Shown in pieces: positions 1-64,000 of a stretch of DNA of 64,000 nucleotides (position 1 is its first letter; every line of letters begins with the position of its first letter). The notes below the pieces were generated by a model, which had not been told where the DNA came from, searched no databases, and saw nothing but the letters and a program-made list of their open reading frames with translations. The stretch is from an uncultured Pelobacter sp. (GTDB lineage: Bacteria > Desulfobacterota > Desulfuromonadia > Geobacterales > Pseudopelobacteraceae), in assembly GCA_964542535.1 (NCBI GenBank), contig CAZIUE010000010.1, positions 82,937-146,936 on the forward strand, written 5' to 3'. Made by a program: the position numbers and the translations under genes.

Positions 1-725
1 CCGAACACCTTCCTGAGCAGTTCCGTTCCCCGTGCCATGGGCTCGGTCCTGATCTTCTTCTCTTCCTCCCCCAGCATCGTGAACAGGCCGTCCACCGCCC
101 TGGTGGTGATGTAGCTGTCCAGATCCATGGCTCCCACGCTGCCGGCAAAGGGGATGGCGTTGAAGGACTCCACCATCTTGCCGTAGCGCTGGGCCACCCC
201 CACGTTTTTCATGCTGTCCGCTATGACCGGTTTGAAGGATGCGAAGATCTTGTCGCCGGTCTTCTTCTTGAAGTACTCCGTGGCCGATGTGGTGCCCCCT
301 TGCAGGATGCCGCGGGCATCCTCGAAGGTCATCTCCTTGATGGCGGCGACGAAGTACTCCGTTGCCTTGGGCGCCGCCTTTTCAGCGGCCCGGTTCATGC
401 TGAGCACCAGATCGTCCACCTCCTTCTGGTAACCGAACCTGCCCAGCAGGTCCGCCGCCGACTGGATCTTCTTCGGCAGGAGGATCTTGATCGCCTGGTT
501 GCCGAAGTAGCCGTCCTGTTGCGACACGGCCGTGACCGCCCTGGCCGCGCCGGTGGAGAGCGCCTCCTTCAGGCCGCTGCCGATGGTTGCATCGTCCAGG
601 CCCCCGGTTGTCGTGCCGGTGAGCCCCAGGCTCTTGGTCAGATTGTCGAAGAATGCCGCCTGGGATGGTACCCCGGCGCAGAGCAGCAGGAAAAGAAGGA
701 AAACTGCGGGTAGCGCGTGTCTCAT
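1..725 (-). CDS. DUF4197 family secreted protein (3' end runs off window)
   Basis: Hand translation from ATG 725: signal peptide, then [17 protein letters not shown]...[14 protein letters not shown]...LLRKVFG; not in the ORF track because the stop is outside the window. Confidence 0.85.
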
Positions 726-807
726 CGTATCGCCTCCGGGTATGAAGTGTGCTGAAACGGACGGGGAAAACCATAGCATATCCGTTGCCCCCTGTCTCGC
801 CTGGTGA

Positions 808-1608
808 CTATGCGCCGCTCCCCTGGGTTCGGGGGCTGTAATGTCGTTTGAGCCAGCGGCTCAGGCCGTCCAGCCCGGGGAAGAGCACCCGTTCGTTCAC
901 GTTGGCCTGGTCCAGCTTGTCGCGGATTTCCCATTTCAGGGAAGCGGGAATGATGATCTTGCGCGCCAGATAGGGGTACCGCGCCAGCCAGTCGTCCAGT
1001 ACCATGTGGGGATCGGACATGACCGAGCAGAAGGCGTACTGGTTGACGATCCGGTCATCCACGGAGGGGGGCTCGAAGAAAATCACCATCTTTTCTCCGG
1101 CCAGGGCGTCCAGCTCATCCAGGGAGTTGATGGATTCGGAGAGGAGTTGCAGGGTCATCACGTTTGCCCCTTCGGCCAGCAGTTTTTCCCGCAGGCAGTC
1201 GGGGAGCAGTTCATGGGCCTTGACGTAATTCACCGCCCAGATCACGCCGTCCTGGTCGAACTTGTCGATGGAGGCGGTGGCGAAGTGCATCGCCACGAAG
1301 GGGGAGTAGGTCCAGTCCAGGACCCGCGTGGGGAGACCGAAGTGCTGGGCAACGGAGAGCCAGTGCCAGAGGGAGTCCCGCTCCACCACGCTCCGGTGGG
1401 CGTACTTCCTGAAATTACGCAGCAGGTGCCGCTCGACGTAGGCATAGTCTCCCCCCAGCCGGATCAGGCTCGTTTCCAGGCGGTAGCCGGCGTTGGAGAG
1501 GCCACGGAAAGCGAAACGCGAGCGGAATCGCTGCAATCTGTCGTTCCAGGAATGGGCGAAGAGTTCGCTCTGCAGTTCGTCCCATGAGCCGGCTGTTACC
1601 GTTTCCAT
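808..1608 (-). CDS. FRG domain-containing protein
   Basis: AFRGLS, AQHFGLPTRVLDWT, RIVNQ and LFPGLDGL motifs. Confidence 0.9.
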   Translation of the reverse strand: METVTAGSWDELQSELFAHSWNDRLQRFRSRFAFRGLSNAGYRLETSLIRLGGDYAYVERHLLRNFRKYAHRSVVERDSLWHWLSVAQHFGLPTRVLDWTYSPFVAMHFATASIDKFDQDGVIWAVNYVKAHELLPDCLREKLLAEGANVMTLQLLSESINSLDELDALAGEKMVIFFEPPSVDDRIVNQYAFCSVMSDPHMVLDDWLARYPYLARKIIIPASLKWEIRDKLDQANVNERVLFPGLDGLSRWLKRHYSPRTQGSGA

Positions 1609-1830
1609 GATGGCGCCTCCTCATCGTCTATGGCTGTGCGATCCCCCTGTCCGCCTTTGGGCGGAACTCCGTGCTGATAGTGTAACATAAAGCCCGCCAG
1701 GCAGACGGCGGCGCGGCAGGGATGGGGGCAGGCCGGGACGGGCATGACCGGTGCCCGGAAGGTGTGATGCCGGGCGGCTGGAGGCGGTTTCCCGTGGCGG
1801 GGAGACGGGAGGGAGTGGCGGCGGACGGGC

Positions 1831-2223
1831 TCAGTTCCGCGGGGAGAGGTGCAGCAGCGGGATCAGCGACGGGTCCACATCCTCCATGTGCTCCGGCCCC
1901 AGCCTGGTCAGGGCTTCCCGGAAACGGGCCGCCGCTGCCGCGAGTTCTCCGGCCGGGAGCGGTTGGGAGGAGGTGAAGCGCCGCAGACGCACGGCGCCCT
2001 TGTCCAGCAGGACCATGGCGCCCCGGTAGTTGCCGCTCTGCCAGTGGTGTAAGGCAGCGGCGATCTGCAGGATGCCCTGGTAGAACTGGCGGCGCTCCCC
2101 CCGAGAATCCGCCCAGAGCGTTTCCAGGGTCTCATGGCAACGGAACCAGTCGCGCCGGTTGAACTCGTCCGCCGCCTGTTGCAGCCTCATCCGCTCCGTG
2201 TACGATGGGGGCATGCCCTCCAT
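1831..2223 (-). CDS. DUF309 domain protein
   Basis: FN..DWFRCHETLETLW...FYQGILQIAAALHH motif. Confidence 0.85.
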   Translation of the reverse strand: MEGMPPSYTERMRLQQAADEFNRRDWFRCHETLETLWADSRGERRQFYQGILQIAAALHHWQSGNYRGAMVLLDKGAVRLRRFTSSQPLPAGELAAAAARFREALTRLGPEHMEDVDPSLIPLLHLSPRN

Positions 2224-2226
2224 GGC

Positions 2227-2949
2227 CTAGGGCGCCTTCGTTGTCGCCGGAGGCTGTGCGGCGGGCTGGGGAACGGCTGGTGCGGGGGACGGAGCTGCGG
2301 GGAGGGGAGGATGTTCAGGGACAGCTGCCGGTAACCGGGGCAGGAGGGACGGTTCCGGCCGCTCTCCGGGAAGCGTGGGGGCTGCCGTTGCGGGGGGAGG
2401 GGCTGTTGTCTCGGTCGCGGCGCCGGTTGCGGTGGTCGGGGCCCCGGCGTCGGGCCGGGCCTGCGGCTGGGGAGAGGGGGGAGGCGTCGTCTCTCCGTTT
2501 TTCCGTGCGGGCTCCGCTCCCGCCGGGGTGAGCGGGATGGTCAGGCGCTGTCCGATGGTCAGGCGGTAGGGATTGCGGATGCCGTTCATCCGCATCACCC
2601 GGGGAATGAGCCGCTCCGTCGCGGTGTCGGAGAGGCCGTAGCGACTGGAGAGGATCAGAAACAGGTGATCGCCGGAGCGCACGGTGTAGATGCTGGTTTC
2701 CTCGCCGTCGGCCGCATGGAGAGGAGCCGGGGCAGGCGCCCTGCGGGGGGGACGCGGTTTGCGAACCTTCCTGGCCTTTCGCGGCGGAGTCCGGCGCAAC
2801 TCCCTGAGATCGATGTCATAGGAAGGCTGGGGAAGATCCCGCGGGTTGATCTCGTACGGCTCCTGGCCGGCATATGCCACGAAAGCCGTCCAGAGCAGGC
2901 AGCCCAGCGTCACGCAGAGTATCCCCAGCCGCTTGTATCCATCAGTCAT
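2227..2949 (-). CDS. LysM peptidoglycan-binding protein with Pro/Ala/Thr-rich tail
   Basis: Signal/TM segment, YTVRSGDHL...NGIRNPYRLTIGQRLTIP LysM; start reassigned to MTDGYK. Confidence 0.8.
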   Translation of the reverse strand: MTDGYKRLGILCVTLGCLLWTAFVAYAGQEPYEINPRDLPQPSYDIDLRELRRTPPRKARKVRKPRPPRRAPAPAPLHAADGEETSIYTVRSGDHLFLILSSRYGLSDTATERLIPRVMRMNGIRNPYRLTIGQRLTIPLTPAGAEPARKNGETTPPPSPQPQARPDAGAPTTATGAATETTAPPPATAAPTLPGERPEPSLLPRLPAAVPEHPPLPAAPSPAPAVPQPAAQPPATTKAP

Positions 2950-2954
2950 GTTCT

Positions 2955-3875
2955 TCACGTTCTGTTCTCCTGTTCCGTTCGGTTGTTCATGTTCGTCTTG
3001 CCAACGCCGTACAGGCCGGTCAGCAGGTTGGCGCCGGGGGGGAGCGCGTCTGCCAGGCAGCCTGCCCGCTCCACCTGTCTGAAGATGGCCGTTGTCCGAT
3101 CGACGGCTTCCCCGGCCAGACCGTCCGGTGTGGTGATGCTGGCGATGTCCGTGACCGGGTGTCGCCAGCTGCCGACTGAGTTGATCATGGCCAGATGATC
3201 GGAGGCATCGCCCCGTAGGGGGTAGAAGAGCTGGGCCTGTTCCCTGACGGGGGAGCCGGGTAGAGTTGCCAGCAGCAGGGCGGCCAGTTTCCAGGGTACG
3301 GCGTCGTACATCCCCTGGATGCGGCAGTGCAGCGCCAGTGCTTGCTCCAGTGTCCGGCGGTGGAGCCTTCCCCGGGGGTCGAACAGCAGGGCCATGGCGT
3401 CGGTCAGCAGCGGGACCAGGGACGGAGGTGCTGCGCACGCCAGGTGCCGCAGTGGCGGCCGGGCGCCCCGCCGCAGAAAGTAGATATCGAGGGCGGTTTC
3501 CAGCCGGTAGTGCCGGCCGATGGACTCCACGCCGCTCAGGGCGTACACGTAGGGGTGGAAGACCATGTCGGTCTGCATGTGGCTGACAACCCCCAGCAGA
3601 CAGGCCATCAGAGGCTGGGGGAGGGTGCCGTCATATCTGGCCTCGGCCTCAACGAGCGGCTGGAAGCTATTGCCCCGGGAGTCGTGGAAATCGTCCGCCA
3701 GCTTGAGGGCCGTGGCGCTGTTGGGGCCGCGGACCAGGTGCAACAGGGTGTCGGGAAGCACCGCCCCCCCCAGGTAGGCCAGGTGATGGCGGGAGATGAT
3801 GTCGGCTAGCCTGCTTCCCGTCAACCGTTGGGCCGCGCGCTCTGCCAGAATCCAGTGAGTTATTTCCTTGGGCAT
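2955..3875 (-). CDS. zinc-dependent phospholipase C family protein
   Basis: MPKEITHW, GAVLPD, SHMQTDMVFHPYV and HYRLE motifs. Confidence 0.75.
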   Translation of the reverse strand: MPKEITHWILAERAAQRLTGSRLADIISRHHLAYLGGAVLPDTLLHLVRGPNSATALKLADDFHDSRGNSFQPLVEAEARYDGTLPQPLMACLLGVVSHMQTDMVFHPYVYALSGVESIGRHYRLETALDIYFLRRGARPPLRHLACAAPPSLVPLLTDAMALLFDPRGRLHRRTLEQALALHCRIQGMYDAVPWKLAALLLATLPGSPVREQAQLFYPLRGDASDHLAMINSVGSWRHPVTDIASITTPDGLAGEAVDRTTAIFRQVERAGCLADALPPGANLLTGLYGVGKTNMNNRTEQENRT

Positions 3876-4139
3876 GGTTCGCTCCCCGGGAGGTGCCGTG
3901 CGCCGCGGTTTCTCCCGCCAATGGCTCGTCTGGCGGCACTCCGGCGTCATGGTATCCTGGTATATGCCATTTGCGTCTGGCCGTCCAGCGGGTTGTCACG
4001 GGGGCGCCTACCGTCCGGGGCAGGGGGGCTCCCACTCCCCCTTGGTTCCTCCGTTGAAAAGTGTTATGGTGACAGCCTTGATTCCATCGCCCCGACCCGG
4101 GCCGGACAACGGCGCCCGCCGGTTCGGCGGAGAGACCCC

Positions 4140-5126
4140 ATGACCATGAACACACATCCCTTCCAGACCCTGACCCCGGAATTCGTCATGGACAGCGTGG
4201 AGAGCCAGGGCTTCCGCTGCGACTGTCGCACCCTGGCGCTCAACAGCTACGAGAACCGCGTCTACCAGGTGGGCGTCGAGGAGGGGGAGCCGCTCATCGC
4301 CAAATTCTACCGCCCCGACCGTTGGAGCGACGGCCAGATCAGGGAGGAGCACCTGTTCTGCCTCAGCCTGGCGGAGCAGGAGTTGCCGGTGGTGGCTCCC
4401 TGGCGCAACGACGAGGGGGAGACCCTCTTTTGCCGGGGAATATTCCGTTTCGCCCTCTACCCCCGCCAGGGGGGGCGGGCACCCGAGTTCGACAACCTGG
4501 ACAATCTGCTGATCCTGGGGCGCATGCTGGGGCGCATTCACGCCATCGGCGCGCTGCGGAGTTTCGAGGAGCGGCCGACCCTGGATAGCCGCGGTTTTGG
4601 TCACGAGAGCGTGGCCCTGGTGCGGGAACGCTTCATTCCCGACGAGTACCGGGAGAGCTACATCGCCCTTACCGAGCTTCTGCTGGCACGGATCGACGCC
4701 ATCCTGGCCGAGGCCGGCCCGGTACGCCTCATCCGCACCCATGGCGACTGCCATGCCGGCAACATCCTCTGGCGCGATGACGCGCCGCATTTCGTTGACT
4801 TCGACGATGCCCGCATGGCTCCGGCGGTTCAGGATCTGTGGATGATGCTCTCCGGTGACCGCCACCGCAGGACGGCCCAGCTGGAGGTGCTGATCAGGGG
4901 GTATCGCGAGTTCCGGGATTTCGACCCGCGGGAGCTGCGCCTGGTGGAGGCGCTGCGTACCCTGCGCATGCTGCACTACAGCGCCTGGCTGGCCCGGCGC
5001 TGGCAGGACCCGCTCTTTCCCGCCGCCTTTCCCTGGTTCAACAGCGTGCGCTACTGGGGTGAGCAGATCCTGCTGCTGCGCGAGCAGCTGGCGCTTCTGG
5101 ACGAACCGCCGCTGGAACTGGAATAG
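4140..5126 (+). CDS. srkA: stress response Ser/Thr kinase SrkA/RdoA
   Basis: LNSYENRVY, KFYRPDRWS, HGDCHAGN, VDFDD, PAVQDLW. Confidence 0.92.
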   Translation: MTMNTHPFQTLTPEFVMDSVESQGFRCDCRTLALNSYENRVYQVGVEEGEPLIAKFYRPDRWSDGQIREEHLFCLSLAEQELPVVAPWRNDEGETLFCRGIFRFALYPRQGGRAPEFDNLDNLLILGRMLGRIHAIGALRSFEERPTLDSRGFGHESVALVRERFIPDEYRESYIALTELLLARIDAILAEAGPVRLIRTHGDCHAGNILWRDDAPHFVDFDDARMAPAVQDLWMMLSGDRHRRTAQLEVLIRGYREFRDFDPRELRLVEALRTLRMLHYSAWLARRWQDPLFPAAFPWFNSVRYWGEQILLLREQLALLDEPPLELE

Positions 5127-5223
5127 CTCTCCGGTCCGTGGTGCGGTATAGGGATGCCGTGCGGAGAGAGCAACGGCGCGGTCGCTCGCCCTCCGGCGGC
5201 TTTGTTAACCAGTCGAGGAAGCC

Positions 5224-5967
5224 ATGTCCCCACGACAGGAAGCTGAACTCATGGATGCCTGCCGCATCCTGTTTCCCACGGCCGCCGTGGGCAGGGAGTT
5301 TCTCTGCCGGATAGAACCGGAAGGGCTGAAGAGCGCCTATCGCAATCGCGTCTGGGAGTGCCATCCCGACGCCTGCGGTGAAGACGCCGACCAGGCCCGC
5401 CGCACCGACCTGTTCCGCCGCTCGGTGGAAGCCTACAACCTGCTTGCCGAATATCTCAGGGGGCGTCAGCGGCCGCGCCTCCCCCTGCGCCGCGCCGCCC
5501 CCATCCGGAAGCCGGTCTTCCGGGTCGAGCCCATTGCCCCGCTTCCGGGGGAACAGTACTACCAGGGTCCCTTTCCCACCATCGAGCTGAAGCTGGGGCT
5601 CTACCTCTACTACTGTGGGGTGGTCTCCTACCAGGCGGTGGTGCGGGCCATGATCTGGCAGCGGGACCAGCGTCCCCCCCTGGGGGACTTTGCCCGGAGC
5701 TGGGGCTGGCTGGACGAGGCCGATGTGGCGGCGATCCTGGCCGCCACCGAGATCGTCGGCTCCTTCGGGGAGCGGGCCCTGGCACTGGGGCTCCTGACCC
5801 AGTCCCAGCTCAACCTGCTGCTGCTGCACCAGCGCTCCATGCAGCGGCAGTTGGGGTGCTATTTCGTGGAACAGGGCATGATGAGCGAGTTGACCCTCCG
5901 CCAGCACCTGCGCGGCCTGGCCCGCCACAACGCGCAGGTGAGGGAGTCGCGGCTGGCCGGTCGCTGA
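5224..5967 (+). CDS. J-domain protein with C-terminal MshEN-like repeats
   Basis: LKSAYR...CHPD J domain; four xLGxxhhxxGhhxxxxLxxxLxxQ-like 24-aa units. Confidence 0.8.
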   Translation: MSPRQEAELMDACRILFPTAAVGREFLCRIEPEGLKSAYRNRVWECHPDACGEDADQARRTDLFRRSVEAYNLLAEYLRGRQRPRLPLRRAAPIRKPVFRVEPIAPLPGEQYYQGPFPTIELKLGLYLYYCGVVSYQAVVRAMIWQRDQRPPLGDFARSWGWLDEADVAAILAATEIVGSFGERALALGLLTQSQLNLLLLHQRSMQRQLGCYFVEQGMMSELTLRQHLRGLARHNAQVRESRLAGR

Positions 5968-6011
5968 CGCCGCGCTCCGGTCTGGGGGATTGGGCCGTGT
6001 GCCGGGGAAGG

Positions 6012-6632
6012 TCAGGAATGTCTGCCCCTTGGGCGGGCACGGGGCAGCGACCAGTTGTGGCGCACGGCCAGGAGCCGCAGGACGATGACGGTGAAGGCCG
6101 AGGCCAGCAGCGTCAGTGTGCGGGGAGCGCCGCCATGGTGCAGGATGGTCAGCAGCGCTCCTCCCGCCAGGCAGGCCGAGGCGTACACCTCCTTCTGGAG
6201 CACCATGGGGACCCGGTTGGAGAGCATGTCGCGGATCATGCCGCCGGCGGTGGCGGTCATGACGCCTGCCATGACCGAGCCGACGAAGCCGAAGTTGAAC
6301 TCCAGGGCCTTGCCGGTGCCGATGACGACGAAGGTTCCCAGCCCGACCGCGTCGAAGAAGGTCAAGGGGTGGGTGAGCCGGCTCAAGGGACGGTGGAAGA
6401 TGAACACCAGCAAGGAAACGGCGAGGGAGAGGTACAGGTAGGTCTCGTCCTTGAAGATGAAGGGGGGTATATCGCCCAGCAGCAGGTCACGCAGGGTGCC
6501 GCCGCCGGTGGCGGTCACCACCCCCAGCACCATGACGCCGAAGATATCCATGTCGCGGCGGATACCGGCCAGGGCGCCCGAGGCGGCGAATGCGGCGGTT
6601 CCCAGAAGGTCGAGGGCATACAGCAGGTTCAT
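6012..6632 (-). CDS. TRIC channel / YadS-YicG family membrane protein
   Basis: Duplicated motifs TATGGGTLRDLL and TATAGGMIRDML; hydrophobic. Confidence 0.9.
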   Translation of the reverse strand: MNLLYALDLLGTAAFAASGALAGIRRDMDIFGVMVLGVVTATGGGTLRDLLLGDIPPFIFKDETYLYLSLAVSLLVFIFHRPLSRLTHPLTFFDAVGLGTFVVIGTGKALEFNFGFVGSVMAGVMTATAGGMIRDMLSNRVPMVLQKEVYASACLAGGALLTILHHGGAPRTLTLLASAFTVIVLRLLAVRHNWSLPRARPRGRHS

Positions 6633-6758
6633 GGCGTTCCGTTCTCCTGATGACAGTCTATCGTGCTCCCGGTCCACGGCAAACAACGGGAGACGTGTTC
6701 CGGCAGCGGCGCACTATAGCAGGAACGGATGCGGACATCCAGAAGGGATGGAGGACTC

Positions 6759-7907
6759 ATGCGTATCATCGTAGCACCTGATTCGTACAAGGGGAGTCTG
6801 TCGGCAGTGGAAGTGGCCGATGCCATGGCGCGGGGGATCGCCTCCGTCCTTCCCGATGCAACGATCGTCTCCCTGCCGGTTGCCGACGGCGGCGAGGGGA
6901 CGGTGGAAGCCCTGGTGGCCGCTACCCACGGACGGTTTGTCACCCAGGAGGTGAGCGGTCCCCTGGGCGAGCCGGTCATGGCCCGCTGGGGGGTCCTGGG
7001 GGATGCGGCCACGGCGGTGATCGAGATGGCCGCTGCTTCGGGGCTCCCCCTGCTGCCGCCGGAACGCAGAAATCCGCTTCTCACCAGCACCCGCGGCACG
7101 GGAGAGCTGATCAGGGCCGCCCTTGACGCCGGGCTGCGCCGCCTGATCATCGGCATCGGCGGCAGCGCCACCAATGACGGCGGCGCGGGGATGGCCCGGG
7201 CTCTGGGGGCGCGTTTCCTGGATGCCGGCGGGGCCGAGCTTCCCGAGGGAGGGGCGGCCTTGGCGCGGCTGGCGCGGGTGGATCTGAGCGGCCTTGATCC
7301 CCGTCTGGCCGACACCTGGATCCAGGTGGCCTGTGACGTGGGCAACCCGCTCTGCGGCGAAAACGGGGCTTCGGTCGTCTACGGTCCCCAGAAGGGGGCC
7401 ACGCCGGCGATGGTGCGGGAGCTGGACCGGGCCCTCGGCCATTACGCCCGGATCGTTGAGCAGACCACCGGCCGGGTTGTAGCTTCGCAGGCAGGGAGCG
7501 GCGCTGCCGGAGGGCTGGGAGCCGGGCTGCGCTTCTTTACCCCGGCCCGTCTGCTTCCCGGGGTGAAGATCGTGCTGGACGCGGTTGGTTTCGAGGAGGC
7601 ATTGCGGAACGCCGACCTGGTGATCACCGGCGAGGGGTGCAGCGACGCCCAGACCGCCCATGGCAAGACGCCGCTGGGGGTGGCACGGCTGGCCCGCAGG
7701 CAGGGCGTGCCGGTGATCTGTCTCTCGGGAGGGCTGGGAGCGGGCGCCGAGCAGTTGCTGGAGCAGGGGATTGACGCACTGTTGGGCATCGTCTCGTGTC
7801 CCATGCCGCTGGAGGATTGCATGGCCCGTGCCGCGGAGCTGGTGGAAGCAGCCACCAGCCGCATCTGCCGTCTTCTGCGGGTGGGAGAGCGGCTCTGCCG
7901 GCCGTGA
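6759..7907 (+). CDS. glxK: glycerate kinase (GlxK/GarK family)
   Basis: APDSYKGSL, ADGGEGT, GIGGSATNDGG, GAAGGLG, ITGEG. Confidence 0.92.
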   Translation: MRIIVAPDSYKGSLSAVEVADAMARGIASVLPDATIVSLPVADGGEGTVEALVAATHGRFVTQEVSGPLGEPVMARWGVLGDAATAVIEMAAASGLPLLPPERRNPLLTSTRGTGELIRAALDAGLRRLIIGIGGSATNDGGAGMARALGARFLDAGGAELPEGGAALARLARVDLSGLDPRLADTWIQVACDVGNPLCGENGASVVYGPQKGATPAMVRELDRALGHYARIVEQTTGRVVASQAGSGAAGGLGAGLRFFTPARLLPGVKIVLDAVGFEEALRNADLVITGEGCSDAQTAHGKTPLGVARLARRQGVPVICLSGGLGAGAEQLLEQGIDALLGIVSCPMPLEDCMARAAELVEAATSRICRLLRVGERLCRP

Positions 7908-7974
7908 CCGGGCCGTCCGGCACGGGAACCGGCATTACCGGGGGCTCTGCCGCTGCGGAGAGCATGGGGGCGGC

Positions 7975-8988
7975 ATGCGCGTAGCGCTCATCTCTCCCTA
8001 CAGCCTCGGTCCCGTGCGGGGCAACATCGTCACGGTCCGGCGCATCGCCGCCCACCTGCCCGAGGCGGGCATCCAGGCCGACACGATCCCCCTGGACAGC
8101 CTGGGGCCGTCGGAACAGCTGGCGCTGCTGAAGCAGCGGCGGCCCCTGCTGCTGCACGCTTTCCATGCCTACCATGGCGGTTCAGCCGCCCTCCGGCTTG
8201 CCGAGTCCCTGGACATCCCCTATCTGATCACCATCACCGGCAGCGACCTGTTCGATCCGCTCCTGCGCAATGATCCCGCCACCCGGCGGGCAATCCGCGG
8301 TGCCGCCGCAGTGACCTGCTTCGATGTGCTGGTGGCCCGCCGCCTGGTGGAGCTGATCCCCGATTGCGCCGCAAAGGTTGCCCTGATACCCCAGGGGGTC
8401 GAACCCCTGCCGTGGGCGGAGCCCTTCCGGCGCGGCGCGGACGAATTCGTGGTCTTCCTGCCGGCTGCGCTGCGGCCGGTGAAGGGGGTGCTGGAGGCCC
8501 TGGATGCTTTGGCCCCCCTGGCCGGGGAGATTCCCCGGCTGCGTCTCCTGGTGGCCGGCGGCGCACTCGACCCGGAGTATGCCCGCATCGTGGGAGAGCG
8601 GGCCGCCCATCTTGCCTGGGTGCGACTTCTGGGGGACGTTCCCTGGAGCAGCATGGGAGCGCTCTATACCGCTGCGGACCTGGTGTTGAACTGCTCGTTT
8701 TTCGAGGGGGGTATGGCCAACAGTCTCCTGGAGGCAATGGTCATGGCCAGGCCGGTTGCGGCGCGAGACGTACCGGGGAACCGTTCTCTGATCCGCCACG
8801 GCAGGAATGGCTGGCTCTTTGCCCATGACGAGGGGATGCGGGATCTGGTGCGCTCGCTGCTGCGCGAGCCGGACAGGGGACTCGGGGTGGCCCGCCAGGG
8901 GCGGGAAGACGTGCTCAGGCGCTGCTCCCCCGTCAGGGAGGCACGGCGCTACGCCCGGTTGTACGGGCGCATCCTGGGAGAGACTTGA
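7975..8988 (+). CDS. GT4 (GT-B) glycosyltransferase with GNxVTxxR N-terminal motif
   Basis: RPVKG, NCSFFEGGMANSLLEAM, RDVPGNRSLI. Confidence 0.85.
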   Translation: MRVALISPYSLGPVRGNIVTVRRIAAHLPEAGIQADTIPLDSLGPSEQLALLKQRRPLLLHAFHAYHGGSAALRLAESLDIPYLITITGSDLFDPLLRNDPATRRAIRGAAAVTCFDVLVARRLVELIPDCAAKVALIPQGVEPLPWAEPFRRGADEFVVFLPAALRPVKGVLEALDALAPLAGEIPRLRLLVAGGALDPEYARIVGERAAHLAWVRLLGDVPWSSMGALYTAADLVLNCSFFEGGMANSLLEAMVMARPVAARDVPGNRSLIRHGRNGWLFAHDEGMRDLVRSLLREPDRGLGVARQGREDVLRRCSPVREARRYARLYGRILGET

Positions 8989-9036
8989 GCCTGATTTCGG
9001 CGGTTGGGAACTGGCTGCATTCACGCGCGCTGCGGG

Positions 9037-9069
9037 AAAAAAATAAGGCCCGCGTCGCGCGCGGGCCTT
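9037..9069 (-). terminator. intrinsic terminator (minus strand)
   Basis: AAGGCCCGCG/CGCGGGCCTT stem followed by a T run on the minus strand. Confidence 0.75.
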
Positions 9070-9360
9070 CGGTCTGATGATTCCGTGTCCCTTAATCAAG
9101 GGTGGTTCCGGCGCCTGTCACGGTGCCGGACGGATTTTGCACGTTCCTATGGTGGTTCGGAGCAGCTTCTTCTATAGGGTGGCCCTCCTTTGTACCGTTG
9201 TTCCTGCGTCTCGGTAGCGCTACCTTGAGTAAACTATAGCCGTGAAATCAGAAAAATACAGTCTGTTTTTTTGAAAAATATCGGGCTATAGTTGTCCGGT
9301 TGCCGCCAGGGGCGGTGCCGGGACGAGCCGGTGCCGCCCCCTTGTTGGTGGTTGCGTCTT

Positions 9361-9585
9361 TCAGCGCAGGGCGTCGAAGAGGTACTCCAGGCCGTTGACC
9401 TTGATCTCGTACACCGTGCGCAGCATGTCGCCCAGCTTCCCCGCGGGGAAGCCCTCCTGGGCGAACCAGACCACATACCCCTCGGGCAGGTCGATCAGCC
9501 GGCGGCCGGCGTATTTTCCGAACGGCATGCGCATGGCGGCCAGTTCCAGCAGTTTGCGGTGGTCGAAGCCGGGGACGGTCTCCAT
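9361..9585 (-). CDS. DUF3820 family protein
   Basis: MPFGKYAGRRLIDLPEGYVVWF...YEIKVNGLE. Confidence 0.9.
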   Translation of the reverse strand: METVPGFDHRKLLELAAMRMPFGKYAGRRLIDLPEGYVVWFAQEGFPAGKLGDMLRTVYEIKVNGLEYLFDALR

Positions 9586-9588
9586 GGT

Positions 9589-10614
9589 TCAGGCCAACCC
9601 TGCCAGCCGGTCCCTGAACATTTCGATACAGCGGACCTTTTTCAGATGCTGGAAGTCCTTTTCAAAGGTGGGGTCGTTGATGGTGCCGACGATCTCCTTG
9701 ATTTTGGCAAGGATCTGGGCTTCGCCGCAGAACAGCCCCTGGTAGCGGGTCAGCAGCTCGCCCAGGTAGCGGGAGAGCATGGCCGCCCGCTCCTGGCGGT
9801 CGGGGCAGGCTGGGGCCAGCCCGCGCAGGCGCTGGAACAGCAGGGGGTCGGATATGGCTCCCCGTCCCAGCATCAGCCCGGCGGCGCCGGTTTCCCGCAG
9901 CACGTGACGGCCCGTGGCCGTATCGCGGATGTCACCGTTGGCGATAACCGGCAGGCTGCTTGTGCACACCACTTCGGCCGTGATACGGTGGTCGGCGAGA
10001 CCGGCATACTTCTGCAGTACCGTGCGGGGGTGCAGCACCAGAAAATCCACCCCTGAGGACTCGAACAGCGGCAGCAGCTGAAATATCTGGCGTGGGTCCT
10101 CGTAACCGGAGCGCAGCTTGACGGAGAAACTCCCCCTGATGGCCCTGCGCAGGGCGGGGATGACTTCCCGCAGCTCCCGGGGCTCGCGCAGCATGCCGCC
10201 ACCGGTCAGGGCCGAGTTCATACGGCCGAAGGGACAGCCCATGTTCAGGTTGATGTGCGTTGCTCCCGCATCCAGGGCTGCCTGACTGGCCGAGACGAGC
10301 GCTTCTCTGCCGTGGCCGATCAGCTGCACCACCAGGGGGACATCGGCGTTGCCTGAGCCCGCTTCTGCCAGATCGACGGCGGAGAGTCGTTTGCGGGCGG
10401 AGCCCGGTTTGACGCGCATGAATTCGGTGAAGACCACGTCCGGCCGGACCCAATCGATGAACAGGGAGCGCAGGGCGCCGTTGGTCACCCCCTGCATGGG
10501 GGCGAGCATGAGCGGAGTGGTGCCCTGGTTCCAGGGGAGCGGCCCGGTTTGCGGTGCCCTGGGCGCGACGATCGGTTCGGTGGGGGGAAAAACGGCGGTG
10601 GAGAATGGGGTCAT
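9589..10614 (-). CDS. tRNA-dihydrouridine synthase family protein
   Basis: LAPMQGVT, NLNMGCP, SVKLRSG, HPRT, IANGDI, MLGRGA. Confidence 0.9.
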   Translation of the reverse strand: MTPFSTAVFPPTEPIVAPRAPQTGPLPWNQGTTPLMLAPMQGVTNGALRSLFIDWVRPDVVFTEFMRVKPGSARKRLSAVDLAEAGSGNADVPLVVQLIGHGREALVSASQAALDAGATHINLNMGCPFGRMNSALTGGGMLREPRELREVIPALRRAIRGSFSVKLRSGYEDPRQIFQLLPLFESSGVDFLVLHPRTVLQKYAGLADHRITAEVVCTSSLPVIANGDIRDTATGRHVLRETGAAGLMLGRGAISDPLLFQRLRGLAPACPDRQERAAMLSRYLGELLTRYQGLFCGEAQILAKIKEIVGTINDPTFEKDFQHLKKVRCIEMFRDRLAGLA

Positions 10615-10633
10615 GGGATGATGGCGCGGGGGC

Positions 10634-10673
10634 GAAAAAAACGGCGACTGCCGGAAAGTGTCCCGGAAGCCGC
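10634..10673 (-). terminator. probable intrinsic terminator after slyD
   Basis: Imperfect GGCGGCTTCCGG...CCGGCAGTCGCC stem followed by T7 on the minus strand. Confidence 0.5.
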
Positions 10674-10705
10674 CTCTGGTGTCGCTGGTCCCTGGGAGAA
10701 CGGTC

Positions 10706-11173
10706 CTAGATGATTTCCACCAGCTCGATTTCGAAGCTCAGGTCCTCGCCTGCCAGGGGGTGGTTGGAGTCGAAGGTGACGCTGTCGGAGGTTACCTCCA
10801 CCACGGTCACATCCACCTCTTCGTCGTTGTCGTTGGCCAGCGTGTAGGCGTCGCCAACTTCGGGCTGGAGGTCCTCGGGGATCTCGCTCCGCTTGGCGGT
10901 AAAGACCTTTTCCTGGTCGTAGTCGCCGAAGGCGTCCGCCGAAGGGATCATCACTTTCTTCTTCTCGCCCACAGCCATGCCCACCAGGGCCTGCTCGATC
11001 TCGGGGAAGAATTCACCTGAGCCGATGGTGAGTTCCATCGGGCCCGGTTCCCCCTCGCAGCCGCATTCTTCGTCTTCGCAGAAATCCTCGTAGGTGGAGT
11101 CGAAAACAGTGCCGTCTTCCAGGGTGGCGCTGTAGTGGAATTTTACCTTGTCGCCGTGCTGAGCCTGTGCCAT
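10706..11173 (-). CDS. slyD: FKBP-type peptidyl-prolyl isomerase (SlyD/FkpB-like)
   Basis: GDKVKFHY..TLEDGTVFDST, DSNHPLAGEDLSFEIE; start MAQAQH. Confidence 0.85.
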   Translation of the reverse strand: MAQAQHGDKVKFHYSATLEDGTVFDSTYEDFCEDEECGCEGEPGPMELTIGSGEFFPEIEQALVGMAVGEKKKVMIPSADAFGDYDQEKVFTAKRSEIPEDLQPEVGDAYTLANDNDEEVDVTVVEVTSDSVTFDSNHPLAGEDLSFEIELVEII

Positions 11174-11371
11174 TGTCGTGCCTTTCAGAATGATATGGGG
11201 TTGTCGCCGTTGCTGGTGCGTGACCAACAATACGGGAAAAAACCGCCCCCAGTCTACAAAAAACTTTACGGCACGGCGTTTTTCGCGCCGTGCGCCGGAC
11301 AAGCTCCCGGATTGCCGGGAGCCCGGGGTGCCTCGCAGCGTCAGGGGCGCGGCAGGGAGGAGGCAGGTCGC

Positions 11372-12133
11372 GTGAACACCGTCCATGATGCGTCCTATGA
11401 GAGCGCTGGCCTGGCGTCCCAGTACTGCCATGCCCATTACGGTGAGGAGTACTTCGGCGTGCCCAACGCGCCCGCGGCCTGCGCCGGGATCTGTCTGGAA
11501 CTGACTCGGAAGCGTTGCCGGGGACATGCCCTGGATCTGGGCTGTTCCCTGGGAAGGAGTTCCTTCGAACTGGCCCGGGGAGGGTTCCGGCAGGTCACGG
11601 GGGTCGACTTCTCCCACAACTTCTGCCGGCTGGCCAACCGGCTGCGGGAGGAGGGGCGGCTCTGCTACGAGCTCCCCGAGGAGGGGGACATCGTCTCCCG
11701 GAGGGAGGTGAGCCTGGCGGGGTTGGGACTGGAGCAGGTCCGTGGGCGGGTGACCTTCCGGCAGGGGGACGCCTGCGATCTGCCGGCGTCGTTGAATGGC
11801 TTTGACCTGGTGCTGGCGGCCAACCTGATCGACCGGCTGCATTCGCCGCGGCGGTTCCTGGCAACGATCCACGAACGGATCACCCGGGGCGGCATGCTGG
11901 TGATCAGCTCCCCCTACAGCTGGCAGGAGCGGTATACCAGCCGGGACGAGTGGCTGGGGGGGTACCACCGGCAGGATGAGGAGCCGGTCTGGAGCCTGGA
12001 TGGCCTCGGGGAGGTGCTGAAGCCCCGCTTCAGGCTCGTGGGTGAACCCCGCCAGCTTCCCTTCGTAATCAGGGAGACGCGGCGCACGTTCCAGCACAGC
12101 ATTGCCGAGCTGACCGCCTGGGAGTTGTTGTAG
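11372..12133 (+). CDS. stand-alone OvoA C-terminal-like SAM methyltransferase (putative mercaptohistidine N-methyltransferase)
   Basis: YE...SQYC.AHYG.EYFGVPN, ALDLGCSLGRSSFELAR, QGDACDL, AANLIDRL, PFVIRETRRTFQH; GTG start after GGAGG. Confidence 0.8.
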   Translation: MNTVHDASYESAGLASQYCHAHYGEEYFGVPNAPAACAGICLELTRKRCRGHALDLGCSLGRSSFELARGGFRQVTGVDFSHNFCRLANRLREEGRLCYELPEEGDIVSRREVSLAGLGLEQVRGRVTFRQGDACDLPASLNGFDLVLAANLIDRLHSPRRFLATIHERITRGGMLVISSPYSWQERYTSRDEWLGGYHRQDEEPVWSLDGLGEVLKPRFRLVGEPRQLPFVIRETRRTFQHSIAELTAWELL

Positions 12134-12160
12134 GTCAGAACAAACGGGAGGAAACCTACC

Positions 12161-12364
12161 ATGGAAGAACGCATCACCGAACTGGAGCTGCGGTTCATGC
12201 AGCAGGAACACACCATCCAGGAACTGAACGAGACCGTGTTCCGTCAGGAACAGGCCATCAGCCGCCTGGAACGCCGGTTGCGGCTGATGGGCGAGCAGCT
12301 GCGCGCCTTCGCTCCCTCGTCGATCATCGATCCGGACGACGACGAGCGGCCGCCGCACTACTGA
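12161..12364 (+). CDS. slyX: SlyX family protein
   Basis: EERITELE...QE..I.ELN...DERPPHY. Confidence 0.9.
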   Translation: MEERITELELRFMQQEHTIQELNETVFRQEQAISRLERRLRLMGEQLRAFAPSSIIDPDDDERPPHY

Positions 12365-12379
12365 GAATTCCCGGTCAGC

Positions 12380-14905
12380 TCAACAGGCCGGAGCCGGGCC
12401 GGCTACGGGAGGGTGGCCAAGCGCATCCTGGATGGCGCGTTCCAGGTCATCCAGCTTGTAGGGTTTCTGGATGAAACCGGCCAGGTCACCGGACTCGAAC
12501 CTGGCGGCTATATCCTGGCTGCTGTAGCCGCTGCACATGACCACCCGTATGCCGGGATCGATCCCGCGCAGTTCACGAAACGTCTGCTCGCCGTCCATGC
12601 GCGGCATGGTCAGGTCCAGCAGCACGCAGTCGATTTCGGCTCCCTTCTCCCGGTACAGCTCCACGGCATCGCATCCGTCCCCGGCAACCAGGACCCTGAA
12701 TCCCAGCAGCGACAGCATCGATGCCCCCACTGTCCGGATGGTCTCTTCGTCGTCCACCAGCAGAACGGTACCGTTCCCCCCCCGTTTTCTCCGACGGAGC
12801 GGCGACGACGCAGTCGTGACCGCGTCCCGCCTGCATGCCGGCAGCAGGATCCTGAAGGTCGTCCCTTTTCCCGGTTCGCTGTCAACGGTGATGGCGCCCC
12901 GGTGCCCCCGGATGATGCCCAGGGTGACGGCCATGCCCAGGCCGCGGCCGGTGAACTTGGTGGTGAAGAACGGCTCGAAGATCCTGGCCACGGTTTCCTC
13001 GTCCATGCCGCAGCCGGTGTCGCTGACCTCCAGAACCACATAGCTCCCCTCATCCAGCTGCTCGGCGATCCAGACTCTGGAGAGGTACTCCCGGTCGCAC
13101 TCCTTTACACCGCTGGTGAGGGTGATCCGGCCGCACCGGTCGCCGATGGCCTCGGAGGCGTTGATGACCAGGTTCATGATCACCTGCCGCAGCTGGGTCG
13201 CGTCGGCGCGGATATCGGGCAGGTCGTCGCTGAAGTTGAAACAGAGGCAGGCCTTCTTGGAGATGGAGACGTCCAGCATCTGCAGCATCTCCCTCACCAG
13301 GGTGTTCAGGTTCAGCCGTTCGGTGACGAAATGCCCCTTGCCTGAATAGGCCAGCATCTGGCGGGCCAGTTCGGCGGCCTTTCCAGCTGCCTGGTTGATC
13401 CTGACGATGTTCTCCCGGGCCGGGGAAGTGGGGGGGAGCTGCATCAGGGCCAGGTCGGCGTTGCCCAGTACAACCGTCAGGATGTTGTTGAAATCGTGGG
13501 CGATGCCTCCGGCAAGCACTCCCAGGCTCTCCAGCTTCTGTACGTGCAGCATCTGGGCCTCGATACGCCGGTTCTCTTCCTCCAACCGCTTCCTCTCGGA
13601 GATGTCCCGGCCGATGACCATCAGGTGCGGTTTGTCGTCGGCCATGAAACGGGAGAGGTAATAGGCCACGTGCTTGCTCGTGCCGAAGGTGGTATGCAGC
13701 TCCGTTTCGACCCGCCGGGTCAGGCCGCTTGCAAGGACCGACTCGGCCATGTCGGTGAGTCCTGCCTGACGCCAGGAGGCAAGCTGTCTGAAGTTCTGCT
13801 GCAGCAGGGCCTGGTCGCTCCCCTCGGCGATTTCCGTGGCTGCCCGGTTGGCCAGGATGCAGCCGCCGCTCGTGCCGTCGAAGATGCGGATCGCCATGGG
13901 GGACTGGGCCAGCAGGGTCTCCACAAAGGTAAGGGCCTTGTTGCGGTACTCTTCGGCCAGCTTGCGGTCGCTGATGTCGGCGATGATGCCCACCAGCGAC
14001 TGCAGCCGCCCCGCTTTGTCCTCCAGGCGCTTCATGGAGACGAAGCCCCAGAAATCGTCGTGACTTCCCCGCAGGTAGCGACGTTCGCAACAGGCGTTGT
14101 CGCTTTCGCCGCTGATCATCCGCAGCAGACGGTCATGGCCGCTCTCCTTCTCCGAGGGGTGCAGAAAGTCGGCATAGTGGGAGCCGATCAGCTCGTCCAT
14201 GGAACAGCCGAACAGCTCCGCCATGCGCCGGTTGGCAAAGCTGATCGCTCCCTGGTTGTCCAGCATGAGGATCCCGGCCTGGGATGCGTCGAAGATGATC
14301 CGCAGCCGCTGCTCACTTTCGCGCAGCTGCTCTTCCGTCTGGCGCTGCTGAACGATCTTCCAGGCCGTGTCCATCAGCAGCGTCAGCTGGCGTACGTCGC
14401 TGTCGTCGTAATCGTCGCGCTTGTTGGCCACCCCGATGGCTGCCACGATCGTGCCGTTGCTGAAGACCGGGATTGAGAGGAAGCGGCTCAAAGGGGCGTG
14501 CCCCAGGGGTATTCCCGCCATCAGGCTGCGGGTGTCGTTGACGATGACCGGCAGGCGGCTGCGTACCGCCTCGGCCCAGCTGCCGGCACTGTCCAGGGGA
14601 TGGGATGTCTGGCGGTCGGCGAGACGACAGTCCTCCATCACGCTGCGCGACCAGCTGTTGCGGGTGAAGATGCGCGACTGTTCGTCGTAGCGGTGGATAA
14701 AGCCGATCCTGCTGCCGGTGAGCTTGATACCCTCCTCCAGGGCAAAGTCCAGCAGCTCCTGGGTCGAGGCGAAACGGTGCTGGACGATGCGCAGGAGGCT
14801 TTCCAGGCGGGCCTCGCTCAGCCTGAGGGCCTCCTCTGTCCGGCGGAGGCGCTCGTCCGCCGTCGGCTGGGGGTGCCCTTCGGGTACAAACTGGTCCCCG
14901 GCCAT
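12380..14905 (-). CDS. GAF-PAS-PAS hybrid sensor histidine kinase / receiver
   Basis: GIAHDFNNIL H-box, NLVINA, DTGCGM, PFFTTK, GRGLG, C-terminal REC (LVDD, LLD, KP); start uncertain (14905-14986). Confidence 0.9.
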   Translation of the reverse strand: MAGDQFVPEGHPQPTADERLRRTEEALRLSEARLESLLRIVQHRFASTQELLDFALEEGIKLTGSRIGFIHRYDEQSRIFTRNSWSRSVMEDCRLADRQTSHPLDSAGSWAEAVRSRLPVIVNDTRSLMAGIPLGHAPLSRFLSIPVFSNGTIVAAIGVANKRDDYDDSDVRQLTLLMDTAWKIVQQRQTEEQLRESEQRLRIIFDASQAGILMLDNQGAISFANRRMAELFGCSMDELIGSHYADFLHPSEKESGHDRLLRMISGESDNACCERRYLRGSHDDFWGFVSMKRLEDKAGRLQSLVGIIADISDRKLAEEYRNKALTFVETLLAQSPMAIRIFDGTSGGCILANRAATEIAEGSDQALLQQNFRQLASWRQAGLTDMAESVLASGLTRRVETELHTTFGTSKHVAYYLSRFMADDKPHLMVIGRDISERKRLEEENRRIEAQMLHVQKLESLGVLAGGIAHDFNNILTVVLGNADLALMQLPPTSPARENIVRINQAAGKAAELARQMLAYSGKGHFVTERLNLNTLVREMLQMLDVSISKKACLCFNFSDDLPDIRADATQLRQVIMNLVINASEAIGDRCGRITLTSGVKECDREYLSRVWIAEQLDEGSYVVLEVSDTGCGMDEETVARIFEPFFTTKFTGRGLGMAVTLGIIRGHRGAITVDSEPGKGTTFRILLPACRRDAVTTASSPLRRRKRGGNGTVLLVDDEETIRTVGASMLSLLGFRVLVAGDGCDAVELYREKGAEIDCVLLDLTMPRMDGEQTFRELRGIDPGIRVVMCSGYSSQDIAARFESGDLAGFIQKPYKLDDLERAIQDALGHPPVAGPAPAC

Positions 14906-15115
14906 GTCCCGCTGCGGGGAATGGGAAACAGGGGGATCGGATATGCAGTGCATGCGTGTACTTCTCCGGTTGTCTGGTTCGAACACCAGGGGGGAGTGGG
15001 AAGGGGTACGGCGGGAATCAGTCTAGCTCAGCACGGCTGTCCTGTAAACAGCATTCTAATGAATTTCTGGCCGCCGGCAGGTCCGCATCTTCCGGCGGCA
15101 GAGGGGAGCATCCTG

Positions 15116-16246
15116 TCAGGAGAGGGTCTTGCGGAAGCGCTCCACCGCCACCCCCAGCACCACCAGCCCGATCAGGGACAGTGCCGACAGCTGCGGCCAG
15201 AGGACGGTGAACCCGATCCCCTTGAGGAAGATCCCCCTGATGACCACCATGTAGTAGCGCAGCGGATTGGCCAGGGTCAGCCACTGCACCGGAAGGGGCA
15301 TGTTCTCGATGGGAAAGGCGAAACCGGACAGCAGCATGGCCGGGAAGATGACGAAGAAGGCGCTCATCATGGCTTGCTGCTGGGTCCGGCTGACGGTGGA
15401 GATCAGGAGCCCGATTCCCAGGGAGCTCATCAGGAACAGGGTTGTGGCCAGAAAGAGGAGCCAGATGCTCCCCCGCACCGGTACGTGGAACACCAGGGTT
15501 CCCGCCAGGCTGATCAGGGCCACGTCGATGTAGCCGATCAGCACAAAGGGGAGCGTCTTGCCCAGAATGAATTCTCCCTTGCGGATGGGGGTGACGATCA
15601 CCTGCTCTATGGTGCCGATCTCCTTTTCACGCACGATGGCCAGGGATGAAAGCAGCATGGTGATCACGAACAGGATGTTGGTGATCACCGCCGGAACATA
15701 GAAGGGGGGGCTTTCCAGGTTCTCGTTGAACCAGGCCCGGCTGGCCAGCTCCACCCGGCCGACGCGGGGTCCTCCCTCCGGATGGCGTTGGCCGGAGCCG
15801 AGCAGCAGGCGGCTGTTGTAGTCGCTGGAGAGGCGCCCCAGGTAGCCCATCACCACTCCGGCGGTGTTGGAGTCAGAGCCGTCCATGAGCACCTGCACCG
15901 CCACGTTCTCCCCCCGGGCCAGTTTCTGGCTGAAGCCGTGCTCGATGGTCAGCACCACCCTGACCGTGCCCCGGTCCAGGAGCTGGCGGGCCTGGCTGTC
16001 GCTGTCGATGCGCCGGGTGATCCTGAAATGCCCGGAGGAGGAGATGATCTCGCCCAGTTCCCTGCTCTCCCTGCTGTTGTCCCGGTCCATGATCGCCGTG
16101 GGAATGTTTTTTACGTCCATGTCCACGGCGTAGCCGAAGATCACCGTCTGCAGGACCGGCAGCACGAACAGCACGATCCTCATGCGCGGGTCGCGGAAGA
16201 CCTGGATGAACTCCTTGATCAGCATGGCGTGGAGACGTTCGAACAT
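15116..16246 (-). CDS. ABC-2 transporter permease (YbhR-like)
   Basis: KEFIQVFRD, IVREKEIGTIEQ..VTP, LSGFAFPIENMP. Confidence 0.9.
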   Translation of the reverse strand: MFERLHAMLIKEFIQVFRDPRMRIVLFVLPVLQTVIFGYAVDMDVKNIPTAIMDRDNSRESRELGEIISSSGHFRITRRIDSDSQARQLLDRGTVRVVLTIEHGFSQKLARGENVAVQVLMDGSDSNTAGVVMGYLGRLSSDYNSRLLLGSGQRHPEGGPRVGRVELASRAWFNENLESPPFYVPAVITNILFVITMLLSSLAIVREKEIGTIEQVIVTPIRKGEFILGKTLPFVLIGYIDVALISLAGTLVFHVPVRGSIWLLFLATTLFLMSSLGIGLLISTVSRTQQQAMMSAFFVIFPAMLLSGFAFPIENMPLPVQWLTLANPLRYYMVVIRGIFLKGIGFTVLWPQLSALSLIGLVVLGVAVERFRKTLS

Positions 16247-16271
16247 TTAGGTTCCTTGTGTCTGTCCGTGG

Positions 16272-17408
16272 CTAGTCGATTTTTTTCCTGAAGCGCATGA
16301 CCGCCAGCGCCATGACGATGGCCCCGAAGCCGGCCAGGAAGAGCACCTCCGGCCAGAGTAGTTCCATCCCCGTGTCCTTGAGGTAAATCCCCCGCAGGAT
16401 GAAGACGAAGTAGCGGGCCGTGACGATGTGGGTCACCACCCGGATGGGCGCCGGCATGTTTTCGATGGGAAAGATGAAACCTGAGAGGAGGAAGGCCGGC
16501 AGGACCGTGGTGACGATGGCCAGCTGGCTGGCCAGCAGCTGGCTTTTGGTGATGATGCCGAAGAGCATGCCGAAGGAGAGGGCGCCGAAGAGGAACAGCA
16601 GTGCCAGGGGGGTGAGCAGCCAGAGGCTGCCGCGCAGCGGCACGCCGAAGACGAACTGCCCCACGCAGATGCAGAGGGCCAGGTCGAGGATGCCGATGCA
16701 GACGTAGGGAGCCAGCTTGCCCGCGATCAGCTCCACGGGGGTCACCGGCGTGGCGATCAGCTGCTCCATGGTGCCGTTCTCCCACTCGCGGGCCATGCAG
16801 AGGGAGGTGAGGATGGCGGCCATGATCATCATCACCACCGCGATCAGACCGGGAAAAATGAAGTTCCGGGAGACCATGTCGCTGTTGAACCAGACCCGGG
16901 GGATCAGCTCCAGGGCCGGAATTCGGTCCGGCTTCACGCCGGCCCGTCGCAGCTGCTCCATGGCGATCCGGTGCGAGTAGGTCTGGACCGTCGCGTCGGC
17001 GTATCCCAGGGCGATGGTGGCGGTGTTGGGGTCGCTGCCGTCCACGATGGCCTGTACCACCGCCGCCTCTCCCCGGGAGAGCCGGCGGCTGAAGTCGGGG
17101 GGGATCACCAGGGCGATCAGCGCCTCCCGCCGGTCGATGGCATCCTCGATCCTCCGGTAGCTGTCGGTGGCGATGCGCAGATCGAAGTAGCGCGAGCCGC
17201 TGAAGCGGCTGACCAGCTCCCTGCTCTCCACGCTGTTTGCCTGGTCCCATACCGCCAGCGGCACCTGCTCCACGTCCAGGGTCAGGGCGTAGCCGAACAG
17301 GAACAGCAGCAGCATCGGCATGCCGATGCCCATCATCAGGCTGCGCGGATCGCGCAGCACATGGATGAACTCCTTTGCGGCAATTGCTTTCAGACGGCGC
17401 AGGTTCAT
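16272..17408 (-). CDS. ABC-2 transporter permease (YbhS-like)
   Basis: KEFIHVLRDPRSL, AREWENGTMEQLIATPV. Confidence 0.9.
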   Translation of the reverse strand: MNLRRLKAIAAKEFIHVLRDPRSLMMGIGMPMLLLFLFGYALTLDVEQVPLAVWDQANSVESRELVSRFSGSRYFDLRIATDSYRRIEDAIDRREALIALVIPPDFSRRLSRGEAAVVQAIVDGSDPNTATIALGYADATVQTYSHRIAMEQLRRAGVKPDRIPALELIPRVWFNSDMVSRNFIFPGLIAVVMMIMAAILTSLCMAREWENGTMEQLIATPVTPVELIAGKLAPYVCIGILDLALCICVGQFVFGVPLRGSLWLLTPLALLFLFGALSFGMLFGIITKSQLLASQLAIVTTVLPAFLLSGFIFPIENMPAPIRVVTHIVTARYFVFILRGIYLKDTGMELLWPEVLFLAGFGAIVMALAVMRFRKKID

Positions 17409-17447
17409 GGCTTGGTTGGCTGGACGCCTTTATGCGGGGTGAGTTTC

Positions 17448-17690
17448 AGCGGTCACAGGGCCGCGGTGGAGCTGTGATCGGTGATCCGTTCGGTCTCTGG
17501 AGGTCGTGGGAGTACTCGACCGGCCTGGAGTGGGGACTGCCCATGCCGGTATCCGGGCAGCGCCCCTCCCCTTCTTTCCTGCTGTGGGCCGCCATGACGA
17601 CGATGGGGGACGGCTGCCCCGCTTCTTCCGTCTGTGATGGCCTTGGTCTCTTTGTTGCTGTTGTTCTGCGTCCCTATGTCGTGCTCTGAT
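17448..17690 (-). pseudogene. decayed response-regulator receiver-domain remnant
   Basis: DIGTQNNSNKETKAI in one frame, then GQPSPIVVMAAHSRKEGEGRCPDTGMGSPHSRPVE in another; resembles DIQMP..DG.EATKAI / PIVAMTAHAMKED.ERC..AGMD.YLSKPV. Confidence 0.45.
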
Positions 17691-17777
17691 GGTGAACTCT
17701 GTTTCTGCCGTGAAACGATCACGACTGCTGGTGAACAGACTTCTCTCCATGCAGGCGTCGTAGCAGGCCGGGGGAGA

Positions 17778-17806
17778 ATTATCACTGTTTACAGGGGAGG
17801 ATGCAA
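17778..17806 (-). promoter_or_regulatory. putative sigma70 promoter facing the orphaned permease genes
   Basis: TTGCAT-N17-GATAAT on the minus strand. Confidence 0.4.
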
Positions 17807-17850
17807 CCTTTGTGTGCTCGCCGAGCCGCTGTCCGTTGCTCTTCCGCGAA

Positions 17851-20800
17851 TCAGGACTCCAACTGTGCCAAGGGAACGCTGACGGTGAATTCCGTGCCCG
17901 CCGGGGTATTGCTTGCTTCTATGCTTCCCCCCATGTTGCGTTCGACAATCATTTTTGACATGGACAGACCGATGCCGGTCCCATGCTTTTTGGTTGAAAA
18001 ATAGGGTTCGAAAATCCTTGCCTGAATTTCGTTTGGTATACCGCCGCCGTTATCACGTACCACGACGCACCCCTGTCCGTTGCTTTCCTTTAGTTCGATT
18101 TCAATCAACCCTTTATCCGAATCCGTGGAACTGACCGCTTCCCTGGCGTTGGAAATCAGGTTGAGCAGCACCTGGGAAAATTCATTGGGAAACCCCAGCA
18201 GGGTCACATCACGCGGCGCATCGAAACGGATATCGATATTGCTGCCCCGGAACTCCGGGGCTACCAACGAGATAGCGGCATTGATCTGCTGTTGCGCGGA
18301 AAAGGCGACAATTTCCTTGTCCGGTTTGAAAAAATTGCGGAAATCGTCGATGGTGGAAGACATCTTCTGGATCAGAATATTACAGCCGGCAAGGGATTGT
18401 CGCAGGTATTCCGGTGTCAACTCATTGCACGATTGCGCTCCATCGATATCCGCCAGCATCAGGCTGAGCGCGTTCAGTGGCTGCCGCCACTGGTGGGCGA
18501 TATGGGCGATCATTTCTCCCATGGCGGCCCGCCTGCTCTGGCTGATCAGGAATTGGTCCTTTCTGCGCAGTTCCAGCACAGTCTCGTCAATGCGCTCAGC
18601 CAGAGAGCGGTTGAGCTCTTTAAGTTGTTGCTGGTTACGGGACAATTCCTCTTCCATCTGCTTCCGGACAGTGATGTTCTCATGGGCTATGACCGCATAG
18701 CGCCTTCCATCCGAGGCAAACCCGTTCACCCTGACAATGAACCATTTCCGCCCCTTGGCCGAACTGCAGGTGTACTCCATGACAAACTCGGGTCGTTCGC
18801 CGGACAGAGCCGCGGCGACCCCTTCGAAAAACTTCGCTGAATTGCCTGCCGGTTTTGAATCCGCCGTCGCGGGGAACTGCGGAGAAGGTGAGACGTTCCC
18901 CGAATCATGGCTGAGCTTCTGCTTTTCGCACATCAGGTACAGGCTGCAGACAAAGCTGTCGTCGGCGCATTTGCGGGAACAGTTACTTTTGGCGTACTCG
19001 GACCAGGAACGGTTGGAGATGATGATGCTGCCTGATTCATCGATAACGCAGATATGGGCGGTCAGGGCGTCCAGTGATGAACGTGTGAACCGGTCCTGTT
19101 CCCGCACGGCATCCTCGGCGCTCTGGCGCTCGCGAACTTCTTCCCGCAACTCCCGGGTCCGCTCGGCCACCTTGCTCTCCAGGTCGGCGTTCAGCCTGGT
19201 GAGTTCTTCGTTGAGGCGAGTCACCTTTATCTCCGCTTCCTTGACCCGCGAGACATCCGTGAAGGTGATGACCACCCCCTCGATCCGGCCGGTTTCGGTT
19301 CGAAAGGGGACGATGCGGTTGAGCAGGCATGTGCCGTCTCGGGTCGTTTCCTCGTTTTCCAGGCAGATTCCTTCGCTCAGGACGCGCTGGATGTCGGCCA
19401 GGAGTTCTTCCTGACGGGAGAGGTGATAGGCGATGTGATCGATGGGTCGCCCGATGTCCTGGGGGAGCAGCCTGAAGAAGGAGACGATGGCTTGGTTGAA
19501 CTTGCGGATGCGCATCTGGCTGTCCAGGAAAATAGTGCCGATGTCGATGCTGGCCAGCAGGTTGTCGTGGTCGGTATTGAGCTGTTTCAGTTCGATGTTC
19601 TTTCGCTCGAACTCCGAGTTGACCGAGTACAGCTCCTCGTTGACCGAATGCAGCTCCTCGTTGGTGCTCTGAAGTTCCTCGTTGGCCGCCAGCAGTTCCT
19701 CGTTGGCCGCCTGGAGCTCTTCGTTGCTGGTCTGTAACTCCTCCACGGTGGTCTGCAGGTTCTCGCGGGTCGACTGCAACTCCATCTCCAGGTCCTGCAG
19801 GTGCTGCCGGAACTGCTGGTTGCTGTCGAAGCTGCTCTCGTCGATGCTCTCGGGGGCCTCCGCCGTCCGGACCCGCTCGAAGAAGATGTGGTAGTGGCTG
19901 GTACGGCTCTTGTCATCCGGTATCGGCTCCACGCTCAGGTCGACCAGAAATTCTTCCGCACCCCGCTTGACGCGCACATTGCGGGTTATGACGCTCTGAC
20001 GGGACTTGGTGACCCGTAGCAGTGCCGTGCTGAGGGCGATGTGCAGGTTGTCCTCGGCCAACTGCAGAATATCGTTTTCGATGCGCCCCTCCGGCATGCG
20101 CAGATATTCCGACACGTTGCCAAAGTAGTGGATGATCTGGCGGTTCTCGTTGATTAGCACTCCGGGCGGCATGTGCCTACGCATGAGGGTGTCGTAGTCG
20201 AACAGGAGCTGCCGGTCCAGGTTGACCATCTTGCTCTGGGTCGGCTGCAAGAGCGGCAGCGCCAGGGAACGCTCCTTGTCGGAGCGCACCGTGTCCAGGG
20301 TGATGGCCAGTTTCAGGTCGCGGATCTTGCGGAACATCTTGTGCTGGCCTGCGACAACCTCGAAGTCGTCGGCGAACGCGCCCAATCCCTCGCTGGTCCC
20401 CAGAAACAGGATGCCGTCCGTCTTGAGGGCAAAGTGGAACAGGGAGATGATCTTTTCCTGTACGGCCGGCTGGAAGTAGATCAGCAGGTTGCGGCAACAG
20501 ATCAGGTCCAGCCGGGTAAAGGGAGGGTCCTTGAGCAGGTTGTGGGGGGCGAAGACCACAATCTTGCGCAGCTCCGCGTTTACCCGGAACAGGTTGCCAC
20601 CCTCCTTCCTGAAGAAACGCTCCAGGCGCGCCGGGCTGACGTTGGTCAGGCGTTCCCGTTCGTAAACTCCTTGGGAAGCAATATCCAGCGATGAGCGGTG
20701 CACGTCGGTGGCAAAGACGGTGATCTTGCCCATGAAACCCATGTCCTCGGCCCGTTCGGCCAGGAGGATGGCCAGGGAGTAAGCTTCCTCCCCGGTGGCA

Positions 20801-21771
20801 CAGCCCGTTGACCAGACCCGCAGATCCTCTCCGGCCTGCAGCCTGGTGAACAGTTTGGGCACAATCTCCTGCTCCAGGTAGCGGAAGACCTGCTTGTCGC
20901 GGAAAAATTCGGTGACACCGATCAGCAGGTCCTTGTAGAGCGATTCCAGCTCTCCATGGTCGCCGGACAGGATCGAGGCGTAGTCCGATACCTCGGGAAT
21001 CTGGCGAAACTCCATGCGGCGCCTGATGCGGCGCCCCACGGTGGAACCCTTGTACTTGGAAAAGTCCAGATCGTAGCTGCGGCGCAGGAGGGCGAAAATC
21101 TCGGCGAACTCCCCTTCGTCCTCGAACACATCCAGGTCATGGCGCAGCTTGCCGCGCATCAGGAGGGGATTGGCGGCGTATTCCACCAGGACGCGCGGCA
21201 TACGGTCAGGCGGGAGGATCATGTCGCATACCCCCGCCGCTATGGCGTTGCGCGGCATGCCGTCGAACTGGGCCGACTCGGGCGACTGGGCCAGCACCAG
21301 GCCGCCGTTGTTGTGGATCAACCTGATGCCGCGGGAGCCGTCGGAGCCGGTGCCGGAGAGGATGATGCCGATGGCCCGCTCGGCCACGTCTTCGGCAAGT
21401 GACTTGAAGAAGATGTCTATGGGGAGCTCCAGATGCTGGCTGGAGGTCTTTTCGGTCAGATAGAGCTTCTGTTCCCTGACCGTCATCTGGCTTTTGGGGG
21501 GGATCAGGTAGATGGTGTCTGGCTTGAGATCGATGCCGTTGGTCACCCGGTTGATGGCCATGGAGGTGTGGCGGGAGAGCAGGTCGTCCATCAGGCTCTT
21601 GAAGTCCGGCGAAAGGTGCTGGATGACCACGAACGCCATACCGCTGGTGGGGGGCATGTTGTCGAAAAACTGCTCCAGTGCGTTCAGCCCTCCGGCGGAG
21701 GCGCCGATGCCGACGATGTAGCTGCAGATGGGCGCGGTTGTCTCTTCATTAATCGGATCTGCTGCTGGCAT
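17851..21771 (-). CDS. CheB/CheR fusion protein with coiled coil, PAS and histidine kinase
   Basis: CheB GASAGG/QHL/GTGSDG; Che[25 protein letters not shown] heptads; [10 protein letters not shown]-box; DNGGG, GTGIGL. Confidence 0.92.
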
Positions 21772-21772
21772 G

Positions 21773-24199
21773 CTACTCTCCTGAACTGAACGTCGCTGGT
21801 GTTACTTCCGCACGAAACGGAGCAGCCACGATCCCCAGATGTGTTCCGTTTCGCTCCCACACCGCCCGACTGGCATGGCGGCGGATAAATTCCACGATCC
21901 TGTCCGCCGCAAGGGGACGGCTGAAAAGGTATCCCTGTCCCACGTCGCACCCTTGAGCGGCAAGCAGGGTCAGTTGGGCCTCCGTTTCGATCCCCTTGGC
22001 GCTAACCTGCTTACCGATGCTATGGGCGAGGGAGATGGTGGCCGCCACGATGGCAGCGTCGCCGTCGTTGGATTCTACCCCTTTTACAAAGGAACGGTCG
22101 ATGGTCAGTCGGTTGATCGGAAAGCGCCGCACATAGCTGAGGGATGAGTAACAAGCGCCGAAATTGTCGATGGAAAGCTTCAGTCCCAGCTGGCTCAGGC
22201 GCTCAAGCTGGCGGATGGTCTCGTCCGGGTTGCCCATGGCGGCGCTTTCCGTAACTTCAAGGTCCAGCAGCTGTGGATTGATGCCTGTTACGGAGATGAT
22301 GTGGGCTACGTTTTCCGTAAGCGTTTTTTGCCTGAACTGCCGGGCGGAGAGCTTAACCGTCATACTGATGCGCGGCAGACCCTGGTTAGTCCATTGCACC
22401 AGCTGCCGACAGGCCATCTCCAGGCTCAGGTGGTCGATGCGCAGGATCAGCCCCGAGGCGTCGGCGGTGGAGATGAACCTGTCGGGGGTGATGACGCCGC
22501 GCACGGGGTGCCGCCAGCGCAGCAGGGCCTTCACACCTACCACCAAACCGGTCGTAAGGTCAATCTGTGGTTGGAAGTGCAGGACGAATTCGTTGCGTTC
22601 CACCGCCAGGCGCAGGTCGTGCTCCAGCAGGAGCCGTTCGCGGGCGATGGTGTGCATCTCCTGCATGAAGAACTGGCAGTTGTTACGCCCCTGGGACTTG
22701 GCGTGGTACATGGCCGTATCGGCGCTTTTGAGCAACTCTTCCACGCTCCCGCCGTCGTCGGGGAACACGCTGATGCCGATACTGGGAGTGGTGGCGATCT
22801 CGTGGCCTTCAAGCAGGAAGGGGAGGGAGATGGTGCGCTGGATCTTGTCCGCCAGATAGGCCGGATCGATGGCGGAGTTGACGTGGGGCATCACTGCCAC
22901 GAACTCGTCGCCACCCAGCCGGGCAACAATGTCGGAGGCGCGCACCGCGGCAACCAAGCGGGCTGCGACCTCGACCAGTAGCAGGTCCCCCATGTGGTGC
23001 CCCAGGGAGTCGTTGACCTCCTTGAAATGGTCCAGGTCGATGAAGAGCACGGCGAGACGGTGATTGTCGCGTCTGGCCTGCTCCAGCGATTGGGACAGGC
23101 GCTGCATGAGGCTGAAGCGGTTGAGGAGACCGGTCAGTGCGTCATGGTTGGCCTGGTACTCGTTGTCGTGTGCGCGTCCTGCCCGAGCAGTGAAGTCGAG
23201 TAACGTGGCCGTGTAGCTGATTGTTTTTCGCTGTTCGTCTCTCAGGGGGGTTGCGGTTGCCCAGGTGGAAAGGACATTTCCGTCCTTGTTCCTGATGTGC
23301 AACTCTCCCTGCCAGTGGTTTCCACTGCGCAGCGTTTCGGCCAGCGTCGCGAAGAGCTTCTTTGCGTTTTTGCCAGCCAGCAGTCGCCGGGTGGTGCGGC
23401 CGAATATCTCTTCACCCGTGTAGCCGGTCAGCTGATTGAAGCTGTCGTTGCTACCCATGATCCGGCCGTCGGCGCCGGTTATGAGCTGTGCCTCGTTGCT
23501 CTGTTGGAACATCCGCGCCAGGAGTCGGTTGCGCTCCTGCTCTTGTTTGAATGTTGAAATGTCCCTGAAGTAGACGACCAGCGCCTCCACCCGACCCTTC
23601 CGGTCGCATGCGGGAGCGAGTTGGGCCAACAACCATGACTCCCTGCCGCGGCGGGTTTCCCGTGTGATGGGGAGACCGTTTTGGAACGCCGCCAGGATGT
23701 CGCTCAAAAACTCATCCCGGTTCCAGAGGTTGCGGGTGAGGCGGTCTACAGGCTGGCCCACATCTTCGGGCAGCAGCCTGAAGAGTCGGGCACAGCCCGG
23801 GTTGAAGGCGCCAATTCGCAGGTGCGGGTCGATAATGATGCTGCTTATATACCGGTCGTCTCCTGGCAGGTACTCATTGGTCGGATGGGCCGATTCCCGG
23901 TTCCTTCGTTCCAATTCCAAGACGCGGCGGCTGAGCTTCCGGTTCGCCTCCCGCAAGCCGCTGTTGGCAGCCTGCAGCTCCTTGTTCAGTGTCTGCAACT
24001 CCCCTTGGCGACGGAACGATATGTCGCTCCGGGAGTGCGGTTTTTCCCGGCCGTGGATGGCGTGTGACCCCACTTGCAATTCGAAAGGGGGTAGCCCGCT
24101 GCCCAGGTCCGGCTGCTGACTCCGATTCGCCGGAAGCGCTTCCGGAGCTGTGCTGCTGCCGTGGTGCCTGGATGGGGGGGAAATCGTATGGCTTGGCAT
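21773..24199 (-). CDS. PAS-GGDEF-EAL protein (intact GGDEF, degenerate EAL)
   Basis: HDALTGLLNR, FIDLDHFKEVND, RASD I-site, RLGGDEF; EAL reads KALLRW, DNFG, AKGIET. Confidence 0.9.
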   Translation of the reverse strand: MPSHTISPPSRHHGSSTAPEALPANRSQQPDLGSGLPPFELQVGSHAIHGREKPHSRSDISFRRQGELQTLNKELQAANSGLREANRKLSRRVLELERRNRESAHPTNEYLPGDDRYISSIIIDPHLRIGAFNPGCARLFRLLPEDVGQPVDRLTRNLWNRDEFLSDILAAFQNGLPITRETRRGRESWLLAQLAPACDRKGRVEALVVYFRDISTFKQEQERNRLLARMFQQSNEAQLITGADGRIMGSNDSFNQLTGYTGEEIFGRTTRRLLAGKNAKKLFATLAETLRSGNHWQGELHIRNKDGNVLSTWATATPLRDEQRKTISYTATLLDFTARAGRAHDNEYQANHDALTGLLNRFSLMQRLSQSLEQARRDNHRLAVLFIDLDHFKEVNDSLGHHMGDLLLVEVAARLVAAVRASDIVARLGGDEFVAVMPHVNSAIDPAYLADKIQRTISLPFLLEGHEIATTPSIGISVFPDDGGSVEELLKSADTAMYHAKSQGRNNCQFFMQEMHTIARERLLLEHDLRLAVERNEFVLHFQPQIDLTTGLVVGVKALLRWRHPVRGVITPDRFISTADASGLILRIDHLSLEMACRQLVQWTNQGLPRISMTVKLSARQFRQKTLTENVAHIISVTGINPQLLDLEVTESAAMGNPDETIRQLERLSQLGLKLSIDNFGACYSSLSYVRRFPINRLTIDRSFVKGVESNDGDAAIVAATISLAHSIGKQVSAKGIETEAQLTLLAAQGCDVGQGYLFSRPLAADRIVEFIRRHASRAVWERNGTHLGIVAAPFRAEVTPATFSSGE

Positions 24200-24342
24200 A
24201 ATCTTCCTCTCCTCGTTACTGCGGCTTTGGGGGGCGTCAGGGGCGGCGCTTCCGGCGGGTAACTGTCGTGAACTCGGCCTGGGAGCGCGTGTACGACAAA
24301 CACCCGATTTATATGCATACCGCTCTCGGGGGGAAGTGACAA

Positions 24343-24358
24343 TAGGATGAACACCCTA
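24343..24358. promoter_or_regulatory. TAGG-N8-CCTA inverted repeat, candidate NarL/LuxR-type operator
   Basis: Abuts a minus-strand TTGTCA (-35-like, 24337-24342) upstream of the GGDEF-EAL gene. Confidence 0.3.
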
Positions 24359-24449
24359 GAAGGGGCGCCGGGCGCGCGGAGGTGGGGTGCCGGGAATGTT
24401 GCCGACAAGGTGGGGAAGGGGAGCAGCTGTGGGGGAGCGTGGAGAGGGG

Positions 24450-25061
24450 CTACAGGCCACCCGTCAGGAGGGAATAGCGGACCAGTTCGGCAGTTGAGTG
24501 GAGGTTGAGCTTGCCCATCAGGTTGGTGCGATGGTTGTTGACGGTCTTGATGCTGATGCCCAGATGTTGGGCGATCATGCGGTTGGTGCAGCCGTGGGCT
24601 ATCAGCCCCAGGATCTCTCTCTCCCGTTCCGTCAGCTCCGACACGGGCGGCTCCGGCTCGATTGCGGCATGCTGTATGGCACGACTGATGGCGGTTCCTC
24701 CTGCGGCCACGGTACGCAGGGCGCTCAGGAGTTCCTCGTAGGCATCGTCCTTGAGGATGAAGCCGTGCGCCCCGGCGCTGGCGGCCCGACCATACATCAG
24801 GGGGTCGTCGTGCATGGTCAGGATGATCGCCCTCGTCGCCAGCCCCAGGTTCCCCATGGCGCGGGTGATGGAGATGCCGTCCAGCTTTGGCATGGTGATG
24901 TCCAGCACGGCGATGTCCGGTTCCATGGAGCGGATCAGTTCCAGGGCCGTGGCGCCGTCGCCGCATTCGGCGGCGATATGGATGTCTTCGGCGGTTGTCA
25001 GCAGGTTGATGAGCCCCTGGCGGAACATGACGTGGTCGTCGGCGATGAGAACCCGGATCAT
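24450..25061 (-). CDS. NarL/LuxR family response regulator
   Basis: IADDH, LDITMP, LTMHD; LTERE.EIL.LIA.G.TN..IA..L.IS.KTV..HR HTH. Confidence 0.93.
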   Translation of the reverse strand: MIRVLIADDHVMFRQGLINLLTTAEDIHIAAECGDGATALELIRSMEPDIAVLDITMPKLDGISITRAMGNLGLATRAIILTMHDDPLMYGRAASAGAHGFILKDDAYEELLSALRTVAAGGTAISRAIQHAAIEPEPPVSELTEREREILGLIAHGCTNRMIAQHLGISIKTVNNHRTNLMGKLNLHSTAELVRYSLLTGGL

Positions 25062-26203
25062 TGCAACGGTACCTCCACGGTGATGGCGGTGCCCATGCCG
25101 GGTGGCGAGATGACGGATAGGGCGCCGCCCAGAAGTTCGGCCCGTTCGCGCATGATAGCCAGTCCCGACCCCTCCTGGCTGATGATGGTCGGGCAGGAGA
25201 CCCCTCCTCTGCCGTCGTCACGGATGGTGATGCGCATGGTATGCGGCTCGCGTTCCAGGCGGATGAGTGCCGAATTGCAGCCGGAATGCTTGACGATATT
25301 CGCCAGCGCTTCCTGGCAGATGCGGAAGATGGACAGCTTGAAGGATGAACCGAGACCGCGGAACGTGCCCTGGCATTCCGCCCGTATGTCCAGGCCGGTC
25401 CGTTTCGCGCTCCGCTCGCACAGTGACCTGACCGCCATGTCCAGGTCGGTGTCTTCAAGGAACAGCGGCCGCAGGGCCATAATGATTTCCCTCAGTTCCG
25501 CGGAGGCTGAGCCGATTTCAGTAATAATCTCATTCAGGGCCTGACCGCAGCACGGCTCCCCTGACTGGCAGCGGGCCTGGCGCATCTTGAGCTGCAGTTT
25601 GATTGCTTGCAGGGTTTGGCCGATGCCGTCATGGATGTCCCGGGCCACCCGTGCACGCTCCTGCTGTTCCAGATTCTCCCTCATGGACGTTACGTTGTTT
25701 TCTATCTGACGCCGTCTGAGGCTCTCCTGGCGCAGGTTTGCCAGGGTCTCATCCAGCTGGCGGGTGCGCTCATGGACGACAACCTCCAGCTGATGCCTGA
25801 GCATTTCCTGGTCTTCACGCTCCTGGCGGGCTCTGACGCAGTCGGTCACCTCCCGGAGGATGCAGTGGATCACCTCGGCGTCACTCAGATGCAGGAGCAG
25901 GGGAGTCAGCTCTGACGTGTGTGTCTCTCCCCGGGGAGTGCGGTGGGTGAAGAGCCGTTGCCTGGCCGGATCGACAGGGCTGAGGGAGGAGGATGCCTCT
26001 CCCAGGAGATCAGCCACCCCCATGTTTTCCAATAGGGAGGGGGGGGATCCCAGCAACGCGCCGGCCCCGTCATTGGCTCGCACGATGTGGCCGTTGCGCG
26101 GATCGACCAGCAGCATGGGGAGGGGGTGATCCTTACACAGGAGGTGGAAAAACTCCGTCACCGAAAGGGGTGAACGGTATCTGGTCTGTGTAGCAGTCTC
26201 CAT
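25058..26203 (-). CDS. PAS sensor histidine kinase (HisKA_3 / NarX-like)
   Basis: ERARVARDIHDGIGQ, QEALANIVKHS, DDGRG, GSGL..MRERA; ATG/TGA overlap with the regulator. Confidence 0.9.
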   Translation of the reverse strand: METATQTRYRSPLSVTEFFHLLCKDHPLPMLLVDPRNGHIVRANDGAGALLGSPPSLLENMGVADLLGEASSSLSPVDPARQRLFTHRTPRGETHTSELTPLLLHLSDAEVIHCILREVTDCVRARQEREDQEMLRHQLEVVVHERTRQLDETLANLRQESLRRRQIENNVTSMRENLEQQERARVARDIHDGIGQTLQAIKLQLKMRQARCQSGEPCCGQALNEIITEIGSASAELREIIMALRPLFLEDTDLDMAVRSLCERSAKRTGLDIRAECQGTFRGLGSSFKLSIFRICQEALANIVKHSGCNSALIRLEREPHTMRITIRDDGRGGVSCPTIISQEGSGLAIMRERAELLGGALSVISPPGMGTAITVEVPLQ

Positions 26204-26678
26204 GCGTTCTCCTGTGTTGGAACGATTACCCGTGTGGGGCTACATAGCACAGTTTTCCTGAAAACGGCAGTTGAGAGTTGCCGGAGTTGGGCATCAGGGC
26301 TGTTTGTCCGTGAATCCTGGTGAAAAGGAGCAGTAGCAACCGATACAGTCAGAAGCCGTGTGGGGGCGGTTCTCGGTAGTGACGTCATCAAGCCCTGGAA
26401 TTACCTTTAACCTGGAAACGTAACACGCCGCTCTCTGATCAAGCACCTCACACGGGGGGAGGGGGGCTGAATCCGTGGCGCCTCCTACCTGAAAGGCCTC
26501 TGTCCTGGGCGTGTTCCGTGGCATGGAACGGTTCAGCGGAAGCTTGCCCGGACTGACGGCTGCAACGTCGGCGGCGTTGTGGCCTCGGCTCTTTCAGGCT
26601 CTCCGGTGTTCAGGCGTCATTGATTGCGGAAAAAGCCCGTCAGCACGAATGCAGACAGTACCGACTGCCGATGCGGAA

Positions 26679-28253
26679 TCATGAGTCGTTGTGTCGGCGT
26701 GGACCGACTCCGCTCCTCTCATCCCGTTCTTCGTTCTCGATCAGGCCGATGAACACGTCCTCCAGGCTGGCTGCCCGTCCCGTGGCTGCTGCCTGTTCGG
26801 CCTTCAGCTCGTCGGGGGTGCCGATGGCCACCAGTCTGCCGCGATAGATCAGGGCCAGCCGGTCGCAGTACTCCGCCTCGTCCATGTAGTGAGTGGTGAC
26901 GAAGACCGTGACTCCTCCCCGGGCCAGGGAGTAGATCAGCTCCCAGAACCTGCGACGGCTCAAGGGATCGACCCCCGAGGTGGGTTCGTCCAGGAAGACG
27001 ATGGGCGGTTCGTGCAGTATGGCGCACCCCAGGGCCAGGCGCTGCCGCCAGCCGCCGGAGAGTTCGCCGGCCCGAGCCGCGCGCCGCTCCGACAGACCGG
27101 CCATCCGGATCACCCACTCGCTGCGCTCCCGGCGCTTTTCCGTTGGCAGACGGTAGACGCCGGCATAGAAGGCGATGTTCTCCTCCACGGTCAGCTCCTC
27201 GTACAGGGAGAAGCGCTGGCTCATGTAGCCGATGTTTTCCTTGATCCGCTCCGGTTCCGTGGTGATGTCGAAACCGGCCACGCTCCCCTGGCCCGAACTG
27301 GGAGGCAGGATGCCGCACAGCATGCGGATGGTGGTGGATTTTCCCGCTCCGTTGGGCCCCAGAAAGCCGAAGATCTGGCCGGCCGGGACCTTCAGGCTGA
27401 TGTCGTCCACAGCAACGAAGTCGCCGAAGCGTTTGGTGAGCCTCTCCAGGCTGACCGAACAGGGGTGCTGGTCATCCCGGAGAGGAGCGGCGGGGAACAG
27501 CCGCGGCGTTGCCGGTGTACCCGCTTCCGGAACAGGATGGTCGGGACCGGCGATGCTGGAGATGACCAGTTCCTCCAGGGGGAAGGAGCGGCCGCGGGTC
27601 AGGTTCCCGGGGGTGTCGCAGGCCAGAAGCCTCCCCTGGTGCAGCAGTCCGACCCGGTCGCAGCGCTCCGCCTCGTCCAGATAGGCGGTTGCCACCAGGA
27701 TGGTGACCCCCTTTGCGCGCAGGTCTCCCAGGATATGCCAGAAATCGCGGCGCGAGAGCGGATCGACCCCGTTGGTCGGCTCGTCCAGAAACAGCACCTT
27801 CGGCTCGTGGATCAGGGCGCAGCAGAGCCCCAGCTTCTGCTTCATGCCGCCCGAGAGCCTGCCCGCCTGACGCCCCACGAAGGGGGCCATGGCGCTGAAG
27901 GAGAGCAGCTCTTCCGTGCGCCGCTTCCGCTCCCCGGCCGGCACGCCGAACAGGTCGGCGTAGAAACGGATGTTTTCCCCCACGGTCAGGTCGGGGTAGA
28001 GGCCGAAGCGCTGGCTCATGTAGCCGATTTCCCCCCGCACGGCGGTCAGATCGGTGCCGGGCTGCCCCAGGATGCGCGCCTCGCCGCCGCTGGGGTCCAT
28101 GACGCCGGTGAGCATGCGCAGGATGGTGGTCTTGCCGGCCCCGTCCGAGCCGACCAGGCCGAACAGTTCCCCGGCGGGGATGGAGAGGGAAAGGTCGTCA
28201 ACGGCGGTCAGGTCGCCGAAACGTTTACTCAGATTGCGGGCGACGATGGTCAT
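26679..28253 (-). CDS. double-domain ABC ATP-binding protein (YbhF-like)
   Basis: GSDGAGKTT / LSGGMKQK / LDEPT and GPNGAGKST / LSGGWRQR / LDEPT. Confidence 0.92.
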   Translation of the reverse strand: MTIVARNLSKRFGDLTAVDDLSLSIPAGELFGLVGSDGAGKTTILRMLTGVMDPSGGEARILGQPGTDLTAVRGEIGYMSQRFGLYPDLTVGENIRFYADLFGVPAGERKRRTEELLSFSAMAPFVGRQAGRLSGGMKQKLGLCCALIHEPKVLFLDEPTNGVDPLSRRDFWHILGDLRAKGVTILVATAYLDEAERCDRVGLLHQGRLLACDTPGNLTRGRSFPLEELVISSIAGPDHPVPEAGTPATPRLFPAAPLRDDQHPCSVSLERLTKRFGDFVAVDDISLKVPAGQIFGFLGPNGAGKSTTIRMLCGILPPSSGQGSVAGFDITTEPERIKENIGYMSQRFSLYEELTVEENIAFYAGVYRLPTEKRRERSEWVIRMAGLSERRAARAGELSGGWRQRLALGCAILHEPPIVFLDEPTSGVDPLSRRRFWELIYSLARGGVTVFVTTHYMDEAEYCDRLALIYRGRLVAIGTPDELKAEQAAATGRAASLEDVFIGLIENEERDERSGVGPRRHNDS

Positions 28254-29239
28254 GGATTGCCGGTTTCGATCACCGCGTCGGCCGGCATGCCCGGTTTCAG
28301 CTCCATCTTCGGGTTGGCGAGGGTGATTTTGATGCGGTAGACCAGCTTGACCCGCTCCTTCTCGGTCTGCACGTTCTTGGGGGTGAATTCGGCCTGGGGC
28401 GAGATGAAACTGACCTTGCCGGGGAAGGTGCGTCCGGGCCAGGAGTCGACGCTGACGCGGGCCTTCTGGCCCACCACCACCCGTCCCAGGTCTGTCTCCG
28501 GGATATAGGCCCGCAGCCAGACCTCGTCCATCAGGCCCAGGGTGAGCACCGGCGAGCCGGGGGCCAGCATCTCCCCTGCCTCGGCATGTTTCGACAGGAT
28601 CAGGCCTGCCTGGGGAGCGGTGAGGAGGCTCTGGGAGAAGCGCGTCTCCGCCAGGGAACGGGCGGCATCGGCAGCCTCGAGCCGGGCTTGCAGTGCCTGG
28701 ACCGCATCGGGGCGCGGACCGATGCGCAGGAGCCGCAGGCGCTCCGTGGCCTCGCGCACCGCGGCCGCCGAGGCGTCGCGGCCGGCACGGGCCGCCTCCA
28801 GTTCCCTGAGTGGGATGACCTCGCGTCGGTAGAGCTTCTCCAGGCGCAGGGCATCCCGGGAGAGCTTGTCCGCGTCGGCCTTCAGGCGCTCCAGGGCCGC
28901 TTCTCCCTGTCTGATCTCCTCGCGTCGGCTGCCGGCCTTGAGGTCGGCCAGCGTGGCGCCGGCCGCGCGGTGCTCGGCGGAACGGGCGTTGAGCTCTTCC
29001 CGCAGTTCGTCATCCTCCAGCTGGGCCACCAGCTGTCCCCCCCTTACCAGCTCTCCCTCGTCCACCAGGCGCCGGCTCATGCGGCCGCCCACCTTGAAGG
29101 AAAGTTCGACCGAGGTGACTTCAACGGTGCCGGACACCTTGAGTCCGTCATCTGTTCCCGAAGGGGTCCGGAAAACCAGATACAGTATCACTGCCAGGGC
29201 CAGGCAGGCCAGGAACGCACTCGCAACCTTCCTGTTCAT
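28250..29239 (-). CDS. HlyD-family membrane fusion protein (YbhG-like)
   Basis: N-terminal TM, coiled coil, AEFTPKNVQT..ER..LVYRIK, LKPGMPAD. Confidence 0.9.
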   Translation of the reverse strand: MNRKVASAFLACLALAVILYLVFRTPSGTDDGLKVSGTVEVTSVELSFKVGGRMSRRLVDEGELVRGGQLVAQLEDDELREELNARSAEHRAAGATLADLKAGSRREEIRQGEAALERLKADADKLSRDALRLEKLYRREVIPLRELEAARAGRDASAAAVREATERLRLLRIGPRPDAVQALQARLEAADAARSLAETRFSQSLLTAPQAGLILSKHAEAGEMLAPGSPVLTLGLMDEVWLRAYIPETDLGRVVVGQKARVSVDSWPGRTFPGKVSFISPQAEFTPKNVQTEKERVKLVYRIKITLANPKMELKPGMPADAVIETGNP

Positions 29240-29577
29240 TGGTGGATCTCCCTTCGGGATGGGGGCGTGCCCATGGAGCCAGCCATGCGCTCGGTTCCCC
29301 CTCTGCCCGGACCTGTTCCGCGGCATGGGGCGGTTCGGCGACGGCCACCTGGGCTGACGGGTGTACTACCGGTGGCGGCGCTGTGGTTGCGGCTCTTTTT
29401 GGCACGCGGTCTCCGGCGTCACGTGTGTGAGGGTACAGTGAATAGGTAATGCCCGCTCCCGGCAGGGATGTCAAGGGGCTCGACCGTCCGGCGCGACTAA
29501 CATGCTGCTGCTTTTTTCCGTGCGGACTGCTATAGTATCTGACGCGTTGTCCGTTGATTCGACCCAGGAGTAGTGCC

Positions 29578-30237
29578 ATGGAGATGAGCCTGAACGACAC
29601 CGAGCTGCGACTGCTCGGCTGCCTGATCGAGAAGGAGCTGACTACTCCCGAATACTATCCGCTCTCCCTGAATGCCCTGAGCAGCGCCTGCAACCAGAAG
29701 TCTAACCGCGATCCGGTCATGACGCTGGACGAGGCCGCGGTTACGGCCGCGCTGGAAGGGCTTCGCTTCAAGCAGCTGGCCGTGGTTGCCGCCGATGGCG
29801 GCCGGGTAACCAAATACCGCCATCTGCTGGCTGAACGGCTGGGACTGCTCCCGCCGGAGCTGGCACTTGTGTGCGAACTGCTTGTGCGCGGTCCCCAGAC
29901 CCCGGGTGAACTGCGCGCCAGGGCGGAGCGGATGCATCGTTTCGCCCAACTGGCGGACGTTGAGGCGGTGCTGCGGGAACTGGCGGAGCGGCCCGAGCCG
30001 CTGGTAGTCCGGCTGGAACGCCAGCCCGGCCGCAAGGAGGCGCGGTATGCCCAGCTTTTGGGCGGAGTGCCTCGCTGCGCCGGGGAGGAGGACGGGGCCG
30101 AGACTGCGGGCCGGCGCGGGGGAATGGAGGAGGAAGGTGAACGGATCGCCCGCCTGGAAGAGCAGGTCGAGTCGCTACGGGAAGAACTGGCTCTGCTGCG
30201 CCGGGTGGTGGAGGAGTTCAAGGGGCGGTTCGAATGA
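29578..30237 (+). CDS. YceH / DUF480 family protein
   Basis: LGCLIEKE.TTPEYYPLSLNAL..ACNQKSNRDPVM, RGPQTPGELR. Confidence 0.92.
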   Translation: MEMSLNDTELRLLGCLIEKELTTPEYYPLSLNALSSACNQKSNRDPVMTLDEAAVTAALEGLRFKQLAVVAADGGRVTKYRHLLAERLGLLPPELALVCELLVRGPQTPGELRARAERMHRFAQLADVEAVLRELAERPEPLVVRLERQPGRKEARYAQLLGGVPRCAGEEDGAETAGRRGGMEEEGERIARLEEQVESLREELALLRRVVEEFKGRFE

Positions 30238-30383
30238 TCCTCAACCGTAGCGCATTTTGTCCGCCCTATTGGCGAATTTCCGTTTTGTAGTATGCTTGGA
30301 ACTGAAAAATGCGGCGCCGACCCCCTGGGGCGGTTGCCGGATGTCGCGTAAGAGGTCCGGTTCCGAAGCGAGGTGTTGCACAG

Positions 30384-31067
30384 ATGACGTTTTCCCTTGA
30401 TGCCATTGCCGCCCAGCTCGAACGCCACCGCCAGGCTGAAAACCATGCCACAGTCGCCGGCGAGACCGCCACCCGGGCCGCCGTGGCCATGATCCTGCGC
30501 CAGGGCGGGAACGGCCTGGAGCTGCTCTTCATCCAGCGTGCGCTGTACGAGAACGATCCCTGGTCCGGCAATATCGCCTTTCCCGGGGGCAAGGTGCAGG
30601 CGGACGAGGAACCGCGTCAGGCCGCGGAGCGGGAAACCGCCGAGGAGATCGGCCTCGACCTGTCCGGTGCGCGCTACCTGGGACAGATGCCGGTGGTACG
30701 CGGCTCGCACCTGCCGGTGCAGGTTTCCTGCTTCGTCTACTGGCTGAACGGTTCCCGGCCGAGGCTTACGCTGAACGGCGAGGTCCAGGATATCTATTGG
30801 GCCGACCTGGATGAGTTGGACGATCCGAGGCGGCGCCTCATCGCTCCGGTGCGCTTTGGCGGCGAAGCGTTCGATGTGCCGGCCATCAGGCTCCCCTGGC
30901 CCGGTTCGCCGGTGTTGTGGGGGCTGACCTATCGGCTGGCAACGCATTTCCTGGATATGCATCGGGTCAGCCAGGCAGCGATTATCATGCCTCCGGAAGA
31001 CCGGTTCCAGGGCCGGCAGGACGGTGTCCGGTCTTCCGCCGGTCAGGTCGCCCTGGGGTGTACATAA
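30384..31067 (+). CDS. NUDIX hydrolase (CoA pyrophosphatase-like)
   Basis: WSGNIAFPGG...AAERETAEEIGL Nudix box; LWGLTY. Confidence 0.88.
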   Translation: MTFSLDAIAAQLERHRQAENHATVAGETATRAAVAMILRQGGNGLELLFIQRALYENDPWSGNIAFPGGKVQADEEPRQAAERETAEEIGLDLSGARYLGQMPVVRGSHLPVQVSCFVYWLNGSRPRLTLNGEVQDIYWADLDELDDPRRRLIAPVRFGGEAFDVPAIRLPWPGSPVLWGLTYRLATHFLDMHRVSQAAIIMPPEDRFQGRQDGVRSSAGQVALGCT

Positions 31068-31275
31068 CCACCCGACACCGTGACGCTTTCCCACCTCCGC
31101 GTGCTTGAACAGCCTCTGCCCTGGGCGTGGTTGCGCGGCAGGGGATGGTTGGATGGAAGGTTCACCCGGACCGACGGTTTCATCACTATGGGCGGATGTG
31201 TGGCCCCGCTCTTGCAAGCACGCAGGTCTTCGGTGCCACTGATTCAGCATACTAAGATTGAAGAGGAGGATGTTA

Positions 31276-31785
31276 ATGAGCGAACGGACCGTAACCTTTA
31301 TGGGTAATCCCCTGACCCTGCTCGGCTCGGAGCTGAAACCCGGTGCCAAGGCCCCTGACTTCTTCGTCCTGGACAACGGACTCGCTCCGGTGACGTTGGC
31401 CAGCTACACCGGCAAGGTGAAGATCATCTGCACGGTGCCGTCACTGGACACTCCGGTGTGCGACACCGAGACGCGGCGCTTCAACCAGGAGGCGGCCAAC
31501 CTCAAGGGGGACGTGGTGGTGCTGACCATCAGCCAGGATCTTCCCTTTGCCCAGGGCCGCTGGTGCGGCGCGGCGGGGATTGACCGGGTGGTGACCCTTT
31601 CCGACTACCGTGACCGCGCCTTTGGCAGCGCCTACGGCGTGATGATCAAGGAGCTGATGCTCCTGGCCCGTGCCGTGTTCGTCCTGGATGCAAATGACGT
31701 CATCCGCTACATCCAGATCGTCCCCGAGATTACCGACGAACCGGACTATGCCGCTGCCCTGGAGGCGGCCCGGGCCCTGTTGTAG
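31276..31785 (+). CDS. tpx: thiol peroxidase Tpx
   Basis: VPSLDTPVC, DLPFAQGRWCGAAG, LLARAVFV. Confidence 0.93.
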   Translation: MSERTVTFMGNPLTLLGSELKPGAKAPDFFVLDNGLAPVTLASYTGKVKIICTVPSLDTPVCDTETRRFNQEAANLKGDVVVLTISQDLPFAQGRWCGAAGIDRVVTLSDYRDRAFGSAYGVMIKELMLLARAVFVLDANDVIRYIQIVPEITDEPDYAAALEAARALL

Positions 31786-31793
31786 CTCTGATT

Positions 31794-31828
31794 CCGCCGG
31801 CGGTGGGCGATACTCCCCCCGCCGGCGG
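31794..31828. terminator. GC-rich hairpin between convergent tpx and copA
   Basis: CCGCCGGCGG present twice as a self-complementary unit; no clear U tract. Confidence 0.35.
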
Positions 31829-31864
31829 TGGATGTTCCCCGCCCCGCTTGTTTCGCGACCGTCG

Positions 31865-34252
31865 TCACAGTTCCCGTTCCACCCGTTTGATCATCAGCGA
31901 GTTGACCACCACCGATACCGATGAGAAGGCCATGGCAAGTCCGGCATACTCCGGCTTGAGGCTGATGCCCAAGGGAGAGAGAAGCCCGGCGGCCACCGGA
32001 ATCCCCAGGATATTGTACACCAGCGCCCAGAACAGATTCTGTCTGACCCTGGTCAGGGTGGCCCGGCCGATCCTGATGGCAGCCACCACGTCCAACAGGT
32101 CGTCGCGCATCAGTACGATGTCGCCGGTCTCCTTTGCTACGTCGGTGCCGCCGCCGATGGCGATGCCGATGTCGGCCTGGGCCAGGGCCGGGGCGTCGTT
32201 GATGCCGTCCCCCACCATGGCGGTAATCACTCCCCCCTGCTGGTACTGTCTGACCAGGTCCTGCTTGCGGTCCGGCAGAACCTGGGCCTCGAACTGGTCA
32301 ACCCCCACCTGCTCGGCCACCATGGCCGCCACATCCTGGTGGTCACCGGTGATCATGCAGGTCCTGATCCCCATGGCGCGCAATTCCTGCACGGCCCGCC
32401 GCGAGTGCGGCTTGAGCGTGTCGGCGAAGGCCGCCACCCCCACCAGGGTCCCGCCGGCGGCCACGAAGATCAGCGACTTTCCCTCCCGTGCCAGCTCGGC
32501 GCTCTGAACCTTCAAGGGGCTCAGGCTGATCCCCTCCTGTTCCATCAGGCGCTCGTTGCCCACCGTCAGGCTGAAGCCGGCGTAGCTGCAGGTGATCCCG
32601 TAACCGGCCCGTTCCTGGATGTCGGCCGCCTGCCCCGGCTGCATGCCGGCCTCTTCCGCGGCCTTGAGCACGGCCTGGCCCAGGGGGTGGGTGGAACCGG
32701 CCTCCGCCGTTGCCAGGCATTCCAGCAGCCGCTCCCGGTCAACGCCGCGAACCGGAATCAGGTCGGTCATGGCGGGGATGCCGCTGGTCAGGGTGCCGGT
32801 TTTGTCCAGGAGCAGCACGTGCAGGCGGGATATGATCTCCAGGGCAGAGCCGCGCTTCACCAGGATGCCGCGCCCCAGGGCGATACCGCTGCCGACCATG
32901 ATGGCGGTGGGGGTGGCCAGCCCCATGGCGCAGGGACAGGCAATGACGATCACGGCGATGGCGAAGCGGAAGGCGGTCAGGAACGGGGAGTGGAGGAGGA
33001 AGAGCCAGGCAAAGAAGGTGATCAGGGAGATGACGATCACGGCCGGCACGAACCAGCTTGAGACCGCGTCGGCAAAGCGCTGGATGGGGGCCTTGTCTCC
33101 CTGGGCTTCCCGCACCATGCGCACGATCTGGGAGAGCAGGGTCTCTTCGCCGATGCGGGTGGCCCGCACGCGCAGCACGCCATTAGTGTTGATGGTGGCC
33201 CCGGTAACGCTGTCGCCGGGCTGCTTCAGCACCGGCAGGGACTCGCCGGTGATCATGGATTCGTTCACCGCGCCGCTCCCCTCCACCACCTGTCCGTCCA
33301 CGGGGATGATCTCGCCGGGGCGCACCAGCAGCAGGTCTCCGACCCTGACCAGGGAGGCGGGGATCTCCTTCTCCCCCTGGTCGGTGAGCAGGCGGGCCCT
33401 GTCGCTCTGCAGGTGCAGCAGCTTTTTCAGCGCTTCGCCCGCCTTGCCCCGGGCGCGGGCCTCCAGGTATTTGCCCAGTCGGATGAAGGCGATGAGCATG
33501 GCCGATGTCTCGAAGAACACCCCGTGCCCGGGGCCCAGCAGGCCGGAATAGGAGAGCAGGGAATAGCCGTAGGCGGCGGAGGTTCCCAGGGCAACCAGCA
33601 GGTCCATGGTGGCGCTTCCACTGCGCAGGGCCGCCCATGCGCCGCGATAGAAGGCAAGGCCGGCGGAGAATTGCAGCACCGTTGCCAGGAGCCAGTTGAG
33701 CTGCATGACGGCTCGGTTGTGGTGCATCCCCATGGTGAACATGATCGGCAGCGATAGCAGGAGCGAGAAGATCATCCAGGCGCGCTGGGAACGGAGCTCG
33801 TCCCGGGCAGACGTGTCCCCGGCCGCCAGGTCCACCGGTGTGTAACCCACATCCCGTACCAGCCGGAAGATGCTCTCCTGGTCAAGTGTCCGGTGGTCGA
33901 AGCGGACGAAGGCCGTTTCCGTTGCCAGATTGACCAGGGCGCTGTCGATGGCCGGCTCCTGGTTCAGCCTCGTCTCCAGGCGGTTGACGCAGGATGCGCA
34001 GTGCAGTCCGCGCACGCCGAAGGTCAGTTCACCCCTGGGGTGCGGTCGGGTAACGGAGAAGCCCAGCTTCTCCACGGCGGCGGCGATCGCCGCAACGGAC
34101 GTGGTTGCCTCGTCATGGGTGACGAGCAGCTCCTGGAGCGCCAGGTTAACGCTGGCCGTTGCGACCCCCTCCAGGGCGGAGACGGCCTTTTCGATGCGGG
34201 TGGCGCAGCTGGCGCAGGACATCCCGGTGATGCTCATGATGGTCGTGGTCAT
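31865..34252 (-). CDS. copA: Cu(I)-exporting P1B-1 ATPase
   Basis: Two CASC metal-binding domains, [24 protein letters not shown] and MAFSS. Confidence 0.92.
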
Positions 34253-34397
34253 ACGAGTGCTCCGGAAACGTCCGGCCAGTGGCGACGCGCAACGCGGTCC
34301 GGCGCCGCTTTTCCGGGAACTGTCCGCCCGGCTGGCCTGGCGTGTGGTGCTGGGGTTGTTGTGTACGGCGGGCCGGTGTGCGTGACTCTCCGGCGGA

Positions 34398-35453
34398 TCA
34401 GATTTCGATATCCCCCCTGAGGTAGTATCCCCAGGTTATCTTTATGGCCGCGGCGATGGGGAGCGCCAGCATGATCCCCCAAAACCCCAGCAGTTCCCCC
34501 AGCGCCATGACCATGACGATGGTCATGAGCGGGTTCAGGTTCATGGACTCCTTGAAGATGAGGGGCTTGATGATATACCCCTCCAGGAAATAGATCAGGG
34601 AAAAGGCGAAGGCGGTCTGGGCGAGAAGGGTGATGCTCTGGTATTGGAACCAGGCGAAAAACAGGGCCGGCACTGTTGCGAGCAACACGCCGATGAAGGG
34701 GAGCACCGATGCCGCACCGGCGAAGATGCCGCAGAAAATCGGGTGGGGGATGTCCAGGAACAGCAGTGCCAGCATGGCCAGCAGCGCCACGATGATCGAG
34801 ACGATCACCTGGCCCCGCAGATAGCCGCCGATGCTGTTGTTGACCTCCAGGCCGATGGCAATGGCGATGGCGCGGCGTTTTTCCGGAAGCCAGGATTTGA
34901 GGGTCTCGATGACGGTCTGTTTGTAGTACAGCATGAAAAAGACCAGAATCGGCGAGAGGACGATGTTGAAGATGTTGAAGAAGATGCTGCTGCCAAAGGA
35001 GTAGACCACCACCCCCGCCCTCTGGACCGTGGAGTCGATGTTGCTGGAGGCTTTGTCGATCAGCCACTGGATCTCTTCCGAACCGTAGCGGTCGGGAAGT
35101 CTGGTCTTCCACTCCATGGCGATCTGCTTGAGCTTCTGGATGTAGAGCGGCAGATCGTGGACAAAACCGTCCCATCCCATGGTCAACTTGGGCACCATGA
35201 TGGCCAGGAAGAAGAGGCTGAGGAGGGTCAGCAACGCGTACAGTACCAGCAGGGCGCGGGTACGGCGGACACCCCGCTCTTCGATCCTGATCACCAGCGG
35301 GTCCAGCAGATAGGCAATGACCCAGGAGAGGAGGAAACAGGATACGGTGTGCCGCAGGGCGTAACCTGCTGCTGCCATCAGGCAGAGCAGCAGGATGACG
35401 GCGATCAGTTTGCCGTAGTCACTACGGTGCGCGCCATGGAGCGGGTGACTCAC
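34398..35453 (-). CDS. AI-2E family transporter
   Basis: [15 protein letters not shown], multi-[10 protein letters not shown]. Confidence 0.88.
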
Positions 35454-35466
35454 GTCTGCACCCGCT

Positions 35467-35922
35467 TCAGACGCGGGAAAGGGTTGCGGAGAGGGTCTCG
35501 ATGGTAAACAGGTTGTTGACTTCCAGCCACTGCCTGACCCGGCTGGTAAGGAATTCGTCCTTGATTTCGTTCAGGCGTGCCAGTTCTTCGGGAAAGAACG
35601 AGAGAATGTCGTTCAGGTTGCCGAAGGGTTTTCTGCCGTTAATGGAGCTGCCCAGCAGTTGCTTCAGTCCGGCGTCTTCGATGGCGCCGATGAAGCCGTT
35701 CATGATCTGACGTTCCACGCTGTAATCGAAGCGGGGGATCTCCAGGAACCGTTCCCGGTTGCTCTCCATCTGCCGCCAGAACTCATCGTCTTCGAGCGTG
35801 GCGGGGACAAAGAAAATTTCACCTGTCTGGTTGTCCAGAAAGTAGACCCGGTTTCCTTGGCCGCTGCTGAATGCGTCGAGCAACTCATCCCAGACAATTT
35901 CAACGTTGTGCACAAATGCCAT
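35467..35922 (-). CDS. UPF0158 family protein
   Basis: YFLD.QTGEIF, RFLEIP, M..FI..IED..L...L...I.GRKPF. Confidence 0.8.
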   Translation of the reverse strand: MAFVHNVEIVWDELLDAFSSGQGNRVYFLDNQTGEIFFVPATLEDDEFWRQMESNRERFLEIPRFDYSVERQIMNGFIGAIEDAGLKQLLGSSINGRKPFGNLNDILSFFPEELARLNEIKDEFLTSRVRQWLEVNNLFTIETLSATLSRV

Positions 35923-35982
35923 GTGTCAGACCTCTATTCCTTGTTGACTTCCGCGGGGCGTGACAGCACAATTTGCCCCACT

Positions 35983-36714
35983 ATGCGTACGATCTTTCTC
36001 GCCGATGCCCACCTTGCGTCCCCCGACGATTTCAACTACCGCATGCTGCTGCGCTTCCTGAACGACCTGCGGGGCCGGACCGAAACCCTGTACATCATGG
36101 GAGACCTGTTCGACTTCTGGGTCGGTTTTTCCTCCCAACCCTTCCGGCAGTACGACCCGCTGCTGGATACGCTGCTGAAACTGCGGCGGAGCGGTTGTCG
36201 TCTGGTCTACTTCGAGGGCAACCATGATTTTCACCTGGGAAGCGTCTTCCATCAGGACCTGGCAGCCGAGGTGCATACCGGGCCGGCCATCCGCGTCGTG
36301 CAGGGTAAACGGCTCTTCCTCTGTCACGGCGACCAGATCAACCGGGCTGACCATGGCTACCGCCTGTTGCGTCTCGTTCTGCGCAACTGCCTGACCGCCG
36401 CGGCGGTCAGGCACGTTCCGCCCGCACTGGCGCTGCGTATCAGGGAGCGCCTTCAACACGCCAGCCGCTCCAGTTACGGAGCCAAATCAATGCGCTGGGA
36501 CTATGGTCGCATTATCCGCGACTTTGCCCGCACCGTCCAAGGTATGGGCTGCTCCGGCCTTGTCACCGGGCACTTTCACCTGGGGTTCTGCGAGGACCTG
36601 CCGGGCGGCTCCTTTACGATCCTCTCCCTGGGGGAGTGGCAGGGGCGTCTGCAGTACGGCGAGATGGTGGCGGGCAGACTTGTCTTGCGCGACTACCTTG
36701 CGCAACATCCGTGA
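35983..36714 (+). CDS. lpxH: UDP-2,3-diacylglucosamine diphosphatase
   Basis: ADAHL, MGDLFDFW, EGNHDF, CHGD, TGHFH, LGEW. Confidence 0.85.
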   Translation: MRTIFLADAHLASPDDFNYRMLLRFLNDLRGRTETLYIMGDLFDFWVGFSSQPFRQYDPLLDTLLKLRRSGCRLVYFEGNHDFHLGSVFHQDLAAEVHTGPAIRVVQGKRLFLCHGDQINRADHGYRLLRLVLRNCLTAAAVRHVPPALALRIRERLQHASRSSYGAKSMRWDYGRIIRDFARTVQGMGCSGLVTGHFHLGFCEDLPGGSFTILSLGEWQGRLQYGEMVAGRLVLRDYLAQHP

Positions 36715-36732
36715 GGGGTGTTCATGCTCCTC

Positions 36733-38115
36733 TCAGGGAGTTGCCTCCCGCTCGAAAAAAGCCGCCAGGGCCTGCTGACCCACCTGGGATGACTTGATCT
36801 TCCAGCGATCCTGGTTGATCACCAGCGCTACCAGGGCGATACGCGGATTCCGGGCCGGCGCGAAGGCGGCGAACCAGGAATAGTGTCCCGGTGGATCGGT
36901 TCCGTCAATGGAGCCGGTCTTGGCGCAGATGTCCACATCCAAAAGCGGCCGCCCCCGCCGGTCGTGGAAGGCTTTGCGGGAGGTGCCGGTGGTGACGGTA
37001 CTGGAAAGCATGCGGGCCAGGGATTGGGCGGTTTCGGGAGAGACGAGGCGGCGGACTTCGCGGGGCGTGTGGGTGAAACGCGCCTTTCCGGATGAACTGA
37101 TCAGGCTCTCGGTCAGGCCGGGGGACATCATTCGGCCATTGTTGGCGATGGCCGCCATCATGGCCGCCGCATGCAGCGGAGAAATCTTGACGTCGTGATC
37201 CAGCCCCGCCCCCATGAGCATCAGTCCGTGCTGGTCCTGGGGTTCGGCTGCCTGGCTCTCCCGGACCGGGATGCCGGCCAGCAGCTTCTGGTTGAAGCCG
37301 AACCTGTTGACGGAGCGCATGACGTTGGTCTTGCCGGCGATATCGGCCGCGACCCTGCCATAGACCGGGTTAACGGATTTGCCCATGGCATAGCTCACAT
37401 CCAGGCTGTTGTTCCTGCCGCCAGGGGTAGCCTGCCAGGAGCGGGGGCTCTCGGAGACGAAGCCGCCGCGGAACTCCACCACAGTGTCGGGGGTCATGAG
37501 CCTGTTTTCCAGGGCCGCCGAGGCGGTTACGATCTTGAACAGCGAGGCCATGGGGTAGAGGTCAAAGAAGGCGTGGCGTTCCCATTCCGGGTTGATGGAC
37601 GAATGGGCGGTCATGGCCAGGATCCTGCCGGTTGCCGGTTCGATGGCAACAAAGACACCATAGGGCACGTCCCTGTCGGCCATGAAGTCGTGGACCCGTT
37701 TCTGCAGATCGCCCTGGATGGTATAGAGCAGCGTGTCGCCCTTGCCTGTCCGGGCCGTAAAGCGGTCCTGGTCCATGACGGCGGAATCCAGCAGTGAGGT
37801 GGCGATCTGGAAGGGGCTGGCGTCGGGCTGTCTGGCTGCCAGCGCCAGGCGGGGGGTCTGGCTGCGCTGGTTCTGGAACCAGGTCGCCACGCCCCTGGCG
37901 GCGGCGGGTATGGCCCGCAGGGTATGGAAGCAGAGCGGCACAACAACCGCCAGTGCCGCCAGTGCCAGCAGCAGACGGGTGATGCGGCGCTTTTCCTCTC
38001 CGGACAGGCCCGGCCGCCGCGAGGCAGCAAGCCTCCTGTTGCCTCTGTGCGTCCTGGAGGAGGAGAACAGGGCCGGAAGGCGTTTTTTCTGGGTCAGATG
38101 TTTGAGGTCCTGCAT
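36733..38115 (-). CDS. penicillin-binding protein, transpeptidase domain only
   Basis: SLFK (SxxK), SVN (SxN), KTG; single TM anchor. Confidence 0.88.
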   Translation of the reverse strand: MQDLKHLTQKKRLPALFSSSRTHRGNRRLAASRRPGLSGEEKRRITRLLLALAALAVVVPLCFHTLRAIPAAARGVATWFQNQRSQTPRLALAARQPDASPFQIATSLLDSAVMDQDRFTARTGKGDTLLYTIQGDLQKRVHDFMADRDVPYGVFVAIEPATGRILAMTAHSSINPEWERHAFFDLYPMASLFKIVTASAALENRLMTPDTVVEFRGGFVSESPRSWQATPGGRNNSLDVSYAMGKSVNPVYGRVAADIAGKTNVMRSVNRFGFNQKLLAGIPVRESQAAEPQDQHGLMLMGAGLDHDVKISPLHAAAMMAAIANNGRMMSPGLTESLISSSGKARFTHTPREVRRLVSPETAQSLARMLSSTVTTGTSRKAFHDRRGRPLLDVDICAKTGSIDGTDPPGHYSWFAAFAPARNPRIALVALVINQDRWKIKSSQVGQQALAAFFEREATP

Positions 38116-38170
38116 GGCATCCCGGGGTGTGTGAGTTGTGCGAGACTATACAGGTTAATCGCGGTTTTTG

Positions 38171-39844
38171 TCAATCCATCAGGACCGGCTCGTCCGGCCA
38201 GAAGCGGCGCTGGAGTTCTTTCAGCAGCGGCGAAAGGGTTGAACGGTCGTTGGCGGCGATCATGATGGCGTCGTTGGTGCGGGCGAACTGGCGCACCCTG
38301 AGGAAGGCGAGAGTGTCGTTCTGTTTCAGCCCGGCCAGAAGATCGGACTTGTTGAATACCAGTACGCGGGGTTTGTCACCCAGCTCCAGCTCCTCCAGGA
38401 TGCGGTTCACCTGCTGAATGTGCGCTTCGAAACGGGGGTTGGAGGCGTCCACCACGTGCAGCAGCAGGTCGGCATCGCGCAACTCTTCCAAGGTGGCCTT
38501 GAAGGCGCCCAGGAGCGAGGCGGGGAGTGAACGGATGAACCCGACCGTGTCGGTGACGATTACCTCCCGGTCGCGGGGGAAACGCAGCCTGCGGGTGGAG
38601 GTATCCAGAGTGGCGAAGAGCAGGTCCTCGGTGAAGACCCTGCTCTTGGTGAGGGTGTTGAGCAGGGTTGATTTGCCGGCATTGGTGTAGCCGACAATGG
38701 AGATGATCGGTACCCGGGCCTTGACCCGGCGCCGCCGACGCTGGTCACGGCCGCGGGAGAGTTCCTGCAGCTCCCGCTCCAGGCTGGCGATGCGGTCGCG
38801 GATACGGCGACGGTCGGTCTCCAGTTTGGTCTCCCCTGGTCCGCGACCGCCGATGCCCCCCATCAGCCGCGACATCTGCACCCCCCGTCCGGTCAGGCGC
38901 GGCAGCAGGTACTTCAGCTGGGCAAGCTCCACCTGCACCTTGCCGTCCAGTGTCTGGGCCCGGCGGGCGAAGATGTCCAGGATCAGCTGGCTGCGGTCGA
39001 TAACCTTCAGCTCGGTCATGGCGGAGATGGAGCGGATTTGGGCCGGAGTCAGCTCCTGGTCGAAGATCAGCATGGTGGCGCCACGTTGCAGTGCCCGGAT
39101 GACCACGTCGCGCATCTTGCCTTCCCCCATCAGGAAGCGGGGGTTGAGGCTGCGCGGCCGCTGAATGAACTCGTCCAGGGCCTCGATGCGGGCGGTGCGG
39201 GCCAGCTCGCGCAGTTCCATGACGGAATCCTCCGCCTCCTGGCGCGTCCCTTCCACGGTGACGGAGATCAGAATCGCCCGTTCCAGTGCCTCGGCTCCGG
39301 TGCTTCTGACCCGCGTGGAGCGGGACAGGTTCTCTTCCAACTCCTCCAGAAAACGGTTGCACTCCAGGTCAATCCGTTCGAAGGGGGTGATCGGGCCGGT
39401 GGTGGCGGGCGGGCCGGAGCTGGCCGGAGAGAGCCAGGCCAACTGGGCGGTCAAGCGTGCCTTTTCGGGGGAGAACAGCAGGGCCGCCACCAGGTCCAGC
39501 CGCAACAGGGACAGGTCGGTCAGGTCGTCCTCGCTGAGCGGCTCGTTCTTCAGGTGCGTGTGGATCAGGCGCAGCCCGCGCAGGGGGCGCTTTCCCAGAG
39601 GGTAGTCCTTGAGTTCCGGAATCACCACCCCCCGTTCGTCCCCCACAATGACGTACTCCACCATGCCGGCCCGGTTGATCAGGATACCGATCTGGCGGCG
39701 GATGTCGAGGGAGAGCTCCACCAACCGGGCGGCCAGTTCCTGGGTGCAGAACTCGGTCTGCGGCGTGCGCCGACGGTAGAGCCGTTCCAGAGACTGGATC
39801 TGGCTGGTTTTCAACCCTGCGAGATTGCCGAATGGTTCTTTGAT
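38171..39844 (-). CDS. hflX: GTPase HflX (long N-terminal form; probable ATC start)
   Basis: GIGGRGPGETKLE, GYTNAGKST, LFATLD, DTVGF, NKSD; GGGGAG 7 nt before ATC 39844. Confidence 0.9.
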   Translation of the reverse strand: MKEPFGNLAGLKTSQIQSLERLYRRRTPQTEFCTQELAARLVELSLDIRRQIGILINRAGMVEYVIVGDERGVVIPELKDYPLGKRPLRGLRLIHTHLKNEPLSEDDLTDLSLLRLDLVAALLFSPEKARLTAQLAWLSPASSGPPATTGPITPFERIDLECNRFLEELEENLSRSTRVRSTGAEALERAILISVTVEGTRQEAEDSVMELRELARTARIEALDEFIQRPRSLNPRFLMGEGKMRDVVIRALQRGATMLIFDQELTPAQIRSISAMTELKVIDRSQLILDIFARRAQTLDGKVQVELAQLKYLLPRLTGRGVQMSRLMGGIGGRGPGETKLETDRRRIRDRIASLERELQELSRGRDQRRRRRVKARVPIISIVGYTNAGKSTLLNTLTKSRVFTEDLLFATLDTSTRRLRFPRDREVIVTDTVGFIRSLPASLLGAFKATLEELRDADLLLHVVDASNPRFEAHIQQVNRILEELELGDKPRVLVFNKSDLLAGLKQNDTLAFLRVRQFARTNDAIMIAANDRSTLSPLLKELQRRFWPDEPVLMD

Positions 39845-40006
39845 GTGATGGCTCCCCTGCTTTCGGAACGTGAAACGGAACTGTGGGTCAGGATAGTATT
39901 TCCGTGTACCGATGGCAAGCACGGCAGTCACGGGACGAGGCGGCAACGAAGAGGCCCTGGAACGCTTTTGTCGTCCAGGGCCCCGTTTCCAGGCTGTGTT
40001 TCGGGG

Positions 40007-40777
40007 TTACAGGCCGATCACGTTGTAGCCGCAATCGACGTAGTGCACCTCGCCGGTAACGGCGTTGGCCAGGTCGCTCACCAGGTAGATCGCCGAGCCG
40101 GCCACGTCCTCCTGGGTCGTGTTGCGTCGTAGGGGAGCCTTGCTCTCCACCTGGTTGAGGATATGCACGAAGCCGCTGACCCCGGCCGAGGCCAGGGTCC
40201 GGATGGGGCCGGCCGAGATGGCGTTGACCCGGATCCCCTCGGGACCCAGGGCTTCGGAGAGGTAGCGCACCGACGCTTCCAGGGCAGCCTTGGCTACCCC
40301 CATGACGTTATAGTTGGGGAACACCTTCCGGGCGCCGTGATAGGTGAGGGTCAGAGCGGCTGCGTTACGCCCCTGCATCATGGTGTGGGCTTCCTTCAGT
40401 ATGGCGATGAAGGAGTAGGCGCTGATGTCCAGTGCGGTGGCGAAGCCTTCTCTGGTGGTGTTGAGGATGGTTCCCTTGAGTTCTTCCTTGTTGGCAAAGG
40501 CAACGGCGTGGATGATGATGTCGATGCCGTCCCATACGGTGGAGAGTTCGCTGATTACCGCTTTGATGTCCTCGTCGCTGGTGAGGTTGCAGGGGAGGAT
40601 CTTGGTTGCGTTCAGGGATTCCGCCAGGGGACGAACCCGTTTTTCCAGTGCCTCTCCGGCATAGGTGACGGCCAGTTCGGCTCCCTGACGGTGCAGCGCC
40701 TGCGCGATGGCCCAGGCGATGCTCTTGTCGTTGGCGATGCCGAAGATGAGCGCTTTCTTGCCCTGTAACAATGACAT
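40007..40777 (-). CDS. fabI: enoyl-ACP reductase FabI
   Basis: GIANDKSIAW, YNVMGVAKAALE, SAGPIRTLA. Confidence 0.95.
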   Translation of the reverse strand: MSLLQGKKALIFGIANDKSIAWAIAQALHRQGAELAVTYAGEALEKRVRPLAESLNATKILPCNLTSDEDIKAVISELSTVWDGIDIIIHAVAFANKEELKGTILNTTREGFATALDISAYSFIAILKEAHTMMQGRNAAALTLTYHGARKVFPNYNVMGVAKAALEASVRYLSEALGPEGIRVNAISAGPIRTLASAGVSGFVHILNQVESKAPLRRNTTQEDVAGSAIYLVSDLANAVTGEVHYVDCGYNVIGL

Positions 40778-40850
40778 AGATGTTCTATCCTCCGGAGTGA
40801 GATAATGTGCTCATGGACGGTGCGCGTAAACGGCGGGAGAACGGCGGACT

Positions 40851-41105
40851 TCAGAGCACCGTCCGGACGTTGGGGGCCGGGGGCAGGGGAGGGGTGCCGG
40901 CGGGACGCTCCGGCGCCCCAAGGGGCAGGGCCGAGAGCCGGGCCTCGATGCCGTCCAGGCGCTTTTCGATCCCGGTCAGCACCTCCAGCGTCCGATCCAG
41001 CTTTCCCTTGATGGCGAAGACCACGAACGGCGTGACCAACAGCACTACTGCCATGAAAAAACAGAGGATGCTCATCATTACCGCGAATCCGCCCAGAATT
41101 TCCAT
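40851..41105 (-). CDS. small membrane protein with coiled coil
   Basis: N-terminal TM followed by a heptad segment; SD-like GGAG upstream. Confidence 0.6.
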   Translation of the reverse strand: MEILGGFAVMMSILCFFMAVVLLVTPFVVFAIKGKLDRTLEVLTGIEKRLDGIEARLSALPLGAPERPAGTPPLPPAPNVRTVL

Positions 41106-41296
41106 GCACATCTCCCGTCCCTGTTGCGTGGAACGTCTATAGCATAGAGATGGTCAAATGTTAATAACAAATCGGCAGATCGGCCCGGAATGCCTGATTG
41201 TTCCGGCGATTTGGAACCCGGGGTGCGAAAAGCGGTGAATGTCGCCGCGAGTTGTGCTATTTTGCCACGGTTATTTTTTCATGCAAAGGGTACCAC

Positions 41297-41917
41297 GTGA
41301 ATCTGATCCCCATTACCTCCCCCCGCTTCCTCGCTCCGGAACAGGTGACCGCCATGCCTGACTGGCGCCTGATCTTTGGAAACGACAACCCGCTGGCCCT
41401 GGAAATCGGCTGTGGCATGGGCGACTTCATGGCCCAGGTGGCGCAGCTCCACCCGGACTGGAATTTCATCGCCATCGATTACTACAACAAGGGATGCCTC
41501 AAGACCTGCAAGCGCATCGATGGCCTGGAATTGGACAACGTGCGGGTGGTTCGGGATGAGGCGCGCTCGTTCATGACCCGTTGTATCCCCCCCCGGTCGT
41601 TACGGACGGTGGTTATCAACTGTCCCGACCCCTGGCCCAAGCTGCGTCACCGCAAACGCAGGCTGGTGAATGCCGGATTCGTGACCTTTCTGGCGGATTA
41701 CATGCTGCCCGGAGGAGACTTTCACTTTGCCACCGATTTCGACGACTACGGCGAAGACGTGGCCCGGATGATGCCGGGAATCGACGGATTTGAAAACGCC
41801 CTGACCCCTGACCTGTTCCGGCACACGCGGGAACAGTATCCCTTGTCCAAATACATGAAAAAATTCATGACCGAAGGGAAACGGATCTACTTCGTCCATT
41901 ATCGCAGAACGGTCTGA
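41297..41917 (+). CDS. trmB: tRNA (guanine-N7)-methyltransferase TrmB
   Basis: [27 protein letters not shown]; start uncertain (GTG 41297). Confidence 0.88.
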
Positions 41918-41962
41918 GGCGGGCGGCTAGGGTCGCTCTCCCGGTGTGTGTCGTGCGTCTCC

Positions 41963-42817
41963 ATGTCTGAACGGTACGTCGAAAAATCGTTTCTCTATCT
42001 GCTGGTCCTGTCGCTCCTGCTGCATGTGGGAGCGTTTGCCCTGCTTGTGTACCTGCCCGGCGAGAAACCGCAACCTCCCAGGGAGCCGGTCTTCATCGAT
42101 TTGCAAGAGATGCCGGGAGCGCCCGTTACCCCTGCTCCGGCGCGCCCTGAAGTAGAGGTGAAACGGCGCTCGGATGCGAGGAGACGCGTGGAGCGTGAAC
42201 GTGCGCCACGGGGCAGCGACAGCGTTGATCGCGGCGCGCGGCCGTCATCGCCGTCCGCCCGTCCCGCTCCGGGACGGGGCGCGGGCTCGGCCTCCCCTAT
42301 TCTGCCGGGAACAGGGCGGCCTCGGGAGGAGAGCGCTGGAGTGGAATCGCCGGTGGCGGGTCTTCTGAAGCGCCGTTCTCCTGCCGGGCGTTCCGGCGGA
42401 CCGCCCTCCCTCTACCCGGGTTCCCGGGGGATGGCCAGGCTGGAGGACAATTATCGCCGCAGGTTCGAAAAGGATGTGGCCGAGGGGGACACCGCGTTCC
42501 TCAACACCGACGACATCCGCTTCGGTTCCTTTCTGCGTCGTTTCGAGACTTCGGTCTACGGTGTCTGGCGCTATCCAGCGGAGGCCTCCCGAAACGGTAT
42601 TCAGGGGGTTACGCCGGTCAGGATCACCTTCAACCGGGAGGGAAAGGTCGTTCATGTGGAACTTCTGAATAGTTCGGGAGCACAGGTGCTGGATGATGAA
42701 GTGTTCCGCACCCTGCGAATGATCGGCCCGGTGGGGGGCTTCCCCCGGGGATACGACAAGGACGAGTTCCACCTGATAGCATTCTTCCAGTACGGTATGA
42801 CAAGGAAACTGAGATGA
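41963..42817 (+). CDS. energy transducer TonB family protein
   Basis: TM with SLLLH, Pro-rich linker, C-terminal YP..A...GIQG...SSG..VLD. Confidence 0.8.
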
Positions 42818-44205
42818 GCATCAACGGCTTCCTGATCGCCGCTCCCCAGAGCGGCAGCGGCAAGACCACCGTCTCCTTGGCCATCATGGCCGCGCTCACG
42901 CGACGGGGGCTGGTGGTTGCCCCGTTCAAGTGCGGGCCTGACTTCATCGATCCGGGCTATCACCGCTTGGCCTGCGGCCACGATTCCATCAACCTGGATG
43001 GCTGGATGTGCCCGGAAACATTTGTTGCGTCCACCTTCCGTCTCCATGCCGCGGCCGCCGATTTGGCCGTGATCGAAGCGGTCATGGGGCTCTTCGACGG
43101 CCTGGGAGCCTCCCCCCGCCAGGGGAGCAGCGCCCAGATCGCCGCCATCTGCGGCGCGCCGGTGGTGCTGGTGGTCAACGCCCGCGGCATGGCGGCCAGC
43201 GCCGCCCCCCTGGTCAAGGGGTTTGCCGAGTTCGATCCCTCCGTCAGGCTGGCCGGGGTGATCTTCAACAACGTTGGCAGCAGTGCCCATGCCGAGCTCT
43301 TGGCGCGGGTCATGGCCGAGTCTCTGCCTGGAATCGCTCTGTTCGGCTGCATTCCCCGGGACGAGGCTCTCGCGATCCCTTCCCGCCACCTGGGACTGGT
43401 CACGGCGGAGGATAACCCCCTGTCACGGGAATATCTTGACCGCCTGGCCGATCTGGCCGAGAAACATCTCGATCTGGTGGGGCTGGCGGGGCTGTGCATC
43501 GATATCGCCCCCGAAACGGTGGGGGCTCCTGTCGCTTCCGCAGCGGGGGAGACTCCCGTGCGCCTGGCCGTAGCCCGGGATGCGGCCTTCTGCTTCGTCT
43601 ACCAGGATAACCTGCGCCTGCTGCGGGAGGCGGGGGCTGAGCTGCAGTTCTTCTCTCCGCTCACGGACCGCGCTCTTCCCGAGGGGAGCAGCGGGGTCTA
43701 CCTGCCGGGCGGCTACCCCGAGCTGTACGCCGAACGGCTGGCCGCCAATCTCCCCATGCTGGACTCCCTGCGTTCCGCGGCGTGGCAGGGGATGCCGCTG
43801 TACGCCGAGTGCGGCGGCCTGATCTATCTCACCCAGGGGATGGAAGATTCCCGGGGCGCACCCCTGGCCGATTTTGCCGGCATCTTTCCGGTGCGGGCAC
43901 GCATGCTTCCCCGGCGCAAGGCTTTGGGGTATCGCCAGGTGGAATTTCAGGTGGATTCCCTTCTTGGTGGCCGGGGGGAAGTTGCCCGGGGCCACGAGTT
44001 TCACTACTCGGAGATCAGTTCCATGCCGGAAGAGGTGACCCGCATCTATCGGGTGACGCGGCGGGGGAACGACCTCGGGCTGGAGGGGTACTCCCTGGGC
44101 AACTGCCTGGCTTCCTATGTGCACCTGCACTTCGGCAGCAACCCCCGCCTGGCCCCCTCCCTGGTGGCCGCCTGCAAGAGCTTTGTGACGTCCCGCATGC
44201 CATAG
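42814..44205 (+). CDS. cbiA: cobyrinate a,c-diamide synthase
   Basis: [45 protein letters not shown]. Confidence 0.92.
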
Positions 44206-44445
44206 GCCGGTTCCTGGTATCTCCAGGCCGCGGCATGGGGGCGTCGATCCGATTGTCCGGTACGGGGCACGAGCCGCTCCGGGCGTGCCGATGCTGGCCG
44301 CGCTCTCTTTTTGACGAGCGTGGCGGGTCAGTGGTCAGTGAAAACGAACATTTTAACTAAAAAAAACACGTTGCTCTCCCGGGGTGGTTACGCTCCGGCT
44401 TGATCCCACCTGAATTTCCCCCTCATACTGTTTTAATATTTTAAA

Positions 44446-44572
44446 AATCAATTGATTGTATGCTTGTTTGTTCTGAGATGGGCTCTCATGTCACGAGTGT
44501 CGAGGTGTGCCCTCCTTTGGAGCGGTGTTGTGCTCGGTGTTCTGAGGGTGGTTGTGGTATAAGTTTTTGATT
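44446..44572. promoter_or_regulatory. two IHF-consensus sites in AT-rich upstream region
   Basis: AATCAA-TTGA-TTG at 44446-44458 (+) and AATCAA-AAAC-TTA at 44560-44572 (-), both matching WATCAAN4TTR. Confidence 0.45.
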
Positions 44573-44790
44573 TGTATGGCTTTTTTGTTGTGGGTGCGTC
44601 GTTGTTAAGCTGGTTTTTGGCTGCTGCGACAGGTGCGTAAACTGTGACACATGCCACATTTTTACGTGCTATTTGCTGGTAGTGTTGCACGTAACGATCA
44701 CAAAACAACAAAAAAGATCTCAAATAAACGTATCAGGTGGTGCGCAGGCGGAATAAAAAGCGATCGACGCGTACCGCATACAATTGTAGA

Positions 44791-44874
44791 GACGACGATA
44801 ATACTAAACCATTCGCGAGAATGGGACGGAAAGCCTACAGGGTCTCACCGAGACAGCCGGGTTGCCGAAATGTC
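44791..44874 (+). ncRNA. GEMM-Ib riboswitch (c-AMP-GMP / 3'3'-cGAMP variant of c-di-GMP-I)
   Basis: AATACTAAACCATTC-GCGA-GAATGGGACGGAAAGCCTACAGGGTCTC...GAGACAGCCGGGTTGCCGAAAT; A at the G20-equivalent position (44803). Confidence 0.9.
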
Positions 44875-44911
44875 CAGCACTAGACGAGATATTTTCGGCC
44901 CCGGCTTTTTT
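44856..44911 (+). terminator. riboswitch-linked intrinsic terminator
   Basis: GCCGGG..GCCGAAATGTC pairs with GATA.TTTCGGCCCCGGC, followed by T6; overlaps the aptamer 3' strand. Confidence 0.8.
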
Positions 44912-45031
44912 GCGTCCGGAGGTGTGTTGTGATGACATGGGGCGAGGAGGGTACATGAAGAATAACGACGGCAGTTTGATAACGCATGATTCGGGAGGTG
45001 GGACGACGGAAACGAGCGGAACTGGTAGTAC

Positions 45032-45123
45032 GCCTGAAAAGGGCAAACCATTCGAAAGGGTGGGACGCAAAACCACTGGTCTAAATCCTGGGACTTCAGG
45101 ACATGACGGCAGGGCTGCCGGGC
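45032..45123 (+). ncRNA. c-di-GMP-I (GEMM-I) riboswitch
   Basis: AAAAGGGCAAACCATTC-GAAA-GGGTGGGACGCAAA...GGTCTAA...GGGCTGCC; P1 GCCTG/CGGGC; G at position 20 (45042). Confidence 0.88.
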
Positions 45124-45185
45124 TTAAGCAGTACCTCCTTGTGAGGTGCGGTTTGCTCAGGCACGGACAACAAGGAGAGAAAAGA

Positions 45186-46211
45186 ATGAAATCATGTACA
45201 GCAGTTTCAACAAAATCAGGACTGGTAATTATCCCGGGGTTGGTGCGGGCCGCACTGTTAGCCCTTGTCGCCGCAACCCTCGTCTGCCCTGCGCGGGCCC
45301 GTGCGGGACAGGCAACCCTCGCCTGGTCCGGCACGACGGATCAGAATGTTGCCGGGTACAAGCTGTACTACAGCAACAGCTCGGGTACGTACTCACAATC
45401 TGTGGACGTTGGAAACACGACAAGTTATACTATTAAAAACCTGACTGATGGAAAAACTTACTACTTTGCCGCTGCCGCCTATGATGTATCCGGAAATCAG
45501 AGTGATTATTCCAACGAGGTGAGCAAGAGTATTCCGGTGGTTCAGTATACGGTAAACGCCGGCGCGGGAACAGGTGGGACGATATCACCTTCGGGTTCGG
45601 TGTCCGTCAGTTCAGGTGCAAGCCAGTCATTCTCCATAAGCCCCGCGACGGGGTACAAGATAGCGGATGTGGAGGTTGATGGCGCATCGATCGGTGCGGT
45701 CAGCAGCTATACATTCAGTAATGTTACCGCCAGCCATTCCATTTCCGCAACCTTCTCGGCCCAGGCGGTCTCAATTACCCCCCACTGGAACGATGCGACG
45801 ACAGCCAAAACGGCCCTGCTTTCGGCTAATCCGAATTACATGATGTGGAGCCCCGTTGTCGCGGATGCCACGGCAAAGGTAACGAGTCTGCGGGTGAGCG
45901 TCGGTCTCTACGGTACGTCATCACAGGTCAGGTTGGCGCTCTACGACAAGAGCGGCAAAAAATTGACCGAGGGGGTCGGGACCGTATCTTCGACAGGGTA
46001 CAAATCCGTCAGCGTCCCTTCCGTGAGTGTTACCAAAGGGTACACCTATTACGTGGCCGTTCAGCCATCCTCCAGCCAACTGAAGAGTATTGACTGCGGT
46101 GCGAAAACAGGAGGTTTTGCGGCAAAAAACAGTTATTCCAAGGGACTCCCGGCAACATTACCCCGTGGATGGTCAGGCGAACTGCTTACCTCGGGCATGT
46201 ACATCCAGTAG
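45186..46211 (+). CDS. secreted FN3-domain protein with InlB-B-repeat-like and C-terminal beta-sandwich domains
   Basis: AAGGAG SD; signal peptide ending ARA; ATLAW..GYKLYY..YYFAAAAYD.SGNQS.YSNE; YTV..AG.GG.ISPSG...GY.I.DV.VDG repeat. Confidence 0.8.
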   Translation: MKSCTAVSTKSGLVIIPGLVRAALLALVAATLVCPARARAGQATLAWSGTTDQNVAGYKLYYSNSSGTYSQSVDVGNTTSYTIKNLTDGKTYYFAAAAYDVSGNQSDYSNEVSKSIPVVQYTVNAGAGTGGTISPSGSVSVSSGASQSFSISPATGYKIADVEVDGASIGAVSSYTFSNVTASHSISATFSAQAVSITPHWNDATTAKTALLSANPNYMMWSPVVADATAKVTSLRVSVGLYGTSSQVRLALYDKSGKKLTEGVGTVSSTGYKSVSVPSVSVTKGYTYYVAVQPSSSQLKSIDCGAKTGGFAAKNSYSKGLPATLPRGWSGELLTSGMYIQ

Positions 46212-46318
46212 CGGTAACGAGCATACTCGTTGTTGCAACGAAAACCGGCGCGGGCTGTGGTTTCTTGCCCCGTGAAGAGAAGTCGAACCAGTGAAGCTTG
46301 ATTGTGAGGAGCATATCC

Positions 46319-47935
46319 ATGAAACGCAAAAAAAATGTCAGCAAGCCGGGAATCCTTTTGTTTACACTCCTGCTGTGCGGCGCGACAACCCATGTTTGGG
46401 CGGCAACCTATTATGTGGACGCCGTAAATGGTAACGACAGCTATTCCGGCACCCAGACGGCACCCTGGCGTTCCATTGCGAAAGTCAAGGCAACCGCGCT
46501 TAAGGCCGGGGATGCCGTGTATTTCAAGTCGGGGGGGAGCTGGGACGAGTTGCTTGTGCCTGCTTCGGGAGTGAGTGGAACACCGGTGGTGTATGGAGCC
46601 TATGGCACGGGAAACAGGCCGGTTATCCGTGGGTTAAGCGCTGATAACAAGTCCTATGTGCGCATCGACGGCCTCAGCTTCAAAAACGGCAGTTATAATC
46701 ATCCGGTTCTGATAACCAACTCGTCCCATCACATAAGTATTTATAATTGCGACATCATTGCCGATACTTCCAATTCGACCTGGGCAGCCCTGTATATTTT
46801 GAACAACTCCCATCATAACGAGGTTGTCGGCTGTACCATTGAGCATCTCAATACCGGCCGGCAATCCGATGCCGTTAATTTGCGGCTGAACGCCAATTAC
46901 AATCTTATCAAGAACAACAAGATCGGCTCCGCTACCCACTACGCCCTTTCCCTGGAAGGAAACAATGCCACCTATCCCGGGTATACATGCAACTACAACA
47001 TCATCATGAATAACGTAATCAACAACCCTAATGGAGCCCAGATGAGCCTCCAGTCTGAGGCGTCTAATAACGTCGTGGATAGCAACGTCATCACCGGCGG
47101 CAAGAGTACCACGTACTGCGCCAACCTGCCGAGAGCCTTTAAAAACGTGAGCAGGAACAACATTATACGCAGGAACGTCATTAGGGACAACATGGAGACC
47201 ACGGGGAGTGGCCTGGGAACGGAGGTGTATGCCTATACCGACTATCCCGCCAACATCGCAACGGGCAATCGTATTTACAGCAACCTGATAACCAATATTT
47301 ACAGGTACCCCATCGTTATGGCCACAAACGGGGATGCGGGGGCGACAGCCTACAACAATATATACAAAAATAACGTTATTTATAATAACGTGTCATCGTA
47401 CCAGGCCGTGATTCAAGCCCACTCGGCGATCAAGGATAACTATTTTCAGAACAACCTGTTTTATCGCTCTGGCGTTACGAACGTGCTGAGTATCGGTGGT
47501 GTAGGGAAAAGCGTTGCTGGTGCCGAATCAGGCGATCCCCTGCACTGGAAGGGTAATATCCAGAAGGACCCGTACCTCGGTGTCGATTACCAGCCGTTGT
47601 CCGGTTCTCCCTGTGTTGATGGAGGTGAACATCTGGCTTCTGTCACGAGCGCAAGTGGTTCCGGCATGACGTTAACGGTATCTGATGCCAGGTATTTCAC
47701 CGATGGCTATGGTGTTGTCCAGGGAGATACGATACGGGTCGGAAAAATGACGGCAACGATTTCATCAATAAACTACTCTACCAATACCATTACCCTGAAG
47801 GAGTCGATCGCGTGGCAACAAGGTGATCCGGTGAATCTGCCGTTTTCGGGCAGCAAGCCGGATATCGGGGCATACGAGTTTGCCGATCAGGGGTCAACGC
47901 TTCTCCCCCCCCTGAATCTGAAAGTTATCCAGTAA
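46319..47935 (+). CDS. secreted right-handed parallel beta-helix protein (polysaccharide lyase / adhesin-like)
   Basis: Signal peptide; YYVD...GND..SG....PW.SI; Asn-ladder repeats; GSPCVDGG...PDIGAYEF; terminal PPLNLKVIQ. Confidence 0.8.
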   Translation: MKRKKNVSKPGILLFTLLLCGATTHVWAATYYVDAVNGNDSYSGTQTAPWRSIAKVKATALKAGDAVYFKSGGSWDELLVPASGVSGTPVVYGAYGTGNRPVIRGLSADNKSYVRIDGLSFKNGSYNHPVLITNSSHHISIYNCDIIADTSNSTWAALYILNNSHHNEVVGCTIEHLNTGRQSDAVNLRLNANYNLIKNNKIGSATHYALSLEGNNATYPGYTCNYNIIMNNVINNPNGAQMSLQSEASNNVVDSNVITGGKSTTYCANLPRAFKNVSRNNIIRRNVIRDNMETTGSGLGTEVYAYTDYPANIATGNRIYSNLITNIYRYPIVMATNGDAGATAYNNIYKNNVIYNNVSSYQAVIQAHSAIKDNYFQNNLFYRSGVTNVLSIGGVGKSVAGAESGDPLHWKGNIQKDPYLGVDYQPLSGSPCVDGGEHLASVTSASGSGMTLTVSDARYFTDGYGVVQGDTIRVGKMTATISSINYSTNTITLKESIAWQQGDPVNLPFSGSKPDIGAYEFADQGSTLLPPLNLKVIQ

Positions 47936-48019
47936 CAGACTGCACTATTCCATCCACGGTGTTCGTGTCGTAACGAGGGGAATCTGAATTGATTCCCCTC
48001 GTTTTGTTTGACGACACCG

Positions 48020-49162
48020 CTACGCCGGGTCGGCATGAACAAGCATACTCAGGGCATAGAACATCCAGGCCTGTGACCACCGCATATAGGGGATGCGGTT
48101 CGTATACCATCGAGTTTTCTGATAGTAAAAATAGCCATGTTCATCCTGCATGTTGTCGATTGCCCATTCAGCTATGTCCTGTGCAAGGTGTATGCTGTCG
48201 CTGCGATGGCGGGACAAGGTGACAAGCGTAATTATCCCCTGCGCGGAACAGTGAATATCAATCGGATAAAGGGAGTCGTTATAGTATTTGGGGCACCCGT
48301 TGTTCAGCCAGAAGGTTCTCAGGTAGTAGTCGTAGGCATTGGTGAACTCCCGTTGCCACTGATATTCTCCGGTATATTCCATCCACTGTCCCAGGGAAAC
48401 GAGGTTGAAGCCGGTATGGAAGCTGTCGATGAATGGCCGTTTTTCAGCGTAAGGCCACGAATAATCTCTGCCCAGGGCCTGTAACGCAAAGAGCATCGCT
48501 TTTTTTGATTTCTCGTAGAGAACCCGGTCCCCGCTTTTATGAAAAACTCTTGCGAGCGCAGTGGCCGCGAGCATGTTTATGTTGTAGACGATGCTTCGAC
48601 TGCCCGGCATGTAACGGAAGCAGAGTGTTTCGCTATTCTCGAAGAAAATGAGGTTGTCGAGGACGAACCTGCAAGCGCGTTCAGCGATCTCCAGATAATT
48701 TCGGTCTCCCGTACGGTCGTAATAGTCCAGTAAAGCGTTGACGGAGAAGACGGTGGCAACCATGTTGGGCGTGTGTTTCGGAGTCAGAAATCTCCTCGCC
48801 TGCCAGTCAAAATTATATCCCCAACACGGGGCCTGGTAACCGGGTGAAGCCAACCCCATGAGAAGTTCGATAAGCTGTTTCGCCTCATCGTTTTTTTCCG
48901 CCAGCAGCAAACCGGAGATAAAAAGTGCTACTCCCTTCGGGTTGAAGCCTTTTGGAACGATGGTGATGTTTCTGAAATTGACTGGTGAGCGTTTGAACAG
49001 TTGAATCCATGCCAGACGGAGCAGGTAGGAATGGTGGAAAAGCGGGTTGTCGACAATCCGTGCATTGAGTCCGTCGTAGTTGTCCCAGCCCTGATAACGC
49101 TCCTTCCGGCAATAGGCGTACAGGGCGTTAAAGGAGTTTTGGATTTTACGTGTTTTGTTCAT
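48020..49162 (-). CDS. EPS-cluster protein of probable (alpha/alpha)6 barrel type, function unknown
   Basis: WGYNFDWQ, PN.VAT, IDSFHTGFNL, YPIDIH, DEHGYFYYQ, YMRWSQAW. Confidence 0.65.
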   Translation of the reverse strand: MNKTRKIQNSFNALYAYCRKERYQGWDNYDGLNARIVDNPLFHHSYLLRLAWIQLFKRSPVNFRNITIVPKGFNPKGVALFISGLLLAEKNDEAKQLIELLMGLASPGYQAPCWGYNFDWQARRFLTPKHTPNMVATVFSVNALLDYYDRTGDRNYLEIAERACRFVLDNLIFFENSETLCFRYMPGSRSIVYNINMLAATALARVFHKSGDRVLYEKSKKAMLFALQALGRDYSWPYAEKRPFIDSFHTGFNLVSLGQWMEYTGEYQWQREFTNAYDYYLRTFWLNNGCPKYYNDSLYPIDIHCSAQGIITLVTLSRHRSDSIHLAQDIAEWAIDNMQDEHGYFYYQKTRWYTNRIPYMRWSQAWMFYALSMLVHADPA

Positions 49163-49189
49163 GGCACCACACCCCGATCCGGCCCGGAT

Positions 49190-50254
49190 TCAGGCCAGCA
49201 CGTCGCGGAAATATCCATTCAGCCTCGTTACAACGGTGCGTATTTCATAGTTCGTTTTCGCCTTAAGTCTGTTGTTCGAGGATATGGTTTCGCAGGCCGC
49301 GTTATTGTTGAGTAACTGCCTTATTTTACGTGCGAAATCTTCAGGCTCGCAGGACGGTACAAGGAAGCCGTTTTCCCGCTCGATGATAATTTCCGGTATG
49401 GCCGCAACGGGCCTGGATACGATCACCAGCCCCGCGCCCATACCCTCAAGTATGCTGTTGGGCATTCCTTCTCCATAACTGGTGGGGAAAAGCATGATTC
49501 CGCACCTGTTCAGAACCTGGCTTTTTTTCTCCTGCTCCAGCCAGCCGGTAAAGAGTATGGTCTCTTCCAGTCCACGGGATGAAACGTACTGCTGCAACTG
49601 TGGCAGCAATGGCCCGTCTCCAACCATGTACAGTTTTATGTCAGGGAATTCTGTAGCAAGAATTTCAACCGTTTTGACTGCGGTAAAACAGCCTTTGCCC
49701 TCGGCAAAGCGGGAGAGATACATCAGGTTTGCATAGTTGGTGTGTGTCTCTTCCCCCGTTTCTTCGTAGGTTGTTGTTTCAAGTATGATGCTGTGGGGAC
49801 AATATCCCCACGAGATCAGCAGGTCCCTGTAGTGACGAGATAAAACCAGGCACTTGTCGGGATTGAAGACGAGGCGGATCAGGCTCCGACACTTCCGGTT
49901 GACGAAGTTTGTGGTTTCCTCGTTCCATCCGCGAAAGAACACCATGGTTTTCTTGTTGAATACTCTTTTAGCCAGGATGTGGTAGATGCCGTCTCGGACG
50001 AGTGACTTTACGTCAAAAGAAGGGTTTATAACTATCAGATCATGCCGTTTGAACCGTGCAAGCAGGCTGGTCGCGTCCAGGATACCTGTGTATACGCGTC
50101 GTGCGAGACCTGGTGCGGAGCCGCACCTGCCGACGGGAAAAAAAGACACGTCGACAGTATCGGATCTGAAGTGTTTATTTACGAGCGAATAATAGTGTGC
50201 CACGCCCCCTCTTTCAGATAGGTGAGGGCAAAGAATCAAGACGCTTTTGGGCAT
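49190..50254 (-). CDS. GT4 glycosyltransferase
   Basis: LSRF..GKG, GDGP, FPTSYGEGMPNSILEGM. Confidence 0.88.
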   Translation of the reverse strand: MPKSVLILCPHLSERGGVAHYYSLVNKHFRSDTVDVSFFPVGRCGSAPGLARRVYTGILDATSLLARFKRHDLIVINPSFDVKSLVRDGIYHILAKRVFNKKTMVFFRGWNEETTNFVNRKCRSLIRLVFNPDKCLVLSRHYRDLLISWGYCPHSIILETTTYEETGEETHTNYANLMYLSRFAEGKGCFTAVKTVEILATEFPDIKLYMVGDGPLLPQLQQYVSSRGLEETILFTGWLEQEKKSQVLNRCGIMLFPTSYGEGMPNSILEGMGAGLVIVSRPVAAIPEIIIERENGFLVPSCEPEDFARKIRQLLNNNAACETISSNNRLKAKTNYEIRTVVTRLNGYFRDVLA

Positions 50255-50279
50255 GATCCCTCCCTTTCCGGCGTCACGC

Positions 50280-51494
50280 TCATAATGATCTGAATAACTC
50301 CACAAGCAGCCTGCCGTTGTTCAAAGGATTGAAATACATACGGCATTTCTCTCTGCCCGAGCGGCCGATCCGGATCGCATGGTCCTGTTGTGTGATGAGA
50401 AACCTGATGGCCTCCTCGATGTCCCGTACATCCCCTGGTGTCGTGAGCAGTGCGTCCTTCATATGCTCCAGGTACCGGGTTACGTCGCTGTTTCTTGATG
50501 CGATAACCGGATTTCCCGTTGCCAGGTACTCGCCAAGTTTGAAGGGAAAGCCGGCATTGGCGAAATCGGTGCTCGTTCTTGTCATGCACAAGATATCCGC
50601 GTCACGGAGAAAATCGTAGAACTGCTCATCATCGAGATACCCTACCAGGTGTATTGCCGGGTTCCTCTCGATTCTCTTCCTGATATGGGCCATGCGTTCA
50701 TCACTTCCCTTTCCGGTAAGGAACAGCTTGATATCCTCCGTGGTGTCCCGCACGGATTCGAAGGCGTCTATGAGGTCGTCCACTCCATCCTTGGTGGCAA
50801 AACTGCCCGAGTATACGAGTCTGACCGGTGAATGAAAGCAGTGCTTATGCGGGCCGTCATCTGCTTGTGCCGACACCGGGATCAGTCGTATGGATTCCCT
50901 GTTGCGACATAACGTGGAATATTTTTTGTACAGGTGCGTTGAAATGACGACGACCCCATCGGCGATGAGGTGTAAAAAACGCTCGAATAATGAAATGGAT
51001 TTTACTTTTATCCTGGAAAGACGGGACAACCCTCCGCCAAACACGGCATAGTCCTCGACGATATCAAAAACTACTCTGTATCCGAGCAATTTGGCCGTTA
51101 CGACGAACACGATGTTTTCGATACTCGGGCTGCCATAGCAAAAGCATATATTCTTGCTCTTCCGTACTTTCCAGCGCAGCAGGCAGATGAATCCTTCCCA
51201 CAGGTAGAGCGGAAGACGCCAAACCAGACGCACATCTGGCGTCAAACCGCTCCCGATTTTTCTGTACAGTGTCCCTCGGTACCATCCCGACGATTCTTGG
51301 GGTGACACCTCCTTCGCGCCCCGATCCAACAGCAACAGGGTAACGGTGAATCCATGGCTTTGCAGAGCATCAATGAAATGCTGCACTCGTTTCGTTGCGG
51401 CCATTCCCTGGGGGTAGGAAAATCTTCCCACAATGACAACGTTTATGTCTTCTCCCGCAGGAAGAGGGCGCGTCGATAGGGACTCATGATTCAT
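50280..51494 (-). CDS. GT4 glycosyltransferase
   Basis: YSGSF..KDG, FPFKLGEYLATGNPVI; start uncertain (51494-51515). Confidence 0.85.
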   Translation of the reverse strand: MNHESLSTRPLPAGEDINVVIVGRFSYPQGMAATKRVQHFIDALQSHGFTVTLLLLDRGAKEVSPQESSGWYRGTLYRKIGSGLTPDVRLVWRLPLYLWEGFICLLRWKVRKSKNICFCYGSPSIENIVFVVTAKLLGYRVVFDIVEDYAVFGGGLSRLSRIKVKSISLFERFLHLIADGVVVISTHLYKKYSTLCRNRESIRLIPVSAQADDGPHKHCFHSPVRLVYSGSFATKDGVDDLIDAFESVRDTTEDIKLFLTGKGSDERMAHIRKRIERNPAIHLVGYLDDEQFYDFLRDADILCMTRTSTDFANAGFPFKLGEYLATGNPVIASRNSDVTRYLEHMKDALLTTPGDVRDIEEAIRFLITQQDHAIRIGRSGREKCRMYFNPLNNGRLLVELFRSL

Positions 51495-52782
51495 TGTCGT
51501 CATCTTGAGCGTCATCGGCGAGATAGCCGTGGCATCTGCCGGCCAGCAGACAAAGAAAATAGCTGTAAGGGGTTAAAGATGGATGGGAATAAGTGCTTAC
51601 CCCAAGGCAGGCAATCCCCCACAGGATCAGCAATGCCGAGGCAGCGGCATCGTCTTCCCGGGCTCCCCTGAAGTATGCCCGGAATCCGGGGACGATAATC
51701 AGGATGATGTAGGGGATAAGGATGGGCACGCCACCGATAAACGCCATCCACACGAACGAATTGTCGAAATACTGGTACTCCTCGTCGCCGAAAAACCAAG
51801 TGCCGTTTGGCCCTCGCCCCAGAATCAAATCGGAAGCCGGAACCTGATCGAAAAACTCCAGGTACTGGCCGGTGCGGGTGTCGTCATACATGCGCTCTCC
51901 CAGCATGCCGAAGGCTGTACCAACTTCTTTCTGGAACAGCACACCGGCGACCAGAAGTAAAGCCAGTATGGACAAGATGACTTTGCCGCGGACAAAACGT
52001 GGTTCATCACCCTCGTCGCTGGAAGGGGACCTGATGAACAAAAAAGCCGTGAGCAGGAGAATTGCCATGAGAATCCATGAACGGGTCTGGGTAAAGATGG
52101 CGGTACACAGGAATGCGATATAGGGAAATGCCCGGACGTATAGTCTCCATCCTGTTGCTTTTCTCGATGTCAGCAGGGTCCAGCCGGCAAACCAGGCCAG
52201 AACGATCATAATCAGCACGGGGCCGGATTCGAACCTCACATCGATTTCCCTGTGCGTTGCAACGGCATACATTGCCAGGGCGGCCGTAAGGTATGAGAGG
52301 GTCGTGCTGACCGATCCGAGGAGACGCCATATCGTTTGTTTCATGCCGGCAAAGAGCAGAATACAGGAAAGCCAGACCAGGGGGCCGGTCGCTCCCAGCG
52401 CCTTCCAGGAAAGATAGTCTTTCAGTTCGTAGGTGACGAGTGCCCAGCAGATACTTGCCGTCTGCATCGTCCAGAACGCAATTTTGGCCGACGGGCACAG
52501 CCTTCTGTATTGGCCGGAAACGGCCGCCAGCATACCCGCGCCAATGACCGACACTATGCCCGTTGCATGCAGGAGGTAGTAGAGCGCCGGCTTGCTCTGC
52601 GGATCGTGGTAGGCGTTATCCGGGTTGATGCCGACGGTCAGCGCCACCATCATCGCCGCGCACCATGATGCAATCAGGGCGATGGAGGCGAGCAGCGAGA
52701 CGGTTCCGTCGAAACGGTACTCATCGTCGTCAGGGAGATAGTCCATACATCCTTCCGCATGCTCGTTGACCTGTTGTGACAT
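51484..52782 (-). CDS. wzy: Wzy-like polysaccharide polymerase / O-antigen-ligase-like membrane protein
   Basis: About 11 TM segments, TQTRS, periplasmic loop DTR...ILGRG..G...DN; position in cluster. Confidence 0.65.
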   Translation of the reverse strand: MSQQVNEHAEGCMDYLPDDDEYRFDGTVSLLASIALIASWCAAMMVALTVGINPDNAYHDPQSKPALYYLLHATGIVSVIGAGMLAAVSGQYRRLCPSAKIAFWTMQTASICWALVTYELKDYLSWKALGATGPLVWLSCILLFAGMKQTIWRLLGSVSTTLSYLTAALAMYAVATHREIDVRFESGPVLIMIVLAWFAGWTLLTSRKATGWRLYVRAFPYIAFLCTAIFTQTRSWILMAILLLTAFLFIRSPSSDEGDEPRFVRGKVILSILALLLVAGVLFQKEVGTAFGMLGERMYDDTRTGQYLEFFDQVPASDLILGRGPNGTWFFGDEEYQYFDNSFVWMAFIGGVPILIPYIILIIVPGFRAYFRGAREDDAAASALLILWGIACLGVSTYSHPSLTPYSYFLCLLAGRCHGYLADDAQDDDNES

Positions 52783-52816
52783 GATGACCTCACTCGTGGC
52801 TTTGCCCATTGTCGGG

Positions 52817-54133
52817 CTATCCCCTTCTCGAAAACCGCACCAGGGCAAGCAGCAACAGGCTCGTCCCGATGGAATAACTGTGCAGGTGAGCAAGCGCCAG
52901 TGTCCGGGAACATGCGGCCATTCCGGCAAAACATAACAGCAGCAAGAGTCCGCCACGCACGATGTCCAGGAAAAACATCTGTTTCGACTGCTCGCCAGCC
53001 CATAATCCTGCTGAGGCTATCGTCCACGCCGCACTCACGCAACTGGTAAGGGCAATAATCCGCAAGACGTCATACCCTCTGGCAAACTCGGGCCCATACC
53101 AGACCATCAGTTGTTCGGAAAACAGATACACCGGAAACGACAGTAGCAGCACAAAAAGCGTACCCATTCCCCCCGCCCCCAGAAGAGTCTTCCTGAAACC
53201 GCTTCTGTTGCCGGTCGCATACAGGTTCGACAGGAGGGGGACCGTAACCTGGAAAATCCTCTGGGGAATGAAGATGATAATATTCTGGAGCCGTTGCGCC
53301 GCGTTGAACAGGGCGAATTCCGGGACTCCCCCGGGTTGGCGCACCAGCAGTATCCCGGCGAACCAGTTGGTCAGGTTCATGGCCATTCCGCTCAGCCAGA
53401 CCAGTGCGGACATCCGCAGGATACTACGTTCTCCCCAGGCTCCGTGATAGCTTATTGCGATGGAGAAGCCCGCGCACTGTGTTCTGATGTACCATTGTCC
53501 GAAGATACAGCCGACCAGGCTTATGATGGCGAATGCAACGATTGCTCCGTACAGGCCGGCGGAGTACGCCCCCATGATAACGACGGGCAGGAGAAACAAT
53601 GCCTGCCAGATGCTGATCCGGGCACTTCGGTTAAATGCTTCAAGTCCCGCCAGGATGCGCAACTGGATGCTGTTAATCATCTCACAGATGAGCCACAGCG
53701 CAGCGAGTCGCAATTCCGTAGAAATGCTGCTTCCCGGTAGAAGCTTTCTCGAAATACTTTGCGAAAACAGAGCCAGACAGGCTCCCGCCATACATGCCAT
53801 GGCACAGGTAAACGCCAGGGAAAAACCTATGATGCGTCCGGCTCTTTTCGGGTCGGTGGTTCTGGTTCTTGCAACATACGTGGTGCTTGAGAGGCCTATC
53901 CCTGCCTGTCCAAAGCCGCTTAGCATCAGTATCGTGCCCTGAACAACCGCCAGTTTCCCGAAATCCGCAATGCCAAGGAAGCGCGCCGCCACGATCCCCG
54001 CAAGAAACTGCGCCCCCTGTCTCAAGGATGATCCCAGCACGACCCATGCCATGCCGCGAGCAAAGCGCTCGCGCAACGAGTTGTCCGGGAAGTGCCGTGA
54101 AAACAGCTGGCCGAAGAAGCGGAGTACTCCCAT
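52817..54133 (-). CDS. wzx: Wzx oligosaccharide flippase
   Basis: ARFLG...FG motif, multi-TM MOP-type pattern, YGPEF. Confidence 0.8.
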   Translation of the reverse strand: MGVLRFFGQLFSRHFPDNSLRERFARGMAWVVLGSSLRQGAQFLAGIVAARFLGIADFGKLAVVQGTILMLSGFGQAGIGLSSTTYVARTRTTDPKRAGRIIGFSLAFTCAMACMAGACLALFSQSISRKLLPGSSISTELRLAALWLICEMINSIQLRILAGLEAFNRSARISIWQALFLLPVVIMGAYSAGLYGAIVAFAIISLVGCIFGQWYIRTQCAGFSIAISYHGAWGERSILRMSALVWLSGMAMNLTNWFAGILLVRQPGGVPEFALFNAAQRLQNIIIFIPQRIFQVTVPLLSNLYATGNRSGFRKTLLGAGGMGTLFVLLLSFPVYLFSEQLMVWYGPEFARGYDVLRIIALTSCVSAAWTIASAGLWAGEQSKQMFFLDIVRGGLLLLLCFAGMAACSRTLALAHLHSYSIGTSLLLLALVRFSRRG

Positions 54134-54325
54134 GGCTGTTCATCGCTTTCCGTGTGCTGACACAAAGGGAGGAACGTTGCTTTTCGTTGTTTCACGGCCA
54201 CGGATCAGCAGCCCCATGGCTGGGCTGATGGTGTCAAATCCGTTCCGGAAGCACATTGGTGGTGTCACCGGGGAGAAACGTTCCCCTTGTTCAGTGAACG
54301 CGGCAGGCCCGTTGCACTGTTATGT

Positions 54326-55387
54326 CTAACTGCCGGGGCTTCTTTCCAGCAATTCCAGGATCTTCTCGACGATCGCTTTCAGCGCTGGACGGTTCTCCCG
54401 GTCTGGGGAAGCAGGTCGTGCCCATTTGCGGAGAGTCACCCGGGTGTTCAGGTCCTCCGCGTTTTCCAGAAGCGTCAGCCGGCCACTCTTAGACAGATAC
54501 CTGTCCACCGCGCCTATCTCTCCTCTGAATATGCTGTAAACCGGTACACCCAACGCCGCTGCCTCGCGATTCATGGTACCGCCACCACTGATAACGAGAT
54601 CCGAATACCAGATCAGGTTGAGTCCGTCCAGCACCCGGTCGGGGATCACGACTTTCCGCTCACTGATCAGGGCAGGCCATGTTTTGCCTATGTAATCCGT
54701 CTGGTGGTCGTTTCTGGGTAATATCACCATGCGGAGATTGTCGATTCCGGCGAGCCAGGTGATGGTGGCATGAAACAGATCGTCACTCTTGGGATTATGG
54801 TAGTGGGCTTCGTTTGCGGGAGGGCGGATGGTGACTACGATCTCGTTTTCGGAGATGCCCAGTTCCGACAGTATGCCCGCTTGTGGGATGAAAGCGGGAA
54901 CGTAGACATCTTCCTTTATGCCGGGATAGGTGCTGATACGGGAGGGATTCCGCCAATGCTGTTCAGCGGGGATGGTATCCGGGACCATCAGCCAGTCTGA
55001 ACTGAGAAACAAGGGCATTTTGTTGGCATGCTCGTAATCTGAGAGCTGGAGCGCGGGAATGTGCAGCATCTTTGCCGCGAGCAGCTGGGAGCGGGAACCG
55101 TGGGCAACTGCAAGGGAGGGAAGGGGGGTACCCATGCTTTGTTTCATCTGCAGTGCCCGTATCACGGCCCCCAGGATCTTGAACAGTTTGTGCTTTCCGT
55201 AGTGATGTCCGATTCTCTGGTAGGTGAGACCGTACAGGTCGGCCAGTCCGCAGACCTGGAAGCAGTCGCGTGCGGTAATGATTACCCCGTAACCATATCC
55301 CCGCAGCTCGTCGATGATCGGCTTGAAGAAGGGGACATGGGGTGAATTTTCCAGGTCAATCCACAGCGTTTTGTTTTTCGCGTTCAT
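54326..55387 (-). CDS. DUF354 family (GT-B-like) protein
   Basis: WIDL.NSPHV.FF.P, GGGTMNREAAALG.P, GAVD.YL. Confidence 0.85.
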   Translation of the reverse strand: MNAKNKTLWIDLENSPHVPFFKPIIDELRGYGYGVIITARDCFQVCGLADLYGLTYQRIGHHYGKHKLFKILGAVIRALQMKQSMGTPLPSLAVAHGSRSQLLAAKMLHIPALQLSDYEHANKMPLFLSSDWLMVPDTIPAEQHWRNPSRISTYPGIKEDVYVPAFIPQAGILSELGISENEIVVTIRPPANEAHYHNPKSDDLFHATITWLAGIDNLRMVILPRNDHQTDYIGKTWPALISERKVVIPDRVLDGLNLIWYSDLVISGGGTMNREAAALGVPVYSIFRGEIGAVDRYLSKSGRLTLLENAEDLNTRVTLRKWARPASPDRENRPALKAIVEKILELLERSPGS

Positions 55388-55475
55388 GGTTGTGGTTCCT
55401 CGGTGCGGGAAAGGGAACGTGAAACGGAAACCAACCCTTCATTCCGCTGCTGGATTTGATATGTGTATGCGGATA

Positions 55476-56030
55476 CTACTCCACCCGTTCGAGCCATTCC
55501 TCGCGCCAGAAGAAGAAACAGCTGCGGTCACAGGCTCCGAAATCCCTGGTCCCTTGGCAGATGACTCCCTCCAGAATGACGATCCCCCTGCATTTCTTGA
55601 CACGGTAGTCCCGCTCGTCGAGGAATTTATCCACCCGCTTCAGGACGTTCTGTCTCGTGCCGCAGTATGGCCACATCTCCTGCATGAACGAGCAGCCGCC
55701 CAGCTGGTGCCAGTTATTCAGGGTTTGCATGATTTCCTGTTGCGACTTGACGCGCACGGTATCCCCGGCTTGCAGAGGAGGGGCTGCCGGTCCGCGGGCC
55801 TCGATGGAACGGTCGCTTTTCCATTGGAAAAGCAGTTTGCGGAGGAAATAGTAGCGCCTTTTCAGTATCCGTTTGATGCGGTTCCGAAGCTGCCAGAGTC
55901 TTTCGAAGATCCCCTGTCTCTCCACGATATCCGGGATGGAAAAAATCTGGCAGGGGTGCTGCGCGCCTGAACGCGGGGAGGGCGTCATGTCGGGCCGAGC
56001 TTGTACGCTTTTGTGGTTTTTCGTGGGCAT
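55476..56030 (-). CDS. conserved Cys-rich hypothetical protein
   Basis: L.AGD.VRVKS..EI, FM.EM..YCG, LEG..C.G....CDRSCFFFW.E.WL. Confidence 0.7.
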   Translation of the reverse strand: MPTKNHKSVQARPDMTPSPRSGAQHPCQIFSIPDIVERQGIFERLWQLRNRIKRILKRRYYFLRKLLFQWKSDRSIEARGPAAPPLQAGDTVRVKSQQEIMQTLNNWHQLGGCSFMQEMWPYCGTRQNVLKRVDKFLDERDYRVKKCRGIVILEGVICQGTRDFGACDRSCFFFWREEWLERVE

Positions 56031-56085
56031 GGCTGGACTCCAACGGAGAGTTCGGCTCGTCATGACGAGCCATTGCGGTGGATGT

Positions 56086-57198
56086 TCACAGGTAGTTGTA
56101 AAATAAGCGTCCCAGCTGGATCAGCAGGGTGTCGGGCATGTGGGGACAGACTTTCCTCAGGATGCGGTACTGGAATGAACGCTCTTTTGATTCATAGTCG
56201 TCGTTTTCCTGTCCTGGACAATAACTGTGAGTAATATCATCGAGTTTCGTTCCCCAGTGTTTTTTGAATTCCATCAAGGCACTGTTGGTGGGGGAGGTGG
56301 CGCCGAAGTCGAAAACAGCGTACCCCTCCTCCCGGGCGGCCTTGATGGCTTCCCAGAACAGGTAGTGATTGGGGCTTATGTCGCGGCAGCCGGCATCCCA
56401 GGCAAGGAATTCAGCGGAAACGCGGTCCCGGAATTTGAACAGGATCAACCCCGACAGGATGCGCTGTTGCTGCTTGGCGAGCAGGAGTGACATGGTGCCA
56501 CGTGCGCCGAATTCCCGCCAGAGTGAGCTCAGGAAGCGGTATGGTTGCGGAGGAAAACCAAGACGTTTTCGCGTCTTGACGAACAACCTGAAAAACGATC
56601 TCAGGTCAGACTCATCCTGGCCGGCAACCAGGCTCAGGCCGCTGCTTGCTGCCCGGGTGATTCTCTGCCTGACGCAGGAGCGATGGAACGAACGGAACAG
56701 CTCTTCTTGGCTCTTGTCCAGATCGATGGAGTGGGTTTTCAGGAAATGGTGCCTGCTGAATCGATCGTCGTTCAGCAGCGCAGTTGCTTCAAGACTCCGA
56801 ATTTCAAGTGACGGCACGCTCCTCTGCCGATGCAACCCGAGGGCGGCATCCACGAGGGTGCACAGGTCGGCGGCGGATGAAACAAGGGGATCGCACAGTG
56901 TCGCGTGGGGTATGCTTATCAGCCGGCGACCGGAGACCCAGCCTCTCCGCTCGAACAGCGGCAGAGCCGCCCTCAGGCCGGTCTCGTTCTGATCGGACAG
57001 AGCCAGGCAGTACCCCTTCACATTTGAGAAACTCGCCTCAAGCGCTTTTTTCCAGCCGGCAGTATGGGCGATCTTCCCGAAGGGGTGTCGTTCCACGAAG
57101 GCATCCCAACGTGGGTCGCTGAGCGGATCGAGCAGAAACACTTCCCCGTTGCCGTTCCCCTGTATGTCCAGACCTGGTGCAGCTCCGTGAACAGCCAT
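56086..57198 (-). CDS. FemAB-like GNAT family protein
   Basis: WDAFVE.HP, SPNHYLFWEAI, FDFG.TSP.N..L.EFK.HWG. Confidence 0.85.
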   Translation of the reverse strand: MAVHGAAPGLDIQGNGNGEVFLLDPLSDPRWDAFVERHPFGKIAHTAGWKKALEASFSNVKGYCLALSDQNETGLRAALPLFERRGWVSGRRLISIPHATLCDPLVSSAADLCTLVDAALGLHRQRSVPSLEIRSLEATALLNDDRFSRHHFLKTHSIDLDKSQEELFRSFHRSCVRQRITRAASSGLSLVAGQDESDLRSFFRLFVKTRKRLGFPPQPYRFLSSLWREFGARGTMSLLLAKQQQRILSGLILFKFRDRVSAEFLAWDAGCRDISPNHYLFWEAIKAAREEGYAVFDFGATSPTNSALMEFKKHWGTKLDDITHSYCPGQENDDYESKERSFQYRILRKVCPHMPDTLLIQLGRLFYNYL

Positions 57199-57206
57199 CA
57201 CCGCAC

Positions 57207-58139
57207 CTACCTCTCTCCGGGGGATCGCTCTCTCCAGAAACGGGCCATCTCCCGCGGCAGTACATGCCAACAGTGGTTTCCGTGGCGCTCCCTGACGTAT
57301 TCCAGGAAGCGTTTGTAGTGTTCCACGCAGTAGCTGGAGCAGTTGCGTGTCTGCCCTGAAAAATCCATGTAATCGGGATGGGTGTTTATAAGCGCCATGC
57401 CGCCATGCTCGCAAATCCAGTCCAGTTTCCGTTGCCAGAGATCAATGGTTCTCTCCTTGAAGAGAACGAACAGGGTGAAATCCTGGGGGAGCGTATAAGG
57501 TAATTCCACGTATCCCATGCGCTTGCCGCCGGGATTTGCCGGTACCCAAAACGGGAAGATCGTCCGCATGCCGTCGGGTTGAGGCTCAAAGGGGTCGGTG
57601 TCGAATGTCGAGGCATCGTAGGCAATGTCCAGGTCGTGAAGCCACGTAAGGTTGTGATACATGCAGGGGGACCGGAATCCCACCGCTCCCCATTTCTTGA
57701 GATACCCATTGATTACCGCAGCCTGAAACGCGAACTTTTCTCTCGATTCGTACATGCTCCGATCGTGCCAGAGACCGTGGATTCCCACCTCAAAGCCGTC
57801 GTTCTCCAATCGGCTGCGCACCTCAGGGGAGACGTTGTTGGTGATGACGAAGTTGAACGACGACCGGAATCCCAGGTCTTTTTCCATGTCGGCCAGCAGT
57901 CGGCATGTTTCCTGTCCCCTCGCGGATTCCACATCGTGGGTCAACACCAGGGCGAAGCGCTTGTTCTCGGGCCATCCGTCCCAGTTGTCGGGAATCGTGC
58001 CCGCCCGTCTGTCGATGGGCCACGCGTTTCTGTGAAGCCATCGCCTGAACAGGTTGATCCGGCTTCTGACGATGATCTGCACCGGCCTCGGGATAAACGG
58101 CTTGAGCTGATAGTATGAATCCACAAATACCCGTTTCAT
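57207..58139 (-). CDS. polysaccharide deacetylase (NodB/CE4-like)
   Basis: LTHDVE, EVGIHG..HD, GFRSP, YDAS, ELPYTL.QD, THPDY. Confidence 0.82.
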   Translation of the reverse strand: MKRVFVDSYYQLKPFIPRPVQIIVRSRINLFRRWLHRNAWPIDRRAGTIPDNWDGWPENKRFALVLTHDVESARGQETCRLLADMEKDLGFRSSFNFVITNNVSPEVRSRLENDGFEVGIHGLWHDRSMYESREKFAFQAAVINGYLKKWGAVGFRSPCMYHNLTWLHDLDIAYDASTFDTDPFEPQPDGMRTIFPFWVPANPGGKRMGYVELPYTLPQDFTLFVLFKERTIDLWQRKLDWICEHGGMALINTHPDYMDFSGQTRNCSSYCVEHYKRFLEYVRERHGNHCWHVLPREMARFWRERSPGER

Positions 58140-58166
58140 CCCGAGTCCTTTTCATCCTCGCGCCGT

Positions 58167-58433
58167 TCAGGCTCCTGCCCGCTCTCCGCCGGGACGCAAT
58201 TTGCCTTCGACGAATGCCGCGACCCTGTTGATGGAGTCGAGGTTTTCCGGGGTGAGCTCCTCGTCGGAAACGACGATGGCATACTTCTCTTCGATGAACG
58301 AGACCAGCTGCATGATCCCCGTTGAATCGATCAGCCCTTCTTCCAGAAAGGAGCAGTCGTCCGTCAGGCCGTGCTCTTCTCCGAAGAGATAACTGTCTAC
58401 TATAAAGGCTCGTATCGTTTCACTGATGCCCAC
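58167..58433 (-). CDS. acyl carrier protein
   Basis: SFLEEGLIDSTG (phosphopantetheine Ser), PENLDSI; GTG start after GGAGG. Confidence 0.88.
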   Translation of the reverse strand: MGISETIRAFIVDSYLFGEEHGLTDDCSFLEEGLIDSTGIMQLVSFIEEKYAIVVSDEELTPENLDSINRVAAFVEGKLRPGGERAGA

Positions 58434-58468
58434 AGGATTGTCGCCTCCCCCCATGTCGCTTCCGGGTG

Positions 58469-59467
58469 TCACGGTGTGTGTGAAAGTATACCATCTTCCA
58501 CCAGAAGCGGTGGAAGATGGAGATAACGGGTGGTGCCGCGTTTGGTGTCGATGTCCCGGTAGATCGTTTCAACCTGCTCCGTTGTCATACCCAGTGCATC
58601 GGCTATTTCGTTCGTCGGCACCTGGTTGGTTCTGCCGAAGAGGCAGAGATCCATCTGTCCGTAGGGGAGAGAAAAGTAGAATTCATCCTGGGTCTGCTCC
58701 AGAGAATAGGTGTCGGTGGTTGGCGTGCGTCGCCTGATTTCGTCCGGTATACCGAAATACTCCCCCAGCTGGTACACCTGTGACTTGTACAGATGGGCAA
58801 TCGGCTTGATGTCCGCGGCTCCGTCACCGAGTTTTACGAAGAATCCCTGATCGTACTCCAGGCGATTGGGGGTTCCGGCAACAGCATAATTGAGACGGTC
58901 CGCATGGTAGTATTCCAGCATTTTCCGTATGCGCTGTTTGAAGTTGGTGGCGGCGACTATTTCCAGGTACGGCTCAAGGGAGAGGCGCTTTCTGATGGGC
59001 GCTCCCGCCTCCGGCCGGGCTACAAGGTAGAAGGAGGCGTAGGCCCGCCGCTCCAGAACGTTTGACAGCACGATCTTGGATCGCCAGCCCGGGCCGTATT
59101 CGGGGATTGCCCGGCGGACCGCGGAATCGTACTTGTGGTAGAATCCGACCGCATCGAGTATGGGGGTGATCTCTTCCGTGAACGTTGCTATGCCCAGATG
59201 GGCCGCCACCATGCTGCCCAGGCGCAGGGAGTCGGCGGAGGAGTCCCGCTCGGGCATCATGAGACCGAATACCCTGTCCGGGCCCAGCGCCCTGACCGCC
59301 AGCGCCGCGGTTACGCTGCTGTCGATTCCGCCGGAGAGCCCGATCACCAGCCCGCGCCGTTTGAACTGCCGCAGCATCGTCTCGCGGATCATGCGGCTGA
59401 TCCGCGCGGTTTCTCCTTCCGGGTCAATGCGCAACGCCTCGCGCAGATCGTGCACCGTCCGTTTCAT
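58469..59467 (-). CDS. NadE-like ATP-dependent amide ligase (cluster paralogue)
   Basis: GLSGGIDSS PP-loop, NFKQRIR, GTPNRLE, FFVKLGDG.ADIKPI.HLYK.QV; no glutaminase domain. Confidence 0.85.
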   Translation of the reverse strand: MKRTVHDLREALRIDPEGETARISRMIRETMLRQFKRRGLVIGLSGGIDSSVTAALAVRALGPDRVFGLMMPERDSSADSLRLGSMVAAHLGIATFTEEITPILDAVGFYHKYDSAVRRAIPEYGPGWRSKIVLSNVLERRAYASFYLVARPEAGAPIRKRLSLEPYLEIVAATNFKQRIRKMLEYYHADRLNYAVAGTPNRLEYDQGFFVKLGDGAADIKPIAHLYKSQVYQLGEYFGIPDEIRRRTPTTDTYSLEQTQDEFYFSLPYGQMDLCLFGRTNQVPTNEIADALGMTTEQVETIYRDIDTKRGTTRYLHLPPLLVEDGILSHTP

Positions 59468-59519
59468 TGTCATCCTTCTCCGTTTACCTGTGTAGGGGAC
59501 CTGCGTCGCGCGGCGCCCG

Positions 59520-60041
59520 TTACTGGCGGTGCCGGTAGCTGCCGTCCGGGTCGTCTCCATACCGTTTCAGGCCGAACAGAAAATGCCGGTAATCCACGGT
59601 ACCGTCATGTATCAGCGGATGGGTAATCTGCGCCAGGGGAGCGCACGGCGCATGGCCGTACAGGACGCCGGGGGGCACGTTTCTGGTTACGACGCTTCCG
59701 GCGGTCACCACCGCCCCTTCGCCAATGGTTACGTCATTGAGGATGATGCAGCCGGGGCCGATGTACGCGTTATTCCCGATGCATACCTTGCCGGCTTTTT
59801 CGTGCGTTCGGTATCCCCCCAGGTAGAAATGGGCGAATATGGTGCATCTGAGCCCTATTATGACGTTGTCTCCGATGGCCACGTTTTCGGGGTGGAGCTC
59901 GTCTATGTACACGTACTGGCTTATCCAGACCCCGGAGCCGATCCGGACTCCCCGTTTCCTGTGCAGCCATGGCCGCAGCGAGTAGCCGCCCGGAACGACC
60001 ATGGCCAGCTTGCCGAGCAATCGTTTCTGAAGTGCCATCAT
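59520..60041 (-). CDS. hexapeptide-repeat (LbH) acyltransferase
   Basis: IGSGVWI, IGDNVIIG, IGNNAYIG, IGEGAVV.AGSVV..NVP. Confidence 0.85.
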   Translation of the reverse strand: MMALQKRLLGKLAMVVPGGYSLRPWLHRKRGVRIGSGVWISQYVYIDELHPENVAIGDNVIIGLRCTIFAHFYLGGYRTHEKAGKVCIGNNAYIGPGCIILNDVTIGEGAVVTAGSVVTRNVPPGVLYGHAPCAPLAQITHPLIHDGTVDYRHFLFGLKRYGDDPDGSYRHRQ

Positions 60042-60100
60042 GGTGAACTCTCCGCTGAACACTCCCCGCGTTGACTGAGATGAGTCGAAGCCGCTCCCGG

Positions 60101-61657
60101 TCAGGGTAAATCGAACAGTTCACGGCAGGCGGAACGGTTAATTTTGCCGTTCGCGTTCTTTGGCAGCGCTGTAACGAATCTGATATCCGTGGGAAGCTTG
60201 TGCCTGGGCAGTGCCCGCATGCACCGCGCAAGCACGCTTTTGGGATCGGTGCTCCCGTCGATGGGAGCGACCAGGGCTACGAGCCGTGTTCCCAGAAGGA
60301 AATCCTCGACGCCGATCACGGCCGTTTCCATGACCAGTTCAGTGGCCATGAGTGCGTCTTCGATCTCTTGGATGCTGATGCGATGACCTCCCACCTTCAG
60401 CAGGTCGTTCCTGCGGCCGGTCACGTACAGGTACCCCTCTTCGTCCATGAATCCCATGTCGCCGGTATGGTAGCCGTTTATATCCAGGACGTGGGAGCTG
60501 CCTGTGTCATCCATCCAGTACCCCAGCATGATGTTGGGGCCCTGGGCAACCAGTTCGCCGGTGGTCCCGCACGGCACCTCGTTCCCCTGTTCATCCAGGA
60601 TCCGGATACAGACCCCCTGGATGGGCTTGCCGATGGATTCGATTTTGTTCCTCAGCCGTTCCGGCTCCACATAGGTCAGGCGTGCCGCGGCCTCCGTGGC
60701 TCCGTACATGATGTACAGCTTCGTATGGGATGGCAGCACCTGCAACAGCCTCTCCTTGAGCTGGCGGGACATGTGCCCGCCCGCCTGAGAACAGTAGCGG
60801 AGTGCCGGGAGTTTGTCCTGGAACAGGGCCAGCGGTGATCTGTGCAGAAGGTAGGCATAGGTGGAGGGGACTCCTGAGAAGCCGGTGACGCGCTCTTTCG
60901 CCATTTGCTCGATAACGCAGGCCGGAAAGGCAAAGCGGTTGTTGACGACAACTGTGCCGGCAACGGCAACATGGGTATTGAGGAGTGAGGCGCCCATGAC
61001 ATAGAAGAAAGGCAGAACCACCATCTGAATGTCATCATCACTCAGGTGCAGGTACTGGATGATGGCACTGGTATTGGAGGAGATGTTCCGGTGGGACAGC
61101 ATGACCCCCTTGGGCTTTCCCGTGGAGCCTGAGGTGTAGACGATGCTGGCCAGCGATGAGTCAGCCAAGGATAGTCCCGGGTTGTCGGTCGCTCTCCCGC
61201 GAATTACATCCTGCCAGGCATGGACGTGGTCCGTAGAGGCTTTCCGGCCGGGCTCCGGCCGGGAGAGCAGCTGGCTGACTCCCTCCGCGGCAGCGGTCTC
61301 GCGGAGAGTTCTTTCAAGTTTTCCGCTGGCCAGAATCGCCCGGGGGCGGATTTCCCGCAGCAGGGCATCCAGGCTGTCCGTCCCCGTGTCGCAGTTCAGG
61401 GGGACCGCGGCGGCGCCCACCTTGAGTGCGCCGTAGTAGCTGACGACATATTCCAGGCTGTTTCTGAACAGGATCAGGATTCTGTCGCCGACGGAGACCC
61501 CCTGGTTCAGCAGCCATGATGCCAGCTCGTTGGCCATGGTGTTGAGCCGTGCGTATGTCGTGCGCGTTTCTTCATGGATGAGGGCTGTTTTGTCCGGATG
61601 TGCCGTGGCGCTGGCTTCCAGAAACTCGTGGACTAGTGGTCGTGTCTGGTTGTTCAT
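60101..61657 (-). CDS. class I adenylate-forming enzyme (AMP-dependent ligase)
   Basis: YTSGSTGKPKG, MYGATE, TGD, GR..D..K.GG, LPK.ANGK. Confidence 0.9.
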   Translation of the reverse strand: MNNQTRPLVHEFLEASATAHPDKTALIHEETRTTYARLNTMANELASWLLNQGVSVGDRILILFRNSLEYVVSYYGALKVGAAAVPLNCDTGTDSLDALLREIRPRAILASGKLERTLRETAAAEGVSQLLSRPEPGRKASTDHVHAWQDVIRGRATDNPGLSLADSSLASIVYTSGSTGKPKGVMLSHRNISSNTSAIIQYLHLSDDDIQMVVLPFFYVMGASLLNTHVAVAGTVVVNNRFAFPACVIEQMAKERVTGFSGVPSTYAYLLHRSPLALFQDKLPALRYCSQAGGHMSRQLKERLLQVLPSHTKLYIMYGATEAAARLTYVEPERLRNKIESIGKPIQGVCIRILDEQGNEVPCGTTGELVAQGPNIMLGYWMDDTGSSHVLDINGYHTGDMGFMDEEGYLYVTGRRNDLLKVGGHRISIQEIEDALMATELVMETAVIGVEDFLLGTRLVALVAPIDGSTDPKSVLARCMRALPRHKLPTDIRFVTALPKNANGKINRSACRELFDLP

Positions 61658-61728
61658 GGGGGCACCTCCGCGTGGTGCTGGCATACTTTTACGGCCGGCC
61701 CGGTTCGGGCTGACCTGTTCGTACAGCC

Positions 61729-63771
61729 CTATCGTTCTCTCATCCCGTTGCCTGGTCGCCTCGGGATATTTACGATGCGGGGGGAACCGGTGGTCGCGTC
61801 GATTATTCTGTCCGGCTCCAGCGCGTCGGTTCCCCGAGCGGGATTCGCATCCACGAACTGCTGATGGAGGATCTGGGTGGAGAGTATGCCGATCAGGGCC
61901 ATGTTCTGTGCTTCGGTCGTGAACCCGTTGGCTTGCCCGCGGTACCTGGCGAAGAGGCTGCCGACACGGTTGACGTTGAAGTAGCCGCTCTGTTTCAGCT
62001 GTGCCGCCGATAACAGGGCGTTCACATAACCGCCGTCCGGCTCCGTATGGAGGGAAAACAGCTCGCGCACGGGCGCCCGGTACGGTTGCTTGGGACGCCT
62101 CGTAATCTGCCAGGGGAGTAGCTCCTGGAATGCTTTCTTGAGGATGTACTTTTCGTTCAGCCCTTTCAGTTTCCAGGTTCCGGGCAGTCTCAGGGAAAAA
62201 TCGATCAGCCTGAAATCCAGGAAGGGGTGGCGCGCCTCCACCGAGTGGGCCATTGCCACCCTGTCCCCCTGGCTGGAGAGGAGGTAGGTGGAGAGAAAGA
62301 GCTCCATTTCGAGTTCCTGAGCCCGCGACAGCAGGTCTTGCTCGGAAAAGCCGGGCGGCAGGCCGCGGTTCAGCTCTTCGATGGGATCGTAGCCGTCCAG
62401 CGCATCCATGAGGTCGTCGGAGAAAAAAACCATGTTTTTTCGGCTGTTGTTCCAGCGCGGCATGTGCGAGAAGAGCGGATCTTTCAGCTGCTCCTCGCTG
62501 ACGGAGAAGAAGCTTTGCAGGTAGTGTTTGACGCGCGAAGGATTGTCAAACACATAGGGATAGAGTCGTTGCAGCAGCAGCGGTCGCCAGGTTGATGCGG
62601 GCTGTTTTGCCCAGAAGGCGCGCACCTTGGCCTCTTTGAACAGGTTGTAGCCGCCAAAGAGCTCGTCCGCTCCCTCGCCGCAGAGCACGACCTTGAACCC
62701 TTCGGCCTGTACCCGTCGCGACAGGAGCAAGAGCGGCACCGGCGCCGTGCGCAGCAACGGTGATTCACAGTGCCAGATGGTCTGGGGCAGGAAACGGAGG
62801 ATCTGTCCGTTGTCAATCAGTTCTCTGCGGTGATCGACGCCGATCGTGCGAATCAATTCGTCCTGAAAGGAGGTCTCGTCGAAGGAGGTTTCCTGGAAGC
62901 CCATGGAAAAGGTCGTTAGCCGGTCACCGGTATGCCTGGCGGCGAGCGCGGTGATAATGGAGGAATCCAGACCTCCGCTCAGGTAGGCTCCCACCGGGAC
63001 ATCAGCCCGCAGCCGTATCCTCACGGCATCGTCAAGCAAGTCCCGAAGCTCATCCACCGCATCATCCAGCGAGCGGTTCCGCACTTGGTCCGGGGCGTAC
63101 TGGGTCAGACGCCAGTATGGCTGGGGAGTGGTCGGGACATCCCTGACCAGCATGCAGTGCCCTGGCGGAAGTTCCCGGATATCCCTGAAGACGGTTCTTC
63201 CCGGCAGGGTTGACCAGAAGGTAAAAACTTGGGCAAGCGCCCGGGGCTCCAGCGGGCGCGCACCGTCAGCGGCGAGAATCGCCTTGATCTCCGACGCGAA
63301 GAGAAACCTTCCCCCGGAAAAGGTGTAGTAGAGCGGCCGGATGCCGATCCTGTCCCTGGCCAGGAACAGTTTTTGGCCGCGGGAATCCCAGATGGCCAAT
63401 GAAAACTGTCCGTTGATCCTGTGCAGACAGTCGGCTCCCTGCTCTTCGTACAGGTGCAGCACCACTTCCGTGTCGGTTTCCGTAGAAAATCGGTGTCCTC
63501 GCTTTCGTAGTTCCTCCCTTAGCTCGACGTAGTTGAAGGCTTCTCCGTTGTAGACTATCCAGAGCGTACCGTCTTCGTTGCCGATGGGTTGCGTGCCGCC
63601 GGGAATGCCGATGATGCTTAACCGCAGATTGCCGAGGGCGGCGCGTCCGTCCAGGTATATCCCGGTTTCGTCCGGGCCACGGTGCCGCATGGGCGAGAGC
63701 ATCATCATGACCTGCTCCAGGGGTGGCGAGGCATGCCCCGCAAGATGCAGTATTCCCCCTATGCCGCACAT
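61729..63771 (-). CDS. asnB: asparagine synthase (glutamine-hydrolysing) family amidotransferase
   Basis: N-terminal MCGI, HRGPD, YNGE, LSGGLDSS, GEGADE.FGGY, E.R.PFLD. Confidence 0.92.
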   Translation of the reverse strand: MCGIGGILHLAGHASPPLEQVMMMLSPMRHRGPDETGIYLDGRAALGNLRLSIIGIPGGTQPIGNEDGTLWIVYNGEAFNYVELREELRKRGHRFSTETDTEVVLHLYEEQGADCLHRINGQFSLAIWDSRGQKLFLARDRIGIRPLYYTFSGGRFLFASEIKAILAADGARPLEPRALAQVFTFWSTLPGRTVFRDIRELPPGHCMLVRDVPTTPQPYWRLTQYAPDQVRNRSLDDAVDELRDLLDDAVRIRLRADVPVGAYLSGGLDSSIITALAARHTGDRLTTFSMGFQETSFDETSFQDELIRTIGVDHRRELIDNGQILRFLPQTIWHCESPLLRTAPVPLLLLSRRVQAEGFKVVLCGEGADELFGGYNLFKEAKVRAFWAKQPASTWRPLLLQRLYPYVFDNPSRVKHYLQSFFSVSEEQLKDPLFSHMPRWNNSRKNMVFFSDDLMDALDGYDPIEELNRGLPPGFSEQDLLSRAQELEMELFLSTYLLSSQGDRVAMAHSVEARHPFLDFRLIDFSLRLPGTWKLKGLNEKYILKKAFQELLPWQITRRPKQPYRAPVRELFSLHTEPDGGYVNALLSAAQLKQSGYFNVNRVGSLFARYRGQANGFTTEAQNMALIGILSTQILHQQFVDANPARGTDALEPDRIIDATTGSPRIVNIPRRPGNGMRER

Positions 63772-63816
63772 AGCCCCTCTCCTTGCGGTGCATCCGCCGT
63801 GGGCGTTGTTTGCCTG

Positions 63817-64000
63817 CTATAGTCGCCGGTACAGACCGGAGGGCAGGGTACTCATCAGGCAGGCTATCAGCCGGTACCATGCCGGAATGTAGGCGACCCG
63901 TTTCCTGTGTTCGATCGCCCCGCAGATCTGTCGGGCGGCGGTATCAACGGGCGTGACGAGCAGGCTGTTCCTTTTCGACGTCAGTGACGTGGCGACAAAC
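63817..64000 (-). CDS. C-terminal part of an SDR family oxidoreductase (5' truncated)
   Basis: Hand translation FVATSLT...DTAARQIC.AIE.RKRVAYIP.WYRLI..LM..LP..LY; TAG at 63817-63819. Confidence 0.65.
   Translation of the reverse strand, partial: FVATSLTSKRNSLLVTPVDTAARQICGAIEHRKRVAYIPAWYRLIACLMSTLPSGLYRRL

Follow-up and report, generated by a model that had tools for sequence, protein, structure and literature searches.

The leader of a two-gene operon in the window (the whole 64 kb stretch of DNA that was analyzed) carries two aptamers of the GEMM-I class, each with its own expression platform, and it is fairly probable, judging from predicted folds and homologous loci, that this leader works as a "cGAMP AND NOT c-di-GMP" gate, which would combine two ligands and two mechanisms and act directly on gene 1. 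Transcription would read past a terminator under cGAMP, after which c-di-GMP would close off translation of a likely secreted FN3 protein. A wider reading, given slightly better than even chances, is that of an RNA-only comparator of two cyclic dinucleotides, conserved in three Geobacter-like families, in which one fold used twice turns transcription ON with cGAMP and translation OFF with c-di-GMP; a newer cGAMP switch would have been placed before an older, phylum-wide OFF module on FN3 genes, and the element would mark proteins of a transiently attached lifestyle.

Two aptamers and two expression platforms

The Rfam c-di-GMP-I covariance model (RF01051, gathering score 35 bits) gives, as the sole two matches listed in the window, positions 44793-44869 (aptamer 1, 48.7 bits) and 45032-45122 (aptamer 2, 76.9 bits; annotated as 45032-45123). 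Both lie on the forward strand, as do the genes and all the leader features described below, span model positions 1-87 and, with scores above 35 bits, belong to the GEMM-I (c-di-GMP-I) family. They are 162 nt apart, in agreement with a first-pass annotation of the sequence that had placed two GEMM-I aptamers about 160 nt from each other and whose coordinates are all correct. Aptamer 1 is of the GEMM-Ib type, with AATACTAAACC at 44800-44810 placing an adenine at position 20 (A20, 44803) and with the canonical pocket residues A47 (44830) and C92 (44865) kept. Aptamer 2 is a canonical GEMM-I aptamer that contains AGGGCAAACC at 45040-45049 and shows the c-di-GMP-I pocket (G20 at 45042, A47 at 45069 and C92 at 45118), its P1 helix being formed by 45032-45036 and 45119-45123. 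From position 20 and the presence of the cGAMP synthase GacA, aptamer 1 is predicted to sense 3',3'-cGAMP and aptamer 2 c-di-GMP.

An intrinsic terminator (44855-44911, with a T6 tract at 44906-44911) takes the 3' strand of aptamer 1, so that the earlier description of an A at 44803 followed by such a terminator holds in both sequence and fold. The terminator hairpin (44855-44906) has a fold z of -4.31, matched by none of 200 shuffles; the terminator is absent from the list of a simple terminator scanner. In predicted folds it is mutually exclusive with the aptamer and, by close homology, binding of cGAMP would prevent its formation and transcription would continue. Aptamer 1 is 81-94% identical to 11 of the 15 aptamers listed for G048 (a genome of the same order whose aptamers match published G. 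sulfurreducens riboswitch positions), namely those with A20 and a CT(A/C)AA backbone; its own backbone is CTAAA, and it shares 87% identity with the G048 aptamer at the pgcA position. The A20, the overlapping terminator and these close homologs support the proposal of a GEMM-Ib-type transcriptional ON switch.

Aptamer 2 was also described correctly as having G at 45042, no U tract in the leader downstream of it, and a TCAGGC motif (45157-45162) complementary to GCCTGA (45032-45037) in the 5' strand of P1. Its platform had been taken as probably translational, and a G20 switch of this kind is supported by the pocket, the platform and the folds, although an anti-Shine-Dalgarno (anti-SD) segment at 45132-45142 had been missed. 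The core of this segment, CTCCTTGT (45135-45142), is complementary to the Shine-Dalgarno (SD) region of gene 1, ACAAGGAG (45170-45177), the gene starting 63 nt downstream of aptamer 2. An anti-anti-SD or anti-P1 segment (45143-45163) would pair with 45116-45138 in the ligand-free nascent RNA: in the predicted fold, 45116-45163 is one continuous hairpin that consumes C92 and the 3' strand of P1 and buries the anti-SD. Such a nascent hairpin is seen in the folds of 20 of 20 aligned homologs, in which the aptamer 5' strand lies outside the folded piece. The nascent hairpin and the anti-SD:SD helix cross and are therefore mutually exclusive. The pairing foreseen for TCAGGC stands in so far as it breaks P1, which is disrupted by either pairing of 45155-45163, but the more likely partner is the aptamer 3' strand rather than the P1 5' strand (85% versus 73% of cells paired, neither above shuffles).

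On this basis, aptamer 2 is predicted to be a translational OFF switch under c-di-GMP. When c-di-GMP is absent, the 45116-45163 hairpin would take the aptamer 3' strand and hide the anti-SD, so that the SD emerges open and ribosomes load; when it is bound, P1 would be locked and the long hairpin blocked, and the anti-SD would pair with the SD and shut translation. In silico, the anti-SD:SD helix is compatible with the aptamer and exclusive with the ligand-free alternative. Across 20 aligned loci (the training sample, from which L108 was left out, no SD-start being found in it and its platform being different), SD opening became more than 1 kcal/mol costlier in 19 once the aptamer strand was locked, the sole exception being L101, with a degenerate C20 aptamer; the mean rise was 6.0 kcal/mol, versus 1.9 for shuffled platforms. 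With the whole aptamer enforced and 60 nt of the spacer added, 19 of the 20 loci show the anti-SD paired to the SD. The ddG of the window's own locus is reached by 6 of 30 shuffled platforms. Among 36 held-out loci the opening cost rose by more than 1 in 30 (mean 5.0 versus 1.5 for shuffles), and the cognate duplex was favored over non-cognate ones in 31 of 36 cases for anti-SD:SD and in 30 of 36 for the aptamer 3' strand with the middle segment, in a test that is inflated by the choice of these loci with a model containing the anti-SD:SD helix. In this held-out set L189 was dropped (no ORF found) and the mis-anchored L238 and L199 were kept among the 36; the run supersedes a smaller pass in which ddG was above 1 in 11 of the 14 loci handled (of 19). 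On an unfitted alignment the anti-SD:SD helix is 79% paired (reached by 4 of 500 shuffles, and its covariation score by 19 of 500), the anti-P1 helix being reached by 199 and 342 of 500 shuffles, with weak column covariation; both helices covary strongly on the fitted alignment, which leans towards the model.

In the window's own leader the equilibrium openness of the SD is 0.86 when ligand-free, against 0.00, but only 5 of the 20 homologs have an SD that is clearly more open in the ligand-free state, and in most of the homologs the anti-SD:SD helix is the predominant ligand-free structure at equilibrium. Since the SD is mostly closed in both states at equilibrium in most homologs, kinetic (co-transcriptional) control is needed. 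The barrier for refolding from the nascent to the closed structure averages 19.3 kcal/mol in the free RNA versus 9.7 kcal/mol in the bound one, and is higher for the free RNA in 20 of 20 homologs. The decision would probably be kinetic, most homologs requiring trapping and prompt ribosome loading. Because folding predicts translational OFF, "cGAMP AND NOT c-di-GMP" is favored over AND, so that of the two logics initially proposed (AND or NIMPLY) NIMPLY is the more likely and AND is disfavored.

Regulated genes and the ligands of the two aptamers

Gene 1 (45186-46211) encodes a 341-aa, likely secreted protein with an N-terminal hydrophobic signal-like segment and an FN3 domain (PF00041, 31 bits); its ortholog in a second genome, G001, is 71% identical. 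Gene 2 (46319-47935, about 538 aa) also codes for a signal-like segment and has its own SD; downstream of it lies a strong hairpin with a run of T. Its product has no Pfam match, single-sequence structure prediction reached a pLDDT of just 35.7, and a PDB search gave one short match; it is likely a right-handed beta-helix protein, its resemblance to beta-helix proteins in the Atlas being a lead only. The gene 1-gene 2 unit is kept in G001. Control of both surface proteins had been envisaged; this would hold for gene 1, on which aptamer 2 would act directly, and not for the translation of gene 2, which starts from its own SD at ATG 46319 and would be reached through transcription or polarity. 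In the window a polysaccharide-synthesis cluster on the minus strand (48020-55387; glycosyltransferases, a flippase-type protein and DUF354) converges on the operon, and in G001 insertion-sequence-like genes lie downstream instead.

The output of c-di-GMP binding to aptamer 2 could also be something other than initiation at 45186, namely RNA stability, Rho or a bypass from an upstream start, which is considered unlikely. An SD-like GGAGG with ATG 44955 (44946-44957) shares the reading frame of gene 1, which stays open across aptamer 2 for 77 codons, and the Vc2 off-switch has been reported to act via the stability of an upstream small RNA (10.1101/617340, in the part drawn on here). However, just 2 of 20 tandem loci (the window and G001) show such an in-frame read-through, the platform is near-identical between these two while the spacer has diverged, and anti-SD complementarity follows SD changes across loci, all of which speaks against these other outputs. 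ATG 44955 is possibly vestigial, or possibly a bypass of aptamer 2 in this genus. Should a deletion between neighboring paralogs have produced the tandem, this ATG may be what is left of the start of an A20-only gene. The upstream in-frame ATG is retained in G001 despite a spacer 18 nt longer. A conserved leader peptide was rejected as a candidate: an SD and a start are found in 7 of 20 spacers, with differing frames and stops.

The ligands bear on a further alternative, in which those of the two aptamers are identical or overlap and the response is a band-pass one to a single messenger. The A20/G20 difference had been taken as setting the ligand, and it holds as a strong predictor but not as an absolute rule, some A20 aptamers being bispecific (PMC6140456, in part). 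In the portions of PMC6456294 used here, the A20G change makes a Geobacter GEMM-Ib aptamer selective for c-di-GMP, the selectivity of the pgcA switch for cGAMP is about 1200-fold, and the omcST switch responds to both messengers; Vc2 G20A and several natural GEMM-Ib aptamers also bind both ligands, but wild-type G20 Vc2 discriminates against cGAMP (PMC6140456, in part). At the omcST position, the aptamer of G048 combines A20 with a GTAAA backbone, whereas aptamer 1 has the CTAAA backbone and its closeness to the aptamer at the position of the selective pgcA switch. In addition, aptamers 1 and 2 are 57% identical and are thus, by sequence, separate lineages, and the G20 module stands alone in 13 genomes in which this query found no GacA ortholog. 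Shared ligands are therefore quite unlikely, and different ligands for the two aptamers are preferred.

The host genome encodes synthases for both messengers, which makes the proposed use of the two plausible. One of its 29 GGDEF matches is a REC-containing GacA ortholog with the Ser signature (G000:C7:98218-99648; GHLVGS and GGDEY, the S falling in the same alignment column as that of PDB 6d9m), which shares 50% identity with its G048 counterpart. This protein thus has the Ser/Thr signature residue expected of a Hypr GGDEF, a feature tied to Hypr enzymes (PMC6456294, in part). A second GGDEF protein (L118, G000:C13:110419-111492), probably membrane-anchored, has Thr at this position. The same genome contains 27 RF01051 matches, with A at position 20 in 5 and G in 22. 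About 12 near-identical G20 aptamers with terminator-like tails, found on contigs C7 (five of them), C24, C12, C2, C10, C13, C20 and C23, suggest a recent expansion. The host genome also has one copy (L124, G000:C35:3360-3446) of a GEMM-I variant that combines G20 with a G in place of C92 and with a terminator-like tail, and G048 has three (L244, L245 and L242), two of them as the second member of A20 tandems; near L124, an FN3-like gene and a probable Crp/Fnr-family gene were read by eye.

Recurrence of the leader, its promoter and its spacer

A search with aptamer 2 and its platform over 239 genomes of the order gave matches in 40. The 23 module loci considered here comprise L067, L142 and L143, which came from other searches, and the strongest loci of that search (the best 21 of those fetched were taken). 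One to three A20 aptamers lie upstream in 20 of the 23 (19 genomes, 3 families), all 32 upstream aptamers having A20 and a terminator-like tail, and the downstream aptamer has G20 in 19 of these 20 tandem loci, L101 having C20 and a broken P1. The order A20 with terminator, then G20 with platform, is found in 19 of the 23 module loci, and its recurrence is, at the sequence level, in excess of chance; kin among these loci are not independent, so that the counts show persistence and not separate origins. Loci with no upstream aptamer are L107, L142 and L098, the last with an A20 aptamer itself and before a different gene. Of 20 translated homologs, 19 start an FN3-type secreted protein, L098 again being the exception. 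All 19 tandem genomes have a Ser-type GacA (18 of 18 besides the host), a co-occurrence that is confounded with phylogeny. The distribution is patchy: the model R2 matches at least 17 of 151 genomes of the order, with the best 19 candidates per genome scored, and finds nothing above 52 bits in five named genomes that include G048 and G056. The same leaders are present in named records of Geobacter (Geobacter sp. AOG1, L174, among them) and of Geomonas; together with the G048 match to published G. sulfurreducens riboswitch positions, these records point to Geobacterales as the order. In four named Geomonas loci the A20 aptamer stands by itself. Three A20 terminator switches precede the second module in L091, L095 and L101, with four aptamers within about 900 nt, and the last aptamer of the L101 array has decayed. 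L098 (G003:C23) joins the same translational platform to a standalone A20 aptamer before an unrelated secreted-type gene, and is a candidate cGAMP translational OFF switch.

Outside the order, R2 was applied to 151 genomes sampled across the phylum, of which 28 from other orders gave matches; the weaker matches may be plain aptamers. Sixteen such loci were scanned and none had a second aptamer upstream. In loci selected by their FN3 proteins, 25 of 78 have a match of at least 75 bits, 21 of these not labelled Geobacteraceae, and among these 21 only L218 has an upstream Rfam match, with G20. In this locus, which belongs to a Thermodesulfovibrionales record, a G20 aptamer and its terminator-like tail precede the G20 translational module, possibly as a same-ligand bi-mechanism tandem. 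No GacA ortholog was found with this query in the 13 out-of-order genomes carrying the standalone G20 module, a result confounded with phylogeny. From these distributions we infer that the G20 OFF module with its FN3 gene would be older and standalone across the phylum, the cGAMP switch having been added in front of it in the GacA-bearing order.

Upstream of aptamer 1 there is a predicted CRP/FNR-like operator box (TGTGA-N6-CCACA, 44643-44658), which resembles the CRP consensus, and a predicted -10 hexamer, TAGTGT (44680-44685), 21 nt after the box and with the same spacing in G001. A box 21-24 nt before a -10 recurs in the window and in L067, L089, L096, L099, L100, L102, L104, L106, L107 and L143, which suggests a third, protein-level input. 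Of the 20 tandem loci, 10 have both box and -10 upstream of their proximal A20 aptamer (252 of 2000 shuffles), and 0 of 20 spacers contain the pair. The contigs assembled from 4 of the 12 listed sequencing runs include none that spans the leader, and the pieces over the aptamers come mostly from other organisms.

If a promoter inside the spacer fed aptamer 2, the two switches would stand on separate transcripts and the logic would be parallel and not serial. The module is standalone in 3 of 23 loci of the order and widely so outside it, L096 has a promoter-like box between two A20 aptamers, so that internal promoters exist in such arrays, and half of the tandem loci have no recognizable box anywhere, which makes an internal promoter of another type conceivable. 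Against this, besides the 20 spacers devoid of box and -10, a generic sigma-70 scan gave no promoter in the leader, the window's spacer included; the gaps between aptamers, which include the terminator, are only 76-83 nt in three loci and leave little room for an internal promoter; and the module of L142 lies about 115 nt after an upstream reading frame, which fits use in a read-through RNA. Separate transcripts are accordingly quite improbable, and the promoter-motif scan favors a single transcript for both switches.

The spacer also contains a start-less, SD-like GGAGGT (44994-44999), 38 nt before aptamer 2. Similar elements are found in 20 of 24 aptamer-2 loci versus 1 of 32 A20 aptamers, and a start codon follows in 1 of 20 loci. 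Their distance to the aptamer 2 that follows is 27-47 nt, with 9 loci at exactly 38 nt, and the sequence around them has diverged; they are complementary to the 16S tail and unresponsive to anti-SD changes. The element may be a ribosome stand-by, stabilizing or protein site; as an anti-SD decoy it was rejected, the anti-SD being mainly on it in 0 of 20 loci with the aptamer enforced. It is very unlikely that such a GGAGGT makes the leader an AND gate by capturing the anti-SD once P1 forms, or that c-di-GMP turns translation ON in some other way: the conserved element is complementary to the anti-SD, with duplex energies near or better than those of the SD in the window, G001 and L097, and the anti-SD:SD helix prevails in most ligand-free homologs at equilibrium, but under the enforced aptamer the anti-SD sits on the SD in 19 of 20 loci, GGAGGT is unchanged where the anti-SD has changed (L099 and L100, -6.7 and -7.8 versus -15.9 and -19.8), and it was not seen in the 60 nt before standalone modules outside the order.

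Comparison with known systems

According to the parts of PMC6456294 considered here, cGAMP and c-di-GMP signal distinct lifestyles and, as has been proposed, push Geobacter towards opposite ways of living on surfaces; the two are linked by a cross-talk in which c-di-GMP inhibits the cGAMP synthase GacA. If the proposed gate is real, a leader reading both messengers would add integration at the target mRNA, and a family of uncharacterized secreted FN3 proteins would be named as markers of a transient state. The element is compact and present in Geobacter sp. AOG1, and it could serve as a ratio reporter for both messengers.

Aptamer 1 by itself shows no notable difference from the Geobacter GEMM-Ib switches (Gs1761 pgcA, Gmet_0970 and pilM; PMC6456294 and PMC9262584, in part), with which it shares A20, the backbone and a terminator that sequesters the C that pairs with the ligand; the terminator architecture of the pilM ON switch is the same (PMC9262584, in part). 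What differs is the G20 switch behind it, predicted to be translational. Leaders with two GEMM-I aptamers are also known from G. sulfurreducens (GSU0183a/b, GSU2885a/b, GSU1945a/b and GSU1948a/b), published as tandem GEMM-1b, and the GSU1945-type leader likewise precedes an FN3-like gene and is heterotypic with A20 first (PMC6456294, in part). Unlike aptamer 2, however, the second aptamer of the two heterotypic G048 leaders has G20, a G in place of C92 and a terminator-like tail, and neither G048 nor G056 has a comparable translational module above the R2 score given earlier. Vc2 of Vibrio cholerae shares the G20/A47/C92 pocket with aptamer 2 and is described as a translational OFF switch with P1 as the switching element (PMC9262584, in part), as predicted for aptamer 2; Vc2 is single whereas the window's leader is tandem, and the likeness concerns the pocket and the OFF description.

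As for tandem logic, the A AND NOT B gates of PMC9481103 (ZTP/THF-I, ZTP/glycine and Na+-I/c-di-AMP) are serial independent switches, ON and then OFF, as is predicted here, and the SAM-II/SAM-V bi-mechanism tandem also places the transcriptional switch before the translational one (same source, main text in part). Table 2 of that work has 18 logic-gate pairs, none of them c-AMP-GMP/c-di-GMP. The 347 c-di-GMP-I doublets counted there are treated as same-ligand; the present leader suggests that part of these are two-input gates. No report of a c-AMP-GMP/c-di-GMP tandem pair was found in the literature searched, which was covered mostly at abstract level, with the 2015 founding papers and the supplement of PMC9481103 outside its scope. 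Within that literature the parts and the class are known and their combination appears undescribed: compared with the gates in the part of PMC9481103 drawn on here, both inputs of this leader would be second messengers read by one fold, and two ligands would be joined to two mechanisms.

What the first reader, a model, noticed from the sequence alone, without database searches (positions are those of the whole stretch)
45306..47935. Split FN3 domain: possible donor-strand docking between two co-transcribed secreted proteins
Seen: the mature 45186 protein starts directly at FN3 strand B (ARA|GQATLAW) and has no PxxPxNL strand A before or after the domain. The next protein ends, after its PDIGAYEF cap and a short linker, with LLPPLNLKVIQ-stop (47900-47935), which reads like an isolated FN3 strand A. 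Established: FN3 begins P-x-(A/P)-P-x-N-L-x-V, and beta-strand complementation links subunits in pili. Inference: the C-terminal peptide is a docking tag that completes the partner's FN3 in trans. This would be a modular extracellular assembly system I do not recognise as described.
Basis: partly seen in the sequence, partly recalled or inferred. Interest (0 to 1): 0.75.

Follow-up and report, generated by a model that had tools for sequence, protein, structure and literature searches.

The report
Split fibronectin domain as docking tag
Two neighbouring genes encode predicted secreted proteins, one starting with a fibronectin-type domain that lacks its first strand and the other ending in a short, family-wide conserved tail resembling that strand, so the tail likely clips a putative sugar-cutting enzyme onto its partner like a natural tag and catcher.

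Summary
Observation confirmed. Gene 45186-46211 encodes a signal peptide followed directly by an FN3 domain lacking strand A (Pfam positions 15-82; model aligns to residues 16-91 of a solved FN3). Gene 46319-47935, a beta-helix, ends in LLPPLNLKVIQ-stop. Alone this tail is weak, but it is a family-wide terminal motif (57 of 119 homologues strict; 6 of 3626 internal windows), stays terminal after extra domains, and is replaced in tail-less relatives by dockerin, T9SS-like or intact FN3 modules. Tailed relatives sit beside strand-less FN3 genes (12 of 12 versus 0 of 6) and occur only in genomes holding such domains (10 of 17 versus 0 of 20). Acceptors include lipoproteins and lectin stalks, and many lie behind cyclic-dinucleotide riboswitches, as here. 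Against: acceptors outnumber tails (3:1 in this genome), no tail-acceptor covariation, tree-corrected test not significant, no docked model obtained (complex prediction unavailable). Best reading: a non-covalent split-FN3 tag/catcher (0.68). Nine literature searches found no description. This scan proposed the same idea earlier on other genomes. New variant of donor-strand complementation; binding untested.

The parts
44793..44869 (+). c-di-GMP-I (GEMM-I) riboswitch aptamer 1
   Evidence: Rfam RF01051, 48.7 bits, gathering 35
45032..45122 (+). c-di-GMP-I (GEMM-I) riboswitch aptamer 2, in tandem
   Evidence: Rfam RF01051, 76.9 bits
45186..46211 (+). Gene for the acceptor protein P0001 (341 aa): signal peptide, strand-A-less FN3, InlB B-repeat, unnamed C-terminal domain
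45186..45305 (+). Predicted signal peptide ending ARA; homologues end AxA at the same place
   Evidence: sequence read by eye; homologue contexts
45306..45536 (+). FN3 domain with strands B to G only (putative catcher)
   Evidence: Pfam fn3 profile 15-82; six-strand model; aligns from residue 16 of solved FN3
45546..45764 (+). Divergent InlB B-repeat (Flg_new_2), likely stalk
   Evidence: PF18998, 24.8 bits, cut-off 23.6
45771..46208 (+). C-terminal domain without a Pfam match; malectin, H-lectin or dockerin lie at the equivalent place in other acceptors
46319..47935 (+). Gene for P0002 (538 aa): signal peptide, right-handed beta-helix, PDIGAYE cap, linker, tail
   Evidence: PF13229 below cut-off; N-terminal likeness to 7V6M and lacto-N-biosidase 6KQS
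47900..47935 (+). C-terminal strand-A-like tail LLPPLNLKVIQ-stop (putative tag)
47972..48003 (+). Intrinsic terminator-like hairpin closing the two-gene unit
   Evidence: 13 pairs plus T run; z -6.9
48020..55387 (-). Convergent polysaccharide genes (two GT1-type glycosyltransferases, Polysacc_synt flippase-like, DUF354); context
   Evidence: Pfam

Best explanation
The beta-helix protein ends in a conserved strand-A-like tail that likely inserts into the groove of a strand-A-less FN3 domain after export, most likely that of the upstream protein, and so would join a putative polysaccharide-acting enzyme non-covalently to a stalk with a probable sugar-binding end. Shown: the domain architecture, the terminal conservation of the tail, its co-occurrence with strand-less FN3 genes, and the riboswitches upstream. 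Inferred: export and signal cleavage, co-transcription, binding, enzyme activity. The joint would rebuild, from two chains, the architecture that some relatives encode in one chain. The tag looks generic rather than pair-specific, so the two other strand-less FN3 proteins of this genome could also catch it.
For: Tail at the very end in 57 (strict) to 83 (loose) of 119 homologues found with a tail-free profile; strict background 6 of 3626. It stays terminal after extra domains in 7 longer homologues, and tail-less ones carry dockerin-like, T9SS-like or three intact FN3 domains there. In 20 regions fetched from this order, 12 of 12 complete genes with a strand-less FN3 gene directly upstream have the tail and 0 of 6 without such a neighbour do; 2 were cut by contig ends. 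Phylum sample: tail in 10 of 17 genomes with an acceptor-type match, 0 of 20 without (Fisher p 6e-5; base rate 126 of 401). Unrelated non-beta-helix secreted proteins with the tail lie near acceptor genes (L415, L416). In L066 the upstream partner is a lipoprotein of linker plus strand-less FN3 only. In five tandem FN3 arrays read, the first repeat lacks strand A while later ones keep it (P0008, P0009, P0014; P0243, P0365). Groove-lining hydrophobic positions are kept in strand-less domains as in intact ones. Gene order is acceptor then tail in 20 of 25 pairs, the reverse of a simple fission. FN3 strand exchange is physically known (4M6A title; FREX passage in PMC7140400).
Against: This genome has three strand-less FN3 proteins and one tail by three searches. 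Of 76 acceptor loci only 5 have a tailed neighbour (2 of them records already in the query) and 6 carry their own tail; four lipoprotein acceptors have no tail within about 6 kb. In metagenome loci only 3 of 14 regex-tailed beta-helix loci show an acceptor, though many contigs are short. Some proteins carry strand-less repeats back to back (P0064, P0082, P0260). Strand G column 74 is often Tyr or Lys in strand-less domains (27% and 26%, Lys here) against Ala or Val in intact ones, which may shield the core without a partner. No covariation of tail and acceptor over 25 pairs (Mantel r 0.01, p 0.44). The tree-corrected test is not significant: 3 to 4 supported pairs, none in the opposite direction.
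Confidence: 0.68

Rival explanations
1. The six-stranded FN3 is a stable stand-alone module, and the tail is a sorting or recognition signal read by some other envelope protein; the two co-occur because both belong to the same matrix-building lifestyle and regulon.
For: Acceptors outnumber tails; strand-less repeats occur back to back; bulky Tyr or Lys on strand G; the tail occupies the slot where sorting signals sit; no covariation. A truncated FN3 fragment (anastellin) exists as a reagent (PMC8471655 passages).
Against: It leaves unexplained why the signal is an FN3 strand A, including the variant PVLSL type in L071 and L072, why tailed genes sit directly behind acceptor genes across different cargo bodies, and why tail-less paralogues in the same genomes (L061, L068, L075) lack the acceptor neighbour.
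Confidence: 0.17
2. The tail packs back on the beta-helix protein itself (cap or the small beta-rich insert before the cap) or links copies of it.
For: Short linker after the PDIGAYE cap in most homologues. P0002 was not folded, so this was not tested directly.
Against: The tail moves to the new end when extra domains are added, is lost in close homologues (P0132 at 77% identity, L068), and ends unrelated proteins.
Confidence: 0.07
3. Tail and strand-less domain are relics of repeated truncation or fission of genes carrying intact FN3 domains, without interaction.
For: Intact beta-helix-FN3 fusions exist (P0202) and intact FN3 of the same subfamily exist (L017, L020).
Against: Stops fall 1 to 4 residues after the strand in most cases and positions P, N, L, R, V are conserved; gene order is the reverse of fission in 20 of 25 pairs; none of 20 genomes without acceptors shows the tail.
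Confidence: 0.08

Closest known systems
PilC/PilY1 C-terminal tail docking on type IV minor pilins (PMC13711793 and PMC12918778, abstracts read)
   Same: A peptide of about ten residues at the extreme C-terminus of a large secreted protein is proposed to complete a partner's beta-sheet and so attach it.
   Different: The acceptor there is a minor pilin in a pilus initiation complex; here it is an FN3 domain found on many different stalks and lipoproteins, with no pilus genes beside it.
Donor-strand pili: type V (PMC13655056, abstract), CPR Pam pili (PMC13278184, passages), cannulae (PMC12518558, listing only), chaperone-usher pili (recalled)
   Same: An incomplete beta-sandwich completed by a strand from another chain.
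   Different: Each pilin has both groove and donor and polymerises, with protease or chaperone help in some systems. Here groove and donor lie on two different proteins, so this pair can form only a one-to-one joint. Short natural proteins with both parts exist elsewhere and would be the polymer-like form.
Cohesin-dockerin modules of cellulosomes (recalled)
   Same: Works like it: a small terminal module on varied enzymes that would bind a receiver on anchors or sugar-binding scaffolds; dockerin-like domains replace the tail in 5 homologues.
   Different: Different folds; the tag is about ten residues; no many-catcher scaffold was found (the largest arrays have intact internal repeats).
FN3 strand swapping and fragment exchange in engineered or animal FN3 (4M6A title; PMC7140400 and PMC8471655 passages)
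   Same: Same fold; the N-terminal strand can be swapped between chains and fragments can be exchanged.
   Different: Those are engineered, crystal or unfolding events of whole domains; here the split is encoded in two bacterial genes.

Membership tests
Fibronectin type III domain (PF00041) | Sequence match over the curated cut-off | tested here: met
   31 bits, cut-off 25
Fibronectin type III domain (PF00041) | Seven strands A to G within one chain | tested here: not met
   Six strands; alignment to solved FN3 starts at residue 16; no strand-A motif in the chain
Donor-strand complementation systems | An incomplete sandwich with conserved hydrophobic groove | tested here: met
   Strand B and G core positions as hydrophobic as in intact domains; groove inferred from the missing strand, not measured on coordinates
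Donor-strand complementation systems | A free terminal strand of matching pattern on another chain | tested here: met
Donor-strand complementation systems | The strand binds the groove in trans | not tested
Donor-strand pili (chaperone-usher, type V, Pam) | Subunit carries both groove and donor and can polymerise | tested here: not met
   P0001 has no tail and P0002 no FN3
Cohesin-dockerin system | Cohesin and dockerin domains in the pair | tested here: not met
   No such Pfam or NCBIfam match in P0001 or P0002
c-di-GMP-I (GEMM-I) riboswitch | Rfam RF01051 above gathering score | tested here: met
   76.9 and 48.7 bits
GEMM-Ib (cGAMP-sensing) subclass | Selective cGAMP binding | not testable with these tools
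   By recall the first aptamer looks like the Geobacter cGAMP type and the second like the c-di-GMP type; the defining paper was not held
PL9 pectate lyase / GH136 lacto-N-biosidase | Full-length match with catalytic residues | tested here: inconclusive
   Only the N-terminal part matches (PelN 31 bits of 740; 7V6M and 6KQS); catalytic residues not examined

The most novel reading that the evidence does not exclude
A widespread, undescribed plug-and-socket system for building bacterial surfaces and matrix: any secreted enzyme ending in an FN3 strand A clips onto any protein that begins or ends with a strand-less FN3 (lipoprotein anchors, lectin stalks, dockerin or sorting-signal adaptors), while small proteins with both parts act as extenders or fibres; in Geobacter-like bacteria the sockets are switched by cyclic-dinucleotide riboswitches. 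It would be a minimal natural counterpart of cohesin-dockerin and a ready-made ten-residue tag/catcher.
Probability: 0.4. Interest if true: 0.88.

Novelty: new variant of a known kind. Interest (0 to 1): 0.72.

Why it matters
It would give a function to a very common but ignored architecture (FN3 starting at strand B right after the signal peptide; 126 of 401 sampled genomes of this phylum have such a match) and to an unannotated C-terminal motif on many secreted proteins, explaining how anchorless matrix enzymes are retained or paired with binding modules. In this lineage it ties a protein-assembly mechanism to the cyclic-dinucleotide regulon that controls surface attachment. The test is cheap: one 77-residue domain and one 11-residue peptide. 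A tight pair would also be a small orthogonal tag for protein engineering.

Tried and rejected
AlphaFold2 on a natural 109-residue protein that carries both parts (P0438, 22-row alignment) left the tail unpaired, pLDDT about 70: no support for docking in cis, silent on docking in trans. A genome-wide DNA pattern for the tail matched 347 of 401 genomes and was too noisy to compare groups. Follow-up of 15 genomes (89 loci from their 209 listed matches, plus 16 fetched regions) found real tails in G263, G595, G081 and G088 and none in the examined matches of five acceptor-negative genomes or of G020, G022, G025, G047, G304, G483; the strict pattern catches only about a quarter of known tails, so this shows no absence. 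The strand-A matrix alone does not single out the tail. Mantel test negative. Independent-pairs test underpowered, with long branches. Sequence search of the PDB gave only intact FN3 proteins among the 60 shown of 138. The search of 50% representatives was filled by long arrays and gave no many-catcher scaffold among the 5 read in full. RNA runs: only contigs, partly from relatives, which cannot show transcription or co-transcription. BFVD search with the two-part model gave unnamed phage proteins only. No NCBIfam model covers the tail. Literature: searches found no paper on a naturally split bacterial FN3; the library lacks most subscription papers, and no supplements were read.

Full report
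Anatomy. Two + strand genes lie between a cobalamin-type gene ending at 44205 and a convergent polysaccharide cluster, in a stretch of lower GC. Two c-di-GMP-I aptamers precede them at 44793-44869 and 45032-45122. P0001 (45186-46211) is a signal peptide, an FN3 match at Pfam positions 15-82, an InlB B-repeat and an unnamed domain. P0002 (46319-47935) is a beta-helix with only N-terminal likeness to 7V6M and lacto-N-biosidase and ends LLPPLNLKVIQ-stop. No terminator-like site lies between the genes; a strong one follows. Close homologues are labelled Geobacteraceae and Geomonas by their sources, so a Geobacter-like host is inferred.

The missing strand. The model of residues 41-117 has six strands and aligns to solved FN3 domains from their residue 16 on. 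No strand-A motif occurs elsewhere in P0001. This is a family trait: in 76 loci from other genomes the matched domain follows a signal peptide or a plain linker, by eye without strand A. Among 120 short homologues, 23 have a lipobox-like start, 22 end in a PWIPLLLL-type signal, 3 carry dockerin-like repeats, and 13 were flagged with a tail of their own, one of them a false flag by eye. In several tandem arrays only the first repeat lacks strand A; in others strand-less repeats follow each other (P0064, P0082, P0260). Core positions of strands B and G are as hydrophobic in 204 signal-adjacent and 192 linker-adjacent strand-less domains as in 218 intact ones, but one strand G position is often Tyr or Lys instead of Ala or Val (classes set by regular expressions).

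The tail. Alone it is unremarkable (rank 26 of 10,731). A profile of 11 bodies cut before the tail retrieved 119 other proteins among the best 120 of 653: 57 end in the strict motif and 83 in a loose one that includes a few false calls; strict background is 6 of 3626 internal windows and 3 of 2105 long ORFs of this genome, loose background about 6 to 9%. The consensus is L/P-x-P/A-P-x-N-L-R-V with a stop 1 to 4 residues later. In P0139, P0159, P0167, P0187, P0189, P0203 and P0220 the tail sits behind extra domains; in P0173, P0177, P0178, P0191, P0223 a dockerin-like domain stands there, in P0217 and P0228 a T9SS-like domain, in P0202 three intact FN3 domains. In L061 the same beta-helix body is fused straight to B-repeats without FN3.

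Co-occurrence. Within the order, 27 of 239 genomes matched P0002; 20 regions were fetched. All 12 complete genes with an acceptor gene directly upstream have a tail (shortened in L063 and L067, PVLSL type in L071 and L072); none of 6 regions without acceptor shows one; 2 are cut (one of two beta-helix genes of L080 was not printed). Three of the six tail-less genes lie in genomes whose other copy has the acceptor neighbour. These genomes are kin. In a phylum sample of 401 genomes, 45 matched the beta-helix profile and 126 the acceptor profile at 1e-14, used as a proxy for the strand-less type. Forty regions from 38 genomes were read; G000, G173, G174, G121, G457, G490 and G621 were left out, and G392 was dropped as open-ended. 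Tails, called by eye (three regex false hits removed, one miss added), occur in 10 of 17 acceptor-positive and 0 of 20 acceptor-negative genomes; in 5 of the 10 the acceptor is within about 6 kb. On a weakly resolved tree the tail changes at least 8 times; independent pairs never go the opposite way but are too few for significance. Of 67 metagenome loci (64 printed), 14 have a regex tail and 4 more by eye; 3 of these have an acceptor beside them, and no tail-less locus does. Searches that did not use the beta-helix found further cases: tailed non-beta-helix proteins next to or near acceptors (L415, L416), a tailed beta-helix behind an acceptor (L424), and a both-parts protein ahead of an acceptor (L423).

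Against. This genome has three acceptors and one tail. In this family 83 of 123 genomes match the FN3 query (intact domains included) but only 7 match P0002. Only 5 of 76 acceptor loci have a tailed neighbour. Tail and acceptor sequences do not covary over 25 pairs. No docked model was obtained. So either the tag is generic and many sockets are filled from afar or stay empty, or the six-stranded domain simply folds alone; these are not exclusive.

Regulation. GEMM-I aptamers lie in 10 of 20 FN3 loci scanned and in 7 of 10 further loci, including ahead of this genome's second acceptor gene on C35. In G. sulfurreducens GEMM-Ib riboswitches, sometimes in tandem, control surface and electron-transfer genes (PMC6456294 passages); a GEMM riboswitch precedes an FNIII gene, KN400_1971, a mutation hotspot in long-term anode cultures (PMC13194489 passages), and GSU1945 is named among riboswitch transcripts (PMC8835794 passage). 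Whether those genes encode strand-less domains was not checked.

Mechanism. Shown: architecture, conservation, co-occurrence, riboswitches. Inferred: both proteins are exported; cleavage exposes strand B at the N-terminus; the tail inserts its Pro, Leu and Val side chains where strand A normally lies, giving enzyme-FN3-stalk-binding domain as one unit. P0001 has no visible anchor, so this pair would be a soluble or matrix-bound heterodimer; with lipoprotein acceptors the cargo would be cell-bound. Confidence 0.68.

Known systems and novelty. It would work like PilC/PilY1 tail docking and donor-strand pili in mechanism, and like cohesin-dockerin in purpose, but fails membership of each (membership table). 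Nine searches found no description of a naturally split bacterial FN3. The scan's own earlier notes propose the same tag on other genomes; they are unchecked AI notes, seen after my reading was written down, and are not counted as support. Verdict: new variant of a known kind, interest 0.72.

Noticed in passing
window 44793-45122: Tandem GEMM-I aptamers of unlike type; by recall one cGAMP-like and one c-di-GMP-like, which would make a two-signal gate. The same tandem is kept in L002, L003, L063, and three aptamers occur in L064 and L069.
   Followed up: partly
window 46211-46236: An 11-pair hairpin right after the first gene's stop, without a U run; could stabilise the upstream message and set unequal amounts of the two proteins.
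   Followed up: no
G000:C4:222732-224990; L010-L015, L018, L021-L025, L029: An acceptor whose reading frame begins with about 230 residues of repeats resembling the N-terminal c-di-GMP-binding part of pilus ATPases (recalled), fused ahead of a hydrophobic segment and the strand-less FN3; possibly a membrane-spanning, signal-sensing socket.
   Followed up: no
G000:C35:57-3389 (L295): The second acceptor gene has a GEMM-I aptamer upstream and lies near an ORF that looks like an exosortase (recalled motif).
   Followed up: partly
P0412, P0425, P0438, P0450, P0464, P0479, P0480, P0485 and others; L423:4306-4731: Small secreted proteins made of a strand-less FN3, a short linker and the tail; candidates for head-to-tail fibres. 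The single-chain model leaves the tail free.
   Followed up: partly
P0403, P0407, P0415, P0418 and 18 more: A recurrent C-terminal PWIPLLLLDD-type ending on short acceptors (22 of 120), likely a sorting signal; not identified.
   Followed up: no
L160, L161, L171, L275, L416: Loci with two different tailed secreted proteins side by side; several end in a YPHPL motif before the tail.
   Followed up: no
window 47905, 47908, 47923: In one contig of a relative (run X6) the three listed differences inside the tail codons are all synonymous; the list was cut (73 differences not shown), so this is an anecdote.
   Followed up: no
G426, 13 of 15 matches: A near-identical 32-base DNA element repeated on many contigs, hit by the tail pattern out of frame; probably a repeat or mobile-element end.
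   Followed up: no
window 55476-63771: Further - strand cluster genes: asparagine-synthase-like, AMP-binding, NAD-synthase-like, deacetylase-like and GNAT-like ORFs (labels read by eye), typical of polysaccharide decoration loci.
   Followed up: no
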